A stretch of 62,841 nucleotides of DNA from Anaerolineales bacterium UBA3082. GTDB taxonomy: Bacteria > Chloroflexota > Anaerolineae > UBA7937. The stretch spans positions 1,429 to 64,269 of the forward strand of contig DFBK01000006.1 of the NCBI GenBank assembly GCA_002366595.1, in the 5' to 3' direction. This document shows positions 1-62,841 of this stretch, piece by piece (the first letter of the stretch is position 1; the number at the start of each line of letters is the position of its first letter). The notes beneath the pieces were generated by a model. That model made no database searches, was not told the origin of the DNA, and worked only from the letters and a program-made list of their open reading frames with translations. The position numbers and the translations under genes are program-made.

Positions 1-147
1 CAATCGTTCAAATTCTAACCGTCTATGGGAGAAATTGTCGATTGCCAAAGGGTCTATCCCCCTTTTTCAACACTCTCAAGAGACCTTAAAATTTGCTCTC
101 CCTCTCCTCTTAGGAGGCTGCTCTATCCCTACGGGATCCCGAGGGAT

Positions 148-176
148 TTGTATGCGCACTCCTCTTGTGGTATAAT
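148..176 (+). promoter_or_regulatory. sigma-70-type promoter with extended -10, upstream of the nuclease-dnaB operon
   Basis: -35 TTGTAT (148-153), 17-nt spacer, TGgTATAAT ending at 176. Lies 36 nt upstream of the 213 start. Confidence 0.55.
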
Positions 177-212
177 CAAAAAAGAAGAACCTGAAGGGGC
201 GGGAGGGACGAA

Positions 213-710
213 ATGATCAGAGTGACGGTGGACAGCATAAAGGTTAGCCTCATTTCCAACCACCGTGTTGTAGTCCTCAAAGACGAGAACACGGAGCGGT
301 ACCTCCCCATCTGGATCGGCCCCTTTGAAGCCGACGCTATCACCATAGGCATGCAATCTCTAGAGATGTCACGCCCTTTAACTCATGACCTCCTCAAATC
401 TCTCATCGATGGGGTAGAGGCTTCCGTCTCCCACATTTTGGTCAACGATTTGAAGGATGATACTTTCTATGCCCAAATCGTCATCGAGTTCAATGGCCAG
501 CATATAGAGATCGACTCCCGCCCCAGCGATGCCATCGCCCTTGCTGTCCGGGCGAAAGCGCCCATCTATGTGGCCGAATCGGTGATGGAGAGGGCGGGTA
601 TCGTGCCCAGCGAGGAGAAGGGAAGCCTCACCCCGGAAGAAGAGGAGAGGCTAGCCCCCTTCCGCGATTTTGTAGATGGCCTCGATCTAGATGATCTTGA
701 TGAGGGGTGA
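213..710 (+). CDS. bifunctional nuclease family protein (BFN/DUF151 type)
   Basis: 165 aa with [14 protein letters not shown] and [20 protein letters not shown] motifs typical of the BFN domain. Stop overlaps the dnaB start. Confidence 0.8.
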
Positions 711-2065
711 GCATGGCCACAGTAAGGCTCCCCCCCCAGAACATCGAGGCCGAACAGTCGGTATTAGGCAGCCTCCTTCTCGACCGTGACGCGGTGCTTA
801 AGGTCTCCGCTTTTCTGCGCCCCGAAGATTTCTACCGCCAATCCCATAGCCTCATCTATAAAGCGATACTGGATCTCCACGAGCGACGTCAGCCAGCGGA
901 TCTGATCACCCTCTGCGATGAACTGGAGCGGCGAGGGCGATTAGATGAGGTAGGAGGGCCCAGTTACCTCACCTCTCTCATAAATGCCGTGCCCACCCCG
1001 GTCTATGTGGAGGACTATGGGCGGATCGTGGAGCGAGCGGCGGTGCTCCGCCGTCTCATCGGGGCGGCAGGGGAGATAGCGGGTATCGCCTATGAGGAAG
1101 CCGAGGAGGTGGATCAGATCGTCGATCGGGCGGAGCAGATCATCTTCAGCGTGGCCCAACGACGGGTGGAGCGGGATCTGGCTCCCATCCAGCAGGTGCT
1201 GGATCGATATTACGACCGGATCGAATACCTCTACCAGCATCGGGGGGAGACTATCGGCCTCCCCACCAGCTTCTACGATCTGGACAAACTCCTGGGCGGC
1301 CTGCAACCAGCGGACCTCATCATCGTAGCCGGTCGACCGGGCATGGGTAAGACCAGCCTGGTTTTAACTATGGCCGAGGCGATCGCTCGGAGGCAAAAGG
1401 CCACCATCGCCCTCTTCAGCCTGGAGATGCCTGGGGAGCAAGTGGTACAGCGTCTCGTCTCTGCCGGATCGGAGATCGAATCCCAGAGGCTTCGGATCGG
1501 AGAGTTCGAGGAGGAAGAGTTAAAGAGGATAGTCGACGTTATGGGTGAGCTATCAGAGATGTCCATCTTCATCGATGATACTCCGGCCATAACCCCCATG
1601 GAGGTGAGGGCTAAGGCCAGGCGGCTGCACGCTGAGTACGGGGTGGATCTGGTCATCGTCGACTACATGCAGTTGATGAGGGCCGGGATTAGAGCCGAGA
1701 ACCGCGTGCAGGAGGTTTCATATATCTCCCGGCAACTCAAATCCCTAGCCCGTGAGTTGAGGGTTCCCTTGGTGGCTGTCTCTCAACTCTCGCGGGCCGT
1801 CGAACTCAGGGCGGATAAGCGGCCTATCCTCTCCGACCTTAGGGAGTCGGGCTCCATCGAACAGGATGCAGACGTAGTTATCTTCATCTACCGGGAAGTG
1901 CTCCCAGAGGATTCCGAGGATACGAGCCTAGCGGACATAATCGTGGCCAAACATCGTAACGGTCCCACTGGTCAGTTCCAGTTGCTCTTTCAGAAGGAAT
2001 GGGCCAGGTTTGTAAACTTTAGACGACCCGAGATGGTTATTGAGCCATCCCGGGAGATGGATTAA
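707..2065 (+). CDS. dnaB: replicative DNA helicase DnaB
   Basis: 452 aa. N-terminal [16 protein letters not shown]; Walker [10 protein letters not shown]; Walker [10 protein letters not shown]; SQLSR and [10 protein letters not shown] motifs. Confidence 0.97.
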
Positions 2066-2078
2066 CGGCGAATAGGCG

Positions 2079-2825
2079 ATGAAAGGGTTTAGTGGTTTTC
2101 CGGAAGGAAAAGTGCGCTTCACTCCCCTCCCTGATCTCTTCTTTAGCCAACTTGTGCCCTGCATCGATAATCTACCGGAATTAAAGGTCACCCTCCATCT
2201 TTTCTGGCTTCTCCATGGAAAGAAGGGCCATCTTAGGTATACTAGCCTCCAAGAACTGAGGGAAGACCCTTTGCTCTTGGCTGGGTTGTCCGTAAAGGAT
2301 CCCGTAGGGAAGGGAAAGGTGGCTGGCCGGCGCTCGGAGGATCTCCTCGACGAGGGGCTAGAGAGGGCCGTGGCCCGGGGAACCCTCTTACGGGTTTCCG
2401 TAAAGGATCCCGAGGGAGGTGATAGCCAAGAGAGTTGGTATTTCTTGAATGACCCCCCATCCCGCCAGGCTGTAGAGAAAATAGAGCGGGGGGAGTTGAG
2501 GCTGGGGGGGATGCCCTCCAGGCCAGGGGAGAGGGTGGAGGTGGAACGACCTAACATCTTCGCTCTCTATGAGCAGAACATCGGCCTCCTCCAACCCCTG
2601 ATCGCTGAAGAGTTGCGGGAGGCGGAGAAAACCTACCCCCCTGACTGGATAGAGGAGGCTTTCAAGATAGCGGTGGAGCGAAACGCCCGAAATTGGCGGT
2701 ATATACAGGCTATTCTTGAGCGTTGGGCTCGGGAGGGGAAGGACGACGGAGAGGTTAGAAGAGATTCTAAAGAGGACCGGTATCGATACATCAAGGGAGA
2801 GTACGCCGACCACATCGAGCACTAA
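2079..2825 (+). CDS. DnaD-domain replication/primosome protein
   Basis: C-terminal NIFALYEQNIGLLQPLIAEEL...WIEEAFKIAVERNARNWRYIQAILERW matches the DnaD/DnaB_2 C-terminal domain pattern. Lies between dnaB and the loader gene. Confidence 0.75.
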   Translation: MKGFSGFPEGKVRFTPLPDLFFSQLVPCIDNLPELKVTLHLFWLLHGKKGHLRYTSLQELREDPLLLAGLSVKDPVGKGKVAGRRSEDLLDEGLERAVARGTLLRVSVKDPEGGDSQESWYFLNDPPSRQAVEKIERGELRLGGMPSRPGERVEVERPNIFALYEQNIGLLQPLIAEELREAEKTYPPDWIEEAFKIAVERNARNWRYIQAILERWAREGKDDGEVRRDSKEDRYRYIKGEYADHIEH

Positions 2826-4128
2826 GCGAGAGCCACCGTGTCCTATCTGCGGCGGGCTTGGTTATCTCTATCGAGATGTAGCCCCCGGCCATCCCGATTT
2901 CGGCCGGCCCATCTTATGCCGATGCAAGGAGAAAGAACTGGCGGAGAAGAGGCTCCGGGATCTGCGAAGGGCTGGCAACCTGGGGCTCCTCTCCCGCATG
3001 ACCTTCGAGAGTTTTAAGCCGGAGGGGTACGGCTTACCTCCCCGCCAACGCGAGAACCTAAAAAGGGCTTATGAACTCGCCCAGGAGTTCGCCCGGGAGT
3101 CCAAAGGGTGGCTGGTTCTCAGCGGGGGTTATGGCTGTGGCAAGACCCACTTGGCGGCGGCCATCGCCAACTATCGACTGGAGCAGGGGGAGCCTGTCCT
3201 TTTCGTGGTCGTGCCTGATCTCTTAGATCACCTGCGAGCCACTTTTAGTCCCGATAGCACTGTAGCCTACGATGAGCGGTTCGAGACGGTGCGCACCGCT
3301 CCCCTCTTGATCCTCGACGACCTGGGAACCCAAAGCAGCACCCCTTGGGCGAAGGAGAAACTCTACCAGATAATTAACTACCGGTACAACGCTCAACTCC
3401 CCACAGTGATCACTACCAACCGTCCTCTCGATGAGATCGACGCCCGCTTGCGGTCGCGGATGAGCGACCCCGACCTATGCCAGACCTATCGTATCCAGGC
3501 CCGGGACTTTCGAGCCTCTGGTGGCGAGGGGGACGAGGGACAGAGCATCATCAGCCTCTACGCCGATCAGACCTTCGAGACCTTCGACGCTCATCGCCCT
3601 GAGTTGCCCTCTAACGAGCAGAAGAACCTGCGAAGGGCCTACACTATCGCTAAGGAGTACGCCGAGAAGCCGCAAGGGTGGCTAGTTTTTATGGGGATGT
3701 ACGGTTGTGGTAAGACCCACTTGGCGGCGGCCATCGCCAACTACCTCCACCGCCAAGGGTACCCTGTTCGCTTTGAGGTCGTTCCCGATCTATTGGATCA
3801 TCTGCGGGCCACCTACAGCCCCTCTAGCCCCACCTCCTACGATAAGAGGTTCGAGGCGGTGCGCCATGCGCCGTTTCTCGTCCTCGACGACCTGGGGAGC
3901 CAGAGCGCTACCCCTTGGGCGAGGGAGAAACTCTACCAGATCTTCAACTACCGTTATCAGGCCAAACTTCCCACGGTCATCACTATGCGGGAGTCCCTGG
4001 AGGAGGCCGACCCTTGGCTCGCCTCTCGGATGCTCGACCACTCTCTCTGCACTCTTTACACCATCCTGACGCCGCCATACCGAGGCGGGGTGGTGAGGAA
4101 AGGTCAGAAGAGGGCCAGAAAGCGGTAG
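2716..4128 (+). CDS. DnaC/DnaI-like helicase loader with Cys4 zinc ribbon and two tandem AAA+ modules
   Basis: CPICGG...CRC, followed twice by G(Y/M)YGCGKTHLAAAIANY, VVPDLLDHLRAT, (I/V)LDDLG and EKLYQI.NYRY. The true start is uncertain: the track start is TTG and overlaps the dnaD-like gene by 110 nt. Confidence 0.85.
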   Translation: MSVGLGRGRTTERLEEILKRTGIDTSRESTPTTSSTKREPPCPICGGLGYLYRDVAPGHPDFGRPILCRCKEKELAEKRLRDLRRAGNLGLLSRMTFESFKPEGYGLPPRQRENLKRAYELAQEFARESKGWLVLSGGYGCGKTHLAAAIANYRLEQGEPVLFVVVPDLLDHLRATFSPDSTVAYDERFETVRTAPLLILDDLGTQSSTPWAKEKLYQIINYRYNAQLPTVITTNRPLDEIDARLRSRMSDPDLCQTYRIQARDFRASGGEGDEGQSIISLYADQTFETFDAHRPELPSNEQKNLRRAYTIAKEYAEKPQGWLVFMGMYGCGKTHLAAAIANYLHRQGYPVRFEVVPDLLDHLRATYSPSSPTSYDKRFEAVRHAPFLVLDDLGSQSATPWAREKLYQIFNYRYQAKLPTVITMRESLEEADPWLASRMLDHSLCTLYTILTPPYRGGVVRKGQKRARKR

Positions 4129-4186
4129 TATATCAATAGCAGGTGATCTTTGGGGGACGAGGACTCTCGTCCCCTTTTGGAAGGAG
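4113..4186 (+). repeat. 74-bp direct repeat, copy A (loader 3' end + terminator + SD-like sequence)
   Basis: ggccagaaagcggtagtatatcaatagcaggtgatctttgggggacgagga(c/t)tctcgtccccttttggaaggag recurs at 4965-5038 with one mismatch. Confidence 0.95.
4151..4178 (+). terminator. intrinsic terminator after the loader gene
   Basis: GGGGACGAG / CTCGTCCCC 9-bp stem followed by TTTTGG. Confidence 0.7.
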
Positions 4187-4189
4187 GGG

Positions 4190-4346
4190 CCATAATAGAA
4201 GCGTGGCCCTGTGGAAGAGGTCGGAAAGCCTCCCTCCTTTGAGACGGGTCAAGCCAGAGGATGCCTCCATCGAGGCGGTAAGGGGAGAGGAGGTATGGGA
4301 GGTGGTGGGGAGGGTGTTGACGAATAGGAGTGATCGATTATACTGA
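4190..4346 (+). pseudogene. diverged duplicate of the 3' end of the GT9 glycosyltransferase gene
   Basis: The translated fragment SVALWKRSESLPPLRRVKPEDASIEAVRGEEVWEVVGRVL parallels the C-terminus of the 5041-6144 product, SVALWKGPESLPPLRQVKPEDASIEAVTMEEVYQSVLKVL. No N-terminal part is present. Confidence 0.8.
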
Positions 4347-4469
4347 AGATATCTGCAGAGCCTCCGCTGCATCCTCTTGGTAGGTGTTCGGCATAGTGGT
4401 GATGGTAGTAAAGAGGCTGTAGGAAAAGATCATCCGTCTGCGACAAGGTGTGGAGTTTGGATATAACGA

Positions 4470-4485
4470 GTTAGGCGAAATAACG
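4470..4485. repeat. left arm of a 16-bp inverted repeat flanking the AT-rich ORF
   Basis: gttaggcgaaataacg is the reverse complement of cgttacttcgcctaac at 4864-4879 with one mismatch. Confidence 0.85.
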
Positions 4486-4495
4486 CAAGGAGTTT

Positions 4496-4852
4496 ATGAT
4501 AATGATTGGTGATGAAATGAAAAAAGATATTGAATTTCTTAAAAAACACACTTTACAACCTAAATGGTGGAAAATCACTAAAATATTTATTCTCTTGGGA
4601 AGTCTAATAGTGATTTATTCTATTTTTGGAATTATAAAAACAATAATATGGTTTTCAATAATACTAGCACTTGCAACCATTGTGCATTTAATTTATCGAG
4701 TAAATACAAATACCTATACAAAAACTTGGATGGATTTCAAAGTAGTGGAAATAGATGGGAAAAGAACCTATGGGCGTATTGGTTTTCTTTATTATACTTT
4801 GGTAGCATTTATATTTTTAATAGCAACTATAGTAGTAGTATTAGTAAAATAA
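4496..4852 (+). CDS. small integral membrane protein, unknown function, AT-rich foreign-looking gene
   Basis: 118 aa with about three hydrophobic helices. Composition is very AT-rich (roughly 30% GC by eye) against a ~58% GC background. SD-like aaggag lies upstream. Confidence 0.6.
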   Translation: MIMIGDEMKKDIEFLKKHTLQPKWWKITKIFILLGSLIVIYSIFGIIKTIIWFSIILALATIVHLIYRVNTNTYTKTWMDFKVVEIDGKRTYGRIGFLYYTLVAFIFLIATIVVVLVK

Positions 4853-4863
4853 GTATGATATGC

Positions 4864-4879
4864 CGTTACTTCGCCTAAC
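4864..4879. repeat. right arm of the 16-bp inverted repeat
   Basis: Partner of 4470-4485. Confidence 0.85.
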
Positions 4880-4880
4880 A

Positions 4881-4946
4881 GCGGATAAAAAGCTTCGGTG
4901 CTACGCACCTTCGCTCAAATTGCCTTCGGCAACTTCTTTTATCCGC
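4881..4946. other. 66-nt nested-hairpin element
   Basis: Outer arms are gcggataaaaag / cttcttttatccgc. Inner hairpins are ggtgc-tac-gcacc and ttgcc-ttc-ggcaa. The element is flanked by gcctaac (4873-4879) and gccttaac (4950-4957). Confidence 0.5.
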
Positions 4947-4964
4947 ATAGCCTTAACCAAAGAA

Positions 4965-5038
4965 GGCCAGAAAGCGGTAGTATATCAATAGCAGGTGATC
5001 TTTGGGGGACGAGGATTCTCGTCCCCTTTTGGAAGGAG
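4965..5038 (+). repeat. 74-bp direct repeat, copy B
   Basis: Matches 4113-4186 with one mismatch and includes a second copy of the terminator hairpin (5003-5030). Confidence 0.95.
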
Positions 5039-5040
5039 CA

Positions 5041-6144
5041 ATGGCGGTTAGGGACGTTTTTGTAGGTCTCAGTTGTCGGCTCCTGGGTCTCCCCTTTCGC
5101 TTGCGGAGTTCTCCTCCCTTTTCACCCCCGCCCCGAGCGATCTTGATTTTGAAGCCTTGCTGTGTGGGAGACATTCTCCTCTCCACCCCTCTTGTGGCCA
5201 CCATACGGAGGGCCTACCCCCAGGCGCGTCTCGACTATGCGGTGGGCCCCTGGTCCCGCCCTATCTTGGAGACCAACCCCCATCTGGACAATCTTGTCGA
5301 TTGCGGACGGGTGGGGAGCGGGCGGTACGGTTGGAGCGATTACTGGGCGCTGGTCCAACGGTTGCGAGCCGGGGAGTACGAGGCCTGCTTCGTCTTGGAG
5401 CGCTCTCCCTTGATCAGCCTCCTCCCCTATCTAGCCGGCATCCCCCACCGAGTGGGGCTAGATAGCGATGGGCGGGGCTTCTCTTTGACCATCCGCGTGC
5501 CGGTAAAGGGTATAAAACATGAGGCGGAACTCTACCTTGACACCGCCCGGGCGGTAGGGATCGCAGTCGAGCGTGCAGCCTTGGAATTCTACCCTCGACC
5601 TCAGGAGCAAGAGCGAGCCCAAGCGCTATTAGACAAAGCCCACCCCCTGGTGGCCATCCATCCCGCTGGGGGCCGGAACCCGGGGATGTACCTCCCCGTC
5701 AAGCGTTGGCCCCCGGAGCGGTTCGCCGCGGTCGCCGATAGGGTAATCGAAAACCTGGGAGGCTCGGTGGTGCTCCTCGGAGGCCCGGGGGATGAAGGGG
5801 TAGCGGGCGCGGTGAACGAGCGTATGACCAACGAGCCCCTGGACTTGACCGGCCGACTGACCTGGGGGGAGACCGGAGCCGTCTTGGAGAAGTGCGACCT
5901 CTGCCTGGGGAACGACACGGGGGCTCTGCACCTGGCGGTGGCGGTGGGGACGCCCGTGGTGGCCATCTTCGGCCCCTCCGACCCCCGCATCTACGGCCCC
6001 TACGATAAGAGAAGCGTAGCCCTGTGGAAGGGGCCAGAAAGCCTACCTCCTTTGAGGCAGGTCAAGCCAGAGGACGCCTCCATCGAGGCAGTGACGATGG
6101 AGGAGGTTTATCAGTCGGTTCTCAAAGTTCTAGGTCGGGAATGA
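5041..6144 (+). CDS. glycosyltransferase family 9 (heptosyltransferase-like)
   Basis: ILILKPCCVGDILLSTPL, HPAGGRNP..KRWP.ERF, LLGGPGD and LGNDTGALHLAVAVGTPVVAIFGPSDP are GT9 hallmarks. The start is moved to ATG 5041 because the track start at 5002 runs through the terminator hairpin. Confidence 0.85.
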   Translation: MAVRDVFVGLSCRLLGLPFRLRSSPPFSPPPRAILILKPCCVGDILLSTPLVATIRRAYPQARLDYAVGPWSRPILETNPHLDNLVDCGRVGSGRYGWSDYWALVQRLRAGEYEACFVLERSPLISLLPYLAGIPHRVGLDSDGRGFSLTIRVPVKGIKHEAELYLDTARAVGIAVERAALEFYPRPQEQERAQALLDKAHPLVAIHPAGGRNPGMYLPVKRWPPERFAAVADRVIENLGGSVVLLGGPGDEGVAGAVNERMTNEPLDLTGRLTWGETGAVLEKCDLCLGNDTGALHLAVAVGTPVVAIFGPSDPRIYGPYDKRSVALWKGPESLPPLRQVKPEDASIEAVTMEEVYQSVLKVLGRE

Positions 6145-6180
6145 TGACCTCCTTCTCTGGAAATTATGGGGGTGTAACTC

Positions 6181-7479
6181 ATGAGAACTGTATATCAGGT
6201 TGGTTGGAAAGATAAGGATGAAGAAAAGATAAATCATTACCTTGGCGAAATTATGAAGCTGGCAACCATCCATGATGATGGCCGCGTATCTTTTACCGGT
6301 ATCTCAGAGTTTCACGCCTATCAAGAAATCATCACACGCAACATCGACATCGAAGGGCTCGAAGACGTAGATAGGAAGAGGGCACTTGTCTTCAAAGCCA
6401 TCTCCAGATTCGCTAGATATTCCAAACATACCCTCCCCCTCTTTCGGCTCGCTATAGAGACGGAATTGCGGCGATACTTTCAGATGCCGACTGCCACCTT
6501 CCATGTTCTCTTCCCCGTCAACATTCGGCGCACCGATTTGGCCCGCCGAAGATGGTTCAATATCCTGGGTACTCGTGTATTCTGCCGCACCTGGAGCTAT
6601 GTGAAGAGGCATTACGACATAGGGCCATTCTTGAACGAGGCGGCGTCTCTGTTAGGCAAAAGCCGGGAAGAGCTTCCGATCTTCCTTGATATCCGTTTTT
6701 GCCCCCTCACAGTTAGCGTTGATGCACGCACATCTGGCGAGGCGTTTAGTAATGCTTCTGAAGCCTTCGATATCTTAAGAACGCTGATGAACTTGACAAC
6801 TACATTTGGCAAGGTAACCTATCAATATGGCGGGCGCTATCGCCCCCTTGGACAATATCTTCCACCCCCGATTTTCGGAGTCTTTAAGGCGGACGGAGTC
6901 TATGCTCTACTGTATTTTACGATGGAGAAGTACGATTACCAAGAACGATCCATATCTGAAGACCAAATTAGGCTCGTTGATCGACTGACGAAAAGGGTAA
7001 AACAACCCAAGGACCAACAGGATACAATGCTCCTTGTGATAGACGCTCTTCGCAAATATGGACAGGCTATGGATACGGTGGACTGGCAACAGGCTTTCAT
7101 GTCGCTCTGGCAAATCCTTGAACTAGTAGCCCTACAAACAGCCGGAGAGGTTAATATGAAAGACGTGGCTAGTAGAATCGCCAATCTATTGAGATTGAAA
7201 CCGAAGGAACCTATGCGCGACTTGCTTGACTGCGCAGTACAGTCACGAAACGAGCTGGTTCACAGGGGGCGGTTCTCCGAAGACGGCTTACGAGAGGTCA
7301 ACTATCTTAAAGTGGTCGTAGACTGCGTGATTGACTTCCTCCTCTCACGGCGCTTTCGAGAAGACTTTCCAACTATGAAAAGGTTGAAGACTTTCTATGG
7401 CTACGCAACAACACCCGACACAGATTTGCGGGAGTACAGACAGGCCATCGACAGTATTCTGCACCGTAGAGGCAAGTAG
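6181..7479 (+). CDS. HEPN-motif protein (Abi/ApeA-like candidate), otherwise uncharacterised
   Basis: 432 aa with lower GC than its neighbours. The C-terminal helical region FMSLWQILELVAL...LDCAVQSRNELVHRG carries an R-N-x3-H (Rx4H) motif characteristic of HEPN RNases. The N-terminal ~300 aa is unrecognised. Confidence 0.5.
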   Translation: MRTVYQVGWKDKDEEKINHYLGEIMKLATIHDDGRVSFTGISEFHAYQEIITRNIDIEGLEDVDRKRALVFKAISRFARYSKHTLPLFRLAIETELRRYFQMPTATFHVLFPVNIRRTDLARRRWFNILGTRVFCRTWSYVKRHYDIGPFLNEAASLLGKSREELPIFLDIRFCPLTVSVDARTSGEAFSNASEAFDILRTLMNLTTTFGKVTYQYGGRYRPLGQYLPPPIFGVFKADGVYALLYFTMEKYDYQERSISEDQIRLVDRLTKRVKQPKDQQDTMLLVIDALRKYGQAMDTVDWQQAFMSLWQILELVALQTAGEVNMKDVASRIANLLRLKPKEPMRDLLDCAVQSRNELVHRGRFSEDGLREVNYLKVVVDCVIDFLLSRRFREDFPTMKRLKTFYGYATTPDTDLREYRQAIDSILHRRGK

Positions 7480-7550
7480 CTTAGGGAAAAGAATCCGCTA
7501 TGCTAGAGCAAGGAAGTATAGTCAGTCGGGCTGGTAGGCTACGGCCGGGG

Positions 7551-7717
7551 GATAGCGGACGGTGACGGGCAATCGCCCTAGCATCGCCTCGTTCTTCACC
7601 AACTTGCAAGCGCCCATGCCCTGGGGGCGCAAAATCCGCCTGCTCCTGCGCAATAACTCTGTCAAAATTGGCAGTAGGTAGGGCAGGTTTCCATACCTGC
7701 CCCCTGAATCTTCTGCG
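7551..7717 (+). repeat. ~165-bp interspersed repeat, copy R1 (full length)
   Basis: Shares ...ctagcatcgcctc.ttcttcaccaacttgcaagcgcccatgccc.tggggcgcaa..tccgc.tgctc.tgcgcaa.aactctgtcaaaattggcagta.gtagggcaggtttccatacctgc.cctgaatcttctgcg with R2-R4. Contains the hairpin GGGCAGGT-ttccat-ACCTGCCC. Confidence 0.9.
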
Positions 7718-7785
7718 ACAGGGGCAAGAGAGGCCATTTCCTCTCAAGCCTTTGTTCAGGATACTTTCAAACATTGGAGGTAAAT

Positions 7786-8421
7786 ATGAGAAAAAGCGAG
7801 ATAATAATCCTGGGGATAATAGTGGTTTCTTTCCTCATCGGAATGTACTTCTATCCCCGGATGCCAGGGGCAATCGCCTCTCACTGGAATATCAGAGGAG
7901 AAGTCGATGGCTACATGTCAAAATTCTGGGGTTTGTTTCTGATGCCAGTTATTTCTGTTGGATTGTTGTTGCTTTTTGTCCTGATACCTAAGATAGACCC
8001 TTTGAAGGCCAATATCGAGAAATTCAGGAACTATTACGATGGGTTTATATTAGTAGTGATTGTGTTTCTGTTCTACCTCTACCTCTTGACCATTCTCTGG
8101 AATATGGGCCTAAGATTCGATATGATCCAACTGCTGGCACCCGCTTGCGGAATACTCTTATACTGCTGTGGAATTCTAATAGAGAACGCGAAAAGGAACT
8201 GGTTCATTGGAATCAGAACACCTTGGACTTTGAGCAGTGAAGAAGTATGGGAGAAAACCCATAAGATCGGTGGGAGGCTGTTCAAGATTAGTGGGGTAAT
8301 CGCTCTTCTTGGAGTGTTGTTCCGCGACTACGCCCTGTTCTTCATCCTCGTGCCCGCTATTTTGATTGCCGTTTATACAACCGTTTACTCATACTTTGAG
8401 TACCAAAAAGAGACAAGATGA
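7786..8421 (+). CDS. SdpI/YhfL-family membrane protein with DUF1648-like N-terminus
   Basis: PRMPGAIASHWNIRGEVDGY (DUF1648-like) followed by NWFIGIRTPWTLSSEEVWEKTH (SdpI signature). Multi-pass membrane protein. ATG 7786 is preceded by ggagg. Confidence 0.75.
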   Translation: MRKSEIIILGIIVVSFLIGMYFYPRMPGAIASHWNIRGEVDGYMSKFWGLFLMPVISVGLLLLFVLIPKIDPLKANIEKFRNYYDGFILVVIVFLFYLYLLTILWNMGLRFDMIQLLAPACGILLYCCGILIENAKRNWFIGIRTPWTLSSEEVWEKTHKIGGRLFKISGVIALLGVLFRDYALFFILVPAILIAVYTTVYSYFEYQKETR

Positions 8422-8433
8422 GAGCCAACCGAC

Positions 8434-8572
8434 CAAGCATCTCCTCATTTTTCACCAACTTGCAAGCGCCTATGCCCTTGGGGCGCAAGGTCCGCTTGCT
8501 CTTGCGCAACAACTCTGTCAAAATTGGCAGTAAGTAGGGCAGGTTTCCATACCTGCACCTGAATCTTCTGCG
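8434..8572 (+). repeat. interspersed repeat, copy R2 (5'-truncated)
   Basis: Aligns to R1 from ~7580 to its end, including the hairpin. Confidence 0.9.
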
Positions 8573-8594
8573 GCTTTGCAGGGTCGGGGCCGGA

Positions 8595-8663
8595 GATAGC
8601 GAACGGTGACGGGCAATCGACCTAGCATCACCTCATTCTTCACCAACCTGCAAGTGCCCATGG
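8595..8663 (+). repeat. interspersed repeat, copy R3 (5' ~70 nt only)
   Basis: gatagcgaacggtgacgggcaatcgacctagcatcacctcattcttcaccaacctgcaagtgcccatgg aligns to the first part of R1. Confidence 0.85.
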
Positions 8664-8722
8664 CGTTGTGAGAAGGGGAGGCAAAAGGCTACAGAATATC
8701 ATATTTTAAGGAGGACTATCCC

Positions 8723-9211
8723 GTGGAGAAGAACAGACTAATCGAGATCGCAAGACTGGTAGCCAGCATAATCATTTGCCAGGGGGCGGGTTTGGTTGGC
8801 TCGATTTTCACCACACCCGCCATCCCCACCTGGTACGCAGCCCTGAGAAAGCCATCTTTCAGCCCTCCCAATTGGTTGTTTGCCCCAGTTTGGATTACCC
8901 TCTTTGCGCTCATGGGGGTATCGGCGTTCCTTGTGTGGCGCAAGGGGCTAGGTGATCCCCAGGTCAGAATCGTTCTAGCTATCTTCGTAATCCAATTGAT
9001 TTTGAACACCACGTGGTCGGTGGTATTCTTCGGACTCAGGTCCCCCCTTGGAGGGCTTATTGTCATCGCGGTTCTCTGGGTCGCGATATTGTTGACTATC
9101 CTCAACTTCTTCAAGATATCAACGACAGCGGGGATAGTTCTCATACCTTACATCCTATGGGTGAGTTTCGCTGCCGTCCTCAACCTCTTCATCTGGAGGC
9201 TCAATAGTTGA
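8723..9211 (+). CDS. tspO: TspO/MBR family tryptophan-rich sensory protein
   Basis: WYAALRKPSFSPPNWLFAPVWITLFALMG, NTTWSVVFFGL and PYILWVSFAAVLN are typical TspO motifs. GTG start 8 nt after aaggagg. Confidence 0.88.
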   Translation: MEKNRLIEIARLVASIIICQGAGLVGSIFTTPAIPTWYAALRKPSFSPPNWLFAPVWITLFALMGVSAFLVWRKGLGDPQVRIVLAIFVIQLILNTTWSVVFFGLRSPLGGLIVIAVLWVAILLTILNFFKISTTAGIVLIPYILWVSFAAVLNLFIWRLNS

Positions 9212-9274
9212 GGTTGTGGAGCGTACATGCTAAGTATCTAGAATCTTCTAGGGCCGCTACGCTCGGACCTGGGG

Positions 9275-9381
9275 CTAGCGAATGGTGACGAGCCATCGGT
9301 CTAGCATCGCCTCATTCTTCACCAACTTGCAAGCGCCCATGCCCTTGGGGCGCAAGGTCCGCTTGCTTTTGCGCAACAACT
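9275..9381 (+). repeat. interspersed repeat, copy R4 (first ~107 nt)
   Basis: ctagcgaatggtgacg...ctagcatcgcctcattcttcaccaacttgcaagcgcccatgcccttggggcgcaaggtccgcttgcttttgcgcaacaac. Confidence 0.9.
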
Positions 9382-9713
9382 GGATCAAAATCCGACGACA
9401 GACCAACTGCTGTGGACACCACGGAGAGCCTGGGCCGAAGACGCGGCGAAGGATCGATAGATCGATCGCCTGCCCTGCCCGGGCTCTCCACTGAAATCTT
9501 ATCATCTCCCACAACATCTATCAATGGGAAGATGGTACCATTTCTTGGGCGATAATCGTGATGAGGGGCAGCGCATGAGAATCGGAGGCGACCAACGATG
9601 AACCTCTGCACCATCATCTGGGCCAGTAACAATTCCCAAATCCGGCTGAACCCTCTGCAGCAGGCCGACAAGGGGCCACCACTGATGCCGGAATCCATCG
9701 AGGGAGTAGGCTT

Positions 9714-10004
9714 ATGCCAGCAAAGATTAGCGTAAGCAAAAAGGAGGAGATTACTACTGGATGGGTTTTCGAAGTGGCTATCTCCGAGCGGGGGAGTGAA
9801 ACGGTCCACACGGTTACGCTGAGTAAGACAGACTATGAGCGGCTAACCGAGGGAAAGGCCCCGCCCGAAAGCCTGATAGAGCGCTCCTTTGAGTTCCTTC
9901 TCCAACGGGAGCCCAAAGAATCGATCCTGCGCCGCTTTGACCTCACCAAGATCGGCTTCTACTTCCCCGAATACGAGCGGGAGATCCGCCAGAGGCTCGG
10001 CTAG
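9714..10004 (+). CDS. small hypothetical protein
   Basis: 96-aa ORF with plausible coding composition. No recognisable motif. Confidence 0.45.
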   Translation: MPAKISVSKKEEITTGWVFEVAISERGSETVHTVTLSKTDYERLTEGKAPPESLIERSFEFLLQREPKESILRRFDLTKIGFYFPEYEREIRQRLG

Positions 10005-10010
10005 CCCCTC

Positions 10011-10781
10011 TTACTCCATATCCCCCAACTCATAGAGTATCGCCGCCGCGGCCACCAGCCCCGCCGTCTCGGCCCTCAGTATGCGGGGGCCTAACGTGAC
10101 AGGGATGCCCCCATATCTCTGCCCCTGCTCTACCTCCTGAGGGGTGAACCCCCCTTCCGGGCCGATGAAGAGGTTGATAGAAAAGGGGATGGGCTGGGTG
10201 CCCCTGAGGACGGAGCGCAAACTGTTCTTCTTTGGGGCGGGCATCCCTGAGCCAGCCTCCTCCCAGGGGACGATGGTCAGTCCGCCTCGACTGGCTTCCT
10301 GCCAGGCCTGACGCAGAAGCAAGGCCGACCGCAGGACGGGAAGGCGACCTCGCCTCGACTGCTCCGCCGCCTCTAGGATGATCCGCCTCCACCTCTCAAC
10401 CTTCTTCTCTCCGATATCCTCCAGGCTGGAGATGATACACCGGGCGGCGACCACGGGGACGAAAGCCACCACCCCCACCTCGGTGCACTTTTGTAATACG
10501 CTCTCGAAGGCTCGTCCTCTGAGGAAGGATTGGTAAAGGGTTATCTTAGTGCGAGGCTCGCTTTCAGCCAGGCTCTTCTGCAGGATCTGCCCCACTACCC
10601 GCTCCCGGCTCATCTCGCCCAGTTCCACCTGGTATTCCCAACCCGAGTTATCGAGGAGGATGACCCGGTCGCCCGGCTTCAAGCGGAGGACATTCCTTAC
10701 CTGGTGAGTCAGGGGGCCGGTGATCTCCACCCCTTCCCCCTGAAGCCATTCTGGGGGGATAAAGAAACGGTGTAGATGCAT
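10011..10781 (-). CDS. rsmE: 16S rRNA (uracil1498-N3)-methyltransferase RsmE
   Basis: MHLHRFFIP...H.VRVLRLKPGD N-terminus and C-terminal FIGPEGGFTPQEV...LGPRILRAETA SPOUT motif. Confidence 0.9.
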   Translation of the reverse strand: MHLHRFFIPPEWLQGEGVEITGPLTHQVRNVLRLKPGDRVILLDNSGWEYQVELGEMSRERVVGQILQKSLAESEPRTKITLYQSFLRGRAFESVLQKCTEVGVVAFVPVVAARCIISSLEDIGEKKVERWRRIILEAAEQSRRGRLPVLRSALLLRQAWQEASRGGLTIVPWEEAGSGMPAPKKNSLRSVLRGTQPIPFSINLFIGPEGGFTPQEVEQGQRYGGIPVTLGPRILRAETAGLVAAAAILYELGDME

Positions 10782-10799
10782 CCTGGCGGGGGAATCGAC

Positions 10800-11663
10800 T
10801 TACTTCCCCTCTCTCCTTCCTATCAGAGTGACCCAATCGCCCTTCTGAAGAGGGCTCAACTCCTTGAGCCCCCACTCTCTAAGGGTCTTCCTTACTTCCT
10901 CTTCTTCAGAAGCCATGATTCCGGCGGCGATGAGGAGACCCCCTGGCTTCAGGTGATCGAGGAGGCCCTTTTCTATAAGATCGGCTATCGTCCGGGCCAG
11001 GATGTTCACCACTATCAGATCGAAGAGGATTCCCTCCGCCATCTCCAGCGATCCCTCTTTCACCTTCACCGCCCTACCGACGCCGTTAGCCAGCACGTTC
11101 TCCTTCGCTATCTTCACCGCCAAGGGGTTGGTATCCAGGGCTAGGACGGTGCTGGCTCCCAGTTTGGCGGCGGCGATAGCCAAGATGCCGGAGCCGGTAC
11201 CCAGGTCGAGGACCTTCGCCCCGCGGGAGAGGTGCTCTTCTAAGGCTTCCAGGCACATGCGGGTAGTGGGGTGGAGCCCCGTCCCGAAGGCCATCCCTGG
11301 ATCGAGGGTGATGACCACCTCACCGTTAGTGGGGAGATACCTCTGCCATGAAGGAGATACTGCCAAGCGACGGCCGATATGCTGGGGCTCGTAATGGGCT
11401 TTCCACGCCTCGGCCCACTCCTCTTCTTTCACTTCTCTCACCTGGGGCTCGGGCAAGGGCCTTATCTGCCCCAGATGCCAGAGGGCTTCGTAAAGGGGCT
11501 TCAACCTCTGGTCGTGCATGGGGGTGAACGTTTTCACGGTTACCAGGGGGTCATCAGGCCAGGCCTCCACCACCGCTCCTCCCTCTCCGTACTGGTTGAA
11601 GAGTTCGCTTATCGCTTCTGCGCTCTCTTCATCAACCCGAAGGCTTATCTCCAGCCAGTTCAA
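10800..11663 (-). CDS. prmA: ribosomal protein L11 methyltransferase PrmA
   Basis: ITLDPGMAFGTGLHPTTRMCLE, VLDLGTGSGILAIAAAKLGA and VVNILA motifs. Confidence 0.92.
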   Translation of the reverse strand: MNWLEISLRVDEESAEAISELFNQYGEGGAVVEAWPDDPLVTVKTFTPMHDQRLKPLYEALWHLGQIRPLPEPQVREVKEEEWAEAWKAHYEPQHIGRRLAVSPSWQRYLPTNGEVVITLDPGMAFGTGLHPTTRMCLEALEEHLSRGAKVLDLGTGSGILAIAAAKLGASTVLALDTNPLAVKIAKENVLANGVGRAVKVKEGSLEMAEGILFDLIVVNILARTIADLIEKGLLDHLKPGGLLIAAGIMASEEEEVRKTLREWGLKELSPLQKGDWVTLIGRREGK

Positions 11664-11687
11664 GGTCTTGCCTTTCGTGGAGAGAAG

Positions 11688-12797
11688 TTAGAGGTTGAGA
11701 GCATCCCTTATCCTATTCAAGAACCCCTTCTCGCTCTGGGGGATGACCTCTTTGCCCAGGCTCTTGGACAATCGCTTGAGGAGTTCTCGCTGTTCCTCGG
11801 TGAGGTTGGTGGGGGTGACCACATAGACGGTAACCAACTGGTCGCCACGGCCATCGCCTCTCAGGTGGGGGATACCCCTATTTTTTAGCCTGAAGGTCTC
11901 GCCCGTCTGGGTGCCCGCGGGGATGGCGAGGGTAGTCGTGCCCTCCAAGGTGGGCACCTCCACCTCATCGCCCAGGGCAGCCTGGGCTATATTGATGGGC
12001 AACTCCAGGAAGATGTTGGAGTCTTGCCGCTTGAAATAGCGATGCCTCTTGACTGAGAGGTGCACATAGAGGTTTCCGGGCGGCCCACCCCATAAGCCCG
12101 CTTCTCCCTCCCCATCCAGGCGGAGTCGGACTCCGGAATCAACGCCTGCGGGGGTAGTCACCTCTAGCGTCTTAGTGACGCGGACGCGCCTATCCCCTCG
12201 GCACTCCCCACAGGCGGTGACCACCACTTCCCCCTCCCCGTGGCAGCGAGGGCAGGTGGTCATACTGACGAAGGAGCCGAACAAAGACTGGCGGACATGG
12301 CGCACCTGACCTGTGCCCTGGCACTCGGGGCACCTTATGGGCTCCGTGCCCGGCTCAGCGCCGGTGCCGTGGCAGCGGGGGCAGGTATCCAAGCGGGAGA
12401 CCTCTATCTCCTTCTCGCAGCCGAAAACCGCCTCCTCGAACTCCAAGGTAAGGTCATAGCGGAGGTCCGAGCCCCGCTGAGCGCGGGCCCGGGGACCGCG
12501 AGGCCGCATCCCGAAGCCGAAGAAGTCCTCGAATATATCGCTCAAGCCGCCGAAGCCCATGTCGCCGAAGCCACCCATATCCGCGCGGCCGAAGCGGTCG
12601 TAGTTGGCCCGCTTCTGGGGGTCGTTTAGCACCTGGTAGGCCTCGTTTATCTCCTTGAAGCGGGCCTCGGCATTGGGGGATTTGTTCACATCAGGGTGGT
12701 ACTGGCGGGCCAGGTGGCGATAAGCCCGCTTTATATCATCTTGCGCGGCGTTCCGAGGGACGCCCAATATCTCGTAGAAATCGCGTCTAGCGCTCAT
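11688..12797 (-). CDS. dnaJ: molecular chaperone DnaJ
   Basis: J domain (DFYEILGVPRNA...YHPD), G/F region and four CxxCxGxG zinc-finger repeats. Confidence 0.97.
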   Translation of the reverse strand: MSARRDFYEILGVPRNAAQDDIKRAYRHLARQYHPDVNKSPNAEARFKEINEAYQVLNDPQKRANYDRFGRADMGGFGDMGFGGLSDIFEDFFGFGMRPRGPRARAQRGSDLRYDLTLEFEEAVFGCEKEIEVSRLDTCPRCHGTGAEPGTEPIRCPECQGTGQVRHVRQSLFGSFVSMTTCPRCHGEGEVVVTACGECRGDRRVRVTKTLEVTTPAGVDSGVRLRLDGEGEAGLWGGPPGNLYVHLSVKRHRYFKRQDSNIFLELPINIAQAALGDEVEVPTLEGTTTLAIPAGTQTGETFRLKNRGIPHLRGDGRGDQLVTVYVVTPTNLTEEQRELLKRLSKSLGKEVIPQSEKGFLNRIRDALNL

Positions 12798-12834
12798 AGG
12801 CCAGTTAATAAATCTAGTTCTTTAAGAGGGAGCC

Positions 12835-13074
12835 TCACGCTTCGCGGTAGGCTTCCAAGAACTCGTCTCTCGAGATCCTTGCCTGGGTGCAGATGGCTCG
12901 TAGCGTTGAGCCTTTTATCTTGGGGTGATTAGGCATGGTTAGCGGCGTTTGGGTGCCGTCGGGGTTCTCATGCACCATAGAGATATGTTCCTTTTCACGA
13001 ACCAATCGGAAGCCGAGGTGTCTCAGGGCTTTGACCACCTTTCGCCTTGGTGCATCCACTGGCCATTTGGCCAT
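12835..13074 (-). CDS. hicA: HicA-family toxin (YcfA-like)
   Basis: 79 aa. KALRHLGFRLVRE..HISM...LTMPNHPKIKGSTLRAI pattern. Start overlaps the stop of the upstream HicB-like gene. Confidence 0.7.
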   Translation of the reverse strand: MAKWPVDAPRRKVVKALRHLGFRLVREKEHISMVHENPDGTQTPLTMPNHPKIKGSTLRAICTQARISRDEFLEAYREA

Positions 13075-13298
13075 TAGATAGACACCCCTGTCTCGGCAAC
13101 AAAGGCTTCAATGACTGGTGAGTCGGTCTCAAGAACCTCTTCGCCGAAGGTCTCAATATGAAAACGGATGGCCGATTTCACATCAGCCAGAGCCTCTTCG
13201 TAAGTATTCCCCTGGCCGACGACAACCCCTTTCAGTCCCAGCGGATATGCTATGTAGCCATCGGAATGTTTTTCAACCACTACCTTGAACTGTCGCAC
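13074..13298 (-). CDS. hicB: HicB-family antitoxin (UPF0150-like)
   Basis: 74 aa. FKVVVEKHSDGYIAYPLGLKGVVVGQGNTYEEALADVKSAIRFHIE is the typical UPF0150/HicB fold signature. Confidence 0.7.
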   Translation of the reverse strand: MRQFKVVVEKHSDGYIAYPLGLKGVVVGQGNTYEEALADVKSAIRFHIETFGEEVLETDSPVIEAFVAETGVSI

Positions 13299-13313
13299 CG
13301 TAGTATCCTCCTC

Positions 13314-13514
13314 TCAACGCTCTTGCTCAATCTCACTAATGGCTTGATCGAAGGGGATGGCTTCGTCCTTTGCTGCCTTGGCAGCATCATAGGCGCGGAT
13401 CGATTCCAGTTCCTCCAACTCCTCTGGTAACCTCTGATACTCATCTATACCGAGAAGCACCCCTACCCGTTTTCCCTTCTCATCAATTATGTATTTTCCG
13501 TTAAGAGAAGCCAT
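13314..13514 (-). CDS. Phd/RelB-like small antitoxin without an adjacent cognate toxin
   Basis: 66 aa. YIIDEKGKRVGVLLGIDEYQRLPEELEELESIRAYDAAKA...IPFDQAISEIE resembles antitoxins normally paired with RelE/ParE toxins. Confidence 0.55.
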   Translation of the reverse strand: MASLNGKYIIDEKGKRVGVLLGIDEYQRLPEELEELESIRAYDAAKAAKDEAIPFDQAISEIEQER

Positions 13515-13710
13515 GGTCTATCTCCTCTAACACATATTATATGCGAGGTTCAGTTGATATTCCTCTCATATCCAATCCTACCGCGACTGGGTTTTACCGG
13601 CTGAAGCCTCCAATCCTCTTCACGTTTCCGTAGCGGCGCCCTTCAGGGCGACGATCTTCCCCGTCAGGCTAAAGCCCCTGGCCCACATCAGCCAGGACAG
13701 GCCGACGCTA

Positions 13711-13753
13711 CTGAAGCCTCGATTCCATTGTAACACTAGGGATTGGAACCTTT
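13711..13753. repeat. ~43-bp repeat U, copy 1
   Basis: ctgaagcctcgattccattgtaacactagggattggaaccttt. Recurs at 14657-14699 and 14829-14870. Confidence 0.9.
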
Positions 13754-13796
13754 CCCACAGGGATCCTGTAAGGATAGGCGGACCTCCTATTCACAT

Positions 13797-13821
13797 GATA
13801 ATCGCATCTAGCGCTCATAGG
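13797..13821 (-). repeat. duplicated dnaJ 5'-end fragment, copy 1
   Basis: atcgcatctagcgctcatagg matches the genuine dnaJ start region atcgcgtctagcgctcatagg (12780-12800), including the start codon. Confidence 0.85.
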
Positions 13822-13876
13822 TCAACTGACCGATTCACGCAACAGCGTAACGCCGCCTCGATCATGTTGGCGCTGC

Positions 13877-14116
13877 TCAAGGGATATCTATGAATTCAGC
13901 AAAGGCTTGCGGCTCAGGAACAGGTAGGTTGTCTCCCCACAATCCTCGTACGTGCATTTCGACGGCTTCTTGCATGTTGCGCTTGACTTCCTCACGGGTT
14001 TTGCCCGTCGCCACACAACCGGGCGGGTCAGACGAGTACACCGAGTAGTTTCCATTTGCCTTTTCAACCACAATCAGAAAACGATACATAGGGAGTTGTT
14101 TCAAAGTTTCTCCCAC
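13877..14116 (-). CDS. HicB-like (UPF0150) antitoxin-type protein
   Basis: YRFLIVVEKANGNYSVYSSDPPGCVATGKTREEVKRNMQEAVEMHV. The start may be the internal Met at 14089. Confidence 0.65.
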   Translation of the reverse strand: MGETLKQLPMYRFLIVVEKANGNYSVYSSDPPGCVATGKTREEVKRNMQEAVEMHVRGLWGDNLPVPEPQAFAEFIDIP

Positions 14117-14322
14117 ACTTCTCTTTTGATTTCGGCCTGCTTTAGAATTCTGGAAAGCAACTCTTTTCCGATGTCTTTTTGGTGAGGGTTGGGAATGCGC
14201 AGAGTGATATCACCCTTGACCATAAATTGGTGCTTGCCTCCAGCATAAGGGCCTTCAAAGCCCAGTTCTCTCAGGTATCGAATCAAGTCTCCTCGCTTTA
14301 TGGGCCCAAAACGAGGCATCAA
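14101..14322 (-). CDS. hicA: HicA-family toxin
   Basis: 73 aa. LIRYLRELGFEGPYAGGKHQFMVKGDITLRIPNPHQKDIGKELLSRILKQA is a classic HicA pattern. Confidence 0.8.
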   Translation of the reverse strand: MMPRFGPIKRGDLIRYLRELGFEGPYAGGKHQFMVKGDITLRIPNPHQKDIGKELLSRILKQAEIKREVWEKL

Positions 14323-14561
14323 ACAACTTCCTTGATGGTCAACTCGATGCCATCAACGACTGGCAAGGGCAGGTTGCGCGATATTCGGAAAAGTATCCAG
14401 GCTTCTAAAGCCTCTTCCAATTCGTCGCGACATGCTTCAAGGGTGCTGGCATTAGCATAGATACCCTGGAAGCCATGGATTTCGCCGTAGAAGGTATTAT
14501 CATCGGGAAGGATTTCATACCTGGCCTTTTGCATCGCCGCACGGATATATCTGGTTAACAT
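14319..14561 (-). CDS. hicB: HicB-family antitoxin
   Basis: 80 aa. YIRAAMQKARYEILPDDNTFYGEIHGFQGIYANASTLEACRDELEEALEAWIL pattern. Overlaps the hicA start by 4 nt. Confidence 0.7.
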   Translation of the reverse strand: MLTRYIRAAMQKARYEILPDDNTFYGEIHGFQGIYANASTLEACRDELEEALEAWILFRISRNLPLPVVDGIELTIKEVV

Positions 14562-14656
14562 ATTGATGCCTCCTCAAGAACACCACTATCATTATATGCG
14601 AAGTTCAATTTATGTTCCTCTTATCTCCAACTCTACCGGGAGTGGTGTTTTGCCGG

Positions 14657-14699
14657 CTGAAGCCTCGATTCCATTGCAATCCGAGGGATTGAAGCCTTT
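14657..14699. repeat. repeat U, copy 2
   Basis: ctgaagcctcgattccattgcaatccgagggattgaagccttt. Confidence 0.85.
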
Positions 14700-14717
14700 A
14701 GGCGGAACTTCTATCCT

Positions 14718-14762
14718 GGGAACGCCCAGTATCTCGTAGAAATCGCGTCTAGCGCTCATAGG
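14718..14762 (-). repeat. duplicated dnaJ 5'-end fragment, copy 2 (45 bp)
   Basis: gggaacgcccagtatctcgtagaaatcgcgtctagcgctcatagg versus genuine gggacgcccaatatctcgtagaaatcgcgtctagcgctcatagg (12757-12800). Confidence 0.92.
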
Positions 14763-14828
14763 CTAACTGGTTAGTGTTTGCCGGCTGTCCTTACAGGATC
14801 CCTGTCCCGCAGGGATCCCGAGGGATGG

Positions 14829-14870
14829 GAAAGCCTCGATTCCATTGTAACACTAGGGATTGGAGCCTTT
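14829..14870. repeat. repeat U, copy 3
   Basis: gaaagcctcgattccattgtaacactagggattggagccttt. Confidence 0.9.
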
Positions 14871-14886
14871 AGGCGGAACTTCTACC

Positions 14887-14908
14887 AGAAATCGCGTCTA
14901 GCGCTCAT
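14887..14908 (-). repeat. duplicated dnaJ 5'-end fragment, copy 3
   Basis: agaaatcgcgtctagcgctcat is identical to 12776-12797. Confidence 0.9.
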
Positions 14909-14937
14909 GAATTATTAACCGACCATAGTTCAACTAC

Positions 14938-16374
14938 TTAGCCACTGGAAGAGGCCGGCAAGGCGAGTTCGTATCGGCCTATGACTTCCTGTTTGTCAAA
15001 AAGATATGCGTTCTTAGTAGCGGTATTTACCAGCAAGAGAGCGTGCGGAATCACTTTTAAGAGTTCATAACTAGCTAGCCGATGAATCGGGGAGTCGGTT
15101 TTCCTATTCATGCATATCACAGCCATGTGAGGCCCGGTTTCCCAGGTCGAGATGATGTCCTTCTTGAAGCTACCCGAAGTCTCAACCTCAATTGCTGCAA
15201 ACACATCACCGTCGGCGTCTAGCCAAACGCAGTCAACTCGGGAGCCCTTGACAGAGTATTCGGTCATCGGCACAAACCCAGACTCCGATCCTATGCGTGC
15301 CAGGGCCTTGATGTAGCGCTTATGATCGTCACCCTGTTCCATTCGACAGTATGTTTCTAGGCTAGTCATAATCCGCCTGACCAAGGCATTGATGTCGCCC
15401 TCTATCTCCCTATCATATGCATATTCGAAGATTCGACCCTCGTCTATGACGATCAGATCGACCCCGCCTTTCAGATACTCGACTACCTTTGAGTCTGTTC
15501 GTTGCTTGGAACCCAGGGGCGGATGTACTGATATGAGCACGCGAGCTTTGTCAAGGAGTACAAATCCGCGCCACCACTCCCCTAGAACGTAGGAGATGTC
15601 GGGATCAGCCTCCCGAAGCAATTGCACAACGAGAGCGAGGCGCCACTTGCAGTAGTTCTCCCCGTGTTGATACCCCGGTGTCAGACTTGGAATGGGCCCA
15701 TACTTGCAAGCGACTCGTTCGATGTCAGAGCGACAACCTTCGCAGCAAAAGTATAGATAGGTTGTGGTTCTTCTTACGGGGATGCTTGGGAGGTCATGCA
15801 GTGCCTCGGACGGATGATCTCTCGTACGCTCTTGCTTGGTAAGCCTAATTGCACTCTGAAGCAACTCCTTTTCGGGGTTCAAGAAACTCAGGTGTGCACA
15901 AGAATCTATTCCGCCATCAAATTCTTTGAAAACCTCTTGGAGTCCAAGTTCGCGGAGCAGCCTTGGCTCAACCGCAAGGGGAACTTGGTAGAAATGTGGC
16001 ACGCCCGCGTCTACCTTTCTGGTTCCAGACATCCATCCTCCAGGCAGATTCGCTAGCCGGGCAAGCACAGGCACCCTCTCCGCTGTCTTGATCCATATGT
16101 CACTTGAGGCCGTCTCTTTGATAATCGAAAAGACCTTATGCGTTCTAAGAAAAGCAATGGCCTTTCGCGCCACTTCCAGCTGCTGGTCGTCCAAGTTGTA
16201 GCTCAGCCGCTTGTCAAATGGTGCGTCACATAACTTGCAAAGTTCCTTAGGCACCCCATCTTGACTTATGCGCTTTCCTGTTGCCCGTTCCAATGCTGGG
16301 TACTTTTTCACAAGTTGGATTATCTCAGTTCTATCCATCGTTTCCTCTGAAGCGCTTTGGTTGTTCCTTGTCAA
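14938..16374 (-). CDS. uncharacterised 478-aa protein with a PD-(D/E)xK-like C-terminal region
   Basis: Long ORF with GC lower than its flanks. Cys clusters CKLCD and CCEGC...C. The C-terminal GSRVDCVWLDADGDVFAAIEVETSGSFKKD resembles a restriction-endonuclease-fold D...ExE...K core. Confidence 0.6.
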   Translation of the reverse strand: MTRNNQSASEETMDRTEIIQLVKKYPALERATGKRISQDGVPKELCKLCDAPFDKRLSYNLDDQQLEVARKAIAFLRTHKVFSIIKETASSDIWIKTAERVPVLARLANLPGGWMSGTRKVDAGVPHFYQVPLAVEPRLLRELGLQEVFKEFDGGIDSCAHLSFLNPEKELLQSAIRLTKQERTRDHPSEALHDLPSIPVRRTTTYLYFCCEGCRSDIERVACKYGPIPSLTPGYQHGENYCKWRLALVVQLLREADPDISYVLGEWWRGFVLLDKARVLISVHPPLGSKQRTDSKVVEYLKGGVDLIVIDEGRIFEYAYDREIEGDINALVRRIMTSLETYCRMEQGDDHKRYIKALARIGSESGFVPMTEYSVKGSRVDCVWLDADGDVFAAIEVETSGSFKKDIISTWETGPHMAVICMNRKTDSPIHRLASYELLKVIPHALLLVNTATKNAYLFDKQEVIGRYELALPASSSG

Positions 16375-16411
16375 TAGGCGTCATAGAGCGTGGACCGGTG
16401 GTGCAAAATGC

Positions 16412-17398
16412 TTAGATGCGCATTGAAATGGCTGCGTCGATACTCTGACAGATGAAATCAGTGGTGTCCAACGGCAGAGGACGTGTCGCCCTCGGATTTC
16501 GCCACAAACTCGACTGGTATCGCTGGCTTCCGGATCTTCTCCACTTGGAGGCAAACACAACCGCCGAAAGTGATGGATGTAAACCACGCCTAACTTCTCT
16601 ATCCAGATAACTTGTAGCTTCGGGGAACTCGGTATCTTCTTTAGCGTGGCTCTCGCTAAAGAGTACAAGAAGATTAATCTCATTCGGGATGGCCTGTCGC
16701 AGTTTTCCCTCGATCTTGGAACGTAGCCCCTCCTCATGGTGTGGATAGCCAACGAGCTTCGAATGGTATGCTCGCAGCAGTTCCGTCACATGGGTGTCTT
16801 CGCGAAGGCGCGTGACCTCTACAAACATTCGCTTTTCGGCAAAGTCAACTCGCTGGTCAGGTCCGGCCGCCCCGCAAGGACGGAACACCACCGCCGAGTC
16901 TGGTGTGGCAAAACCAAGCGTGACCTTGCCCTCAAAGAAATGATCTAGGAATCCCTGTTCATCGCCAATGGAGTTTCCTAAGTCGCGAAGATACGCGGGT
17001 ATACCTTCTATCGAGGCCTTGAGAAGATTCTCTTCCATCCGTTGCATCCTCACACACTGACCCAACATGAGAATTCCACGCGCAATATGGTCCTCCCCGT
17101 TCAAATCAAGCAACTCCTTGAAGAGACGATGTTGTTTTAGTCGCTGAACACTCCAACCAAAGTCTGGATGTGCTACAAGAGCTGTCCCTAGTTTGGCTTG
17201 GCGGTTCTGGTCGCTAATGACCACTGCCAGCCAGGCCTCTCGTGACTCCGTGTCTAGGTCAGGGCAAGCTCCACAGGCTGCTGAGAAATTCCGATACGTT
17301 TGCAAGGTGTCTAATAGATGAAGGCAAGTCTTAAGTTCACGTGGCGGCTGCGTACAAATAAACTTCTTGAACCGTGTAAAAGAATTATGCCCGGCCAT
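16412..17398 (-). CDS. uncharacterised 328-aa protein, first gene of a two-gene module
   Basis: Intact ORF 37 nt upstream of 14938-16374 on the same strand. No motif recognised beyond a possible GPDQRVDF...VEVTRL acidic core. Confidence 0.55.
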   Translation of the reverse strand: MAGHNSFTRFKKFICTQPPRELKTCLHLLDTLQTYRNFSAACGACPDLDTESREAWLAVVISDQNRQAKLGTALVAHPDFGWSVQRLKQHRLFKELLDLNGEDHIARGILMLGQCVRMQRMEENLLKASIEGIPAYLRDLGNSIGDEQGFLDHFFEGKVTLGFATPDSAVVFRPCGAAGPDQRVDFAEKRMFVEVTRLREDTHVTELLRAYHSKLVGYPHHEEGLRSKIEGKLRQAIPNEINLLVLFSESHAKEDTEFPEATSYLDREVRRGLHPSLSAVVFASKWRRSGSQRYQSSLWRNPRATRPLPLDTTDFICQSIDAAISMRI

Positions 17399-17419
17399 GA
17401 GTTGACCTACAATAGCGCA

Positions 17420-17446
17420 GGGGCGAGGGCCTAAGGCCCCCGCCCC
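17420..17446. other. GC-rich stem-loop between dnaK and the inserted module
   Basis: ggggcgagggcc-taa-ggcccccgcccc. The T-rich tract is only on the plus-strand side, so terminator function for dnaK (minus strand) is doubtful. Confidence 0.4.
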
Positions 17447-17452
17447 TTGTGT

Positions 17453-19339
17453 TTATACCTCTCTAAACTCCCCCTCTACCGTGCCCTCGTCTTCTGGCGG
17501 CTTCTTTTCACCTTCCGGGGGCGGGGTGGGGCCTCCGGCGGCCTGGTACATGCTGGCGCCGATCTTCTGCAAGACTTGGCCTAACTCTTCGGTCTTGCGG
17601 CGGATGAGGGCGATGTCCTTGCCCTTCATCGCCTCTCGGACTTCCTTGACCTTGGCCTCTACCTCGCTCCGCACATCTGTGGGCACCTTGTCGCCCAGAT
17701 CGCGCAAGGTCTTCTCCGCCGTGTAAGCCACGGAATCAGCGTAGTTTCGGGCCTCTATCTCCTCCTTCCGCCTCTTGTCCTCGGCCTCGTGCTCCCTGGC
17801 CTCCTTCACCATCCGCTCGATCTCCTCCTCGGTGAGGCCACTGGAAGCGGTGATGGTGATATGCTGTTCCCTACCCGTGGCCTTATCCTGGGCCCCGACG
17901 TTGAGGATGCCGTCGGCGTCTATATCAAAGGTGACCTCGATCTGGGGGATGCCCCGCGGCGCTGGAGGGATGCCGTCCAGCATGAAGCGCCCCAGGGTCT
18001 TGTTGTCAGCGGCCATGGGCCGCTCCCCTTGCAACACATGTATCTCCACCGAGGTCTGCGCATCGGCGGCGGTGGAGAAGATCTGAGACTTCTTGGTGGG
18101 GATGGTGGTATTCCGCTCAATTAAGGGCGTAGCCACTCGACCCAGGGTCTCGATGCTCAGGGTCAGGGGGGTGACATCCAGGAGCAAGATGTCCTTCACC
18201 TCTCCTTTCAGCACCCCAGCTTGGATGGCCGCCCCCAGACCCACCACCTCGTCGGGGTTAATCCCCTTATGGGGCTCCTTGCCGAAGAACTCAGCCATCA
18301 TCTTCTGGACGGCGGGCATCCGCGTCTGTCCTCCTACCAAGATAACCTCATCGATATCGGAAGGCTTAACTTTCGCATCCTCCAGCGCCTGCTTCATAGG
18401 GGGCAGAGTCTTCTCCACGAGATCCCCCACCAACTGCTCCAGTTTAGACCGGGTAATGGTCATAGTGAGATGCTTGGGGCCGGAGGAGTCAGCGGTGATG
18501 AAGGGGAGGTTGATCTCCGTCTGCATCACGGTGGAGAGTTCGCACTTGGCCTTCTCCGCCGCCTCCTTCAGCCGCTGGAGGGCCATCCTATCCTGGCGCA
18601 GGTCTATCCCTTGCTCCTTCTTGAACTCGTCGGCTATCCAGTCGATGACCCGCTGGTCGAAGTCATCGCCTCCCAGGTGGGTGTCCCCGTTGGTGGACTT
18701 CACCTCGAAGACCCCCTCGCCTATCTCCAAGATAGAGATGTCGTAGGTGCCGCCCCCCAAGTCGAAAACCGCTATCCGCTCGTCTATCTTCTTGTCCAAG
18801 CCATAAGCCAGGGAGGAGGCGGTGGGCTCGTTGATGATGCGCAGGACTTTCAGTCCCGCTATCTTGCCCGCCTCCTTAGTGGCCTGCCTCTGGGAGTCGT
18901 TGAAATAAGCAGGAACGGTGATCACCGCCTCGGTCACCGGCTCGCCCAGGTAGGCCTCCGCGTCCGTCCTCAATTTCTGGAGGATCATAGAGGATATCTC
19001 GGGTGGCGAATACTCCTTGCCCCCCATATGCACGCGCACATCCCCGTTAGGGGCCTCGCTCAATTTGAAAGGCACGAGTTCGATATCGTGCTGTACCGTG
19101 GAGTCCCTATACTTGCGCCCCATGAACCGCTTAATGGAGAAGATGGTATTTTCAGAGTTAGTTACCGCCTGACGTTTGGCCACCTGGCCTGCCAACCTCT
19201 CCCCCGTCTTGGTGACCGCCACCACTGAGGGGCAGAGTCGCGACCCCTCAGCGGTAGGGATCACCGTGGGCTCTCCACCCTCCATAACCGCGGCCACGGA
19301 GTTGGTGGTCCCTAAATCTATGCCTATCGCCTTAGCCAT
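17453..19339 (-). CDS. dnaK: molecular chaperone DnaK (Hsp70)
   Basis: 628 aa. [21 protein letters not shown] and [11 protein letters not shown] signatures. Confidence 0.98.
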
Positions 19340-19362
19340 ATCTATCCCTCCTTAATAGCGCC

Positions 19363-19926
19363 CTATTTTGCGCTTTTCTCCTTTGCTACCTTTACCAGGG
19401 TTGGTCGCACGACCCTGTCGTGCAACCTGTAACCCTTCTGCAAAATGTCTATGATCTGGCCCTCTTTGTACTCTTCGCTCTCCTCATGCACCACCGCCTC
19501 ATGGACGGTGGGGTCGAACTCCTTTCCCACTTCCGCCTCTATCTCCGTCACCCCCTCCTGCTCCAGAATAGCCTGGAGTTTCCGATGAATGAGGAATATC
19601 CCCTCCACCCAGGTGAGAGCGTATATCTTGCCCGGTATCGTCTTTGTGGCCCTCTCGAAATCATCGAGGATGGGGAGGATTTTAGCGATGAGGAGCGAGT
19701 TGGCGAACTTCAGGAGTTCCTCCCGTTCCTTCTCATTCCTTTTCTTGAAGTTGGCGAACTCGGCTCGGGCCCGCTTCCACTGATCCAGGTACTCCTCCGC
19801 CCTGGCTCTTTCCTCCTCCAGGGCGGTGCGGAGTTCCTCTGGGGTCTCAGGCCCCTGAGGCAATTCGGCCACAGCCTCTTCGGCCTCGGCAACCCTCTCC
19901 TCTCGAGGTTCATTCTCTTTTGGCAT
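19363..19926 (-). CDS. grpE: nucleotide exchange factor GrpE
   Basis: YLDQWKRARAEFANFKKR...LPILDDFERA...GYRLHDRVVRPTLVKV. Confidence 0.95.
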   Translation of the reverse strand: MPKENEPREERVAEAEEAVAELPQGPETPEELRTALEEERARAEEYLDQWKRARAEFANFKKRNEKEREELLKFANSLLIAKILPILDDFERATKTIPGKIYALTWVEGIFLIHRKLQAILEQEGVTEIEAEVGKEFDPTVHEAVVHEESEEYKEGQIIDILQKGYRLHDRVVRPTLVKVAKEKSAK

Positions 19927-19949
19927 ATCGATGTTACCTCCCGGTGTTA

Positions 19950-20978
19950 TTATGTAGGGAGACCGTAAGATTCAGAGAAAATATCGGTCATCAGGCTCGC
20001 CATGTAGCGCACCGCGGAGATGCATCTCTCATAGGACATACGCATGGGGCCCAGCACCCCCAGGATGCCCATCGCCTCCTGAGCCATGCCATAGCGGGCC
20101 AAAACGATGCTACAATCCCTCGCCTCGCACCAGCGACCTTCTCCTCCGATGAGGACCTGCACCCCCCCATGGGTGAGTTCCACCTCCGTTAGGAGGGACT
20201 CGAGGAAGGCACGGCGCTCTAGGATGCCCAGAACCCTCTCCACCCTTTCCGCCTCGGCGAACTCGGGTTGGCGCAGGATATTTGCGATCCCGTTATGGTA
20301 TATCTCGCTGGCTTGCCTTTGGTCCACCCGTTCCATCACCTCTACTAGATGTTGAGATACCCTCCTCTTGAAGCCTTGGAAGGCAATCATCCGTGTCCTT
20401 ATCTTTTCACTTGTGAGACCGCCCAGCCTAGCGTTCAGTTCGTTGGCTAGACGGCTCAACTCCCCCTGCTCCAAGGGCAGGGCGGAGGTGAGGAGCCCCT
20501 GCCTCAGGCTACCTTCGTGGAAAACCAGGAGTAAGAGGACCCCCGACTCTCCCACAGAGATAAGGTCCAGATGTTTTAGCCGAGAGCGATCTGCCTTGGG
20601 CGCCGTGACGAGGGCGGCGTTCCGCGCGCTGCGGGCCAAGATGGCGGCCGAGAGTTTCAACCATTGATCTAGATCCATTCGCGCTTGATGGAACTGATGG
20701 CGGATCATACGCTGTTCTTCTACGGATAGTGCTCTCTCCTCCATCAGGTACTCCACGAAGTAACGATACCCCTTCTCTGTGGGCATCCGCCCGGCTGAGG
20801 TGTAAGGATGAGTCAGATACCCTGTCTCTTCCAGGGAAGCCATCTCATGGCGAATGGTAGCCGAACTTACACTCAAGCCCGGTCGTCCTACCAGCGCCTT
20901 GGACCCTACCGGAACGGCGGTAGCGATATACCCTCTCACTACCAGATCCAATATGGTTTTCTGTCTCTCCGTGAGCAC
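19950..20978 (-). CDS. hrcA: heat-inducible transcription repressor HrcA
   Basis: LTERQKTILDLVVRGYIATAVPVGSKAL...SSATIRHEMASLEETGYLTHPYTSAGRMPT. Confidence 0.95.
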   Translation of the reverse strand: MLTERQKTILDLVVRGYIATAVPVGSKALVGRPGLSVSSATIRHEMASLEETGYLTHPYTSAGRMPTEKGYRYFVEYLMEERALSVEEQRMIRHQFHQARMDLDQWLKLSAAILARSARNAALVTAPKADRSRLKHLDLISVGESGVLLLLVFHEGSLRQGLLTSALPLEQGELSRLANELNARLGGLTSEKIRTRMIAFQGFKRRVSQHLVEVMERVDQRQASEIYHNGIANILRQPEFAEAERVERVLGILERRAFLESLLTEVELTHGGVQVLIGGEGRWCEARDCSIVLARYGMAQEAMGILGVLGPMRMSYERCISAVRYMASLMTDIFSESYGLPT

Positions 20979-20997
20979 TTAGCTATTCCACAAGGAA

Positions 20998-21024
20998 TTA
21001 GCACTCTCTTGATTAGAGTGCTAA
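20998..21024. promoter_or_regulatory. CIRCE operator (HrcA binding site)
   Basis: Perfect TTAGCACTC-N9-GAGTGCTAA inverted repeat 20 nt upstream of the hrcA start. Confidence 0.95.
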
Positions 21025-21027
21025 GAA

Positions 21028-21056
21028 ATGATACCACGAAATTCCCCTTCTGTCAA
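21028..21056 (-). promoter_or_regulatory. sigma-70-type promoter of the hrcA operon
   Basis: On the minus strand: TTGACA, 17 nt, TGgTATCAT. CIRCE begins 4 nt downstream of the -10. Confidence 0.7.
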
Positions 21057-21079
21057 GTGCTCGCTTCTGAGGCGCCTTG

Positions 21080-22480
21080 TTAGTAGGCGTTACGATCTGA
21101 GAAGATCAGGAGGAAGGTTTTGAGGATTATCTTGATATCGAAGAGTAGGGACCAGTTTTCGATGTAGTAGAGGTCGTACTTAGTCCGCTCCACGATGGAG
21201 GTATCGCCTCGGAGCCCGTTTACCTGGGCCCACCCCGTCATCCCCGCTTTCTCTTGATGGCGTTCCATATAGCGGGGGACCAGTTGCTTGAACTGCTCTA
21301 CGAAGACCGGCCTTTCGGGCCTAGGCCCTACCAGGCTCATCTCTGCCAAAAGGACGTTCATCAGTTGAGGTAACTCATCTAGAGAGAAGCGACGGAGGAA
21401 GGCTCCTGCCCTCGTGCATCTAGAGTCCTCTTTGGTAGCCCAAACGGGTCCCGTCTCATCCTCCGCGCCCTCCTTCATGGAGCGGAACTTTATCATCTGG
21501 AAGGGCACGGAGTCGAGCCCCATCCGCTCTTGAGCATAGAAGACGGGGCCCTTAGAGTCCAACCTTATGAGGAGGGCCAGAAGAAGCATGAAGGGGGAGA
21601 GCAGTATTAGGCCCACGACGCTGACGAAGAGATCCACCCCCCTTTTCAGAGTCAGTTTCCATCCTCGCAGGGCGATATCCCGCACGGTGAGGAGGGGGAG
21701 GCCTCCCAGATCGGCCACACTCACCTCAGAGGCGATGATCTGGAAGACATCGGGAAAGACCTTGATGGTCACCCTCTCCTGACGGCAGTCGGAGATAAGG
21801 GGCAGGATATCGTCGTGAGAGGCTTCAGGCAGAGCGATGATCACCTCATCCACCTCATGCTCCTTGATGAGGGAAGCAAGTTCCTTGGTCGTGCCCAATA
21901 GAGGGGCGCCGAGCTCCTCTGGAGCGGGGGCGTCATTCCCCACAAAGCCCACCACCCGATAGCCCAGGCCGGGAGAGCGGCGGATGGCGTTAAAGATCAT
22001 CTGCCCCACCTCTCCTGTGCCCACGATGAGGGCTCTCTGTTCGGCGATGCCCCGGGCTTGGAGGGCCCATTGTAGCCGGGCGTGGGCGAGACGGCCCATA
22101 GTGGTGAAAGCGATAGTTAGCACCCAGGTGTAGGCGATCATTAGACGAGGGTAGTCGGGGTTGTTCTTGAAGATAAAGTAACTGAAGGCTACGGCGATGA
22201 TGGTACCAATGGAAGAAGCGGTGAAGAGGGAGTAGAACTCATCGATGTGGGAGAGGGCCCGCTTACGATGATAGAGTTTGTAGAAGAAGAAGGCGGTAAC
22301 CACGGTCACGATCTGAATACCCATCACCCCTAGATAGGAAGGAAAGGGAGGGATATTTACCACTGGAGGGTATTCGGTGCGGAGGCGCAGGTGATAGGCG
22401 AAGAAGAAGGCTAAGGCTATCATCAAGATATCGATGAGGATGAGGGAGATGGTGAAGGCGAGGCTGACCCTTCGTTTCAC
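21080..22480 (-). CDS. polyprenyl-phosphate sugar phosphotransferase (WbaP/EpsB-type bacterial sugar transferase)
   Basis: N-terminal TM helices, a central Rossmann region, and the C-terminal SLVGPRPERPVFVEQF...GMTGWAQVNG...YDLYYIENWS signature. Confidence 0.9.
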   Translation of the reverse strand: MKRRVSLAFTISLILIDILMIALAFFFAYHLRLRTEYPPVVNIPPFPSYLGVMGIQIVTVVTAFFFYKLYHRKRALSHIDEFYSLFTASSIGTIIAVAFSYFIFKNNPDYPRLMIAYTWVLTIAFTTMGRLAHARLQWALQARGIAEQRALIVGTGEVGQMIFNAIRRSPGLGYRVVGFVGNDAPAPEELGAPLLGTTKELASLIKEHEVDEVIIALPEASHDDILPLISDCRQERVTIKVFPDVFQIIASEVSVADLGGLPLLTVRDIALRGWKLTLKRGVDLFVSVVGLILLSPFMLLLALLIRLDSKGPVFYAQERMGLDSVPFQMIKFRSMKEGAEDETGPVWATKEDSRCTRAGAFLRRFSLDELPQLMNVLLAEMSLVGPRPERPVFVEQFKQLVPRYMERHQEKAGMTGWAQVNGLRGDTSIVERTKYDLYYIENWSLLFDIKIILKTFLLIFSDRNAY

Positions 22481-23376
22481 GGCGCTACCTCCCTGACCTG
22501 CTTGCTATCGCCAGGCGGTCGGAGAACCTCTTGCACCATCGCCGTCCCACCCCGCAAGAGGAGGCCTGCCATCACTAACCAGTGAAGCCAGAGAGGGGTC
22601 TCCTTTGCGTAGTGCTTCCGATAGAAGAGGTACATGGCCCGGTAAAATTCACATCGGGCTCTCTCTCGGTTTTGGCTGGAGGATCGCCTCTTATAATGAA
22701 GTACCGTCACCTGGGGGTTATAGTAGACCTTCCAGCCCACCTTTTTGGCTCGGTAAGCGAAGTCCAGGTCTTCACCGTAGAGGAAGAACTCCTCATCGAG
22801 GTAGCCTACCTCTTCCAGGGTCTCTCCCCGGATCATCATAAAGGCTCCCACTACCGAGTCCACCTCGGCCACCTGCTCGGGGTCTAGATAGGTCAGGTTA
22901 TAGCGGCCGAACCGCTTGCTCTTGGGGAAGAGCCTGCTCAGGCCACTGAGCCGGTAGAAGGAGACCTCGGGAGTGGGGAAACTACGCCGACAGGCCAGAT
23001 CCAACCTGCCATCGGCCATCATCAGTTTGGGGCCGGCGATGCCCACTTGGGGGTGCTCCTCCATGAAGGATAACATCCCGCTTAGGGCCTCTGGGGGAAG
23101 CACCGTATCGGGGTTGAGGAGAAGATAGTAGCGGGCCTTCCGGCTCTTGAGCCCCTGATTGTTGGCCTGGGCGTAGCCCACATTTTCTCGGTTCTCTAGG
23201 AGATGGACCTGAGGGAACTCCCGGCGAACGATGGGCGCGCTCCCGTCTTGGGAGCGGTTATCGACTACGGTGACCTGGTAGGTGAAATCGCCCTCGCTGG
23301 CGAAGAGGGAGCGCAAGCACTCCCGCAAGAGATCACGGGTGTTATAGTTCACTACAACGATAGATAGATCGAGCAT
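22477..23376 (-). CDS. glycosyltransferase family 2
   Basis: LSIVVVNYNTRDLL, VVDNRSQDGS, GYAQANN and YGEDLDF motifs. Confidence 0.88.
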   Translation of the reverse strand: MLDLSIVVVNYNTRDLLRECLRSLFASEGDFTYQVTVVDNRSQDGSAPIVRREFPQVHLLENRENVGYAQANNQGLKSRKARYYLLLNPDTVLPPEALSGMLSFMEEHPQVGIAGPKLMMADGRLDLACRRSFPTPEVSFYRLSGLSRLFPKSKRFGRYNLTYLDPEQVAEVDSVVGAFMMIRGETLEEVGYLDEEFFLYGEDLDFAYRAKKVGWKVYYNPQVTVLHYKRRSSSQNRERARCEFYRAMYLFYRKHYAKETPLWLHWLVMAGLLLRGGTAMVQEVLRPPGDSKQVREVAP

Positions 23377-23409
23377 CGAGAGATATTCTAACAGAGAATT
23401 GCCTTTTGG

Positions 23410-24375
23410 TCAACGAGATCTCCATCGCCAAAGAACGCCTACCGGATAGCCAGCCATCTTGGCTATATCCCCTGTAATCCGTAGTAGGGGGACGAGGAGT
23501 AGGGCTTTCACTCTGTCGAGGGGGCTGAGCATGCGGAGCAAGGGGAGCAACCGTTTATAGGGCGTCCAGAGGTAGATCGCTGCTCCTATAAATAGACCCC
23601 CCAAAAAAAGGGGGTGGCGAAGGAAGCCCAAGGCAAGAAGCAAGGGCCCAGCACCAAGGTAGGAGAGGTAGCGGATGGCGTGGCGTCTCCGCCAGAGATC
23701 GGCTTTGCCGTCTCCGCGGGAGTATCTGTAGTATTGGCGGAAGAAAGCGGCTAGATGAGGACGGGGGCGGAAATAGACCACCGCCTGGGGAGCGAAGAGG
23801 AGTTTGAAGCCAGCGTGACGCAGTTTGAAGTCGAAGACCAAGTCTTCGCAGTAATCCAGCCACTCGGGATAGCCTCCCACCTCTTTCCAGGCCTCCCATC
23901 GGAAGGCGACGGAGCGGCTGGAGGGGAGAAACCGGTGGGGGTCTATCTCCGACAAGGTGGGCAAGACGGTAGCCCCTAGGACTATCTCGAAGACAGATTG
24001 GGGGGCCGGAAGGAAGAATCCGCTCACCACATCGATGGAGTCATCTTCTTCAAAGGGTAAAAGAAGGCATTTGAGCCAATCCGGATCCAACCTCACCCCG
24101 GCATCGGTGGAGGCGATGATCTCTCCCTGGGCTTGGGCGATGGCCGCGTTCCGCCCCTGGGAGATGTTAAACCCCTCACCTATTATGAGTTTGAGAGGGA
24201 GTTTCCCCTGGTAGGCGCGGATAACCCCCACCGTTCCATCGGTGGAGCCCCCATCGACGATGATCACCTCCTCCGGTTTCCTCGATTGAGCGAGGAGGGA
24301 TTCTAGGAGCCTCTTCATGGAGTCCGCTTCGTTTTTGACGGTGGTGATGAGGGATACTTTGAGCATCTTGGCCAC
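23410..24375 (-). CDS. glycosyltransferase family 2 with C-terminal membrane helices
   Basis: VSLITTVKNEA, IIVDGGSTDGT, CEDLVFDF. Confidence 0.85.
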   Translation of the reverse strand: MAKMLKVSLITTVKNEADSMKRLLESLLAQSRKPEEVIIVDGGSTDGTVGVIRAYQGKLPLKLIIGEGFNISQGRNAAIAQAQGEIIASTDAGVRLDPDWLKCLLLPFEEDDSIDVVSGFFLPAPQSVFEIVLGATVLPTLSEIDPHRFLPSSRSVAFRWEAWKEVGGYPEWLDYCEDLVFDFKLRHAGFKLLFAPQAVVYFRPRPHLAAFFRQYYRYSRGDGKADLWRRRHAIRYLSYLGAGPLLLALGFLRHPLFLGGLFIGAAIYLWTPYKRLLPLLRMLSPLDRVKALLLVPLLRITGDIAKMAGYPVGVLWRWRSR

Positions 24376-24437
24376 CTTACCAAATTATAGCCTGGAGGGA
24401 CGATGGTGACAAACGCTCGAGTAGGAAGATTGGGCGA

Positions 24438-24466
24438 TTGCCACCCCTAAGGAGGGGTGGTATAAT
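24438..24466 (+). promoter_or_regulatory. sigma-70-type promoter (TTGCCA-17 nt-TGgTATAAT)
   Basis: Good -35 and extended -10, 37 nt upstream of the LysM gene. Confidence 0.6.
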
Positions 24467-24502
24467 AGCAACTAATCAGGGTCGGTTCTGGGGTGAGAGA
24501 AG

Positions 24503-24889
24503 TTGGGTCGTCTTTTCGGGAAAAGGGCTTTCCTGCGAGGCCGGGAATGGAGCATAGTGATCGTTCTTCTCCTCTCCAACTACCTGGTATTTAGTGCGCT
24601 GGGGGGAACGCTTGGGGATAGGGAGACCCTTCCCCTCTCTACCAGGACGCCCAAGCCCACCTTCACACCTACCCAGGCTCTCCCTCCGACGGCCACCTTG
24701 ACGCCCACTAATACGCCGGTACCGACAAGTACGCCTACCGCGGTGAGGAGCCATCTCGTGGAAGCGGGTGAGACCCTTAGTCGGATCGCGGAAAGGTATG
24801 GAACTACGCTGGAGGCTTTGGCCAGGGTTAATGCATTGGAGCCTCCCTACTATATTATTTATGAGGGACAGGTTCTGATCCTGCCCTAG
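24503..24889 (+). CDS. membrane-anchored LysM-domain protein with a Pro/Thr linker
   Basis: N-terminal TM helix, PT-rich linker, and C-terminal HLVEAGETLSRIAERYGTTLEALARVNAL...GQVLILP LysM motif. Confidence 0.85.
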   Translation: MGRLFGKRAFLRGREWSIVIVLLLSNYLVFSALGGTLGDRETLPLSTRTPKPTFTPTQALPPTATLTPTNTPVPTSTPTAVRSHLVEAGETLSRIAERYGTTLEALARVNALEPPYYIIYEGQVLILP

Positions 24890-24902
24890 AGGAGGGAACC
24901 CT

Positions 24903-25649
24903 ATGACCAGGAGACAGTGGAGCATCGTGGCGATTCTCTTTTTCGTTAACGCTTTCATCTTCACCACCCTCTTCATGTTTCTCCGGCAGGTCTATTTGAC
25001 CCCTCCGGAGGTGGCTGTAACCCCTACGCCGGCTAGGACACCTGCTTTCACCCCTCTTCCCACCTATACACCTACCCCGCTTCTCAGTCCCACCCCAACG
25101 AACACCCGGGTAGTCCCTCCGGCCACCGCCACACCGATCTTCACCCCTACCTTCACTCCAGCGCCTCCTACACCCACCTTCACCCTGGCGCCCCCTACCC
25201 CCACCTCTCCTCCTCCCACCGCCACACCCGTACCCCCCACGCCCACAATTACCCCGACTTTCACCCCTACGCCTACGCCAACGCCTTCTTTGCCCTACTC
25301 CCTTTATGCGACGGTCCGCTATGAGAATAACTGTGGACACACTTGGCTTGACGGCACGGTGTGGGATGCTTCAGGTGCTCCCAAACCTAACGTTAGGGTG
25401 AGGGCGTGGACCTATGGACATCTGTTAGATGACAAGGTAACCGGGTATAACCCGACGAGCGCGGGATATTACGAGTTCGTCTTGGATACGGTTCCTCCTG
25501 GACCGCGAGAGGTGATGGTGGAGGTGGCGATAGTGGATGAGAATGGCAACCTGCTCTCTCCTAAGGTCTCAGCCCAAACCACTGCCACCGATTGCGATAA
25601 CCCGAACGGGCGACAGCACGTCATAATAGACTTCATAGAGAACCCGTAG
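24903..25649 (+). CDS. membrane-anchored Pro/Thr-rich protein with a conserved Cys-containing C-terminal domain
   Basis: TM helix, ~120-aa PT linker, then NCGHTWLDGTVWDASGAPKPNVRVRAW...VDENGNLLSP...DCD. The domain is shared with the products of 29809-30489 and 60702-62342. Confidence 0.75.
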   Translation: MTRRQWSIVAILFFVNAFIFTTLFMFLRQVYLTPPEVAVTPTPARTPAFTPLPTYTPTPLLSPTPTNTRVVPPATATPIFTPTFTPAPPTPTFTLAPPTPTSPPPTATPVPPTPTITPTFTPTPTPTPSLPYSLYATVRYENNCGHTWLDGTVWDASGAPKPNVRVRAWTYGHLLDDKVTGYNPTSAGYYEFVLDTVPPGPREVMVEVAIVDENGNLLSPKVSAQTTATDCDNPNGRQHVIIDFIENP

Positions 25650-25651
25650 CG

Positions 25652-27991
25652 CTACTGGCGATAGATCACGTTGAGGGATGCTAGGAGGAGGGGTGAGGGT
25701 CGAAGTTCTTTACCCTGGGCGTCTCTAAACCGGAGCAGGAGTCGGTATCTCCCTGGAGGCGATGAGGGGATGAGGAGGTAGTGCTGGTCCCGCACGATCT
25801 CCTCTTGCTTCCAGGCGGTAGAGGGGTATCCTCCCTCTACCGGGGAGGTCTCTCGCCTAGTTACGGTCTCTCCTCGGGAGTCCGTCAATTCTATCGTCAG
25901 TAGGATCTCGGATTTTGGTTTCTCCCTGGCTTGCCAGAAGAGGGTCAGGTGTAAGGTGTCTCCTGGACGGAGCAGCGCTTGAGGGTCATGCTCGAAGCCT
26001 AGTTTCGATAGGTTGTAGCCCAGGAGCCTCAAGGGGCCAAAGTCGATCTCCAGGCGATGCTCCATCTGGAGGGCCTCTAGGGGAGGCGGGGTTTTGGGCT
26101 TTAGGACCCGAATAGGCGGGAGGAGGATGCGGTTGTCTGGCGCTTCTCTCCCTTCTTTTGTAGGTAGCCGCTCGCCGGAGCGAAGGCTATACATGCCCAT
26201 CTCCACCCTGTATTCTCCCGGCGGCGTGCCGGGCAGGATGAGGAGCCCATGGTTGTCGGCTATTATCTCCCCCTCTTGCCAAGTAGTGGTTATCCTGGCG
26301 CCCCCTCCGGGTTCCGCATCTCTTTGCCCCACGATATGGTCTTGGGTGTCGAGGAGGTGGATGAAGACCTTATACCGCTCCTCCACCGGCTCCAAGGCCT
26401 CCCAAAAGAGGGTGAGGGGTAAGATGTCGCCAGCCTCCACCTCCGAATTCAATAGGTTATAACCCAGAAATCGGATCCGGTCTCCCAAGAGAACCTCCCT
26501 GGGGTATTTTATCTCCTCGGAGGGGGTGGCTTTGGGGGTGGCATATAGGGCCAGACGAACGTTCCCATACCAGAGATCCAAGGCCTTGAAAGCCCGTCTA
26601 TCAAGCCACCCCTCTATGAAACGATCTGGGTCGCTTTCCTGAGTGGCCCAGAAGAGGGCGAAAAGGCGGGGGTGTTTGTCCGCTATCTCCTCCAGGGCTC
26701 GCTCGGTCTTTCTCTCATCGAGGGGCCGCTCTCCTGGAAGGGGGTAGATGGAGAGCGGGCCTTCATAATAATAGGAGAAGATGTCGATCTGGCCGGGGGC
26801 GTTGAGGAGGATGGCGTCCCCATCCTTGCTAGTGGCGGCGATATATTGAACCAGGCCACGATAATCATCCTTGGCATATTGGGGGTTGAAAAAGTAGTCG
26901 TGGAGAGAGAAACCGCTGGCCAAGGTCACAAAGAGGAGCAGGATGCCGCTAACCAGGTTACGGTTACGCTCCATCCAGACCCCGCTCACCCCCCTGGCCA
27001 AGAGGAGGAGGTAACCTGGCGTGGCTAAGAGAAGGAGTTTGGGTCTATATAGGGGGCGACTCAGGGAGAGGAGGTACATGACCAGGGGTGGGAGGAGAAG
27101 ATAGGTAAGGGCAAAGGCGATGGCGTAGCCCTCGTTTCTGCCTTTTTGGGGGATCAGCCCAAAAAGGGCGATGACCAAGAAGCCGATGAGTAAAGGGTCC
27201 ATCTGGGCGAAGAGACCGAGGCTGAAGATGCGCAAGACCTCTTGAGCGAGGAAATCGAGGCCTATAGGCTGGCTGATAGCCGGCCAGGTGCGAAGTTGCT
27301 CCCTAGCGAAGTTGAGCCAGGGGAGATAGAGCAGGATGACCAAGAGTTGGCTCAGGCTCCAGAGGGTAAGGGCACGCCATTTGCGGGCGGAAGGGGTGAG
27401 GAGGAGCCAAAGAGCGTAGGCCACGTTAGCCACTAGAAAGATGGTGAAGGCGAAGTAATGGGTGTAGAGGGCCGAGGTGATGAAGAAGGTGTAAAAAGCG
27501 AGAGTCGGCCAGAGGCTAGCCGCATGTTCCTCCCCCGTCGCCCTGGCGAACTTGAGAAAGAGAAAGAGAGAGATGGCTCCCAGAAGGGCCACGAGGATAT
27601 ACATCCTCGTCTCTTGGGAGTAGTAGACCTGAAAGGGGGAGATGGCGGCGAGGAAGGAGGCGACTAAAGCCACCCTATTATCGAAAAGGGCTATCCCCAA
27701 TAGATAGGTGAAAGAGACGAGAAGGAAACCGCAGAGAGCCGAGAGGGAGCGCACCGCTATTTCGCTACTCCCAAAGAGGCGAACCCAGAAATGGAGGAGG
27801 TAGTAGTAGAGAGGGGGGTGGATATCGTGGGCCGCGTCCCGGGCGATGGTAGCGAGATCGCGCTGGGCCAGAGTCACGCTAACCCCCTCATCAGACCAGA
27901 GGCTCTGGCCATCGAGTCGGAAGGAACGAAGGGCGAAGGCCAGGAAAAGGATGGCGCACAAAAGGGCTAGATTTACCTTGGACGAGGCCAT
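25652..27991 (-). CDS. GT-C fold glycosyltransferase (family 39/ArnT-PMT-like) with repeated C-terminal extracytoplasmic modules
   Basis: SLWSDEGVSV...HDIHPPLYYYLLHFW...AVRSLSALCG plus ~11 TM helices. The C-terminus has repeated ~105-aa modules (LLGYNL...LTLFW.A...Y.VFIHLLD...GQRD..PGGG...T..W.EGE...D). Confidence 0.85.
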   Translation of the reverse strand: MASSKVNLALLCAILFLAFALRSFRLDGQSLWSDEGVSVTLAQRDLATIARDAAHDIHPPLYYYLLHFWVRLFGSSEIAVRSLSALCGFLLVSFTYLLGIALFDNRVALVASFLAAISPFQVYYSQETRMYILVALLGAISLFLFLKFARATGEEHAASLWPTLAFYTFFITSALYTHYFAFTIFLVANVAYALWLLLTPSARKWRALTLWSLSQLLVILLYLPWLNFAREQLRTWPAISQPIGLDFLAQEVLRIFSLGLFAQMDPLLIGFLVIALFGLIPQKGRNEGYAIAFALTYLLLPPLVMYLLSLSRPLYRPKLLLLATPGYLLLLARGVSGVWMERNRNLVSGILLLFVTLASGFSLHDYFFNPQYAKDDYRGLVQYIAATSKDGDAILLNAPGQIDIFSYYYEGPLSIYPLPGERPLDERKTERALEEIADKHPRLFALFWATQESDPDRFIEGWLDRRAFKALDLWYGNVRLALYATPKATPSEEIKYPREVLLGDRIRFLGYNLLNSEVEAGDILPLTLFWEALEPVEERYKVFIHLLDTQDHIVGQRDAEPGGGARITTTWQEGEIIADNHGLLILPGTPPGEYRVEMGMYSLRSGERLPTKEGREAPDNRILLPPIRVLKPKTPPPLEALQMEHRLEIDFGPLRLLGYNLSKLGFEHDPQALLRPGDTLHLTLFWQAREKPKSEILLTIELTDSRGETVTRRETSPVEGGYPSTAWKQEEIVRDQHYLLIPSSPPGRYRLLLRFRDAQGKELRPSPLLLASLNVIYRQ

Positions 27992-29679
27992 AATAAGTAC
28001 CCTAGGATCGCAAGCAGAGCCGCCACGGTGAGGAGGCCAAGGGAGCGGCGTATGAGGTAGATAGGGGTGCGACGGACTATCAAACCGTCGATGGCTGCTT
28101 GGTCGCTGACCACGGTGATCTCCACCTGGTGCTCGCCATCGGCCAGCCCTTCGACTATCGGTACCTCAACCTGGTATTCTCGCCGGAGAGTGGAGAGGTC
28201 ATATTCTCTTCTTTGACCATCTACGAGGGCCTCTAGGATGCCGGAGCGCCCATCTTTCACCACTACAAGGGAGAGGTCGGTGCCTCGGAAGGTGAAGGAG
28301 AGGGTATCTTCAGGGAAGCCGACTCGGTAGGCGCTCAGGGAGGCGCTCTCGTCGAACTCGGTCTCCCAACGGCCGTGGTAGGTCAGAGCCCAGTGGTCCT
28401 CCTGCTTGTACCCCAGCCCTATTACTGATTGGCTGGTGGTTAACTCTTTCAGGGCCCAATATACGGGATGGGGGGTGAAGTCGGGCTCCACCAAGCGAAA
28501 ATAGTAGAAGGGTTGGTCCTTCTCCCTATCGTCAGCCCGCTTGAAGAACCAGTAACAGATCACCCCCATCCAGGGCCATTCCTCCTGGGCTCGCTCATAG
28601 GCTCGGACGGTGTACTGGGCTTGCAACTCTTCACTAACACGACCATAGACCGGCGTACCGGGAAACCCCTCAGGCAAGGCGTTCCATCCCACCTCCGCCG
28701 CCCAGATGGGCTTATCCGCATCTCCGTTTCTGACCATTATCTCCCGAATCAGTTGGGGACGGGAGAAGTTAGTTCGGGAGGGATCTACCCGTCGGTCGTC
28801 GGGCCCCGTCCAAAGGCCGTACCCCTGGACGGAGATGATATCGAAGTAACCCTTGGCCCCGGCATCGTACATCTTTTGGAGGAAGACCAGATCGCTGAGG
28901 TTTTTTGGCCCCATCTCCGTGGTGGGGGCCAGCCCCGCGCTTATGATCACCGCTTCTGGGTCCGCCTCTTTGGCCCGGGTGTAGCCCACCTTTAGGAGTT
29001 CGGTGTAGGCCTCGGGATTGACGGGCTGTTTCCCCCATTCGGGGTAGATGTTTGGCTCGTTCCAGATCTGATAATATCTAATCCGTCCTCGGTACCGGCT
29101 GACCACAGCGTACACGAAATCCCCAAAATCATTCAGATCATCCGGGGGGGCGAAAGTGCCGATCTCGTCCCCTTGGGCTCGGCTCCAGGCAGGGGGGTTA
29201 TCTAGCCGGGCGATTATCTCCAAACCGTATTCCTGGGCCAACTCCACTAGGCGGTCATATTTCTCCCAGGCTGATTTTGGGGGTTGGGTGCGACGGTCCT
29301 GGAAATCCCCCTTTCCATGGATCTCTATATCCTCCCAGGGAAACTGCTGGCGTATCCAGTGAAAGCCGGCATCCCTAATCATCTGAAGAGAGCGCCTGAT
29401 CTTCGCCTCCTCCACCTCCTGCTCTAGGAAGGTGTTGACAGCATAGGGGTTTTGGCTAGTGCGGGCGATAGGTACATAGGGTTCTGTCTCCAGAGGAGGT
29501 TGCGTCAGGCGGAGAATGAGGAGAGCGCCCAACCCCTTAACTTGTTCCTTGAGGCTCTCTTCCCCGGTCCAGTTCCGGAGGAGGTTACGGGTGGAGCCGT
29601 GAAAGAGAAGGAATATTAAGAGGCTAGCCAAGATAATGGAGAGGAGGGTATAGCCCAGGATGGAGGCTCGCGATCTCAA
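27973..29679 (-). CDS. glycoside hydrolase, cellulase-like (GH5-type TIM barrel), membrane-anchored at both ends
   Basis: GFHWIRQQFPWEDIE and YYQIWNEPNI (NEP acid/base motif). N- and C-terminal hydrophobic helices. Confidence 0.75.
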   Translation of the reverse strand: MRSRASILGYTLLSIILASLLIFLLFHGSTRNLLRNWTGEESLKEQVKGLGALLILRLTQPPLETEPYVPIARTSQNPYAVNTFLEQEVEEAKIRRSLQMIRDAGFHWIRQQFPWEDIEIHGKGDFQDRRTQPPKSAWEKYDRLVELAQEYGLEIIARLDNPPAWSRAQGDEIGTFAPPDDLNDFGDFVYAVVSRYRGRIRYYQIWNEPNIYPEWGKQPVNPEAYTELLKVGYTRAKEADPEAVIISAGLAPTTEMGPKNLSDLVFLQKMYDAGAKGYFDIISVQGYGLWTGPDDRRVDPSRTNFSRPQLIREIMVRNGDADKPIWAAEVGWNALPEGFPGTPVYGRVSEELQAQYTVRAYERAQEEWPWMGVICYWFFKRADDREKDQPFYYFRLVEPDFTPHPVYWALKELTTSQSVIGLGYKQEDHWALTYHGRWETEFDESASLSAYRVGFPEDTLSFTFRGTDLSLVVVKDGRSGILEALVDGQRREYDLSTLRREYQVEVPIVEGLADGEHQVEITVVSDQAAIDGLIVRRTPIYLIRRSLGLLTVAALLAILGYLLWPRPR

Positions 29680-29751
29680 GATAGGTTCCCCTCTTTAGAT
29701 GGTAAGTCGATTATACTTCACGGAACAAGCCGTCGCAAACCCTCAAGAGAG

Positions 29752-29779
29752 CAAGGACGCTCATTGATGAGCGTCCTTG
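29752..29779. terminator. perfect 12-bp stem-loop downstream of the lipoprotein gene
   Basis: caaggacgctca-ttga-tgagcgtccttg. The U-tract is weak on the minus strand. Confidence 0.45.
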
Positions 29780-29808
29780 TCCTAATCATATCTCTTGCCA
29801 AGACGGGC

Positions 29809-30489
29809 TTAATACTGATATACGAACTTGATGTTGGTGAACTGGCCGTACACATCGCAATCTTCAAAGTGGATCTCGTGGGTATCTGAGCGGGGGTTAC
29901 CGTCGTTGTCCACTACATCAACGTAGAAAATGACCGCGGTATGGAAAAGATGGGGGTTTTGGATGTAGTTACCATAGGGAGCAAAGCCCCAACTGCCGTC
30001 GCCTTTGCTAACATAGTGATCGACGTTGTCGAACCAGCGAAGGCGCACTCTGATGTTGCTGGCCGGTGTACCCCCTTGGCCTATGACTAACCCTTCAATA
30101 TAGATAGTGCCACAGTTAGGGGCCTGTTGCATACTCCCTTGTTCGTACAGAAACTCATGGGGTATAGGCGTAGGGGTGAAGGTCGGGGTAATTGTGGGCG
30201 TAGGAGGCACTGGCGTGGCTGTAGGAGGAGGCGAGGTAGGGGTAGGAGGCGCCGGAGTGAAGGTAGGGGTGAAGGTCGGCGTAGGGGTAGGCGAAGGGAC
30301 TACTCGGGTGTTCGTTGGGGTAGGGGTAAGAAGGGGGGTGGGCGTGTCAGTGGGGATGGGGGTAAAGGTAGGCCTTAACGTTCGGGTGGGTGTGGGGGTA
30401 GGGGTGGGGGCTTGGCCTACGAGACTACCAAAAGAGCAACCCAGAACCGCTAACAGGATCAACAAAGCCAGGGGAACGCTCCTCTTCAT
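29809..30489 (-). CDS. Pro/Thr-rich putative lipoprotein with the conserved Cys-containing C-terminal domain
   Basis: Signal peptide with LAVLGC lipobox-like site, PT linker, then NCGTIYIEGLV...NIRVRLRWF...VVDNDGNPRS...EDCD...FTNIKF. Confidence 0.8.
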   Translation of the reverse strand: MKRSVPLALLILLAVLGCSFGSLVGQAPTPTPTPTRTLRPTFTPIPTDTPTPLLTPTPTNTRVVPSPTPTPTFTPTFTPAPPTPTSPPPTATPVPPTPTITPTFTPTPIPHEFLYEQGSMQQAPNCGTIYIEGLVIGQGGTPASNIRVRLRWFDNVDHYVSKGDGSWGFAPYGNYIQNPHLFHTAVIFYVDVVDNDGNPRSDTHEIHFEDCDVYGQFTNIKFVYQY

Positions 30490-30519
30490 GACACTCCTCT
30501 CTTTCCCAAGGTTGCTAGA

Positions 30520-30549
30520 ATTATATCACATTTTCTTCGAAGAAGGCAA
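30520..30549 (-). promoter_or_regulatory. sigma-70-type promoter for the lipoprotein gene
   Basis: Minus strand: TTGCCT, 18 nt, TGaTATAAT. Confidence 0.5.
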
Positions 30550-30936
30550 GAAAATTCTACGGACCTCGATACGAGGTGAGGAAGAAGCGAGCAATTGTAT
30601 CAATCACACTGCGCCAGCACTCTATCCCTGAGCTGATAATTGTACCTCTCACCGCCAGCCAGAGTAGGCGGCCTGCTAGTGATGAACCCCATTTGCTCCG
30701 CTTCAGGCCCACCTCTCCCTCTCTCCAAAGGCCCGGCAACGAGCCATTGAACCTATCAAAGGAGAGCAAGGCCTGTGGCGAGCCTATAGACGTTACATAA
30801 TAAGATTAAAGTTAACTCTGTACGATTTACAAAAGGATGGTATACTTGGTGCTGTCATATGGCCAACCCTCTCTTTTGACTCTTTCGCCGAGCAAGCCTA
30901 CGAGGGCCAAGATCATCGTATGGGTAGGAGGCTCGC

Positions 30937-31761
30937 ATGCCGGTCATAGATTTTCACCTGCGCCTCCTAAAATACGAGACCTATCAGCCCGGGGCTAAGG
31001 GTTATCTGGAGTCGGTCATCGGCGAGGATATGGAGGGGTATATCGCACAGATAGCCACGCCTGAGGTGGTGGTGGATATGCTGGAGGAGAGCGGGGTGGA
31101 TTATGCCGTAGTCCTGGCGGAACCGAGCCCCATCACCACAGGTATGATGAGCAATGAAGGGGTGGCGGAGTTCTGCCGGGCATCGGAACGGCTCATCCCC
31201 TTCGCCAACATCTCCCTCGGGATCCTGTAAGGAAACCCCTATCTGGTGGCCAGCCCGGCGGAGGAACTGGAACGGTGGGTGAAGGGACTTGGCTTCCGGG
31301 GCCTGAAACTCTACCCCACCTATCAGCATTTCTACCCTCTCTACGCCAGGGCAGAGGAACTGGGGATACCGGTGATAATCCACACCGGCTCTTCTGTCTT
31401 CCGCGGATCGCGGCTGAAATACGGCGATCCCCTCTTCATAGATGACTTGGCTGTGGATTTCCCTAACCTAGTGCTCATCCAGGTGCACAGCGGCCGGGGA
31501 TTCTGGTACGATCGGGCTTTCTTTTTAGCCCGGCTCCATGAAAACGTCTATATGGAGATAGCCGGACTGCCGCCCCAGAAACTCTTAACCTATTTCCCAG
31601 ATTTGGAGAGGAACTCCGCAAAAGTGCTCTTCGGCTCCGACTGGCCGGGGGTGAGGAGCATCAAAGCCAATATCGAGGCCCTGAGAGCCTTGCCCATAAG
31701 CGAGGAGGCGAAGAGGAAGGTATTGGGGGAGAACGCAGCCCGGATTTTGGGAGTTGAGTAG
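30937..31761 (+). pseudogene. amidohydrolase (Amidohydro_2-like) interrupted by one in-frame TAA
   Basis: ORFs 30937-31230 and 31246-31761 are in the same frame. The combined product reads ...IPFANISLGIL*GNPYLVASPAEELERWVKGLGFRGLKLYP...HTGSS...LFGSDWP, as in metal-dependent amidohydrolases. The stop is at 31228-31230. Confidence 0.7.
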
Positions 31762-31765
31762 GTTT

Positions 31766-34600
31766 CTACTCGATTCGGATCATGGTCAAGATCACCCTGT
31801 CTCCCTCTAGCCGGTTTCCCTCCTCATCGAAGGCGGGAAGGCGCGCCCCCGTTTCGGCTTGGTACATCCCCACCTCTAGGAGGTAAGAGCCAAGAGGAGC
31901 ATCGAGGGGGATGGGGATCTCGTATTCGTCCCGTACCACCTCCCCTTCCAGCCAGCCGGTGGTGGGGTATCTACCCCCTTGTGGGGGGTTATCTTTCTGA
32001 CCCCAGAGTCGCCCTTCCTCATCGAGAAGGTGGGTGAAGACGGTATAACTGGTGCTCATCTCCCTCTGGGCTTGCCAGTAAACTACTAGTTGCAACTCCC
32101 CTCCTGCTTGGGCCTTGCCCTCCAGGTCATATCCCAGAAGGGTCACCTGCTCTCCCAGGTTGACCGCTAAGGGGTGCGCCGGGGAGGGGAGGGTGAACTC
32201 TCTAGGCTGCTCCAAGACGCGAATACGACTCAGGGAGATGCTATCCCCCGAATCTCCGACTAGAGGAAGATACTCCCCCGTTTCCATATCGAAGACCCGT
32301 ACCAGGAGGGGATATCTCCCTGGAGGGGTTTCAGGGGGTATAGGGTAGTCGAAACGGTCGCGGACGATCTCCCCGGCTTTCCAGCGGCCGGTAGGGTAAT
32401 CCCCATCTAAGGGTTGGCGGCGGAGTTCCCCGAACTTATTTCCTTCCTCATCGGCCAGAAAGACCGAGAGGGCGTAATCTCCCTCCGGTTGGCCTTGCGC
32501 TTGCCACCAGAGGGAAAGGTGTATCTTCCCTCCCGGACGCGCTTGGCGACGGCTGATCGCCCACCCCAAGAAAGTCAATTTATGGTCCAAGTTCCTCCGA
32601 CGAGGCTGGGGTATCTCCAGGGCCTCTAAAGGAACGGAGGTCGCCTTGGCTACGACGATAGGTTCGGAGGAAAGAGCGTCCAGGTAAGGTTCTTCCGCCA
32701 TCTTAACCCTCTTTCCCGTAGCCCGGTCATAGAGGCCCACCTGCAGGCGATATTCTCGAGGTGGCGTATCGGGGGGGATGGGGAGGGTGAACCATTCGGC
32801 CACTAGGTCGCCCTCTTGCCAACTGGAAGGGGGATAGCCTAGGGAGTCGGCTTGGGCCCAAAGATAGCCTCGCAGATCCACCAGATGGAGGAAGAAGGAG
32901 TAATCTATATCCCCTCTTTCCCTGCTGAGGACACGCCAGTAGAGGACGAGTTGTAACGGCTCCCCTGCCCGAGGTGGAGAGGCGAGATCATACCCCAGGA
33001 TCTCGATCTTGTTATCGAGATTGGCTAAAAGGGGATAGTGGGGTTGGATCTTTTGAAGGCCAGCCAAATCGCCTGAACCCAAATGGTAGGCCTGAAAGGC
33101 TGGCTCGCCCTGGGGCTCGAGGATGATATCCGCTACTGGCAGGCCGGAGAAATAGTCGCCTTTCCATTCCTCTCGCAAGGGGCCCGTGGCAGGGAAGATG
33201 TAGGTCACCTCCTCGCTAGCAGGGAAGACGAGGGACCTCTGTCCGTTGAACCATCTGATGAAGCGGGGCTTCCCCAACATATAGTTTAAGACTTGTTGAT
33301 CCAAATCAGCCGCGAACTCGCCAGAGATGCAGGTAGTACCCTCCGGCAGTTGGCTCAAGTACCGGGCTACCTCTGTCAGATCGGCTCGATAGATATTCCG
33401 CACCTCAGGGTTTTGGGCCCAGAGGAGAAAATAATCGCGGTAGGTGAAAAGGGTGGTGGCCAAGAAGAGGGCCGCTATAGCCCCCATAGCCACCCTTTTA
33501 ATGATCTTCCTTTGAGCGAGCCCTCTCCAAGCGGTCACGATGGCTAGCGAAGGGAGGGTATATATCGCTCCCAGGGCGCCCATGGCCCTCAGGGTAGAGG
33601 GGCTGTCCCGAGTTATGGCGCTGGTTATGAGGTTTAGGGACAGCCAGAGGAGAAGAAAAGCGTACTCTGGTTTCTTGAACCTGGCTAGAGAGATAATGAG
33701 GCCTCCGTAGAAGAGGAGAGAGGTTAGGGGGTCGAACACCGGTCGCCCCGCCAGGTTATATCGCCACTCCGGGTCACCGTGAAGGCTGAACATCCCTAGA
33801 ACATTCAAGGTGTCTTTGAGTACAGGTTGGGGGTCGCCTTGGAAGAGGAGGCGGAGGTGATCGCTGAGATCGCGCAGCCTGGCCGTGGAGGCGAGCGGGT
33901 TTCTCTGTAAGTGATAGCCCATGGGGAGAAAGAGCACCGCGGCCACCATGAAGAGGAGGATGATACCCTTCAGGTTGCTGCGGAGGAGATTTCTGTGCCA
34001 GATGAAAAGGTAGAGCACGAAGAACACGATAGTTGCAGCCACCAGGGGAGCCGAGGTGTAGGTATATTGAGCCAGGCCCAAAATGAGGCCCGAGGCCAGG
34101 AACCAAACCGCACCTCTTCTTAGCCCCTGCCAAAAGAGGTAGAAGCAGGCGAGTTCCAGGAGAAGGAGAGTAATGGGGCGCAACCCCACGCGGCTATCGA
34201 AGATATGCCAGAAAGAGATCGCTACCCCGGCGGCGGTGAGGAGGGCCACCTCTGGGCCGAAGAGTTCCTCAGTCAAGCGGTAGAGCATGGCGATGCTCAG
34301 GATCCCGGAAAGGACAGCCACTAGGCGGAGAGCGAAATAGTTCTCCCCCAGAAGGGCGATAGAAAGAGCGGTTAGATAAGGGTAGAGAGCCTCCTCCCCG
34401 CCGTTGGCATCGAAGAAAGCGGGGAACTCTCCCTTAAGGATATAGGTGGCGAAATTGGCTTTGAATATCTCATCATGCTGAAGGCCAGGGGGAGCAGCCT
34501 GGAAATGGTAAGTCCGAAAGAAGGTGGCCAAGAGAAGGATGAGGATGGTCAGGGCTATCGCCCAAAAGGTTCGTCGATTTTGAAGATCGCTCTTTTCCAA
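31766..34600 (-). CDS. GT-C fold glycosyltransferase (ArnT/GT39-like) with multiple C-terminal repeat modules
   Basis: PGLQHDEIFKA...GGEEALYPYL N-terminal loop and multi-TM core. C-terminal ~105-aa repeats each contain LLGYDL...YW.A......Y..F.HL.D..G...GQ.D..P...YPT..W..GE.V.D...IPIP. Confidence 0.85.
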   Translation of the reverse strand: MEKSDLQNRRTFWAIALTILILLLATFFRTYHFQAAPPGLQHDEIFKANFATYILKGEFPAFFDANGGEEALYPYLTALSIALLGENYFALRLVAVLSGILSIAMLYRLTEELFGPEVALLTAAGVAISFWHIFDSRVGLRPITLLLLELACFYLFWQGLRRGAVWFLASGLILGLAQYTYTSAPLVAATIVFFVLYLFIWHRNLLRSNLKGIILLFMVAAVLFLPMGYHLQRNPLASTARLRDLSDHLRLLFQGDPQPVLKDTLNVLGMFSLHGDPEWRYNLAGRPVFDPLTSLLFYGGLIISLARFKKPEYAFLLLWLSLNLITSAITRDSPSTLRAMGALGAIYTLPSLAIVTAWRGLAQRKIIKRVAMGAIAALFLATTLFTYRDYFLLWAQNPEVRNIYRADLTEVARYLSQLPEGTTCISGEFAADLDQQVLNYMLGKPRFIRWFNGQRSLVFPASEEVTYIFPATGPLREEWKGDYFSGLPVADIILEPQGEPAFQAYHLGSGDLAGLQKIQPHYPLLANLDNKIEILGYDLASPPRAGEPLQLVLYWRVLSRERGDIDYSFFLHLVDLRGYLWAQADSLGYPPSSWQEGDLVAEWFTLPIPPDTPPREYRLQVGLYDRATGKRVKMAEEPYLDALSSEPIVVAKATSVPLEALEIPQPRRRNLDHKLTFLGWAISRRQARPGGKIHLSLWWQAQGQPEGDYALSVFLADEEGNKFGELRRQPLDGDYPTGRWKAGEIVRDRFDYPIPPETPPGRYPLLVRVFDMETGEYLPLVGDSGDSISLSRIRVLEQPREFTLPSPAHPLAVNLGEQVTLLGYDLEGKAQAGGELQLVVYWQAQREMSTSYTVFTHLLDEEGRLWGQKDNPPQGGRYPTTGWLEGEVVRDEYEIPIPLDAPLGSYLLEVGMYQAETGARLPAFDEEGNRLEGDRVILTMIRIE

Positions 34601-34685
34601 CTCCTCTCTCCTATCGTTGGGAACGATTATAACAAACTTCGTGGCTAGGGGGTAGATTATGAATGCCTAGGCTGCGAGTAGGGTG

Positions 34686-36731
34686 TTACTCTTCGATCCA
34701 TATCCGTCCTAGGAGGATGCGATCCCCCTCGCCTCCGGGGCCCAGGACAGGCATTCGTTCCATGGTGGAGAGAAGGTAGATACCTACTTCGATCTCGTAC
34801 TCTCCAGCCGGCGCCTCCGGGGGGATAGGGATATGATAAAAGTCCACCACTATCTCACCCCTTTCCCACCGAGTAGTGGGGTACGAGCCCCTCAGGGGTA
34901 GGCTGTCATCCTGCCCCCAGAGGGGACCGCCGGTGGCCTCGTTGTAAGGGCCCAGGAGGTGGGTGAAGACGGTATAACTCTCTTTCATCTCCCCCAGAGC
35001 CTGCCAGTATAGGGTCAGGTCTAGGAGATCCCCCCGGTGAGGGGAGTCGGTAGAGAGATCGAACCCCAGGAGCCGAACCTTCTCCAGGTCGATAGAAAGG
35101 GGGTGTTCTGGGTTCAGGATCGCGCCGCCTTTAGGGACCCGATAGGCCACAAAGTAGGTCTCCCCGTTTCTGTCTTGGTTCTTGAAGACCACATCCCCTT
35201 GGGGGAGGTATCTTCGCAGGAAGGGGAGAGAGGTTTCATCCTCGGGGGTGATTATCAGGTAGGTGGTCGCTCCATCGTCGGGGGGCAGAACCATCCCCTC
35301 TCTTCCATCTAGGCTTTTGGTGTTGATACCACCCAGGATGAAGAGGAGGGTGGGGTGATCGCTCCGCACGGGGGAGAGGTAGAGCCGTTCCTGGGAGGGC
35401 AACCCTTTTATGTAGTGGGCCATATCCACCAACCCTACATCGAAGGCGTAGAAAAGGTCGTTGCTGCGGCCCCAAGTGAGGAAGTAGGCCCGCGCCGTCG
35501 AGAGGCCAGAGAAAACCAATCCCGCCCCCAGCAGGAGGGTGACCACGCCGCACACCCACTGCCGGCCCAGACGCGCTGCGCTTTGCCAGATGGCCCAGCC
35601 GCCCAGAGCGCAGAGGAGGGCCAGGGCTGGCGTAGCGCCGATGGCCCGGCCAAAGTGGGGTGCGTGCTCGGTGATGAGTGTGGGCAGGGTCGTCACTCCC
35701 AGCCAGATCAGCGGTAGAGCGGAGGTCGGACGGCGGAACCCGACCAGTGCCTGTCCCAGCCCGACCAGGAAAAGGAGGGCCAGGAAAGGGTCCAGAGCCG
35801 GGCGACCGGGCAGGTTGCTGCGTGGATTAGCATCGCCCCGCAGAAAGAACATCCTTAGCACGCGGGGAAGGTTGTCCCCTAACGCCTGCCAAGGGCTTTC
35901 CGGGGCACTTTCGCCACCCACTAAAGCCACGCTGGCGGCCCTCTGTAAAAAATTGGCCGGATGGGTGACAAAGTAGAGAGCGATGGGCGCGGCAACGATC
36001 AGCGCGACGAGGGCTGTCAAGAGTAGGCCGCGTCCGTGGCGACAGAGGAAGCGGCGCTCCATAACGGCGGCGTAGGCCACGATCAGGGCCGCCAGGATGG
36101 GCACGAAATAGCCGGCTTTGTAGGTGTAAAGGCTGCCGCCCAGGGCCAGCCCGGCCAGGGCAAAAGGAGGCCAGCGATCGGTATTCAGGCCCCGGGCCAA
36201 GGCGGCAAAGGCCAGGGTGGCGAAGAAGGGCACAAGGATCGGCTCCATGCCGATCCGGCTGAAGTTGAGATGCCAGTAGAGGATAGCCAGGACCAAGGCG
36301 GTGCCCAGGCCCACGATCTGCCCCTGGAAGCCACCAGGGCTTCTGGGCCCTTGCTCCGGCTGGATTGCCCCACCCCGGTGCGAGCGGGGGTTTCGGAAAA
36401 GCTCACGCCCCAGCCACCAGGCCAGGGGCACCGTCAGCACCCCGGCGAAGGCTGATGGCAGGCGGATAACCCAGGGCTTCTGGCCCAGCAGGCCGATGGC
36501 GGCGGCCACGAGGTAAAGGGCGATGGGTTCCTCGCCCATGTCGCTTTCAAAGAAAATCTGAGGAGGAGCACCTTCGAGCAGCGTGCGGGCTGTGACGCCT
36601 TTGAAGCCTTCGTCAAAGTGGAGGCCGGGCGGCAGGTAGGGCAGGCGGTAGAAGCGGAGGGTGGCGGCGATCAGGGTAATGAGCAGAACGGCCCACACTT
36701 CCCAGCGGAGAGGAAGGTTCCTTTTTCTCAT
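34686..36731 (-). CDS. GT-C fold glycosyltransferase (ArnT/GT39-like) with a C-terminal repeat module
   Basis: PGLHFDEGFKG...MGEEPIALYL, multi-TM core, and C-terminal LLGFDL...LTLYWQAL...YTVFTHLLG...YPTTRWERGEIVVD. GC visibly higher than the window average. The ATG overlaps the upstream stop (ATGA). Confidence 0.85.
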   Translation of the reverse strand: MRKRNLPLRWEVWAVLLITLIAATLRFYRLPYLPPGLHFDEGFKGVTARTLLEGAPPQIFFESDMGEEPIALYLVAAAIGLLGQKPWVIRLPSAFAGVLTVPLAWWLGRELFRNPRSHRGGAIQPEQGPRSPGGFQGQIVGLGTALVLAILYWHLNFSRIGMEPILVPFFATLAFAALARGLNTDRWPPFALAGLALGGSLYTYKAGYFVPILAALIVAYAAVMERRFLCRHGRGLLLTALVALIVAAPIALYFVTHPANFLQRAASVALVGGESAPESPWQALGDNLPRVLRMFFLRGDANPRSNLPGRPALDPFLALLFLVGLGQALVGFRRPTSALPLIWLGVTTLPTLITEHAPHFGRAIGATPALALLCALGGWAIWQSAARLGRQWVCGVVTLLLGAGLVFSGLSTARAYFLTWGRSNDLFYAFDVGLVDMAHYIKGLPSQERLYLSPVRSDHPTLLFILGGINTKSLDGREGMVLPPDDGATTYLIITPEDETSLPFLRRYLPQGDVVFKNQDRNGETYFVAYRVPKGGAILNPEHPLSIDLEKVRLLGFDLSTDSPHRGDLLDLTLYWQALGEMKESYTVFTHLLGPYNEATGGPLWGQDDSLPLRGSYPTTRWERGEIVVDFYHIPIPPEAPAGEYEIEVGIYLLSTMERMPVLGPGGEGDRILLGRIWIEE

Positions 36732-38641
36732 GGGGCCACCACCTCGACGCTGTCCAGCAACGCCCGGTCGCCCAGGGGAGCACCGCTGTCGGGGTCGCGG
36801 ACGGGCAGGCGCTCAAGGGTCTCCAGGAGGTACATGCCCACTTCGAGGACGTGCGGACCGGGCGTGGCGTCGGCGGAGACGGTCAGGGCATAGTTGTCCT
36901 GGACGACTTGGCCGACGGTCCAGCGGTCGGTGGGCAGGGTGCCTCCCTGGGGTTCGCTGTCCATCTGCGCCTGGATCTGCTCGCTGGCGTCCAGCAGATG
37001 GGTAAAGACGGTGTAGCGCTCCGCCACCGGCGAGAGAGCCTGCCAGTAGAGGGTTAGGAGTAGCGTGTCGCCGGGGGCCACACATTCAGCGCTAAGAGCA
37101 TAGCCCAGGAGCCGCACCTGGTCACCCAGATCGGCGTGCAGTGGGTGCTGGATAGTATCGTCAGCAGCGGCGGCCGTCATCACGTATAGCGACAGATCGG
37201 CATCCACCCATCCGCCAAAGTAGCCCTTGCTACCGTGGGTGGCCAGCCAGCGGGATAGGTAGCCACCAGAGTCGTATTCCGCCGGATTTCCAAAGCGGAC
37301 CAGCCAGAGGCGCGGGTGGCTGGTGGCGATGGTGGCCAACTCGCGGGCGGTGCGGGGATCCCCCAACGGATATTCGTAGCGAGGGAAAAAGTAGGCATCC
37401 AGGCCATTAGGCCGGTAGTATTCAAAGAGGGGACGCTGGAGTTGGTTAGCCAGGATGAGGCCATCGTCGGGGCGGGCGTTGGCCTGCACGTAGGCCATCA
37501 TCTGACCGTAGCGGCCCTTGAGATAAGCATCGTCGGTGTAATAGCCGCGCAGACCGTAGCCGCTCCCGACTAGCAGGAGTAGGGCACCCACAGCGCTCAC
37601 CGGTCGCCATAGACGGCCCCAAGCCATCACGCCCCACGCCGCCAGGAGGTAGAAGGCGGGGGCGACGAGAAGCAGGTAGCGGGCGTAGAAAAAGGGCATG
37701 AAGGGGTTGACGGCCCAGGCCAGGAGGAGAGGGAGGGTGAGGTAAGCGGCGACCAGCCAGGGCTCTGGTTGGCGGCGGAAGAGGGCCAGCAGGCCAGCCA
37801 CGACGGCCATCAGAAAGGGGAGGGAGATCACCCACGCGGCAGCGGACGGGACGGCCAGGCCAGCGCTGAGCGTGGTGAACGTCTGCCCTGCGATGCGGAG
37901 GGCGGTGGACAGGTCCCACTTCTCGAAGCGAGCACTGGCCTTTCCGCTGAGAAAGCCGCTCTGGACAGCGATCCAGGGGAGATAGGCCAGGGCGATGGTA
38001 CCTTGTGCAGCCAGCCATCGGCCCAAATCGGACCATCGGCGACGGCAGAGCAGGAAGGGGATGATGACCAGATTCTCGGCCAGGATGACGAAAAAGCCGT
38101 AGTAGTGGGTGTAGGCGCTACCGAGGGTGGTAAGGAGGTAGGCCGACCACGCTCCGATAGAGCGCGGTCTTTGGAAAGCACGCATTGCCCAATAGACAGA
38201 GGCGGCGGTCAGGAGAGTGCCCAGGCCGTACATGCGCGTTTCCTGCGAGTAGTAGGTCAGGACCGGCGAGACAGCGACTAACAAGGCTGCCAACCCCCCA
38301 GTCGCCAGACCGAAAGCGCGGTGACCCAGGAGATAGACAACCGGCACCGTCAGGGTGCCAATGACAGCCGAGAGGAAGCGCACAGCCAGGGGCGATGATC
38401 CTACCAGGCGTAGCCAGAGGTAGAGGAGGAAGGGGTAGAGGGGGGGGTGAGTGTCTGCCCCGCCGGCTACGACCTGGGGCAGAGGTTGGCTACTGAGCCA
38501 GATGCTAAAGGCTTCATCGCCCCAGATGTCCTGGCGGTCAATGGCGTAGAGCCGCAGGCCGAAGGCCAGCAGGACGACGAGCAGGATCCCGAGATAGAAC
38601 CGTCGGGCATGCGCTCCAGTCATGGGTTCAGTATGGCACAC
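36728..38641 (-). CDS. GT-C fold glycosyltransferase family 39-like with a C-terminal repeat module
   Basis: IWGDEAFSIW...DTHPPLYPFLLYLW...AVRFLSAVIG. C-terminal LLGYAL...LTLYWQAL...YTVFTHLLD. GC-rich. Confidence 0.85.
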   Translation of the reverse strand: MCHTEPMTGAHARRFYLGILLVVLLAFGLRLYAIDRQDIWGDEAFSIWLSSQPLPQVVAGGADTHPPLYPFLLYLWLRLVGSSPLAVRFLSAVIGTLTVPVVYLLGHRAFGLATGGLAALLVAVSPVLTYYSQETRMYGLGTLLTAASVYWAMRAFQRPRSIGAWSAYLLTTLGSAYTHYYGFFVILAENLVIIPFLLCRRRWSDLGRWLAAQGTIALAYLPWIAVQSGFLSGKASARFEKWDLSTALRIAGQTFTTLSAGLAVPSAAAWVISLPFLMAVVAGLLALFRRQPEPWLVAAYLTLPLLLAWAVNPFMPFFYARYLLLVAPAFYLLAAWGVMAWGRLWRPVSAVGALLLLVGSGYGLRGYYTDDAYLKGRYGQMMAYVQANARPDDGLILANQLQRPLFEYYRPNGLDAYFFPRYEYPLGDPRTARELATIATSHPRLWLVRFGNPAEYDSGGYLSRWLATHGSKGYFGGWVDADLSLYVMTAAAADDTIQHPLHADLGDQVRLLGYALSAECVAPGDTLLLTLYWQALSPVAERYTVFTHLLDASEQIQAQMDSEPQGGTLPTDRWTVGQVVQDNYALTVSADATPGPHVLEVGMYLLETLERLPVRDPDSGAPLGDRALLDSVEVVAP

Positions 38642-38746
38642 CCCCGGTGTTTTGGCAACCCGTCCCTGTCGCGCTAATCAAATAGCCCCCGGTCAGCCAG
38701 GGAGGTTGCTACAGGGGTTCGTAAGACCATACGCTTTGCCAGCCTT

Positions 38747-41608
38747 TTAGTGCACCAGTCGGATTTGCGTCTCCTCCAAAAGGAGCCTATCTCCTATATG
38801 GTTCCTCTCTTGGTCATAGATGGGTAGCCGCACTGAGGTCGAAGCATCGTACATACCGATCTCGATAAGGTAATCTCCGAGAGGTGCATCCTCTTTAATG
38901 GGGATCTCATATTCATCCTTGATGTACTCCCCTTCGATCCAACTGGTGGTGGGGAGGGTCCAGTCGCCGGGAACGCCGTCTTTCTGTCCCCAGATGCGAT
39001 CCTCTTCATCAATGAGATGAGTGAAGACGGTATAAGAGGTCCCCATTTGCGCCAGGGCTTGCCAGTAGAGAGTGAGATGCAAACTCCCGCCGGGATGGCT
39101 TTCTAACGATGCCAGGTCGTAGCCTAGAAAGAGGACGCTATCCCCCAAGCGGGCCCAGAGCGGGTGTTGGATGGCTTCAGGTGGCTCAGTGGAATGGACT
39201 CTTCCCTCCACCTCGATAGTGGTAAGGGCCACTTTCTGGGCTCGCCGGAAGGGCCAGTGGCCGATGGCCAAGGGCTTTCCGTCCTCCGAGCGACAGAGTC
39301 CTAAAAGCAGGCGGTAATGGCCAGGCGGCAGATTGGCTGGTAGCAGCAGTCGATGGGGATCGCGAGTGAGACTATCAACCGGCCACCGGCTGGTAGGGTA
39401 GGTGCCACGGAGGGGGGCTTTCTCCTCCTGGGTCCAGGTCTTGCCGCTCTCGTCCTCCAGACGTAAGGAGACCTTATACTCTTCCATCCTGGTCAAGGCC
39501 TGCCAAAAGAGGGTCACCTCTATCTCCTCGCCGGAAAGGTAAGGGCCCTCGCCCAGGCTATAGCCCAAAAGCCGCATCCCTCCTTCGAAGTCGGCTTGCC
39601 GAGGGTGCTGGATGGGGAAGGCCTCGATCGGTGGCTGGCGAGCGGGTAGAATGACTCTCACCTCTCCCAATATCGCTTCTACCCCCAGAGGTTCTCCTAG
39701 TGATGTCACCTCTAGGGGAGCGCTTTCGGGGTCACTGTAAAGGGAGAGGCGAAGTTGGTAGGTGCCGGGAGGGGTTCCGGCGGGCACCAAGAGGCCCTGG
39801 CTATCCCTAAGGGTGGCCCCTAGGGGTAGTTCGGGGAAAGGGTGGAGCCCAGCCACTCCCTCGCTATCGTGACTGGCCCACACATAGCCACTCTTGTCCG
39901 TCAGACGTAAGGCTACCCGATACCTCTCTTGGAAATCGGCTACCCTTTGCCAGAGGAGATCTACCCTTATCACCCCCCAGGCGGCTTCCACCGCTTGGGC
40001 ACTTACCCCATAGGTTTGGAGAAGCATTAGGCCTCCGAATTCCAGTGGCCGATCGCTGGCGGTGAGAGGGGCCTGGCTGGCGTAGGCGGTAAGTTTCGTG
40101 TTCTGGCTATACCACTCGGCGAGGAAAGGGTAATATCCTCGACTCAGGTACTCCTCTACCTCGCTCTCTAAGATCCTCCCCAAAACCTGATGGGTAGGGA
40201 ACCAGAGGCGGGGGTGTTGGGAGAACAGTCGATCTAGTCCCTGGCCCAGGAGGTCGGGGCGCTCCATCCACCGCTCCCGTGTCACATCAGTCTCTTCCTT
40301 GGGGGTGAGGTAAAGAGAGGGCAAGAGGGCTTGATAGTAACTGTGAAAGTAGCCCACCTGCCAAGGGTGGACGACCACGATCACATCTTCCGGTTGCGCT
40401 AGCGCCTCCAGCCGGGCGATAAGGGGGCGGTAGTCATCTTCAACATACCGCGGGATGGTATAGAAATGGGAAAGAGAGAGACCGCAAAGGGCGAGCAAGA
40501 TCAGCCCCGCCAAATATAGAAGGGTTCTTCTTCCCTTTAGAGAAAAAAGACCCAAGGCCACTAAGATATAGAAGGCCGGCGTGGCCAAGAGGAGGAGTCG
40601 CTCTATCCCTATGGCTCTAAAGGGGAAACGGAGGTTGATGAGGAACCCCGAAAGCAGAGGAACGAAGAGGTAGAGGAGGAGGAAAAGAACGCCTCGACTT
40701 ACTCTTTCTTCCTGCTCCAAGGAAACCTTCGCACCATCTGGCCAAAGGGCGCTTCCCACCCCTAGAGCAACGAAAAACAAGGGTATGATGCCCAACCAAG
40801 CGAGATGCTGAGACAGGTGCCCAAGGCCAAAGGTGGTTAAGTGGCTTCCCATATAGGTGGCGAAGCCCAGGGGAAGGTCGGCCTCCTTCGCTAACTTGGT
40901 AGCCACGTAATCGATCAATTTGCTCCCTGCGAAGAGGATCCAAGGGGCGTAAAGGAGAAGCCAGATCGCTTGAGCGGCCAGCCATTTGAGGATCAGGGAA
41001 AGTTTGTGACGAGCCAAGATGAGGAAAAAGAGCGTCTGGGCTAAGGGTATAAAGGCCGCATAGTATTGAGTGTATGCCGCTGCGGTAGTGGTCAAGAGAT
41101 AGCCTGCCCAGAGACCTATGGAGGCTTGGCCTTCTTTCAACCCTTTCCCTATCTCTAAGGCGAAATAGGTGGATAGGAGCCCCAGGAAGGTGACCAGGGC
41201 GTACATGCGGGCCTCTTGGGAGTAGTAGATGGGAAAAGGGGCTACAGCCCAAACCAAAGTGGTGAGAAGACCTACCGAGGGGTTAAAGAGGCGGCGGGCC
41301 ACGAGAAAGATCAGAGGGGCGGAAAGAACGCCCACCAAGAGGGAGAAGAAGCGGATGGCGAAAGGGCTAGCCCCCAGGAGGAGTACCCAGAGGTGGAGAA
41401 GTAGATAGTAGAAGGGAGGGTGGATATCGATGGCCGTGCGAGCCACCATGGAGGGGATATCGCTGGTGGCGAAATAGACCGTCCACCCCTCATCCCACCA
41501 GAGAGGCTGAAAGTCCAGCCTGGCGATGCGAAGGGTGAAGGCCAAGAAGGTGATCGAGGTGAGCCAATAGGCCCAAGGTATTCTCTTAAGGATCGAATCT
41601 CTTCTCAT
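38747..41608 (-). CDS. GT-C fold glycosyltransferase family 39-like with several C-terminal repeat modules
   Basis: WWDEGWTVYF...IDIHPPFYYLLLHLW...AIRFFSLLVG. At least three C-terminal repeat modules. The start is trimmed to Met at 41608 because the track's N-terminal extension overlaps the rplI promoter and start. Confidence 0.85.
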   Translation of the reverse strand: MRRDSILKRIPWAYWLTSITFLAFTLRIARLDFQPLWWDEGWTVYFATSDIPSMVARTAIDIHPPFYYLLLHLWVLLLGASPFAIRFFSLLVGVLSAPLIFLVARRLFNPSVGLLTTLVWAVAPFPIYYSQEARMYALVTFLGLLSTYFALEIGKGLKEGQASIGLWAGYLLTTTAAAYTQYYAAFIPLAQTLFFLILARHKLSLILKWLAAQAIWLLLYAPWILFAGSKLIDYVATKLAKEADLPLGFATYMGSHLTTFGLGHLSQHLAWLGIIPLFFVALGVGSALWPDGAKVSLEQEERVSRGVLFLLLYLFVPLLSGFLINLRFPFRAIGIERLLLLATPAFYILVALGLFSLKGRRTLLYLAGLILLALCGLSLSHFYTIPRYVEDDYRPLIARLEALAQPEDVIVVVHPWQVGYFHSYYQALLPSLYLTPKEETDVTRERWMERPDLLGQGLDRLFSQHPRLWFPTHQVLGRILESEVEEYLSRGYYPFLAEWYSQNTKLTAYASQAPLTASDRPLEFGGLMLLQTYGVSAQAVEAAWGVIRVDLLWQRVADFQERYRVALRLTDKSGYVWASHDSEGVAGLHPFPELPLGATLRDSQGLLVPAGTPPGTYQLRLSLYSDPESAPLEVTSLGEPLGVEAILGEVRVILPARQPPIEAFPIQHPRQADFEGGMRLLGYSLGEGPYLSGEEIEVTLFWQALTRMEEYKVSLRLEDESGKTWTQEEKAPLRGTYPTSRWPVDSLTRDPHRLLLPANLPPGHYRLLLGLCRSEDGKPLAIGHWPFRRAQKVALTTIEVEGRVHSTEPPEAIQHPLWARLGDSVLFLGYDLASLESHPGGSLHLTLYWQALAQMGTSYTVFTHLIDEEDRIWGQKDGVPGDWTLPTTSWIEGEYIKDEYEIPIKEDAPLGDYLIEIGMYDASTSVRLPIYDQERNHIGDRLLLEETQIRLVH

Positions 41609-41654
41609 AGGTATATCGGGCAGTATTATAACACACGGGTGTAAGGGAGAAAAC

Positions 41655-41683
41655 TTGAGTTTTCTCCTCTTTTGGTGTATGAT
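41655..41683 (+). promoter_or_regulatory. candidate promoter of rplI (TTGAGT-17 nt-TATGAT)
   Basis: The -10 ends 9 nt before the ATG at 41693 and no SD lies between them, so the transcript would be leaderless or nearly so. Confidence 0.45.
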
Positions 41684-41692
41684 AATAAAAGC

Positions 41693-42151
41693 ATGGATAT
41701 ATTTCTGCTTCAAGATGTGGAAGGGGTGGGGAAGGCTGGTGAGGTTCACGCCGTGGCTGGAGGGTATGCCCGCCATTTCCTCATCCCTCGAGGCCTAGCC
41801 GTGGTGGCTACCGAGGGCGCTCTCAAGGAAGCGGAGGGTTGGCGTCAGGCCGAGGCGCGGCGCGAAGAGCGGCAAAGGGCCAAGTTTGAGGAGTTGGCGG
41901 CGCGAGTGGAGAAGATAACCCTTAACTTCAAAGCTAGGGTGGGTGGAAAGGAGAAACTCTACGGCTCCATCACCAGCGGGGATATCGCCAAAGCCCTGGA
42001 GAGGGAGTTGGGAGAGGGCATCGACAAGCGAAAGATCGACCTTTCAGAGCCCATCCGGGGATTGGGGACCTATGAGGTGGCCGTAAGGCTTATGGGAGAT
42101 CTCTCGCCCGAGGTCACCGTAGTAGTGGAGGAGGCATCAGAGGGAGGGTAG
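41693..42151 (+). CDS. rplI: 50S ribosomal protein L9
   Basis: MDIFLLQDVEGVGKAGEV..V..GYARHFLIP.GLA N-terminus and LYGSITSGDIAKAL C-domain. Confidence 0.93.
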   Translation: MDIFLLQDVEGVGKAGEVHAVAGGYARHFLIPRGLAVVATEGALKEAEGWRQAEARREERQRAKFEELAARVEKITLNFKARVGGKEKLYGSITSGDIAKALERELGEGIDKRKIDLSEPIRGLGTYEVAVRLMGDLSPEVTVVVEEASEGG

Positions 42152-42152
42152 C

Positions 42153-42500
42153 GTGGAAGAGGGGAGAGAGCGGTATTTTCTCATCAAGCATCTCATCAGC
42201 AACATCAGGTGTGCGGTCTGCAGCCGGCGGTATGAGCCGAAAGATGTGCAGATCCTCGGCCGCCAGGATGACCTCTGGATCATGGGGGTGACCTGCGCCC
42301 ATTGCCATACGCAGGGGATGATCTTCGCCGTGGTGCGCGAGGGCCAGCCTCCAGAGGTGATCACAGAGATGACGCCCGAGGAGTTAGCCAGAGCCGCGGA
42401 ACTCTCCCCCATCGATGCCGACGATGTTTTGGATATGCACCGGCTCTTGAGGGGTTTCAAAGGCGATTTCTATGATCTTCTGGGGGAGAATGAGGGTTAA
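42153..42500 (+). CDS. hypothetical zinc-ribbon protein
   Basis: 115 aa with CAVC...CAHC. GTG start 2 nt after the rplI stop. Confidence 0.5.
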   Translation: MEEGRERYFLIKHLISNIRCAVCSRRYEPKDVQILGRQDDLWIMGVTCAHCHTQGMIFAVVREGQPPEVITEMTPEELARAAELSPIDADDVLDMHRLLRGFKGDFYDLLGENEG

Positions 42501-42518
42501 AGGCAGAGGTTTAGGAGA

Positions 42519-42548
42519 AGCCACCGCCTGTGGGCGGTGGCTTTTTAA
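42519..42548. terminator. bidirectional intrinsic terminator
   Basis: gccaccgcc-tgtg-ggcggtggc followed by ttttt. Lies between convergent genes. Confidence 0.8.
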
Positions 42549-43609
42549 TATGCCTGCGAGAGGAGATGGCGGTTCCCGATATGAATGTTAGTCAGACCAG
42601 CCTGGCGAGCCGCACGTTCCGCCTCTTCCGCATGGCGCACTGAGGTGTGCGGCAGGTCATGGATATAGAAGTGGGGGTGGAACCCCAAGAGAGAGTAAGG
42701 GATATTCGGATCTAGGGAGGCGATGAACCGGGCGATACCGCTTACCTCTTGGGCATCGACATACCCTGGGAGTAGAAGGGTACTAGCCACAACCAACGGC
42801 GGTTCAGGGCGCTGGGGGATATATCTGGCCGCCAAGGCGAAGTTCTCTAAAGTCTGTCTGTTCGTCACCCCTGTAAGGGCTATATGCAGATTTTCATCGT
42901 GCGCTTTAAGGTCGAACTTCACGCATCCCCCCGTCTCCAAAGATAGCCTCACCGCTTGCTCCAACGCTTTCGGTTCCAGGGAGCCGTTGGTTTCCCAGCA
43001 AACCCTCACCCCCTGTCGGGCCAGGATGCGAGAGGTGGTCAGAGCGTGGGGGATCTGCGGCGTAGGATCGCCCCCGAAATAGCAAATACAAAAGGTCCGT
43101 GAATCGGCCTTCTCCGCTAACTCCTGGGCGCTCAGGCCATCGTCCTGAGGCGACATCTGGCGATAATGCCAGTTCTGGCAGAAGAGGCAGTTGAAAGAAC
43201 AGGCCCCATAGAAGACGGCTAGGTTATGGTAGCCGTACATCTTGCTCCCTTCGCAGACCCAGGCGGCCACACAGTTGGTGGGCAAGGGGTCATAATACCA
43301 GTGGAGGATCCCCTTCTTGGCGGTTCCCGCCAGGTGAACCAATTTCCCACCCTCGTTAGTGCGCAGGCCGCAGAACCCCCTTCCGCCTTCTGGGATCAGA
43401 CATTGGTTGACGCAAAGGGGGCATCGCACCCCTTCTTCATCCCGGGGCGGCTCCGGAGGGAGGCCGAACTCCTGACGCGAGGCGTGCTGCACCTCCTTTA
43501 TGGAGGGAAGAACCTTATTGGGGAAATCGCGGATACAATCCACACAGGCCCCTAGTGTGGAAGCGATGAGAGGGGAAGACTTCCCGCAATTCGAGCAACG
43601 CCCAGGCAT
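42545..43609 (-). CDS. radical SAM enzyme (PFL-activase-like / AmmeMemoRadiSam-type)
   Basis: N-terminal CxxC zinc ribbon; CSFNCLFCQNWHY radical SAM cluster motif; GGDPT. Confidence 0.8.
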   Translation of the reverse strand: MPGRCSNCGKSSPLIASTLGACVDCIRDFPNKVLPSIKEVQHASRQEFGLPPEPPRDEEGVRCPLCVNQCLIPEGGRGFCGLRTNEGGKLVHLAGTAKKGILHWYYDPLPTNCVAAWVCEGSKMYGYHNLAVFYGACSFNCLFCQNWHYRQMSPQDDGLSAQELAEKADSRTFCICYFGGDPTPQIPHALTTSRILARQGVRVCWETNGSLEPKALEQAVRLSLETGGCVKFDLKAHDENLHIALTGVTNRQTLENFALAARYIPQRPEPPLVVASTLLLPGYVDAQEVSGIARFIASLDPNIPYSLLGFHPHFYIHDLPHTSVRHAEEAERAARQAGLTNIHIGNRHLLSQAY

Positions 43610-43612
43610 AAT

Positions 43613-44755
43613 CTATTCAGTCTCTATCTCCAGCGTGGAGGGCACGACCTCTATCCAGGAGTTGCCCTCGGCCAGGGGGATGGGGTTACCCTCCTCGTCT
43701 GAGAGTTCGAGCATATGCGGCATCCATCGCCAGATCCAGCGGACGGGGATGAGATAGCCATCACGGAGGAGAAAGGCTTTGCTCCAAAGGGCGTTGCCGT
43801 CTTTGTCCTTGGCGTTGAGGACGATTTCGAGGGAGTGAACATAGTTGTACTCGTCCTCGATGATATCCGTCTCCCTGTGCTCTGCCCAGATGATTATGAC
43901 GTTAGAAGCCTTTATCTGCTCTCCAGTTGTCGCCTCGTCTTGAGGGGTACCGTTGATGAAGCGCAAATATCTCTGGCTTTCCTCGTCCCACCGCCAGGAG
44001 ACGCGATTATCGGGGAAATAGGGGATGAAGATCTCGTCCTTCTCCTCCTTTGGTGTGGCTGGATCTAAGGGACCAAAGAGGAGGGGTGGGCGGCCCATGG
44101 GTTCTTGCCACCCTCTCTCCTCGGCTATCTGCCAGAGGAGAGAGGTGCTGGTGAAGGTATTATAAGGCCACCCCGCCATTGGGCCTCGCACAAAGCCCGG
44201 GTCGCCGCGGGTTTCATCTAACCTGGGGAAATTGGTCTCGTTTTCAAGCCTCCAGATTACTCCTCCCCTGCTGGCCCCTCCGCCGCTGGCCCCGGCATGG
44301 GCGAAGATACCATCGAACATATAGGCTAGAGGGATATCGATGAGACGAGCGCTCCTCACCGGTCCGATCTTCTCGAAATCATGACAGAGATAGACAGCAT
44401 CGAAGCGGGTTATCCCCCCCTCGGCGAGGTGCTCGATCACTATATCCGCTTTATGGAGCCCGGACTGGGGGCGGGACCTTTTGTCGTTGCCTATTTTGAC
44501 TATCAGGGGCCTGCGCAGCGCCTTTTCCGGCTCCTGCATCGCTTCCCCGGTCAAGGGGCAACGGTCAGATTCTGGGGTCGGTGTAGGGGTTGGTGGAGTT
44601 GGGGTATCGGTGGGAGGAGCGACGGGGGTGACCAGGGGTCGGGGGGTCTTGGTGGGGGTAGGGGTAGCGATGGGACCACTTGGCCCGCAGCCAGTGAAGA
44701 AGGTGACGAGAAAGCCTACTAGGAGGAGCGACATCGCTCCCTTCGAACGTGCCAT
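43613..44755 (-). CDS. DUF3048-family lipoprotein with a PT linker
   Basis: FFTGC lipobox, PT-rich linker, and CPLTGE...RRPLIVKIGN....RPQSGL.KADIV.EHLAEGGITRF pattern of DUF3048/YerB-like proteins. Confidence 0.8.
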   Translation of the reverse strand: MARSKGAMSLLLVGFLVTFFTGCGPSGPIATPTPTKTPRPLVTPVAPPTDTPTPPTPTPTPESDRCPLTGEAMQEPEKALRRPLIVKIGNDKRSRPQSGLHKADIVIEHLAEGGITRFDAVYLCHDFEKIGPVRSARLIDIPLAYMFDGIFAHAGASGGGASRGGVIWRLENETNFPRLDETRGDPGFVRGPMAGWPYNTFTSTSLLWQIAEERGWQEPMGRPPLLFGPLDPATPKEEKDEIFIPYFPDNRVSWRWDEESQRYLRFINGTPQDEATTGEQIKASNVIIIWAEHRETDIIEDEYNYVHSLEIVLNAKDKDGNALWSKAFLLRDGYLIPVRWIWRWMPHMLELSDEEGNPIPLAEGNSWIEVVPSTLEIETE

Positions 44756-45226
44756 ATTCCTGACCTCCTGATCAGATATCGCTCAGATTATAGCATATCC
44801 TGCTTGGGCAAGGGAACTGCGATCAGCCACTATGCAATCAGAGGTGAGTCCTCCCTCAGATACCGAGTCTCGTTGGGAGACGAAGTGCAGGAGCCGATGG
44901 GTGAAGAGAACCTCAGCCTGTTGCGCAGTGCCATGTTAAGTTGACAAGGCCACTAGCCAATTAGCTATTGAGTCCTGGTGCATAAAGAGAGAATGGCCAG
45001 ATTCACAGGCTGCCCAGGTAGCCCCTCCGCTGCAACTTCCATCGGCAAGGGTTCTCTGGTATAATGGGGACAGAAAGAGGAGCCTGCTCTGTACTGTCTT
45101 CCCAATAGGAGCCATAATGATAGGTAGAAAATTAGAAGACATCACCCTACTCTTAGAGAGTTTATAACTACGCTTAAAGGGGGGTATGAGCCTCAGCCAT
45201 CAGGAACAAAGTTGGGCTATAATGGA

Positions 45227-45385
45227 ATGACTTCTCATGGTAACCCTTGCGAAGTCAAACCTGTAAATATCCGAAGTGGCTCTGGCAACAAGTTAAATGG
45301 CGGGGGTAACTTCAGTGATTTGACATATGAGCGGTTAGACCGTTACGAGCGAGATAACGTCATGATGGTTGCCTCCCAATTATGA
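45227..45385 (+). CDS. possible 52-aa ORF in the AT-rich island (not in the track)
   Basis: ATG...TGA ORF encoding MTSHGNPCEVKPVNIRSGSGNKLNGGGNFSDLTYERLDRYERDNVMMVASQL. No motif recognised and no clear SD. Confidence 0.2.
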   Translation: MTSHGNPCEVKPVNIRSGSGNKLNGGGNFSDLTYERLDRYERDNVMMVASQL

Positions 45386-45452
45386 AATCATAATTACTCG
45401 ACAAATTGCATGATTTGTTTTACCATATGTTTGCATCTGAAAGGACAAACAT

Positions 45453-45953
45453 ATGGTAAAGGCAAAAGTAGTTTCAGACAGACCAGCCAAAGCGAAATGT
45501 AAAGAGTGGTTGGAAAAGGCGGGATTTACGGACATCGTAGCAGCAAGAAAGCAAAGTTGTGACCTGATAGCTAGAAAATCGGACAAAATCTACTATATTG
45601 AAATAAAATATTCTTCGAAAGACAAGGGTAGATTTTTCGGCACAGTTATGCTAACCGAGATGTTTAAGGCTATATGCAACAAAGAGAATTATTTATTCTT
45701 GGTGTGCAGGGGCAAAGGCGAGAATATAAATGAGTGGAGTTTTCAGTTGTTCAGTGCTGAGGAGTTTATTAAATTTTGCACACTAACCACTCCAATTTTT
45801 CATTACCGTTTGGATGTAGAAGGACAGTTCAATTTGACTCCTCCAAGATTGATGGAAAAGACTACGCCAGCCTCGGAGGAACTAATCAAACAGATGTGGA
45901 GAGATTTCCAGACTTGGAAATCAAAGTATAGTGTAGCCGAAAAGGGAGATTAA
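45453..45953 (+). CDS. small PD-(D/E)xK nuclease-fold protein (Hjc/YraN/restriction-endonuclease-like)
   Basis: KEWLEKAGFTDIVAARKQSCDLIARKSDKIYYIEIKYSSK gives an E...D...ExK arrangement like Hjc/YraN nucleases. AT-rich gene. Confidence 0.55.
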   Translation: MVKAKVVSDRPAKAKCKEWLEKAGFTDIVAARKQSCDLIARKSDKIYYIEIKYSSKDKGRFFGTVMLTEMFKAICNKENYLFLVCRGKGENINEWSFQLFSAEEFIKFCTLTTPIFHYRLDVEGQFNLTPPRLMEKTTPASEELIKQMWRDFQTWKSKYSVAEKGD

Positions 45954-45955
45954 GT

Positions 45956-46180
45956 ATGGGCAACGCAAAGTATATCTTGACCAAATTTGAGAGGGTCTTG
46001 AGAGTTGAGAAAGTTGAGTATACAGTCGAGATTCCAGACGACATTAGAGACAAAAGGGGATATGCTACGGCACAACTACTAGAGTGTAATTACATGGATT
46101 GCAAAGTTGTGGATATACCGTTGAGCAAGATGCTAGACGAAGAGTTTCATAGTTTGCGGAAGGCCAGAGACATGAAGTAG
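45956..46180 (+). CDS. hypothetical 74-aa protein
   Basis: ORF starts 3 nt after the previous stop. It ends at a TAG that is in frame with the downstream methyltransferase remnant. Confidence 0.4.
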   Translation: MGNAKYILTKFERVLRVEKVEYTVEIPDDIRDKRGYATAQLLECNYMDCKVVDIPLSKMLDEEFHSLRKARDMK

Positions 46181-46678
46181 AGATTTTGGCAAGTAGAAGA
46201 GAGGATATATTGGCTGTATAAGCCAAAACAAAGTAGCAAAATAGGAAAGGAGTTGAGTTCGAGGCATGCTTTGCTGACTTCCATCTGGGAGATTCGCCCC
46301 GAACAAAAAATAGAACATCCAGCGCCCTTCCCGATCGAATTGCCTACTCGGTGTATTTATTCAATCCTGGATGGCAAGCCTGGCAATGTGATAGACCCTT
46401 ATGCGGGCAGTGGCACCACGTTAGTGGCCGCCAAGTTATTGGGTTGCAATTATCTTGGAATTGAAATTGCCGAAGGCTATGTCCGAATGGCTAGAGAACG
46501 ACTGAGAAATTATGAAAAGGAATGGACCAAGGTCCAGGCAGAGCTAGAAAACCATAAAGTAAGAAAGACCTTTAAGCAGAGGAAAAAGGAGGGTCTCTCG
46601 GTAGGCAAGTTTGCAAACAGGAAAAAGGCCGAAGAAGGTAAACAGAAAAGACTGTGGGAAGGTATTGAGAAACGATAG
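46181..46678 (+). pseudogene. N-terminally truncated beta-class N4/N6 DNA methyltransferase
   Basis: IYWLYKPK...IWEIRPEQKIEHPAPFPIELPTRCIYSIL...VIDPYAGSGTTLVAAKLLGCNYLGIEI holds the HPA.FP and AdoMet-binding (F/Y).GSGTT motifs. No (D/S)PPY catalytic motif is found upstream in any frame. Confidence 0.7.
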
Positions 46679-46929
46679 CATAGTACCAATCACGCGAGAC
46701 GTTATGCACTATTATACTTCCGGAGGGCTCGATTCCCTTCCCTTGCGCTCATTGGAGGAGGTTTATACTCTTCTATGATATAATAGAATCAGCCATCGAC
46801 CCTTGGCGGCGGTGAGGAAGAGCAGGAGAAAAGGTCGCTTGGATCCTCGGGACCGAGACGGCAAAGAGATAGAAATCAAAGCCTCTCAGAGCCCTGAGAG
46901 GCTTTTAATTATGATAAAGGAGGAGATCT

Positions 46930-47835
46930 ATGATCGCTCGCTGGTGCCGCTGGGTGGTATTGCTTCTCTCTATTTCCGCCCTACTTTTGGGCTGCAAGGC
47001 TGAGCCCCCTCTGGGGAGCGCAGAGAGGCCGATAGTGATGGGCTTCGTCCCTTCCGTGGAGACGGGACAACTCCTGGAGACCACCACGGCTTTGACTAAA
47101 CTATTAGAGGAGGAGACAGGCTACCAGATAGAGCCCCGCATCCCCACCGATTACGCCGCAGTGGTGGAAGGGTTGGGGGCAGGGAAAGTGGATGTGGCGC
47201 AACTCTCGGCGGTGGCTTACGTCCTGGCCCACGACAAATATGGAGCCCAGACCATCTTGGTGACCATCCGCAAGGGGAAGACGGACTACAGGGGCCAGAT
47301 CATCGTCCGCGCGGATAGCGATATCCACTCTCTAGATGATCTGGAAGGGAAGGATTTCTCCTTCGTAGACCCCACCTCAGCCTCGGGTCATATCTATCCC
47401 AAGGCGCTCCTAATCCATGAAGGGTACGACCCCGATACCTTCTTCGGGCAGACCGTCTTTGCGGGGGGACATGACCGGGTGATCGTGGCGGTCATGGACG
47501 GGACAGTGGACGCGGGGGCCATCTACGATGGGGCTCGCGACCTCCCGGCCATCCAGGAGATGTATCCCGACATCATGGAGGATACAAGGGTCATCGCCGA
47601 GACAAAGCCTATCCCCCTAGATACTATCGTAGTACGGAAGGGCCTGCCTCCAGAGATGGTGCAGAAGATCAAAGACGCCTTTCTGGCTGTGGCTGCCACC
47701 GATGAGGGAGCCATCATCCTGGCCAACCCCTACGGCATAGATGGGTATCTCCCTTCCCAGGACTCGGATTACGACCCTGTGCGCGATGCGGCAGGGGCCC
47801 TGGGGATAGACCTGGAGGAGTGGGTAAAAGAGTAG
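46930..47835 (+). CDS. phosphonate/phosphite ABC transporter substrate-binding protein (PhnD-like), orphan
   Basis: Signal/lipoprotein-like N-terminus (LLGC); IVMGFVPS....L......L...L....G; YRGQIIVRADS; FVDPTSASGHIYP. No permease or ATPase genes adjacent. Confidence 0.8.
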   Translation: MIARWCRWVVLLLSISALLLGCKAEPPLGSAERPIVMGFVPSVETGQLLETTTALTKLLEEETGYQIEPRIPTDYAAVVEGLGAGKVDVAQLSAVAYVLAHDKYGAQTILVTIRKGKTDYRGQIIVRADSDIHSLDDLEGKDFSFVDPTSASGHIYPKALLIHEGYDPDTFFGQTVFAGGHDRVIVAVMDGTVDAGAIYDGARDLPAIQEMYPDIMEDTRVIAETKPIPLDTIVVRKGLPPEMVQKIKDAFLAVAATDEGAIILANPYGIDGYLPSQDSDYDPVRDAAGALGIDLEEWVKE

Positions 47836-47911
47836 ACCTATTTGAGCCCCAGTTCCGCTAGTTTCTCATCCTTGCGCCCCCCGGGGGCCAGCCTCGGAGT
47901 TTGTAATATTC

Positions 47912-48109
47912 TTGAGGCATCATATCCAGATCGGGCAAGAGCTCTTTCGCCTTGCCCGAGGGGCGAGAGTGGGTGAGGAGCCGCTGGTAGGGGCGTACGG
48001 CGCGGAGGCTATCTCAGCAGCCATCCTCTCTGCTGTGCGCCAGGCGAAAAGCGCTGGCGGGCTTTTAGCCTGGCGGGATATCCAATCCAGCCCTGGCCCA
48101 AGCCGGTGA
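47912..48109 (+). pseudogene. possible C-terminal remnant of a P1/S58 (DmpA-like) peptidase gene
   Basis: GAEAISAAILSAVRQAKSAGGLLAWRDI resembles the C-terminal helix of that family. No upstream body is present. Confidence 0.25.
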
Positions 48110-48880
48110 GCCTCTAATGCGATAGCATCGTTACTTCTAGTTAGGATAGGCGTCGAAGAGGAAGCCGGTGATACCAAGCGTTCACCGGTTTTCGATACCC
48201 AGACCGCGAGGGGCTGGGCGGCAAGATATACTGAGTTGAGAGTTATTGCAGTGAGTGAGAGATTGTGGACTTGAAGGCGGTTGCTCCTAAACAGCCCAGA
48301 AGGTAATGCCCTCGACTGGAGTCGAGGATCTCAATACCCGCCCCAGAACGACCTTCATCCACAGCCTAAGGAGGCAGCATAATAAACGTAAGGCTGAGTG
48401 ATCAGATCACCCAGCCCTGGCGGCATCTGCTCGCATTTGGGGAGTAATGTGGGTGTTGCCTCCCTCATTATAGCATATAGCATCCATCGGGTGAAGGGGC
48501 GGAAATTGACGCGCTGCCTGAAGAACTGCGCTGAGTTGCCAAGCAATTCACAAGGACCGATGTCTCTCCACCTCAACATGGCATCGACGACGAGGGGGGA
48601 CTAGGGGTAGAAAGCAACTACACGCCAAATTGAATTCCTGCCAGCAGGGGAGGAATAGGCGATTCACCCGACCCATTTGCCGCTAGGTTGTTCCAGTGCC
48701 CGCCACTTCTTGGCTCCCCCGAACTTCCTTTCGATCGCTTTTCGGCTCTTCAAGGCTTCCCTCTTCCGCTCTGGGGTTTATCTTAACCCTCGGTTCTCCG
48801 AGGCTATCAAGGAACGAATCACATGAGAAAATGGAGAGAAGCCTAAACCAAACCTTAACTTTCTATGGAGGTGAACCAGG

Positions 48881-48886
48881 TATAAT
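48881..48886 (+). promoter_or_regulatory. candidate -10 box (TATAAT) driving the riboswitch leader
   Basis: Perfect TATAAT ~40 nt upstream of the aptamer. No convincing -35. Confidence 0.35.
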
Positions 48887-48926
48887 AAGGTTGAAATTGA
48901 ATAGGTCTCCTCATCTCTCTCAGAGG

Positions 48927-49036
48927 ACATGACTCCGAAAGGGCAAACTCGCTGAAAAGCGGGGGCGCAAAGCCGCGGGTCCGAGCATCCAGGGGACAGC
49001 CGGGCTGCCGAAGAGGTTCGCTTTACGGTAGCCCGA
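48927..49036 (+). promoter_or_regulatory. c-di-GMP-I (GEMM-I-like) riboswitch aptamer
   Basis: aGGGCAAACucgcuGAAAagcggggGCGCAAAGCCgcggg closely parallels, from memory, the Vc2 core AGGGCAAACCAUUCGAAAGAGUGGGACGCAAAGCCUCCGG (GNRA tetraloop hairpin plus ACGCAAAGCC). A second hairpin ending ...CGGUAGCCCG follows. The element sits in the 5' leader of an HD-GYP gene. Confidence 0.7.
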
Positions 49037-49049
49037 TTTTCTTTTGTGT
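49001..49049 (+). terminator. stem-loop plus U-tract at the 3' side of the riboswitch (possible expression platform)
   Basis: cgggctgccg / cggtagcccg form a 10-bp stem (one G-U pair) followed by attttcttttgtgt. It is ~90 nt upstream of the GTG at 49139. Confidence 0.5.
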
Positions 49050-49138
49050 CGGTAGTTCCAAAGGTGGGGGCGTGTGACGCGTGCTTTAGTCTCCTGAACT
49101 GGTGATCCAAGTCTCGTGGCGAACAAGGAGGTGAGTAA

Positions 49139-51040
49139 GTGGGAAGTCTACGGACGAAGGCTCGCACTGCGGGCTACCTTTCCCTAGCCTTGCTATGTTC
49201 ATTGCTCGCTTTTCTCGTGGTGCTCGGTGGGGGCGAGTTGCCAGCCGAGGAATATAGCAGCTACCTAGCACCCGTGCTCTTGGTGGTGGGGGCTGCGGTG
49301 GCCATGTTGCTTGCCCTAAGGACACCTAGCCCAGCCAAGGCTGAGCCCTCACCTGTACCATATGCTGAGGTCCCCAGTCGAGATCTTCGAGCCATCGTCT
49401 CGGTGGCAAGGCTGGCACGGGCTGGTCAGGATGTTTCCACGGTTTTGGAGCATACCCTGGATAAGGCGCTGGAGATTACCGGTCTCAAAGAGGGGGCCAT
49501 CTACTTCCCAGCTGAGCCATCAGGGAAACCCCTGCCGAGCGTCTGCCGAAGCCCGACAGGGCACAGGAATTGTCTAGCCTCTCTTGCCTTCAGGGAAGAA
49601 CTGGTGGCCCTCGTAATCGAGTCCGGCCAGCCCGTTGTGAGTGACGGGCGAGCCGGCATCTCCTCCGGTGAACCGAAGTTACAGGTTAGAGACGGGGGCA
49701 CTTGGGCGATCGTCCCCATTCCTTGTCAACGGGTTCGAGGCGCTCTCGCCGTGGCCCAGCGCTGGACTGGTGGCCTCCGTGACGGATGCGTGGAGTCGCT
49801 TATCACACTGGGTCAGGTGGCTGGCGTAGTGCTGGACATCCTGAGGATGTTGGAGGAAGGCAATACGAACTTCCACGAAATGAGATCTCTGCATCAGATC
49901 TCCTTGGAGATCACCAGTAAACTCGACCCAGGGAGTGTAGCCAAGTCCCTGGTCGAGAGGGCTACTGAGTTGATGGGAGGTTTCTGTGGTGCAGTATATC
50001 TTGCCAGCGAAGAGTCTAATGACCTAACCCGCGTGGGAGGGGTCTTATCCGGTGAATATCCTTGGGGTGAAATTATCAAGATATGCGATTGGCTCGCATC
50101 CCATGTGGTGAGCAAGGGCATATCCACCATCGTCAGCGGCGATCATCTCTTGGAAGGGGCGGCTGTGCAGTGGGGTGATAACCGTCTGGCACCGGCTGCT
50201 ATTTGTGCGCCGCTGCAGTGGCAAGGGGAAACGAAGGGTGCGGTTCTCGTGTTGGTAGAGGGTGGCGCTGGCCCTCCTTCCAGCGATGATCTTCAGCTCC
50301 TGAGGCTAATGGCCAACCAGGCAGCGATCGCCGTGCAAAACTCTGAACTCTACTCCCAAGCCAATCGGCTGTTCGTGGAGAGCATCGGAGCGCTCTCCGA
50401 TGCCATCGAGATCCGAGATGCCTACACCGCCGGGCATTCCCAGCAGATAGCCCTATATTGCTTAGCCATCGCCGAAGAGCTCGCACTCCCGGAAAGGGAG
50501 CAGGAATTGCTGCACTTCGCCGCCCTATTGCACGATATTGGCAAGATCGGCGTAAGCGACGCCATCCTGAGAAAACCAGGCAGGCTTTCTGCTCAAGAGT
50601 TGGTGGAGATGAGACGACATTGCGCCATTGGAGCTCGCGTAGCCAAGCGGATAGAGAAGCTCCGTCCCGTGGTGCCCATCATCTACCATCATCACGAACG
50701 TTACGACGGGTTGGGTTATCCGGATGGCCTAAAAGGTGAGGTGATTCCGCTATTGGCCCGAGTGTTGGCGGTGGCTGACGCATTGGGGGCCATGACCAGC
50801 GATCGGCCTTATCGCCAGGCCTTTTCCATGGCGCGCGCGCTCGATGAAATCAATGAGGCTTCGGGAAGTCAATTTGACCCCGTGGTGGTTGAAGCCCTTT
50901 TTCGCGCCCTGAGACACTTGGAAGTGCCACCCCGAAGCCCAGGCCCTCCAATGTTCGAATCACAGGAGACGGTCGCCGCGACACACGAAGCAGAGCGGCG
51001 AAGAGAACCGATGGGGATTCCCACATTGGAATTCCATTAA
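49139..51040 (+). CDS. membrane-anchored GAF-GAF-HD-GYP c-di-GMP phosphodiesterase
   Basis: Two TM helices and two GAF-like regions. HD-GYP domain motifs: HSQQIA, LLHDIGKIGV, HHERYDGLGYPDGL and DALGAMTSDRPYR. Confidence 0.9.
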   Translation: MGSLRTKARTAGYLSLALLCSLLAFLVVLGGGELPAEEYSSYLAPVLLVVGAAVAMLLALRTPSPAKAEPSPVPYAEVPSRDLRAIVSVARLARAGQDVSTVLEHTLDKALEITGLKEGAIYFPAEPSGKPLPSVCRSPTGHRNCLASLAFREELVALVIESGQPVVSDGRAGISSGEPKLQVRDGGTWAIVPIPCQRVRGALAVAQRWTGGLRDGCVESLITLGQVAGVVLDILRMLEEGNTNFHEMRSLHQISLEITSKLDPGSVAKSLVERATELMGGFCGAVYLASEESNDLTRVGGVLSGEYPWGEIIKICDWLASHVVSKGISTIVSGDHLLEGAAVQWGDNRLAPAAICAPLQWQGETKGAVLVLVEGGAGPPSSDDLQLLRLMANQAAIAVQNSELYSQANRLFVESIGALSDAIEIRDAYTAGHSQQIALYCLAIAEELALPEREQELLHFAALLHDIGKIGVSDAILRKPGRLSAQELVEMRRHCAIGARVAKRIEKLRPVVPIIYHHHERYDGLGYPDGLKGEVIPLLARVLAVADALGAMTSDRPYRQAFSMARALDEINEASGSQFDPVVVEALFRALRHLEVPPRSPGPPMFESQETVAATHEAERRREPMGIPTLEFH

Positions 51041-51167
51041 CGGCACTGCCGTTACCAAGTCGAATGTTTCAATTGTCTAGCCTGGGTCTCAGGGAGGAGC
51101 GGGAGATTCATTATGACAGAGGCCTCAGGTCTGCAGGCCCGCGGAGTATCCCGGCCTGGAAGCAAAC

Positions 51168-53015
51168 GTGGCTGCTTCTACGAAGATGAAAGGGGGACAT
51201 AGACCAATCATGACAGTAGGCGAGCATCCTGTAAAGGAGGGCCAGCATAAAGGTCTACGCAACCTGGCTTGGATCGCCCCGGCAGCAATTGCTCTCATAG
51301 TCTGCATCACGGCTCTGGTGGCGGCCCTGCGGACGGTTGGCAACGGCCATTGGTTTTATCTCGCTATTATGGTTTCATTTTTGGCTTTCGGAGCCGCGTT
51401 ATTGACTAGGGCAGCCATTTCTAGCGCTCGCGAGACCGCCGGAGAGAAGGAAATCAACCCCGACCGAGCCGAAGCGGAGTGGCTGCGCCCCCTTTTCGAT
51501 GCTCTAACGCGGATTTGGCTAATTCGAGGCCCGGGGGACGACCCAGAAGCCACCATCGCCTTGGCCGTGGAGAGCCTGGCGACGGGCATAGGCCTTGGCG
51601 AGATTGCGGCTTTCTTAGTTGACCAGACGGAGGAAAGGTTGCGACTGGTCGCTCACTACTCCCGTTCACCCACGGGCAGCAGGGTGAAAGTGCCAGATCT
51701 AGCCATGAAAATGGCGCAGCGCGCACTTCACTCGCGACACCCGGTTGAAAGTAATGCTTTTCCCTATCTCAGGCAGCATCCGATTCAGACCCACGCTCAA
51801 GCGATGGCTATCTCAGCGTTGGCACAGCCTTTCGGATCCAAGGGACGGATTTGGGGTGCGTTGTTCGTGGCTAGTGAGCCAGGTGGTTCCTTGTCTGGAG
51901 ATCAGAGGGGCGTTGTTAGGGCCTTTGGTGAGATCCTGGCGATGACGCTCGACGCCACCTTGTTGTATGGTGAGGTCCGGCGGAGTCGAGATCAGATGGC
52001 CACTCTCTTCCAGATCACGATCGATATCACCTCGCACTTGCAACTGGAAGAGTTGTTGGGGTCCATAGTGCGCAGGACAGTGACGCTTCTCGATGGATTC
52101 TGCGGGGGGGTCCGACTTGTAGAGCGCACGGAGTCTGTTTGGGAATATGGGCCGATTACTTTCTGGCCGGTTGGTGAAAACAACAACGATCTATTCCTGG
52201 CCCTAGAAAGTGAGACCAGGGGCGTGGTTGAGAATGGCAGGTCGAAAGTCATTGAGATATCGCCACCGACCGCAAAGGCTTCGGGTGAGGGCGGAAGTGG
52301 TAGTAATGCTGTTGCCATCATCGTGCCTATGAAATGGGAAGGAGATGTGATCGGTGTGCTCTATGTTCTGATGGACCGGCAAGGCCGTCCTTTCGCCGAG
52401 ACGGATGCGTCCCTGCTCAATCTCCTAGCCTCTCAGGCGGCGATCGCCGTCCAGAACTCGCGGCTCTACGAGAACTGCCAGACATTAGCCGTGACCGATC
52501 CTCTGACTGGCTTGTACAACCGTCGATTCTTCTCAGAGGAACTGGGGAAGGAGATATCAAGAAGCGTGCGAGAAGGTAAACCGCTCTCGCTAATCGTGTT
52601 AGATGTCGATTTCCTCAAGAAGCATAATGATTCCAGGGGACATCTTGAAGGTGATAAGTTGTTGTGTGGAATAGCAGAGGTTCTGAGGCTTGTGGTCAGG
52701 GAATCCGATACCGCAAGCAGGTACGGGGGTGACGAATTTGCGGCCTTGCTGCCAGGGGCAACCGAGGCGGAGGCGCTGCAGATTGCAGAGAGAATTCGCT
52801 CTGAAGTAGAGTCGGGGGAACTGGCTGGGGCAGCGATATCGGTCAGCGTTGGGGTGGCCACTTTCCCGACGGATGCTTGCGAGGCAGAGAACCTCATGTT
52901 GATGGCCGATCGGCGGCTCTATGCAGCCAAGGCGTTAGGACGCAACCGAGTGTGCGGTTCGAAGGCTGACTCTTCAAGAGAAGGGTCGATGGTCGCCCTG
53001 ATGTCAGAGCCATGA
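51168..53015 (+). CDS. membrane-anchored GAF-GAF-GGDEF diguanylate cyclase
   Basis: DPLTGLYNRRFF, LIVLDVDFLKKHND..GHLEGD, RYGGDEFAALLPG, and NRV at the C-terminus. Confidence 0.9.
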   Translation: MAASTKMKGGHRPIMTVGEHPVKEGQHKGLRNLAWIAPAAIALIVCITALVAALRTVGNGHWFYLAIMVSFLAFGAALLTRAAISSARETAGEKEINPDRAEAEWLRPLFDALTRIWLIRGPGDDPEATIALAVESLATGIGLGEIAAFLVDQTEERLRLVAHYSRSPTGSRVKVPDLAMKMAQRALHSRHPVESNAFPYLRQHPIQTHAQAMAISALAQPFGSKGRIWGALFVASEPGGSLSGDQRGVVRAFGEILAMTLDATLLYGEVRRSRDQMATLFQITIDITSHLQLEELLGSIVRRTVTLLDGFCGGVRLVERTESVWEYGPITFWPVGENNNDLFLALESETRGVVENGRSKVIEISPPTAKASGEGGSGSNAVAIIVPMKWEGDVIGVLYVLMDRQGRPFAETDASLLNLLASQAAIAVQNSRLYENCQTLAVTDPLTGLYNRRFFSEELGKEISRSVREGKPLSLIVLDVDFLKKHNDSRGHLEGDKLLCGIAEVLRLVVRESDTASRYGGDEFAALLPGATEAEALQIAERIRSEVESGELAGAAISVSVGVATFPTDACEAENLMLMADRRLYAAKALGRNRVCGSKADSSREGSMVALMSEP

Positions 53016-53046
53016 TTCGATCAGTTAAACTAAGGGGGTGGGCTAG

Positions 53047-53202
53047 ATGCTTAGCAGGGTGAGAGAAGAAACAGCACAGGGGCTAACGGAATATGCCTTG
53101 CTCTACTTAGGGGTAGCCCTGGCTCTAATTGTCTTACTTGGCGTTTTCGGCGAGCAGGTTACAGACGTCTATCAGCGGATCATCATCCAGTTGCCATTCT
53201 GA
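53047..53202 (+). CDS. flp: Flp/Fap-family type IVb pilin (51 aa, below the track cutoff)
   Basis: MLSRVREETAQGLTEYALLYLGVALALIVLLGVF... carries the G-x-x-E-Y Flp processing motif followed by a hydrophobic helix. SD aaggggg lies upstream and the gene sits directly upstream of the tadE-like genes. Confidence 0.8.
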   Translation: MLSRVREETAQGLTEYALLYLGVALALIVLLGVFGEQVTDVYQRIIIQLPF

Positions 53203-53408
53203 AATCGAGGGCTATCTGCTTAAAATCGGTTCCTGCCACACCGTGGCGGAGCCAATTCTTGAATGATGAGGGAAGCCGAATGACCTGTTAAGGCTGCGGA
53301 TGGAGAGGCAGGACCCGGCCATCGTCCGTAGAATCGCTACGAGGACTTCACTATGTTGGCTCGCACGCCTTTTTGACTTTTCGTTGGAAGAATGGTAGAA
53401 TAATGACA

Positions 53409-53473
53409 ACCTCTCTCATCGTCCTGCACCCACCTCTCATCGTCCTGCACCCACCTCTTATCGTCCAGCAGCG
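53409..53473 (+). repeat. three tandem ~21-bp repeats in the flp-tadE intergenic region
   Basis: acctctctcatcgtcctgcaccc / acctctcatcgtcctgcaccc / acctcttatcgtccagcagcg. Lies just downstream of a TGgTAGAAT -10-like box and 18 nt upstream of the 53491 start. Confidence 0.85.
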
Positions 53474-53490
53474 TTTGAAGGATAAGGATA

Positions 53491-54039
53491 GTGATTGGTA
53501 AGAGTGTAAAGCCTTTGATTCACGAGGCTGGCCAAAGCCTAGTCGAGTTTGCGCTGGTGACTTTGTTCGTGATTCTGCCCGTGACCTTCGGCATTATCGA
53601 CGGCAGCATCCTCTTCTACAAATGGGTGGCGCTCACCAACGGGGCCCGAGAGGGGGCCCGGGCGGGGGCCATCTATCACTATGAGGGTACTGAACCATCC
53701 GACGGCAGCAGGGACATGATGGAGAACAAGATAGATCCGGCGCGAGAGAACGTGATCACCCAGACCGTAGAGGCAATGGTCAGGCCGCTGGTTAGCATAC
53801 AGGGTTGGACCGTAAGCTACGAGGACCCGGAAGGTGACCTATGCGTGCAGGGGCCCGGCGGTTGGGAGTTCTGCGATGTCTATCGTAGCGGCGATCTCGT
53901 TACGGTGGCCATCACTCACACTCACACCACTATAGTGGGCTTAGTGATTGATTTGGGAGAAATCGACCTCAACGCGACGGCGACGATGAGGATCGAGCCC
54001 GGCGGACCGGCCCCCACGCCTACGCCAGCGTCGCCATAG
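53491..54039 (+). CDS. TadE-like pseudopilin/pilus assembly protein
   Basis: GQSLVEFALVTLFVILPVTFGIIDGSILFY......NGAREGARAG TadE N-terminal motif. Confidence 0.85.
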   Translation: MIGKSVKPLIHEAGQSLVEFALVTLFVILPVTFGIIDGSILFYKWVALTNGAREGARAGAIYHYEGTEPSDGSRDMMENKIDPARENVITQTVEAMVRPLVSIQGWTVSYEDPEGDLCVQGPGGWEFCDVYRSGDLVTVAITHTHTTIVGLVIDLGEIDLNATATMRIEPGGPAPTPTPASP

Positions 54040-54061
54040 AGAAGGGTACTGAGGCTAATAT

Positions 54062-54499
54062 ATGCTCTGGCGAAGTAGAAGGAAGAGCGGGCAAGAAGGG
54101 CAGGCCCTGGTAGAGACGGCATTTATGATCCTGGCGGTACTCCTACTTCTTATGGGGATTATCGAGTTTGGTTTCATCTTCTATACTTACGTGCGGGTCT
54201 CCAATGCCACTCGGGAGGGAGCCCGAGCGGGCTCGCTGTGGTTGATGACCACAGGTGGGACGGGCACCTTGACCGATACGGTCCAAACTGCGGTGCGGGC
54301 CGAGGTCGCCGCTATTGAGAACGATGATATTGTCGTCGTCATAGAGAACAATGTAGAGGACCTAAAGGCAGGAGATACCATTACCGTTACTGCCACCTAT
54401 GACTACCCCTTGCCCATCGTCTCCGCTTTGCCTATAATCAAAGATATTATAGATTCACCCTTTCCCGTATCCAGAACGGTGGTCATGCGGTTTCAGTAG
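54062..54499 (+). CDS. TadE-like protein
   Basis: GQALVETAFMILAVLLLLMGIIEFGFIFYTYVRVSNATREGARAG. Confidence 0.85.
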   Translation: MLWRSRRKSGQEGQALVETAFMILAVLLLLMGIIEFGFIFYTYVRVSNATREGARAGSLWLMTTGGTGTLTDTVQTAVRAEVAAIENDDIVVVIENNVEDLKAGDTITVTATYDYPLPIVSALPIIKDIIDSPFPVSRTVVMRFQ

Positions 54500-54525
54500 C
54501 AAAGGGTTCTAAGAGGGGGAGAGAG

Positions 54526-56439
54526 ATGAAACCTAAGAATCTGAGAGGAGAAGAGGGTCAGGCGGCAGTTTTGATTACCCTCCTTGTTATGTTCGCCTTT
54601 ATCGCCCTTACGGCCTTGGCTATCGACGGCGGTCACCTATATGTGGTGAGGCGCGACCTTCAGAACATGGGTGATGCGGCTTGCTTGGCGGCGGCCACGG
54701 AACTCTCCCTTGGTGGTGACACGGAAGGGGCCATTGCCAAGGCTCAAGAGTACGTGATTAGAAATGGGGGGGCTGAGGAGTTCTACACAGAGCAAGAGGG
54801 AACCGGTGTAGGCTTGGTCAAAGGCATTGAAGTGAGCGGCGCCAATGTGAGGGTGGCCCTTCAAGAGGATGTTGATACCTACTTCACCATGATATTCAAT
54901 CGCTCCAGTGCCTTGGTGGGCGCCCGTTCCCGCTGTAACTCCCAGATTGGTGGCGGTCTCCTGCCCATCGCCGTGCGCAGGTATGACGGTTTCGGCAAAG
55001 ATCCATCACTGCTGGATCTACTGGCCAACAAGAACTGCCAGCCTCCGGGGTGCTACTATGACGAGGATTCCGATACCGTCTATTTGGACGGGTACTACGG
55101 CCGCACGCCGTTCCATCCAATCAGCGACACGCTCCATGTTCCCACACCTGGGGAGCGCGACGACGAGACGACTGGGAACATTGACTGCGACCCCGACCCG
55201 CCACAGGGGGATGACATCCTTGACGGAGTGTGCGTCCTTGGGGTAGAGACGGACACCAACGACGGAACGGAGAAGTTTTCAGGTTTCGTCTCGCTCGATA
55301 TCCGGAATATCGCAGACCCACTCCACCGCCACATCGAATACTATAACGGGGCCACAGGCCAGGATGCTACCAACAAAGCGCTATCAAGCCGATGGTTTTG
55401 TGAACGCGGCTGGCGAGGCAGGAGGGTACCCACCCTTGGCGATCAGTTGGCCTACCTGCCGGGGGTCTCTGCCGCGATGACTGGCCAAGACATGCTCAAC
55501 TGTGACCCGCCCTGGGAAGTGGGCCAACAGTTCGTGGCTGTGGTCTATAGTGGCTACGTCTGGGACGTTCCCGAAGCCAAGATGGAGATCCATCCCTGGG
55601 TCAATCCTGTTCCCCCCATCTTCCCCAGTATAACCGATACCGTTACTTATACTCTCACCCTGGAAAAGGTCGGGCTTTGGCCCCCGTACGCCAATTTCGA
55701 ACTGCAATGGGACTTCATGGAGGGGGCTGATGAGATAAACCCCAACGTTGAGTTCAGCGAGAACCCGGTGGAAATGGCGGAGAACCGGCTCGTGGCATCG
55801 GTGGACATGATTGTCTACGCTGAAAATCCCATCACCGACACTAGTTACCTCAGCGCTTTGACGGTGCGGGCGCGCGACACAAGCTTAGGGCTTACGCGTT
55901 GGGCCTCCACCAACTTCGTATATGGCGAGATCGGCCCGGATTTCACATTGTACGCCCATGGCCGGGAGTTCAGTGTGCCCCAGGGTGGCGTTCTGCGAAT
56001 TACCGTCACTGCCAGGGGCTTTGCTGGCTTCTCGACACCCAATGCAGATCTCAGCGCCTCTCAAGTTATGCCTGTGCCTCCGCCGGCTGTCTTCTCCCAA
56101 ACAGGAGGGCCCAGCAAGGTGAAGATCGAGGATGGCGTCGACAACGAGGAGAAGGTTAACCTGAAGTTCAACGCTGACGCCTCGCCCGGAACCTATGAAC
56201 TCCTATTGACAGCTACAGCGAAAGACGGAGTAGAGCACAGTGTGCCCATCCTGGTGAACGTCTATGAGCCTACGGGTGAAGAACCTCACCAATTCGTCAT
56301 CGTGGAGGGCTTTGCTCCTTTCGAGATCAGTTACATAGATAACAATGACGTAGTCGCATACGCTATTGGCCCCATTGTCCCCGATCTCAGTTTGATCACA
56401 GCGGGCACAAGGGGTTCGCTTTTGCCTTGGGCGCCGTAG
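54526..56439 (+). CDS. TadG-like large pilus-associated protein (Tad N-terminal domain)
   Basis: GQAAVLITLLVMFAFIALTALAIDGGHLYVVRRDLQNMGDAACLAAA matches the putative Flp pilus-assembly TadG N-terminal pattern. The long C-terminal region is unassigned. Confidence 0.7.
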   Translation: MKPKNLRGEEGQAAVLITLLVMFAFIALTALAIDGGHLYVVRRDLQNMGDAACLAAATELSLGGDTEGAIAKAQEYVIRNGGAEEFYTEQEGTGVGLVKGIEVSGANVRVALQEDVDTYFTMIFNRSSALVGARSRCNSQIGGGLLPIAVRRYDGFGKDPSLLDLLANKNCQPPGCYYDEDSDTVYLDGYYGRTPFHPISDTLHVPTPGERDDETTGNIDCDPDPPQGDDILDGVCVLGVETDTNDGTEKFSGFVSLDIRNIADPLHRHIEYYNGATGQDATNKALSSRWFCERGWRGRRVPTLGDQLAYLPGVSAAMTGQDMLNCDPPWEVGQQFVAVVYSGYVWDVPEAKMEIHPWVNPVPPIFPSITDTVTYTLTLEKVGLWPPYANFELQWDFMEGADEINPNVEFSENPVEMAENRLVASVDMIVYAENPITDTSYLSALTVRARDTSLGLTRWASTNFVYGEIGPDFTLYAHGREFSVPQGGVLRITVTARGFAGFSTPNADLSASQVMPVPPPAVFSQTGGPSKVKIEDGVDNEEKVNLKFNADASPGTYELLLTATAKDGVEHSVPILVNVYEPTGEEPHQFVIVEGFAPFEISYIDNNDVVAYAIGPIVPDLSLITAGTRGSLLPWAP

Positions 56440-56592
56440 CCCGGCGCTGTCGTTGGGATGGAGTGGGGAGATTCTATGATATTGACCCTGGCCGTAGCGA
56501 GGTACAATCTCGTTCTGCTACAAGTGTGAATTCATCGGAGGGAAAGGTTCTCCGATAGTCTTGGTATAGATTCTCGCTGAGGAGGTGGCAAA

Positions 56593-57411
56593 GTGAAACT
56601 GTTCCGTAACCGGAGAGGGTTACTGTGGATGTTGGCCGGGGGCCTGGTGGCTGTCTTGGCCGGTCTGGTAGCGATGTTCGCCCTGCGGACCGCTGTCACC
56701 GGGGTTCAGGTTGCACCACCCGAGGCTCCCCTCACACGGCCGGTGGTGGTGGCTGCGCATGTGGTGCCCCGTCGAACCGTCCTGTCAGAGACGGATGTGG
56801 AGATCAGGGAGTTGCCTGAGGATGCGATCCGATCTGGAGCCGTGGTGAAAATAGAAGACGCTGTCGACAGGATCACTCTGACGGAGTTGAACGAGGGGGA
56901 GATAATCCTGGCCCAAAACCTCCTGGAGGTCACAGCGGAAGGAGCACCGGGAGAGGGTGAAGTAAGCCTTGCCGAAGCCCTCGAAGAGGACGAATTAGCG
57001 GTAGCGCTACCGGCTACCGATCTGATGAGCCGATTTGGGGTCGTGATGCCGGGGGACAAGGTCGATCTTCTCTTCTCTGTAAATGTGGTGGGAAAGACAT
57101 ACCTGGAGGAGGTCCCTCGGGGGGGGCTGGTAGCGCTGACTACGGTCCAGGATTTGGAAATCCTCCAGATCGTTGCGGAGAAGCCGCCGGCCGAGGAGGG
57201 CGAAGAAGGAGAAGAGCCAGGTGAGCGACTGATAATATTGATCGCCGACCCTCAAGAGGCGGTGATCATCAAGTACCTCAAAGATTCTGGCGGCGTGATC
57301 GATTTCGCTTTGCGAGCGGCCACCAGTGAACGACTATTTGACACCGAACCCGTAACCATAAACTACTTGGCTAGACGGTATGGGATTATACCACCAGAGC
57401 CCCTTGACTAG
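56593..57411 (+). CDS. cpaB: Flp pilus assembly protein CpaB/RcpC-like
   Basis: N-terminal TM helix, SAF-like region (VVVAAHVVPRRTVLSETDVEIRELP) and position within the Tad locus. Confidence 0.75.
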   Translation: MKLFRNRRGLLWMLAGGLVAVLAGLVAMFALRTAVTGVQVAPPEAPLTRPVVVAAHVVPRRTVLSETDVEIRELPEDAIRSGAVVKIEDAVDRITLTELNEGEIILAQNLLEVTAEGAPGEGEVSLAEALEEDELAVALPATDLMSRFGVVMPGDKVDLLFSVNVVGKTYLEEVPRGGLVALTTVQDLEILQIVAEKPPAEEGEEGEEPGERLIILIADPQEAVIIKYLKDSGGVIDFALRAATSERLFDTEPVTINYLARRYGIIPPEPLD

Positions 57412-57427
57412 GTGAGGATGGTTTGAA

Positions 57428-58636
57428 ATGCAGGGTCGACGCACTGTCCTGATTCTAAGTCAATCGGGTGAAGGCCGTACTCGACTTCGACGGGCGTTGA
57501 GCCTATCGAATGGTTTGGAAGTCGCGGACACAGTAGAGCCGGGACCTCAGGGGGTGGCGTCAGCGAGACGCCTTCAGCCCGATGTGATCATAGTGGATAG
57601 TGGCTGGGGAGAAAAGGCAGATCTCGATTTCATCCGTTCCCTCGCCTCTGCCGTTCCTACATCTCTGATCATGCTCGTGGCCCCCGACGAAGACATGGAA
57701 TATGTGCAGGATGCTCTTCTCGGCGGTGCCCGGGGCTTTGTGACGCGATCCTCGGCGGAGTCTCAGTTGGTGGGGGCCGTCGGTCGGGTGCTACAATTAG
57801 AGACTACCAAGCGGCTTCAGCAAGCGGAAGCCGGGAAGAGGGAAGTAACTCCAGGCAGCAGAGAGGGGAAGGTGGTAAGCGTCCTCAGCGCAAAGGGTGG
57901 GGTGGGTTGCACGGTCATCGCGGTGAATCTAGCCGTTGCTCTTCGGAGAGAGACCGGCCAGCCCGTTTCTCTCTTCGACTCCAATCTACGTTTTGGTAAT
58001 GCAGCCGTTCTCTTGAACCTCTGGCCGCGAGTGACCTTGGGAGACCTGGCACGATACGAAGACGATTTGAGCACCCAACTGGTGGAGGAGGTAATGCTGA
58101 CACATTCATCGGGTGTAAGGGTGCTATTGCCTCCCCTTACTCTCGAAGCGGCCGAAGAGATAACTCCCCGGTTGGTGACCAAGATTCTTGAAATCTTGAA
58201 AGGCGGATACGAGTTTGTCGTTGTGGATTCGGGGGCCTACCTAGACGCAGTAGCGCTGGCCATATTGGACTCCTCCTTCAGAACAGTGTTGGTGACCACG
58301 CCTGAGGTGCCTGCGCTTCATAACCTGAGGCGCATGCTGCAAGTCACCGAGGATCTGGGATATCCTCGGGACAGATTGGTCATCGTGGGGAATAGGTTCT
58401 CGGCCACCTGGGGGATCAAGCCCGCGGACATCGCCGAAAGCCTTGGGTCTCCCATCTCCGTGACCTTGCCCAGCGATGGACGGTTGGTGACACAGGCTGC
58501 GAACAGGGGCATCCCCTTCGTCTTGGATGCGCCGGACAGCGGTGCGAGCCGGGGGATCTACAAGTTGGCAGAACTTCTTATGAAAGCGGGACCGCAGACC
58601 GGCAACGAAGAGGAGCCGTGGTCGCACCCGGGCTAG
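57428..58636 (+). CDS. TadZ/CpaE-like protein: receiver-like domain plus MinD/ParA-type ATPase with atypical Walker A
   Basis: N-terminal REC-like region (VLILS...DVIIVDSG). SAKGGVGCT deviant Walker A lacks the signature Lys. VVDSG. Confidence 0.8.
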   Translation: MQGRRTVLILSQSGEGRTRLRRALSLSNGLEVADTVEPGPQGVASARRLQPDVIIVDSGWGEKADLDFIRSLASAVPTSLIMLVAPDEDMEYVQDALLGGARGFVTRSSAESQLVGAVGRVLQLETTKRLQQAEAGKREVTPGSREGKVVSVLSAKGGVGCTVIAVNLAVALRRETGQPVSLFDSNLRFGNAAVLLNLWPRVTLGDLARYEDDLSTQLVEEVMLTHSSGVRVLLPPLTLEAAEEITPRLVTKILEILKGGYEFVVVDSGAYLDAVALAILDSSFRTVLVTTPEVPALHNLRRMLQVTEDLGYPRDRLVIVGNRFSATWGIKPADIAESLGSPISVTLPSDGRLVTQAANRGIPFVLDAPDSGASRGIYKLAELLMKAGPQTGNEEEPWSHPG

Positions 58637-58691
58637 TTATTGACGCAAGTGGAAAAGTAATTCTCGGAGTCAGTTTGAGGTAGGAATAGAG

Positions 58692-59657
58692 ATGGATGTT
58701 TTCTTACTGGTGGGCATATTTATAGCCTTGGCCATCCTACTGGCGTTCACTGGGATGGCGGAATTCGCACGTAGCAGCGTGGATGAGAGATTGGGTCGCT
58801 ACGTGCGCAGGTCAGGGACTGGAGTTGTTGGCAGGGGCCAGGCGGCAGAGCGTACTCCAACGGCGAGGTCATCCTTTCTTGCCAGGCTCGACCAGGCCAT
58901 CACTAGTCGGGGTTTCGTCCAAGGTGTCAGACGGGAACTTGCGCGCGCCGATCTACCTCTTACTGTACCCGAGTATCTATTCATCAACGCGATGGTGGTG
59001 TTTGGGGTTGGCGTAATCGGGTTCTTGATCTCGCGGGTTTGGTTCTCCGCCTTGATGTTGGTTGTGGGGAGTGCATTCTTGCCTACCCTGTATGTCAGGT
59101 GGCGGCAGCGAAGAAGGCTCGCAGCGTTCAACAATCAATTAGGGGACGTCGTCAATGTGGTGATCGGCTCTCTGCGTGCTGGTTATGGACTCTTGCAATC
59201 ATTCGATTACGTTTCGAACCGTCTACCTGACCCCGCGGCGAATGAATTCAACAGAGTCGTGCGGGAGGTGAGCCTCGGCCTGAGTATGAGTGAAGCGCTG
59301 GCCAACCTCCTGAGGCGGGTAGAAAGTGATGACTTGGAGTTAATGGTCACTGCGATAAGCATTCACCGCGAAGTGGGCGGCAACCTCACCGTCATACTGG
59401 AAAGTATCAGCGACACCATTCGGGAGCGAGTTCGTATCAAGCAAGAAATCCGCAGCTTGACAGCCATGCAGAGGTATTCGGGCTATGTCCTCGTCGCACT
59501 GCCGTTCGGAGTGACTGCCATTCTCTTCGTAATGAACCCGGAGTACATGATGAGGCTCTTCGAACCAGGGCCTACCTTGTGCATCCCCTTTGGGGCTCTT
59601 ATATCCATGATCCTGGGCTTCCTGCTCACGCGCCGGATCGTGGCTATCGAAGTATAG
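58692..59657 (+). CDS. tadB: TadB-like (type II secretion system F family) inner-membrane protein
   Basis: T2SSF-type domain (LPD....L...V..G.S...AL) flanked by TM helices. Position after tadZ. Confidence 0.8.
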   Translation: MDVFLLVGIFIALAILLAFTGMAEFARSSVDERLGRYVRRSGTGVVGRGQAAERTPTARSSFLARLDQAITSRGFVQGVRRELARADLPLTVPEYLFINAMVVFGVGVIGFLISRVWFSALMLVVGSAFLPTLYVRWRQRRRLAAFNNQLGDVVNVVIGSLRAGYGLLQSFDYVSNRLPDPAANEFNRVVREVSLGLSMSEALANLLRRVESDDLELMVTAISIHREVGGNLTVILESISDTIRERVRIKQEIRSLTAMQRYSGYVLVALPFGVTAILFVMNPEYMMRLFEPGPTLCIPFGALISMILGFLLTRRIVAIEV

Positions 59658-59677
59658 CATAGCGGGAGAGGGGCATC

Positions 59678-60637
59678 TTGGTCTTAATGCAATTGGATCC
59701 AGTAGGGTTGTCTTGGATAGTGGCGGCCCTGGTCGCCGTGAGTGTCGTCTTCTTCTTGACCAGCGTGCGAGCACGCCGACTTGACGCTCAAGCAGTAGAT
59801 GCTCGGGTCAGACTGTATGCACCCAAACGTACTCTTGAAGAGCTTGAGCTCTCCGAACCGTTCTTCCAAAGGGCGATCAAGCCCCTTCTACAGAAGATAG
59901 TTCGCATAGTTGGACGATTAGCGCCCCAGCGCAATATCGAAGATTTGGAGCGCGATCTAGCACGGGCCGGTAGGCCCTTAGATCTTACGGCCATAGATTT
60001 CCTGGGAGGGAGATTGCTAGTGGCCTTGTCGGTTGGCTTGGTGATAGGGGGTGTGGTGTTTCTCTTCAAATCATCTCCGCGTCTGGCCTTATTTTTTACC
60101 TTGGTAGGGGGTCTCGTAGGGTTCTATGCGCCCAGGGTGTGGCTATGGAGGAGGATCGCCCGACGGCAAAGCGATATCGAGCGTGCGCTCCCCGATGCTT
60201 TGGACATGTTGGTGGTGTGCCTGGATGCAGGTCTGGGCTTCGATTTGGCTCTTCTTAAGATCGCACAGAGATGGCGACATGGGCTAGCACTTGAACTGGA
60301 CCAGGTGGTCTACGAGATTAGAGCGGGCAAGCCCAGGGCGGAAGCACTTCAGGATCTTGTAAAGCGTACGGGTGTGGAGGATATCGCAACCTTTGTTGCT
60401 GTTATCTTGCAGGCCGAGGAACTTGGAGTTAGCGTGGCCAAGGCGTTACACATCCATGCCGGCCAGATGCGTATATTGCGGCGCTACCGAGCGGAGGAAC
60501 GGGCCCGGCAAGCGGCCATAAAGATGCTCTTCCCCCTGGTTTTCATGATTTTTCCTGCTCTCCTGGCTGTGATCCTGGGACCGGCTCTGCCCCAACTGCT
60601 GAGCGTTCTGGGGGGCCTTGGCGGGGCTGCTCCATAG
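59678..60637 (+). CDS. tadC: TadC-like (T2SSF family) inner-membrane protein
   Basis: LPDALDMLVVCLDAGLGFDLAL...QAEELGVSVAKALHIHAGQMR pattern with TM helices at both ends. Confidence 0.8.
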   Translation: MVLMQLDPVGLSWIVAALVAVSVVFFLTSVRARRLDAQAVDARVRLYAPKRTLEELELSEPFFQRAIKPLLQKIVRIVGRLAPQRNIEDLERDLARAGRPLDLTAIDFLGGRLLVALSVGLVIGGVVFLFKSSPRLALFFTLVGGLVGFYAPRVWLWRRIARRQSDIERALPDALDMLVVCLDAGLGFDLALLKIAQRWRHGLALELDQVVYEIRAGKPRAEALQDLVKRTGVEDIATFVAVILQAEELGVSVAKALHIHAGQMRILRRYRAEERARQAAIKMLFPLVFMIFPALLAVILGPALPQLLSVLGGLGGAAP

Positions 60638-60701
60638 GGGGGTTGACTACCTCTCTCCCCTCTCTGGAATGGTAGGGCGAGAGGCGGGGATGATTTAAGG
60701 G

Positions 60702-62342
60702 ATGGCTGAGGATATGGAGAACAAACGAGGGTATAGTGAGCACCCACTATACAAGCAAGCCATGGCTCATTTTGAGGCGGAGGAGTGGGAGGATGCCATC
60801 TCGCTCTTCTCCCAGTTAGTAGCCGAGTTTCCAGACGACGAAAGCCTCCAGCAGATCCTGGCTGATCTCCGCTTGAAAGCATCCTTGCCTCGAGAGGAAA
60901 GCCGCCGAGGGCGGATAGAGATACGGAGAGTGGCCAGGGCCTTTCTTCTCGTTTTGGGCGTTGTCGCAGTGATGGCTCTCCTGGCAGGAGTATCATACAG
61001 GATCTATACCAATTGGCTTCTGCCGGCTCGAACAGTGCGGGATCAAGTCACTCATCTGCGCGAGTTGCACGAGTTGGCGAGGGGCTATATGGCAGCAGGT
61101 GACTATGCCAGAGCGGCTGATCTCTACGAAGAGATCCTGAGCCAAGTGCCCGATGATTCGACAGCAGCCGTTGGCCTGGAAAGAGCGGGGGAACTTCAAG
61201 AGTTGGCTATGGCGTATGATAACGCGTTGGAGTTGACCCGGGAGGAAAGATGGGATGAGGCGCTCAACGCCTGGCAGGCGATTCTCGCCAGGGATAGCAA
61301 CTTCAGAGATGTCAAACACTGGGCCGCTTTCGTTGAGGAGCAAGATCTGCTGCACTCGCTGTTCACGGATGCGGAGATACGCTATTGGGGCGAGGACTGG
61401 AGTGGCGCAATAGAAATACTTGAGCAAGTGAGAGGTCAAAACGCTAACTATCGTCGCCATGATGTGGAGGTGCTTTTGGTAGGCTCTCTTGTCAACCTAG
61501 CCAAGCAGATCCTCAGCGAGGCACCTGATGCGGCCGATGTCTATAACCAGACAATGGAACTCTTTGACAAGGCGATCAAGATTCATCCCCAGGATGAATC
61601 CGTCCTTACAGAGCGGGCGGTGGCTGAGGCGTATTCGCAGGGCCTTGCGCGGTTCCAGGAGGAGGATTGGGAAGGGGCGGTAGAAGAACTTCAATTTGCA
61701 TACGAGCATGATCCTGGCTATGCCGCAGGCAAGGTGGTCGAACTCCTCTACCCGGCTAGCATCCATTGCGGAGATGTGCGGGCGGAGGCAGGCGACTTCC
61801 AAGGAGCGCTGGCCTGCTATCAAGCGGCCACCGAATTGCTGGTAGATGATGTTTCCGAAGCCAATGCAAAGTATGCGGCCTTAGTTCCCATGCTTACCCC
61901 CACGCCCACTCCCAGGCCACCAGTACCGACGTCCACTCCTGCCCCCAAGCCGACCCCTACCCGAACACCGACCCCTACTCCCACCCAGTCGCCCTACGCC
62001 TTCGAGTATCTTCCGTGGCTCACTCAGGAATTGGACCGTCCGGGTTGCCAGGCTCCCTCGTTCGAAGGGCGGGTCGTAGATGCGGCTGGAGTGGGCTTTC
62101 CTGGCGTATGGGTGCGCCTCCAATGGTGGGACCGCCATGATGATAGGGTGACGGGTTATAATGGGGAGTTCGGTTTCGCTCCCTTGGGCTCAGAAAACTG
62201 GCATAAATCGGTGCCCTTTTTCTTAACAGTGATTCGCAGCCCAAGTGATCCCGCGCCCCTATCGCAAACCGTCCCTCTTAACTTTCCAGGCTGTTCAACC
62301 CACGGCGGGTTCACCAATGTGACCTTCAAGTCACTTCGATAG
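60702..62342 (+). CDS. membrane-anchored TPR-repeat protein with a PT linker and the conserved Cys-containing C-terminal domain
   Basis: TPR-like helices, one TM helix (AFLLVLGVVAVMALLAGV), a PTPTPRPPVPTSTPAPKPTPTRTPTPTPT linker, then GCQAPSFEGRVVDAAG..FPGVWVRLQWW...VTGYNGEFGFAPLG...GC...FTNVTF. Confidence 0.75.
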   Translation: MAEDMENKRGYSEHPLYKQAMAHFEAEEWEDAISLFSQLVAEFPDDESLQQILADLRLKASLPREESRRGRIEIRRVARAFLLVLGVVAVMALLAGVSYRIYTNWLLPARTVRDQVTHLRELHELARGYMAAGDYARAADLYEEILSQVPDDSTAAVGLERAGELQELAMAYDNALELTREERWDEALNAWQAILARDSNFRDVKHWAAFVEEQDLLHSLFTDAEIRYWGEDWSGAIEILEQVRGQNANYRRHDVEVLLVGSLVNLAKQILSEAPDAADVYNQTMELFDKAIKIHPQDESVLTERAVAEAYSQGLARFQEEDWEGAVEELQFAYEHDPGYAAGKVVELLYPASIHCGDVRAEAGDFQGALACYQAATELLVDDVSEANAKYAALVPMLTPTPTPRPPVPTSTPAPKPTPTRTPTPTPTQSPYAFEYLPWLTQELDRPGCQAPSFEGRVVDAAGVGFPGVWVRLQWWDRHDDRVTGYNGEFGFAPLGSENWHKSVPFFLTVIRSPSDPAPLSQTVPLNFPGCSTHGGFTNVTFKSLR

Positions 62343-62732
62343 GCTTGCCTTGGGGAGCCTCCTTGAAGGGGGCGGTAGCCGCGGTTGCGGCAAGAGGAAG
62401 GCCAAGGTTTGGTTGAGTAAGTGTTCATACTCATGCTGGTGCCCTTATGGTCATCGCGAAATTGGCGCTACTCGGCCCGCAGACCGGTAATCTCTTCTCC
62501 AGAATCACCAACGGATTGAACCGATAGATTGCAACCAGCCTCGGCCAGTGAGGGCCTTTGACGAGAGGCCTAAGGGGTTGCCCATCTCAAGGGAGATGCC
62601 GTAGCGGTGTTTCCAGCTTAAATGTGAATTCATTAGGGCATTGTAAGGCCTGTGAGGAATGCACCAGAGCGCTTTGGGAAAGGCAAGTTTTTAGTAGGAT
62701 CGATGGCAAATCGAGAGAGGAGGGTTGTGAGC

Positions 62733-62841
62733 ATGTCGTTCTTCGAGAGAACTAAAGAAGGAGAAAACGCCGCGCCGGAAGGCGCGCCCTCCACCTTGGG
62801 GGAGCTGAGGGTGGCGAGGCGGCTTGCCAGGCCCGCTCGCG
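62733..62841 (+). CDS. 5' end of an unidentified gene running off the window
   Basis: ATG preceded by gagaggaggg. Encodes MSFFERTKEGENAAPEGAPSTLGELRVARRLARPAR... The fragment is too short to assign; a CpaF/TadA ATPase is one possibility, based on position only. Confidence 0.4.
   Translation, partial: MSFFERTKEGENAAPEGAPSTLGELRVARRLARPAR

Follow-up and report, generated by a model that had tools for sequence, protein, structure and literature searches.

In the window, the whole 62.8-kb stretch of DNA that was analysed, from an uncultured member of the Anaerolineae, dnaK and dnaJ are separated by about 4.6 kb of co-oriented cargo of lower GC content. This spacer is an insertion hotspot, in which partial copies of the dnaJ start remain as scars of insertions that each restored dnaJ. 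The split, with its two TA cassettes and a two-gene unknown module, is as described in an earlier note made from the letters of the DNA; the repeated att-like integration proposed there holds as far as hotspot and scars are concerned, but not as far as a fixed att site is concerned, because the stubs range in length from 22 to 150 nt. We tentatively favour a reading in which the spacer of this Anaerolineae lineage is a hotspot of recombination where accessory cassettes (TA pairs, peptidase-like proteins and unknowns) build up by serial 'head-replacement'.

The operon is marked as HrcA-controlled by a perfect CIRCE operator upstream of hrcA (Table 1). The cargo consists of the two-gene module, a HicB-HicA-HicB cassette and a Phd-HicB-HicA cassette, with three dnaJ-start relics and U repeats as separators. 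All of its genes lie on the operon strand, and the GC content of the insert is 0.48-0.53 versus 0.56-0.65 in the flanks. In relatives, the GC-rich hairpin after dnaK is conserved and delimits the variable region on the left. At the other border, no terminator-like site was found in the HicA-dnaJ interval, and read-through probably accounts for dnaJ transcription, starting at the promoter-like box of the last cassette, at the CIRCE-controlled operon promoter, or at both.

Table 1. Features of the dnaK-dnaJ spacer and its surroundings (positions in the window).
Feature	Position	Strand	Description
CIRCE operator, perfect (TTAGCACTC-N9-GAGTGCTAA)	20998..21024	-	upstream of hrcA; 0 mismatches, 0 expected by chance
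hrcA	20978-19950	-	Pfam HrcA (same or syntenic genes)
grpE	19926-19363	-	Pfam GrpE (same or syntenic genes)
dnaK	19339-17453	-	Pfam HSP70 (same or syntenic genes)
GC-rich hairpin, without T-tract	17420..17446	-	directly 3' of dnaK stop
gene A	16412..17398	-	328 aa
gene B	14938..16374	-	478 aa (466 aa from ATG)
dnaJ-head relic c, dnaJ nt 1-22	14887..14908	-	sequence match
link + U copy c (TAGAAGTT + CCGCCTAAAGG...GGAATCGAGGCTT)	14831..14884	-	begins 'empty' unit
nested GGGATCCC-type palindromic repeat	14788..14830	-	between U body and its CAGCCGG tail
dnaJ-head relic b, upstream motif CCAGTTAGCCT + dnaJ nt 1-46	14714..14773	-	opens chimeric 49-aa ORF
~125-nt conserved module: link + U copy b + leader + TATAAT box	14591..14713	-	precedes HicB-HicA-HicB cassette
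HicB (UPF0150)	14561-14319	-	HicB-HicA-HicB cassette (13877..14561)
HicA	14322-14101	-	HicB-HicA-HicB cassette
HicB-like	14116-13877	-	HicB-HicA-HicB cassette
dnaJ-head relic a, motif GGTCAGTTGACCT + dnaJ nt 1-21/28, degenerate	13791..13832	-	sequence match
link' + U copy a (22-nt nested insertion) + GTAGCG-type hairpin repeats + partial U copy d + leader + TATAAT box (13536-13541)	13536..13790	-	
Phd/RelB-like	13514-13314	-	second TA cassette (12835..13514)
74-aa ORF	13298-13074	-	HicB position in second TA cassette
HicA	13074-12835	-	second TA cassette
dnaJ with 14-nt upstream motif	11688..12811	-	coding region 12797-11688; intact, 369 aa, complete DnaJ domain set

The cargo ranges from well-known families to orphans. 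HicA lies beside HicB/UPF0150, as in type II HicAB TA systems, with Pfam matches to PF07927 (E = 2.5e-11 and 4.4e-12), PF21748 (E = 2.9e-30) and PF15919 (E = 1.5e-8). The HicB-HicA-HicB block is 88% identical in L019 and L009, and the promoter-Phd part of the second cassette shares 89% identity with the Phd-ParE cassette of the same two loci; for the 74-aa protein paired with the second HicA, Pfam gave no significant match. Neither gene of the unknown module matches Pfam or PADLOC. Gene A belongs to no family and, among 5.8 billion proteins, retrieved only itself; gene B has five homologues, one of which directly adjoins dnaJ in another genome, and weak indications suggest that its fold may be restriction-endonuclease-like.

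The stubs carry the record of insertion. The sequence GAAATCGCGTCTAGCGCTCAT occurs four times in the window, where none is expected by chance: at the real dnaJ start (12777-12797) and, in agreement with the three extra copies reported earlier, at 13798-13818 (3 mismatches), 14739-14759 and 14888-14908. The long copy at 14714-14763 is 92% identical to 12752-12801. Across the arrays of the window and its relatives, many different cassettes are followed by a repeat whose left boundary lies at about -14 (motif GCCARTTARCCY); stub ends fall at nine distinct dnaJ positions, namely, nt 22, 27, 28, 40, 46, 64, 85, 88 and 150, and therefore define no single crossover point. At one left joint, dnaJ nt 150 is joined to the Phd-cassette leader across 4-5 nt of microhomology (GAGA/G). 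The junction of relic c (B-flank/ATG) recurs in L036 directly at the functional dnaJ, which fits an origin from a dnaK-A-B-dnaJ ancestor whose dnaJ head received the later cassettes.

Copies of U and the adjoining 'aggcgga(a/c)cttcta' precede the extra dnaJ starts as described before. Those at 13714-13747 and 14831-14864 are mutually identical, a further copy lies at 14660-14713, and an additional, partial fourth (copy d) at 13597-13616; the homology noted upstream of the two TA cassettes amounts to 80-83% identity (13536-13595 versus 14591-14650). The data do not support the view that U and aggcggaacttcta together belong to an att composite, since U is a generic dispersed imperfect-palindrome repeat and not an att arm. 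We found it at 19 metagenome loci, 16 of them unrelated to dnaJ and lacking any dnaJ fragment; such loci also have a second hairpin repeat in common with the window. Within the 62.8 kb, U does not occur outside the array. Nesting inside U like that at 14788..14830 is also found in generic U copies of L023 and L030. The ~125-nt link-U-leader-TATAAT module stands ahead of HicBAB in L009 and L019 too, and ahead of a ClpP-like cassette in L026. Its left end is the same nucleotide (YAGRAGKY/CCGCC) at five or six different joints, where it follows dnaJ nt 22, 28, 46, 64 and 85 and two unrelated cassette 3' flanks. This constancy is what an element with a defined end, or a site of preferred breakage, would show. 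No microhomology is evident at these joints.

In relatives the same flanks, GT2-GT2-Bac_transf-hrcA-grpE-dnaK on one side and dnaJ-prmA-rsmE on the other, enclose different contents. Every relative examined whose DnaJ is 79-90% identical has other cargo between dnaK and dnaJ, and all related loci recovered (L007/8, L009, L010/L026, L011, L012, L019, L022 and L036) differ in content. Five related arrays (L009, L011, L019, L022 and L026/L010) hold one to three further dnaJ-start relics each, L007 and L036 represent single-gene or repeat-free states, and a more distant relative (L032) provides the anticipated unoccupied junction, with a spacer of 246 nt. Cassette order is shuffled, the Tricorn-like and ClpP-like cassettes of L026 being arranged differently in L011. 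'Empty' units occur in the window (14760-14884) and as the last unit of L026, and deletion derivatives include the truncated leader of L009/L019 and the short leader at 14760-14787. The divergence of shared cassettes is about that of the backbone; no recent movement was seen, the window array being 100% identical in three datasets.

Homologous recombination inside dnaJ, with a breakpoint near nt 350-380, demonstrably moves the whole array and the dnaJ head between backgrounds. Over dnaJ nt 1-360, L026 equals L010 (0 mismatches) and L009 resembles L019 (10), with cross pairs differing at 34-37 sites; over nt 361-915 the partners change, with L009 close to L026 (3) and L019 close to L010 (2), and cross pairs differing at 30-33 sites. 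The contrast between L009 and L026 around nt 350 is highly significant (Fisher p = 4e-12). By this four-gamete pattern, the array moves as one with the dnaJ head, and homology mediates their recombination with the dnaJ body. Furthermore, the first 110 nt of dnaJ in L011 are 90-92% identical to those of L007 and L012, versus 70-78% beyond (p ~ 0.002), a sequence contrast that hints at exchange of the dnaJ head between distant lineages.

Head-replacement would work as follows. Incoming DNA from a relative would carry a cassette followed by the dnaJ 5' end; the right crossover would be ordinary homologous recombination in the conserved dnaJ body, and the left joint would be non-homologous, sometimes within the resident dnaJ head. 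The old head (about -14 to +22...150) would be stranded upstream as a dead stub while donor sequence rebuilt an intact dnaJ, and therefore the newest cassette would adjoin dnaJ and the oldest dnaK. Stubs and the hairpin/promoter-like module would then act as portable homology by which cassettes could be swapped, deleted and reshuffled between strains, and an element-encoded recombinase would be unnecessary. Inferred rather than observed are the kind of left joint, the order in which the array grew, the route by which DNA entered and the pattern of transcription. The constant left end of the module counts against this scheme, since random illegitimate joining predicts no single constant partner. 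Further points against it are the nearly fixed left boundary of the repeat at about -14, the retention of dnaJ nt 1-22 in all stubs and the lack of any sign of recent movement.

The alternatives address this point in different ways. The most trivial, collapsed or chimeric repeats, would account for two Logan assemblies from other sequencing runs that are 100% identical up to the U repeat and end there. However, one JGI contig spans the whole array at 100% identity over 11 kb, and homologous junctions exist in other organisms and samples, such as 'stub-GG-TAGRAGTT-U' in the different organism L022 (92% identity); mis-assembly, a risk raised in the earlier note, is thereby ruled out, with a negligible residual probability. 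A serious if unlikely alternative is a recombinase (tyrosine, serine or Xer-like) encoded elsewhere and acting in trans on a core site at dnaJ -14..+22, with integrase-less cassettes comparable to CIMEs, psi-SCC elements or pdif modules; longer stubs would then reflect dnaJ-derived sequence in cassette arms or later rearrangements. The sharp left edge at about -14, with a degenerate palindrome, the equally sharp cassette-side edges of the module, and the near-invariance of ATGAGCGCTAGACGCGATT in all 20 dnaJ-start copies are as such an enzyme would leave them, and tandem ssrA islands of Dehalococcoides, some without integrase, offer a precedent in the same phylum (PMC3146451). All stubs keep at least dnaJ nt 1-22, which is compatible with a core site though, with 10 joints, not statistically compelling. 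By hand count the core has about 4% mismatches against 7% in the rest of the stubs, a difference that is not significant. In the window, L022 and L011, the shortest stubs extend to nt 22 and continue with GG(T), but these three joints may be one inherited event, since the downstream sequence is related in all of them. The nine stub-end positions, together with an exchanged dnaJ segment that reaches about nt 350, well past any core, also speak against a trans-acting recombinase. As the earlier note had observed for the window, no integrase was found; neither the 18 (8 + 10) cargo proteins, relatives' cargo included, nor 36 other window ORFs have recombinase, integrase or transposase Pfam domains, and we found no phage contigs carrying core or U.

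Improbable, in our view, is that the link-U-leader-TATAAT module is itself the active agent, either as a MITE-like or one-ended (rolling-circle/HUH-type) element or as a hairpin-induced break site, whose defined left end was repeatedly joined to nearby DNA and dragged the downstream genes along. This would explain the constant left end directly, as well as the presence of the module ahead of three unrelated cargos (HicBAB, Phd-x and ClpP-like) and the nesting of other small repeats exactly between U body and CAGCCGG tail. Generic U copies are dispersed and form a long hairpin with regular mismatches (-21 kcal/mol; z = -3.2 and -2.4). The window copies, however, are degenerate and fold no better than shuffled sequence (z = -0.4 and +0.9), the 8-nt link and the leader occur only in dnaJ arrays, which is not true of generic U, and neither a defined right end, a target duplication, a transposase nor an HUH protein was found. 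Hardly probable is a local origin, in which the segment 'upstream module + dnaJ head' was duplicated in tandem, the upstream dnaJ copies then eroded and the cargo of each unit was replaced. The shared layout of the units (module, cargo, dnaJ head), the 'empty' units and the evident deletion derivatives agree with it; however, it needs many independent duplications plus separate cargo replacement, and leaves unexplained the lower cargo GC and the co-variation of the dnaJ head with the neighbouring cassette along with its recombination with the body.

Insertion hotspots are usually described beside tRNA/tmRNA genes or between core genes. The present one lies within an operon that is among the most conserved of bacteria, where it uses the start of an important chaperone gene, and has left a readable stack of dated scars. 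If recombination alone built it, as in the head-replacement reading, it would be a natural example of a conserved gene serving as a homology anchor that drags accessory genes across strains and forms arrays without mobile-element machinery. Should the sharp module ends be the work of an enzyme, they would point to a cassette system of Chloroflexota that has so far gone unrecognised. In both cases, expression of dnaJ would depend on foreign upstream cassettes. Several cargos among the arrays are peptidase-like (ClpP-like, trypsin-like and Tricorn/PD40-like), which hints at functional recruitment to the proteostasis operon. It is tempting to speculate, although we consider it quite unlikely, that the locus is a gene-capture platform in a heat-shock operon, integron-like in function but built differently, with a 5' hairpin-plus-promoter module of nucleotide-exact end and a 3' portable dnaJ start (-14..+22 core), moved by a putative trans-acting Chloroflexota enzyme that would place TA, peptidase and defence genes under HrcA/CIRCE-linked transcription.

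Several known systems share parts of this organisation. SCCmec/psi-SCC composite arrays at rlmH and dusA-5'-end elements also rebuild the end of a housekeeping gene and accrete in tandem, recombinase-less members included; their crossover is fixed, their direct repeats are short and constant, and a Ccr or tyrosine integrase serves as the cognate enzyme. The dusA elements, like the dnaJ array, target a gene 5' end, but the array lacks a fixed crossover and constant-length repeats; it does regenerate its target, an intact 369-aa DnaJ, and L032 has an unoccupied spacer. With integrons and CALINs it shares small co-oriented, TA-rich cassettes, imperfect-palindrome separators and an order shuffled between relatives; unlike in these, boundaries are host-gene fragments and many cassettes have their own promoter-like box. 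No Phage_integrase match, such as intI would give, was found among the window ORFs tested, and inspection of U revealed no attC R''/R' pair (RYYYAAC/GTTRRRY), some generic copies ending in GTTAAGT without a left RYYYAAC. As a 45-50-nt imperfect palindrome, dispersed intergenically and clustered or nested with other small hairpin repeats, U recalls REP/BIME or foldback MITEs, from which the copies in dnaJ arrays differ as a locus-specific subfamily with extra conserved flanks; the window holds no RAYT or transposase partner for U, and we know of none elsewhere. Homology-facilitated illegitimate recombination and transformation merodiploidy, in which one end is anchored by homology and the other joined without it, and partial duplications are possible when donor repeats pair alternately, have been shown experimentally in competent model bacteria, as described, at least in part, in PMC3240628 and PMC3784515; for the dnaJ array we infer such events from the scars left behind, and they do not predict a module with a constant left end. 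The tandem ssrA islands of Dehalococcoides, also Chloroflexota, are large, carry as a fixed 20-bp repeat the 3' end of an RNA gene, and encode a CcrB-like serine recombinase (DsiB), some units lacking the integration module (McMurdie et al., 2011; PMC3146451). While the dnaJ array differs from them in its variable-length copies of a protein-gene 5' end, its units of 0.15-2.5 kb and the lack of a detected recombinase, both have serial insertions beside a single-copy essential gene, direct repeats of the gene end, strain-specific content and some units without an integration module.

The dnaJ heads are repeated within a classical HrcA-controlled heat-shock operon, as indicated by a perfect CIRCE operator upstream of hrcA and a TTGACA-N17-TATCAT promoter-like site ahead of it. 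The best matches of its DnaJ were metagenomic proteins, the named ones coming from Anaerolineae/Chloroflexi MAGs. The insert between dnaK and dnaJ has a GC content of 0.48-0.53, versus 0.56-0.65 in the flanks, and its order in gene orientation is as follows: dnaK, a hairpin, the no-family genes A and B, and stub c (stubs being dead copies of the dnaJ start; here nt 1-22); link+U (U, a ~43-50-nt repeat; link, the 8 nt before it), a nested palindrome and a short leader; stub b (motif plus nt 1-46), link+U, leader, TATAAT and HicB-HicA-HicB'; stub a (motif plus nt 1-21/28), a variant link' with U, GTAGCG-type hairpins, a partial U, leader and TATAAT; and Phd-ORF74-HicA, motif and dnaJ. A dnaJ head closes every unit, and a conserved module of ~125 nt, running from YAGRAGKY to TATAAT, opens most of them. 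The repeated head takes in ~14 nt 5' of the ATG, a degenerate palindrome GCCARTTARCCY. As side observations, stub c forms an 8-codon ORF stopping at TAG in the link, and stub b starts a chimeric 49-aa ORF (MSARRDFYEILGVPR...) that runs through U and is annotated as a gene in another locus, L038.

Coordinates of the operon, its insert and other features of the window
Feature	Positions	Strand
CIRCE operator	20998-21024	
hrcA	20978-19950	minus
grpE	19926-19363	minus
dnaK	19339-17453	minus
insert (4.6 kb)	between dnaK and dnaJ	minus
chimeric 49-aa ORF	14610-14759	minus
candidate TATAAT box, last cassette	13536-13541	
dnaJ	12797-11688	minus
prmA	11663-10800	minus
rsmE	10781-10011	minus
100-140-nt repeat, 3 copies	7527-7703, 8419-8662, 9250-9426	
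SdpI-like gene	7774-8421	plus
TspO gene	8723-9211	plus
96-aa ORF	9714-10004	plus
79-nt repeat	4108-4186, 4960-5038	
103-nt repeat	4192-4294, 6005-6107	
IstB/DnaC-like protein, 470 aa	2716-4128	plus
large-ORF run	25652-41776	minus
c-di-GMP-I-GGC riboswitch	48933-49013	plus
GAF/HD-GYP-type protein	49139-51040	
GAF-GGDEF protein	51168-53015	

What the earlier note had described from the sequence was recovered, namely, four dnaJ starts (0 expected by chance), three U repeats, to which we add one partial copy, homology between the regions upstream of the toxin-antitoxin cassettes (80-83% identical), and the cargo itself: HicB(UPF0150)-HicA-HicB-like, Phd-like plus a 74-aa ORF plus HicA, A of 328 aa and B of 478 aa. 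The structure is real, and mis-assembly, which that note had raised, has practically no probability left, as an independent JGI contig is 100% identical over the whole array; Logan assemblies from two other runs are identical to the window as far as the U repeat, where they end. No population variation was found in the window's own array, the three datasets being identical. The source samples of the study were JGI 3300001749, SRR5324181, SRR1313318 and ERZ27247703.

Relatives were found through contigs encoding the closest DnaJ proteins and by scanning metagenomes for link+U, which together added eight versions of the locus, in each of which the flanking gene order is conserved. They hold different cargo, and stubs recur among them. 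The varied cargo marks the dnaK-dnaJ spot as a long-lived hotspot, of which the reiterated dnaJ heads are a regular signature in this clade, beyond a single genome.

Content of the dnaK-dnaJ spacer in related loci (numbers after stub, last dnaJ nucleotide kept)
Locus	Content
L007/L008	one 386-aa unknown; stubs absent
L036	A homologue (truncated) and B homologue, abutting dnaJ directly
L019	trypsin-like, stub 40, U, stub, Tricorn/PD40-like, stub 85, module-HicBAB, stub 150, P-Phd-ParE
L009	same type as L019, right-hand part
L026/L010	REase-like (116 aa), stub 27, TPR protein, stub 88, Tricorn-like, module-ClpP-like, module-leader
L011	ClpP-like, 67 aa, 259 aa, stub 22, 278 aa, stub 64, module, Tricorn-like
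L022	168 aa, 82 aa, stub 22, module, HicB-like
L012	different unknown ORF

An unoccupied junction, which the earlier note had suggested looking for, is present in the more distant L032 (DnaJ 67% identical), whose 246-nt spacer is empty. The Anaerolineae loci L034/L035 (DnaJ 67% identical) carry a DUF2283 gene in the dnaK-dnaJ spacer and, at 368-3666, a restriction-modification pair (a DUF1156 methylase and a HindIII-like REase) between a 59-aa C-terminal GrpE fragment and dnaK; thus, more than one lineage has an insertion hotspot with relics of gene ends in its heat-shock operon. Peptidase-related cassettes, namely ClpP-like (PF00574), trypsin-like (PF13365) and Tricorn_N/PD40 membrane proteins, occur in L019, L026/L010 and L011, a cargo that thematically matches the host proteostasis operon.

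Genes A and B had no Pfam, PADLOC or PDB sequence match, and no homologues were found for gene A; their AlphaFold models were poor (pLDDT 41 and 56), and Foldseek with the poor model of B returned weak restriction-endonuclease-like matches only (best E = 0.012). In L036 (1-660) the A homologue is reduced to its 3' part, with B kept, so that the A-B module decays independently of B; the unrelated partial reverse-strand ORF upstream has no Pfam match, and a domain search did not confirm it as an IS transposase. The window and L036 share the junction of the B 3' flank with the ATG, which leads into the 22-nt stub in the window and into functional dnaJ in L036, as expected if later cassettes entered the dnaJ head of a dnaK-A-B-dnaJ ancestor.

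Homologous recombination within dnaJ is demonstrated by four contigs (L009, L010, L019 and L026), which show a four-gamete pattern. Over nt 1-360, and the upstream array, differences number 0 for L026 versus L010, 10 for L009 versus L019, 37 for L009 versus L026, 34 for L019 versus L010 and 34-37 for the other pairs; over nt 361-915 the same comparisons give 32, 31, 3, 2 and 30-33, respectively. For L009 versus L026 the contrast either side of nt 350 has p = 4e-12. Array and dnaJ head therefore move as one block, recombining with the dnaJ body by homology. Since L009 and L010 share one sample (ERZ27247703), their differing arrays, each paired with a different dnaJ-body haplotype, coexist there. 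In L011, whose backbone shares just 70-78% identity with the others, the initial 110 nt of dnaJ match L007 and L012 at 90-92%.

The dnaJ stubs end at nt 22, 27, 28, 40, 46, 64, 85, 88 and 150, and there is no single fixed crossover position in dnaJ. Hence the repeated site-specific insertion at the dnaJ start proposed in the earlier note holds for the repeated insertion, given the varied cargo of the relatives, but not for a fixed crossover. The three nt-22 joints, in the window, L022 and L011, have related downstream sequence and may represent one inherited event, and at the nt-150 joint to the Phd leader, a single case, the two sides share 4-5 nt of microhomology. Erosion of the stubs is confined to their 3' side. 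A better conserved 22-nt core was considered and dropped, as mismatches in dead stubs (~4% in the first 22 nt versus ~7% in the remainder, counted manually) do not differ significantly.

Nor is U an att arm: 16 of the 19 metagenome loci matching link+U are unrelated intergenic sites without a dnaJ fragment. As an imperfect palindrome, this generic U, TA-CCGCCTAAAGGCTCCATTCC-loop-GGAATCGAGGCTTCAGCCGG, folds into a long hairpin with regular mismatches (-21 kcal/mol, z = -3.2), and other small hairpin repeats are frequently nested with it; the window copies, confined to the array, are decayed (z about 0). A further hairpin repeat, GGGCAGGTTTCCATACCTGCCC, is present in the window and in two generic U loci, which ties those two to related genomes. 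Within dnaJ arrays, the copies belong to a subfamily specific to the locus, with 8 additional conserved nt at the left (the region that the earlier note gave as aggcggaacttcta) and, to the right, a leader and TATAAT box that are likewise conserved. GTDB species representatives, a set without the source genome or close kin in that form, gave six matches to U, all by chance inside HD-domain coding sequence, and Rfam, at the gathering threshold and at E <= 1 on 12600-15000, returned no family for U, leader or stubs. Other identities were rejected: CRISPR-like, suggested by an end resembling ...GGGATTGGAAC (no array periodicity, no cas genes, copies dispersed singly); integron attC (no R'' box, no intI); and, for the box TTCGCATATAAT, Xer/dif-like (resemblance to the XerC arm limited to the first 8 nt).

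For the origin of the array we favour, tentatively and at somewhat under even confidence, serial replacement of the dnaJ head by recombination only. Donor DNA would comprise a cassette plus a dnaJ head, the right-hand crossover would take place by homology in dnaJ, and the left-hand joint would form non-homologously within the resident head; repeated stubs and modules would then offer a route for later reshuffling. Such replacement would account for stubs of differing length and for the lack of a stub to the left of the first cassette; it would also explain why head and cassette co-vary, the mosaic units such as that of L022 (like c of the window on its left and like a on its right) and the absence of recombinase genes. 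Indeed, no recombinase or transposase domain was detected among the cargo proteins of the window and relatives, nor in 36 other window ORFs (which include DnaB, DnaD-like, DnaC-like, glycosyltransferases, PMT_2 paralogues, c-di-GMP enzymes and Tad pilus proteins). Phage contigs matched neither the dnaJ core nor U, which argues against a phage vehicle.

What head replacement does not explain is the exact start of the module, whose first nucleotide is identical at five or six different joints, and the sharpness of the repeat's left boundary at about -14. Both features keep in play a site-specific recombinase acting in trans, which we consider unlikely, and a process driven by the module itself, through a hairpin-directed break or transposition, which seems to us rather improbable. 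Local duplication followed by erosion would be more improbable still.

As for its transcription, dnaJ is probably read through from the candidate TATAAT box of the last cassette and/or the operon promoter, because the hairpin 3' of dnaK has no T-tract, the cargo is all co-oriented, and no terminator-like site was found in the 38-nt HicA-dnaJ gap. In a sigma-70 consensus scan the conserved TATAAT boxes were not scored as promoters, since TTGAAC lies just 6 nt upstream; they are thus candidate promoters.

Elsewhere in the window, the 100-140-nt repeats (72-87% identical; no Rfam match) each lie ~60-290 nt 5' of a plus-strand gene, the first two holding GGGCAGGTTTCCATACCTGCCC, and look like a shared leader or promoter of consecutive small genes. 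The 79-nt repeat (97% identical, with a GC hairpin inside) and the 103-nt repeat (85%) lie on either side of a GT9 glycosyltransferase gene and a small membrane-protein ORF of low GC; this region, with duplicated sequence at its borders, may be a further small insertion. The 470-aa protein consists of two tandem ATPase modules, with an internal 300-nt repeat (73% identical), and adjoins DnaB helicase and a DnaD-like protein. The large ORFs (779, 568, 944, 681, 637 and 1009 aa) share repeated segments along the run, and PMT_2 domains were present in all three that were tested (779, 944 and 1009 aa). The riboswitch, which at 71 bits exceeds the gathering score, precedes the GAF/HD-GYP-type protein, with the GAF-GGDEF protein next.

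No account of an insertion hotspot linked to dnaJ came up in a literature search. SCCmec arrays and dusA-targeting elements follow a similar logic, and integron arrays resemble the dnaJ array in cassette content and shuffling but differ in sites and enzyme. The nearest precedent in the same phylum is provided by the tandem ssrA islands of Dehalococcoides, with a fixed 20-bp repeat and a CcrB-like recombinase, some members being integrase-less (PMC3146451). The dnaJ locus shows none of the defining features, that is, fixed repeat, cognate recombinase or attC/intI, and appears best filed in the general class of chromosomal insertion hotspots with target-end repeats.

Follow-up and report, generated by a model that had tools for sequence, protein, structure and literature searches.

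Within the window, that is the whole 62,841-nucleotide stretch of an Anaerolineae MAG analysed here, two co-directional open reading frames termed ORF A and gene B sit between dnaK and dnaJ in a CIRCE/HrcA heat-shock operon. The elements of the locus are as follows.

20998..21024, plus strand: perfect CIRCE operator upstream of hrcA, TTAGCACTC-N9-GAGTGCTAA
17453..19339, minus strand: dnaK, the left-hand core flank
17420..17446, minus strand: GC-rich hairpin past the dnaK stop codon, GGGGCGGGGGCC-TTA-GGCCCTCGCCCC, without a U-tract
16412..17398, minus strand: ORF A, 328 aa from an ATG start, most likely an orphan cargo gene
14938..16374, minus strand: maximal ORF of gene B, 478 aa from a TTG start
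14938..16338, minus strand: gene B, 466 aa from a conserved ATG start, the conserved element of the locus and founder of an uncurated protein family
11688..12797, minus strand: dnaJ, the right-hand core flank, at whose ATG the homology of relatives resumes

The operon is HrcA-controlled, its CIRCE operator showing 0 mismatches where the control gave 0 matches in 100 shuffles, and around A and B the gene strand showed no notable sigma-70-like promoter or intrinsic terminator. ORF A begins approximately 11 nt past the left junction of the gap, and by our own estimate the chance of an open 328-codon frame in random sequence is about 1e-7. For B the gene callers and all of the close homologues (5/5) place the start at the ATG at 16338, and in the related loci L003 and L004 an in-frame TAG lies four codons upstream of this conserved ATG, so that B starts here (466 aa) and the two genes are in fact 73 nt apart, as against the 37 nt counted from the TTG ORF. 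The earlier note had described two intact co-directional ORFs 37 nt apart with a lower GC content than their flanks, and apart from the refined start of B both observations stand, with a GC content of 0.49-0.53 over 14750-17250 compared with 0.58-0.63 in dnaK and 0.62-0.65 in dnaJ.

The dnaK-dnaJ gap is a hypervariable slot with core flanks and variable cargo that includes known defence genes. Relatives whose DnaJ is at least 90% identical carry seven different cargo sets with sharp junctions, and the conserved left boundary consists of the dnaK hairpin and the next ~10 nt, which are kept in five relatives and followed by complete divergence. Among the seven variants sampled (n=7) the cargo in sister genomes includes AbiU (E=4e-41), a PDC-S61-like nuclease (E=1.8e-8), HicAB and Phd-ParE, with AbiU occupying exactly this slot in L051-L053. 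The presence of B itself varies among near-identical genomes, in which Abi or TA genes take its position; the AbiU/AIPR abortive-infection proteins of the sister slots are unrelated to A or B in sequence and domains. As had been remarked from the sequence, no methyltransferase accompanies the two ORFs: the slot, unlike types I-III restriction-modification, holds no cognate DNA methyltransferase, and prmA downstream of dnaJ encodes the ribosomal protein L11 methyltransferase and is a conserved member of the operon.

Between B and dnaJ the slot also holds copies of the 5' end of dnaJ (stubs) and two toxin-antitoxin (TA) cassettes, and repeated cassette leaders occur in it as well.

14887..14908, minus strand: dnaJ 5' stub 1, 22 nt, 100% identical to the dnaJ start, 29 nt downstream of the B stop codon
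14722..14763, minus strand: dnaJ 5' stub 2, 42 nt, 97.6% identical, leading a HicB-HicA-HicB cassette
13877..14561, minus strand: TA cassette 1, with UPF0150/HicB-like (14319..14561), HicA (14101..14322) and HicB (13877..14116) genes
13800..13821, minus strand: dnaJ 5' stub 3, 22 nt, 95% identical, leading a Phd-like / HicB-like / HicA cassette
12835..13514, minus strand: TA cassette 2, with a Phd-like antitoxin gene (13314..13514), a weak HicB-like ORF (13074..13298) and a HicA gene (12835..13074)

The dnaJ copies within the slot mark serial cassette insertion. The ORF at 14610..14759, which overlaps stub 2, begins MSARRDFYEILGVPR, and the 29 nt between B and stub 1 equal the spacing between B and dnaJ in L001. 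Growth of the slot would proceed by insertion of cassettes at the dnaJ 5' end, each insertion leaving a dnaJ stub behind. Searches of the small neighbours against Pfam identified HicA (E=4e-12 and 2.5e-11), HicB/UPF0150 (E=1.5e-8 and 2.9e-30) and a Phd-like antitoxin (E=1.3e-5, below the gathering score). The HicB of cassette 1 shares 79% identity with the HicB in the L049 slot, and the Phd-like protein of cassette 2 shares 88% with the Phd of L060, where ParE is its partner. The TA modules that were said to adjoin the two ORFs are real, and the description of the region as a dnaK-dnaJ accretion island in a defence-type neighbourhood agrees with the AbiU, the PDC-S61-like nuclease and the TA pairs in the sister slots.

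Neither A nor B had been assigned to a known family and neither gave a match in Pfam, NCBIfam, PADLOC, PHROGs or PDB sequences. With 34 C-terminal domains and 29 full-length members of the B family, Pfam at E<=1 returned scattered single-member noise only, and phmmer and profile searches against PDB sequences gave nothing meaningful. A word-indexed search with the 29-sequence profile, which takes up a capped number of candidates, yielded no further members. The family of B is extremely rare and its spread across bacteria and archaea is patchy: there are 5 close homologues and 77 clusters (50% identity representatives) in 1.84 billion proteins, relatives are encoded by 41 metagenome loci, and among species genomes they occur in 1 of 185,579. 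B is under purifying selection (dN/dS of 0.21-0.43 against four homologues) and diverges faster than the adjacent dnaJ, with a dS of 0.60 and a dN of 0.22 between the window and L001 compared with 0.28 and 0.05 for dnaJ. B is the founder of a rare and previously uncurated family of probable DNA-cutting enzymes.

In AlphaFold models the C-terminus of B takes the form of a restriction-endonuclease-like (PD-(D/E)xK-type) domain, as the earlier note had suspected.

14941..15405, minus strand: C-terminal domain of B, aa 312-466, with a modelled restriction-endonuclease-like α-β-β-β-α-β core (AF2 model)

The AF2 model built from 29 sequences has a pLDDT of 82.4 and a pTM of 0.72, with a pLDDT of 87-96 over aa 331-460, and its core elements are α338-352, β356-363, β366-373, β379-386, α392-400 and β405-410. 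For two independent models of B the best compact Foldseek match in the PDB was the nuclease domain of DrdV (PDB 7lvv/7lo5), with prob 1.0 and TMt 0.48 for one model, prob 0.89 and TMt 0.45 for the other, and about 150 columns aligned at a sequence identity of 13-14%. DrdV is a type IIL restriction-modification enzyme of the MmeI family, and while its endonuclease domain is the closest compact structure, B in the window stands without a methyltransferase or specificity domain, whether fused or adjacent. Other Foldseek matches were YaeQ, Hjc, DUF820 and EndA, those in BFVD were MmcB-like proteins and a PD-(D/E)XK nuclease, and with the full-length model as query the restriction-fold matches had prob up to 1.0, TM of 0.31-0.53 and E values of at least 4e-4. 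As evidence for a PD-(D/E)xK assignment these scores are modest in TM (0.44-0.53 on the target) and weak in E (about 4e-3). No sequence-level link between B and PD-(D/E)xK families was found in Pfam and PDB profile searches, and alignment by hhalign of its C-domain profile with the PDC-S61-like D..ExK nuclease of L060 was not significant (prob 0.1%). In that alignment E384-x-E386 of B lines up with the E-I-K of the L060 protein. A nitrilase/amidase identity for B (Foldseek E about 1e-4) was discarded, as the superposition had an rmsd of 14-15 Å and a TM of 0.17-0.28, was not reproduced by the other model and came with no CN_hydrolase profile match.

The D...E-x-E...K arrangement that had been picked out near the end of B is located at 15157..15246 of the window, and its acidic part has held up better than its lysine. 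The putative active site would comprise D369 on strand 2, E384-x-E386 on strand 3 and K392/K393 on the following helix. Across 34 divergent B domains (20-52% identity) H339, D369, W372, E384, E386 and P403 are invariant and E360, D394 and E400 nearly so, with D369, E384 and E386 also invariant in the 29 full-length members, whereas K392/K393 are invariant only within the core family and have been lost among the more distant domains. Every member has Glu (E386) at the third position of the (D/E)xK motif, with K392/K393 coming 6-7 residues further on. One could take this glutamate at the canonical lysine position, the loss of the later lysines and a similarity to nucleases at the level of fold only as signs that B has no catalytic activity and that its endonuclease fold has degenerated into one that binds DNA or regulates, but we consider this decidedly unlikely as invariance of D369, E384 and E386, and near invariance of E360 and D394, over domains so divergent is what one would expect of an active site that binds metal. 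BamHI has a catalytic D...E-x-E active site (Asp94/Glu111/Glu113) that is also without Lys at the third position, and B (D369, E384-V-E386) is like it, in motif alone, in having an acidic residue there. We infer that B has nuclease activity.

N-terminal to this domain lies a region for which neither Pfam scans of the 29 full-length members nor a profile search of the PDB gave a match.

15649..16257, minus strand: N-terminal and middle region of B, aa 28-230, with eight conserved metal-ligand candidates

The candidates are C34, C37, C147, H149, C199, C202, C211 and C230, each conserved in 23-28 of the 29 family members, and the Cys clusters noticed earlier as possible metal ligands are thus conserved. 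Eight such residues would be enough for two Zn sites or for a Zn site and an Fe-S cluster. PD-(D/E)xK nucleases of the Cas4 / AddB / Dna2 type contain an Fe-S cluster held by conserved Cys ligands, and B likewise joins conserved Cys ligands to a predicted restriction-endonuclease fold, with C199-x2-C202-x8-C211...C230 as a site that by analogy could hold a cluster. In B however the ligands are set apart from the core, 100-300 residues to its N-terminal side, instead of flanking it; one of them is a His, and there is no sequence match to these enzymes.

The segment immediately upstream of B is also conserved.

16339..16487, minus strand: leader of B, ~150 nt, retained in the window, L001, L003 and L004

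In the window the 5' half of this leader is at the same time the end of ORF A (24 codons), and in L003 and L004 it is intergenic. We looked for an RNA element and found no Rfam match and, in the four sequences, a weak consensus fold with no convincing covariation; coding as a mini-ORF was also examined, the variable columns falling 12/4/7 by codon position.

The earlier note had treated the two ORFs as a two-gene module and proposed to look for their co-occurrence across genomes, which was not seen; A and B are not a conserved pair. In 5.8 billion proteins ORF A has no homologue besides itself and a truncated remnant in L001 that covers aa 249-328 at 70% identity with a dN/dS of about 0.6. The place of A beside B is taken by this remnant in L001 and by the unrelated X313/X293 in L003/L004 and is empty in L002, and the closest B homologues in general adjoin unrelated genes (X313/X293, a 283-aa ORF) or none. 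Remote homology between A and X313 was looked for and not found, and a profile of the ParB-like cluster matched neither A nor X313. A further partial ORF of 70 aa at the edge of L001 looked by eye like an IS256 transposase, for which Pfam gave no confirmation.

An obligate two-gene system, in which A would act for example as a sensor, immunity protein or antitoxin for the B nuclease, might be expected from the co-directional arrangement of A and B 73 nt apart and from the remnant of A kept upstream of B in L001, and since L003/L004 still have the final 24 codons of A ahead of B the order A-B may be ancestral in the clade. We nevertheless regard such a system as very improbable: in L001, where A is truncated, in L003 and L004, where it is replaced, and in L002, where it is absent, B is intact and evolves under purifying selection, the remnant in L001 evolves at the ratio given above, no other homologue of A exists in the proteins searched, and 0 of 41 distant B loci have an A-like neighbour. 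With regard to the type II TA format, the two proteins are of 328 and 466 aa, their genes are 73 nt apart and neither matches a TA family. Most likely A is a rapidly evolving orphan, unrelated to B and lying in the same slot, and B does not require it as a partner.

The neighbours of the distant B homologues are diverse. Some adjoin a type IIG restriction-methylase (at one distant locus only, L042), a DrmC-like PLD nuclease, an integrase or ParB, and several lie among metabolic or archaeal informational genes outside defence islands. In one distant subclade a ParB-like protein, and not an A-like one, recurs next to B, and a ParB_N+HTH_ParB gene adjoins B at 8 distant loci, once with an integrase. 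This would suit a nuclease that serves mobile elements, selfishly or for their maintenance, and not host immunity, either a homing-type endonuclease that helps its own cassette to spread into conserved intergenic sites or a protein that acts with ParB for a plasmid or integrated element, as would the fact that B and its ~150-nt leader travel as a unit, the faster divergence of B relative to its flanks and its position between highly conserved genes. Free-standing homing endonucleases are often located between such genes. However close B homologues (62-71% identity) are found at different sites (L002, L003) so that no fixed homing site is evident, no relative of B was found in IMG/VR, PLSDB plasmids or INPHARED phages, and the left flank of B itself has no stub or repeat, the stubs belonging to the TA cassettes. 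We think a role of this kind unlikely.

A role for B as an accessory DNA-repair or recombination nuclease, useful in stress and co-expressed with the chaperones, appears quite improbable to us. Read-through into B is plausible, since its operon is under CIRCE control and the hairpin ahead of it has no U-tract, one archaeal B homologue lies ~4 kb from HerA/NurA and adjoins exonuclease-like genes, and the structural neighbours of B include MmcB-like and Hjc repair/resolution nucleases. Against this, no repair gene was found as a conserved neighbour of B, and both the rarity and patchiness of the family in bacteria and archaea and the exchange of B for Abi or TA genes in near-identical genomes speak against such a role.

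The reading that we tentatively put forward, and which we hold to be a real possibility if still short of probable, is that B is a stand-alone nuclease of a rare family directed against invading DNA and carried as exchangeable slot cargo, with A as an unrelated orphan. Its directly established basis is the existence and rarity of the family, the modelled fold, the residue conservation, the purifying selection and the variability, junctions and stubs of the slot, and on this basis B would be predicted to bind metal and cut DNA; the role in defence we infer from its location in one lineage. The putative metal-binding region at the N-terminus may sense or bind nucleic acid and thereby license the C-terminal nuclease, with B acting alone against invading DNA in the manner of Shedu or type IV restriction. 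Shedu (SduA, DUF4263) is outlined in the sources as a single polypeptide with a C-terminal PD-(D/E)xK-type nuclease under the regulation of a variable N-terminal sensor (10.1101/2023.08.10.552793; 10.1101/2023.08.10.552762). Like Shedu, B is one polypeptide with a C-terminal nuclease-like core and no methylase, ATPase or helicase partner, but no B member matches DUF4263/Pfam or PADLOC and its motif is E-x-E, not the E-x-K of Shedu, and is combined with the eight-ligand Cys/His region.

Were B active against phages or plasmids it would add a new and very rare family, with an undescribed, putatively metal-binding N-terminal module, to the single-protein immune nucleases and would extend knowledge of defence to Chloroflexota and sediment archaea, two groups nearly untouched in this respect. 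A bolder version, in which B founds a family of single-gene immune nucleases with a metal-cluster sensor and a D...E-x-E restriction-fold effector, and the slot in Anaerolineae is a dedicated array of defence cassettes that grows by duplication of the dnaJ 5' end and is wired to heat shock and the proteotoxic stress caused by phages, is in our opinion rather unlikely. Phages make use of DnaK/DnaJ or disturb them, and phage sensing can run through DnaJ (PMC12169576).

Whatever B does, the locus is a compact slot for defence and TA cassettes, complete with insertion scars, inside a universally conserved heat-shock operon; it raises the testable idea that expression of the cargo is coupled to the heat-shock response, and the dnaK-dnaJ gap of Anaerolineae MAGs could serve as an inexpensive 'bait' in the search for new defence genes. 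Known hotspots of defence genes between core genes are cDHS1/2 of Pseudomonas aeruginosa (PMC10250203) and the defence islands of E. coli (PMC10121019). The present slot is like them in its variable cargo between core genes, which combines known defence genes with many uncharacterised ones, and in being tied to no single mobile element. It differs in being tiny (1-4.7 kb), in lying co-directionally inside a heat-shock operon and in having cassettes that are led by copies of the 5' end of the flanking gene.

The interval between dnaK and dnaJ, hereafter the slot, belongs to an operon of the order hrcA-grpE-dnaK-gap-dnaJ-prmA-rsmE. A perfect CIRCE element lies upstream of hrcA (20998-21024; TTAGCACTC-N9-GAGTGCTAA; 0 mismatches, and 0 matches in 100 shuffles), which identifies this as a classical HrcA-controlled heat-shock operon and places every cargo gene of the slot downstream of an HrcA-controlled promoter. 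The main features are as follows.

17453..19339, dnaK, flank of the slot
17420-17446, GC-rich hairpin without a U-tract, 6 nt past the dnaK stop
16412..17398, minus strand, gene A, 328 aa
14938..16374, minus strand, gene B as its maximal ORF, 478 aa from a TTG start
14908-14887, stub 1, 22 nt, 100% identical to the dnaJ start
14763-14722, stub 2, 42 nt, 97.6% identical
13821-13800, stub 3, 22 nt, 95% identical
11688..12797, dnaJ, flank of the slot

The earlier note had described A and B as low-GC ORFs beside toxin-antitoxin (TA) genes and this holds: A and the maximal B ORF are co-directional with a spacing of 37 nt, GC is 0.49-0.53 across both as against 0.58-0.63 in dnaK and 0.62-0.65 in dnaJ, and between B and dnaJ lie two HicA, HicB/UPF0150-like proteins and one Phd-like antitoxin. 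The hairpin after dnaK is kept in all relatives, and ~21 nt beyond it comes the ATG of A, which has no evident Shine-Dalgarno sequence; this favours read-through or processing over termination. One sister genome has an rve-type (integrase-core) gene together with a 148-aa ORF lodged between glycosyltransferase genes and hrcA (L051:3028-4335), a further sign of mobile-element traffic near the operon.

We compared the slot among close relatives with DnaJ at least 90% identical; proteins clustering with the window DnaJ at this identity carry Anaerolineae/Chloroflexota MAG names. The loci (L numbers denote loci or contigs of relatives) carry the following cargo.

Window, A, B and TA cassettes, 4655 nt
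L004/L005, dnaK – X313 – B – dnaJ, X313 being the ORF upstream of B
L001, truncated A remnant – B – dnaJ – prmA – rsmE
L049/L050, 168-aa and 82-aa ORFs and HicB
L051-L053, 579-aa AIPR protein with an AbiU match (E=4e-41)
L054/L055, 290-aa ORF without an assigned family, overlapping the dnaJ ATG
L060, 304-aa protein (L060:724-1638) and Phd-ParE

Common to all of them are the dnaK 3' end, the hairpin and ~10 nt more, beyond which the sequences are wholly divergent up to the dnaJ ATG. With its textbook D..E-I-K..QxxxY motif, the 304-aa protein of L060 matches both an RT-associated PD-(D/E)xK model and the PADLOC candidate PDC-S61 (E=1.8e-8); no Pfam match is recorded for it. With AbiU, PDC-S61-like, HicB and Phd-ParE cargo in relatives, the proposal of a defence-type accretion island is supported. 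Defence hotspots flanked by core genes are a published idea (PMC10250203) which the slot matches, but inside an operon and in miniature.

Two ORF-free gaps of the window slot hold copies of the dnaJ 5' end, and these stubs have the look of scars left as insertions followed one another at the dnaJ start. Stub 1 sits 29 nt past the B stop, a spacing identical to that between B and dnaJ in L001, and one stub yields an ORF (14610..14759, minus strand) beginning MSARRDFYEILGVPR. After every window stub comes a palindrome of ~55 nt, conserved though imperfect (14831-14884, 14660-14713 and 13714-13767); across the DNA of the window and the loci compared it was seen solely in the slot, and it may be a recombination site, promoter or operator. 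After stubs 2 and 3 the palindrome leads into a shared leader ending TATAAT and then TA genes, and L049/L050 likewise have a stub (9516-9541, 26 nt), palindrome (L049 9542-9597) and TATAAT-ending leader ahead of HicB. In L060 a stub of ~165 nt (~1664-1830) precedes the Phd-ParE cassette, so that most stubs head a TA cassette. From the stubs and the repeated leaders we conclude that TA cassettes were inserted serially at the dnaJ 5' end; each insertion supplied dnaJ with a new start and reduced the previous one to a stub. The variable stub length (22, 42, ~165 nt) would speak for exchange driven by homology rather than for a fixed att core. Both A and B stand upstream of stub 1 and so are older than the TA cassettes in this lineage, in agreement with their earlier description as the innermost unit of the island.

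Among the TA genes themselves, a trio at 13877-14561 (UPF0150/HicB-like, HicA, HicB) overlaps by 4 nt and 16 nt in an unusual arrangement. The Phd-like antitoxin (13314-13514) is 88% identical to the Phd of L060, whose partner there is a ParE toxin (L060:1864-2318); 3' of the window gene there is no ParE and instead a weak HicB-like ORF and HicA, so the antitoxin may have been orphaned or its toxin swapped.

The proposal that A and B form a two-gene module is not supported by the comparison. A found itself alone among 5.8 billion proteins searched and drew a blank in Pfam, NCBIfam, PADLOC and PHROGs as well as among PDB sequences; its one relative is the L001 remnant, corresponding to aa 249-328 at 70% identity and under weak constraint (dN/dS about 0.6). 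Close homologues of B number five (85, 71, 64, 62 and 27% identity), and B is kept beside X313, beside X293 and a 117-aa ORF in L003 (X293 – B – 117-aa ORF), between 283-aa and 172-aa ORFs in L002, or with unrelated neighbours in L006; X313 and X293 showed no relationship to A when compared. B is under purifying selection in every one of these settings (dN/dS 0.21-0.43) and therefore persists without A, which leaves a conserved module unsupported. A true A+B system, for which the co-directional pair in the window would speak, is accordingly very improbable. The A-B order may be ancestral in the clade of the window, L001, L003 and L004, with A later truncated or replaced and the leader upstream of B retained.

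Public gene calls without exception, and each of the five close homologues, begin B at the ATG at 16338; this makes 466 aa, the numbering used here. Four codons 5' of that ATG, L003 and L004 carry an in-frame TAG. The ~150 nt upstream (16339-16487) are conserved in the window, L001, L003 and L004; in the window they take in the final 24 codons of A, and in L003 and L004 they are wholly intergenic. This leader may act as promoter or 5' UTR, RNA element or mini-ORF. A 5' CCUCUG could pair with CAGAGG at the ribosome-binding site, with no covariation seen across the four loci, and the L004 leader contains a 23-codon mini-ORF (MSLPLDATDFVCQSVDAAISMRI).

An AlphaFold2 model of B from 29 sequences (pLDDT 82.4, pTM 0.72; C-terminal domain 87-96) predicts the C-terminal element order α338-352, β356-363, β366-373, β379-386, α392-400, β405-410, that of a restriction-endonuclease (PD-(D/E)xK) fold core. 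In Foldseek, compact matches of high probability were to the DrdV endonuclease domain, DrdV being a type IIL enzyme (prob 1.0, TM 0.48 on target), to YaeQ and to viral MmcB-like and PD-(D/E)XK proteins, and a poorer six-sequence model again placed DrdV first, then EndA, DUF820 and Hjc. Nitrilase matches were discarded because of their rmsd of 14-15 A and their absence with the six-sequence model. The nuclease fold and acidic residues proposed for the larger protein are thus upheld, the former as a modelled domain: H339, D369, W372, E384, E386 and P403 do not vary across 34 domains (20-52% identical to that of the window) and E360, D394 and E400 hardly do, a pattern that fits an active site. 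The motif is D...E-x-E, not D...E-x-K; as for the proposed lysine, K392/K393, which open the helix after the E-x-E strand, are invariant in the core family and lost outside it. The Cys clusters are likewise conserved, with C34, C37, C147, H149, C199, C202, C211 and C230 of the N-terminal 230 residues kept in 23-28 of 29 members, a number that would suffice for a pair of tetrahedral metal sites (Zn or Fe-S as candidates). We are fairly confident that the C-terminus is a restriction-fold, probably catalytic domain; an inert DNA-binding protein, a reading for which the lysines lost outside the core family speak and against which the invariant acidic residues do, is improbable.

B is a conserved, selected and horizontally mobile gene, diverging faster than the adjacent dnaJ between the window and L001 (dS 0.60 vs 0.28, dN 0.22 vs 0.05). 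As the slot in relatives otherwise houses Abi, nuclease and TA genes, a role of B in defence is a tentative reading, held at less than even odds, and to the combined statement, a stand-alone restriction-fold nuclease against foreign DNA, we give somewhat less than an even chance. Its N-terminal region would sense or bind and so license the C-terminal nuclease, recalling type IV restriction enzymes or Shedu, in which an N-terminal sensor regulates a C-terminal nuclease (10.1101/2023.08.10.552793, 10.1101/2023.08.10.552762); B differs in lying outside DUF4263, with no Pfam or PADLOC match. A stress-linked repair nuclease, for which the HrcA-controlled promoter speaks and against which the Abi and TA company does, is no likelier than the inert protein. 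Defence-island mining often yields candidate single-gene nucleases, and this lessens the surprise; B is of interest for the rarity of its family, an undescribed putative metal-binding region and its place in a heat-shock operon, within a cassette slot scarred by dnaJ stubs.

Across 1.84 billion cluster representatives, an exhaustive profile search recovered 77 proteins at E<=1e-3 (35 at E<=1e-30), ~30 of them full length (450-490 aa). Relatives occurred at 41 loci in a metagenome scan, some archaeal with TFIIB, HerA/NurA or TrmB as neighbours, and in one of 185,579 species genomes. This is a Pirellulales MAG (CAZTKW010000356.1, L007:1501-4191) whose two paralogues with the C-terminal domain (396 and 486 aa) are arranged in tandem; the second has the domain mid-protein, with a ~185-aa extension after it. 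No member has a Pfam match and the profiles had no PDB sequence match. B belongs to no curated family, Shedu/DUF4263 included, and appears to be a new family inside a known superfamily. The C-terminal domain (~150 aa) also occurs in other architectures, among them a sister family of 620-676 aa (proteins P0055, P0060, P0064, P0067, P0070) that has C-x-H / C-x-x-C motifs as in B, but is without K392/K393, and has no match in Pfam or PADLOC.

Among distant homologues, a ParB_N + HTH_ParB protein of 280-300 aa with a Cys-rich C-terminus is encoded directly beside the B homologue on the same strand at eight loci (L020, L022, L027, L032, L035, L036, L042, L044; e.g. L022:1982-2821), in L044 with a tyrosine-integrase-like gene ahead of it. 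A DrmC-like PLD nuclease or an integrase also adjoins some distant homologues, and others are surrounded by metabolic genes. B as a selfish or element-maintenance nuclease, a reading that the ParB and integrase neighbours bring to mind, is unlikely, if less so than a repair role. In L042 a type IIG restriction-methylase lies immediately 3' of the ParB-B pair (8497-11748, E=2.4e-85), split into ORFs of 697 and 362 aa that cover one PADLOC model end to end.
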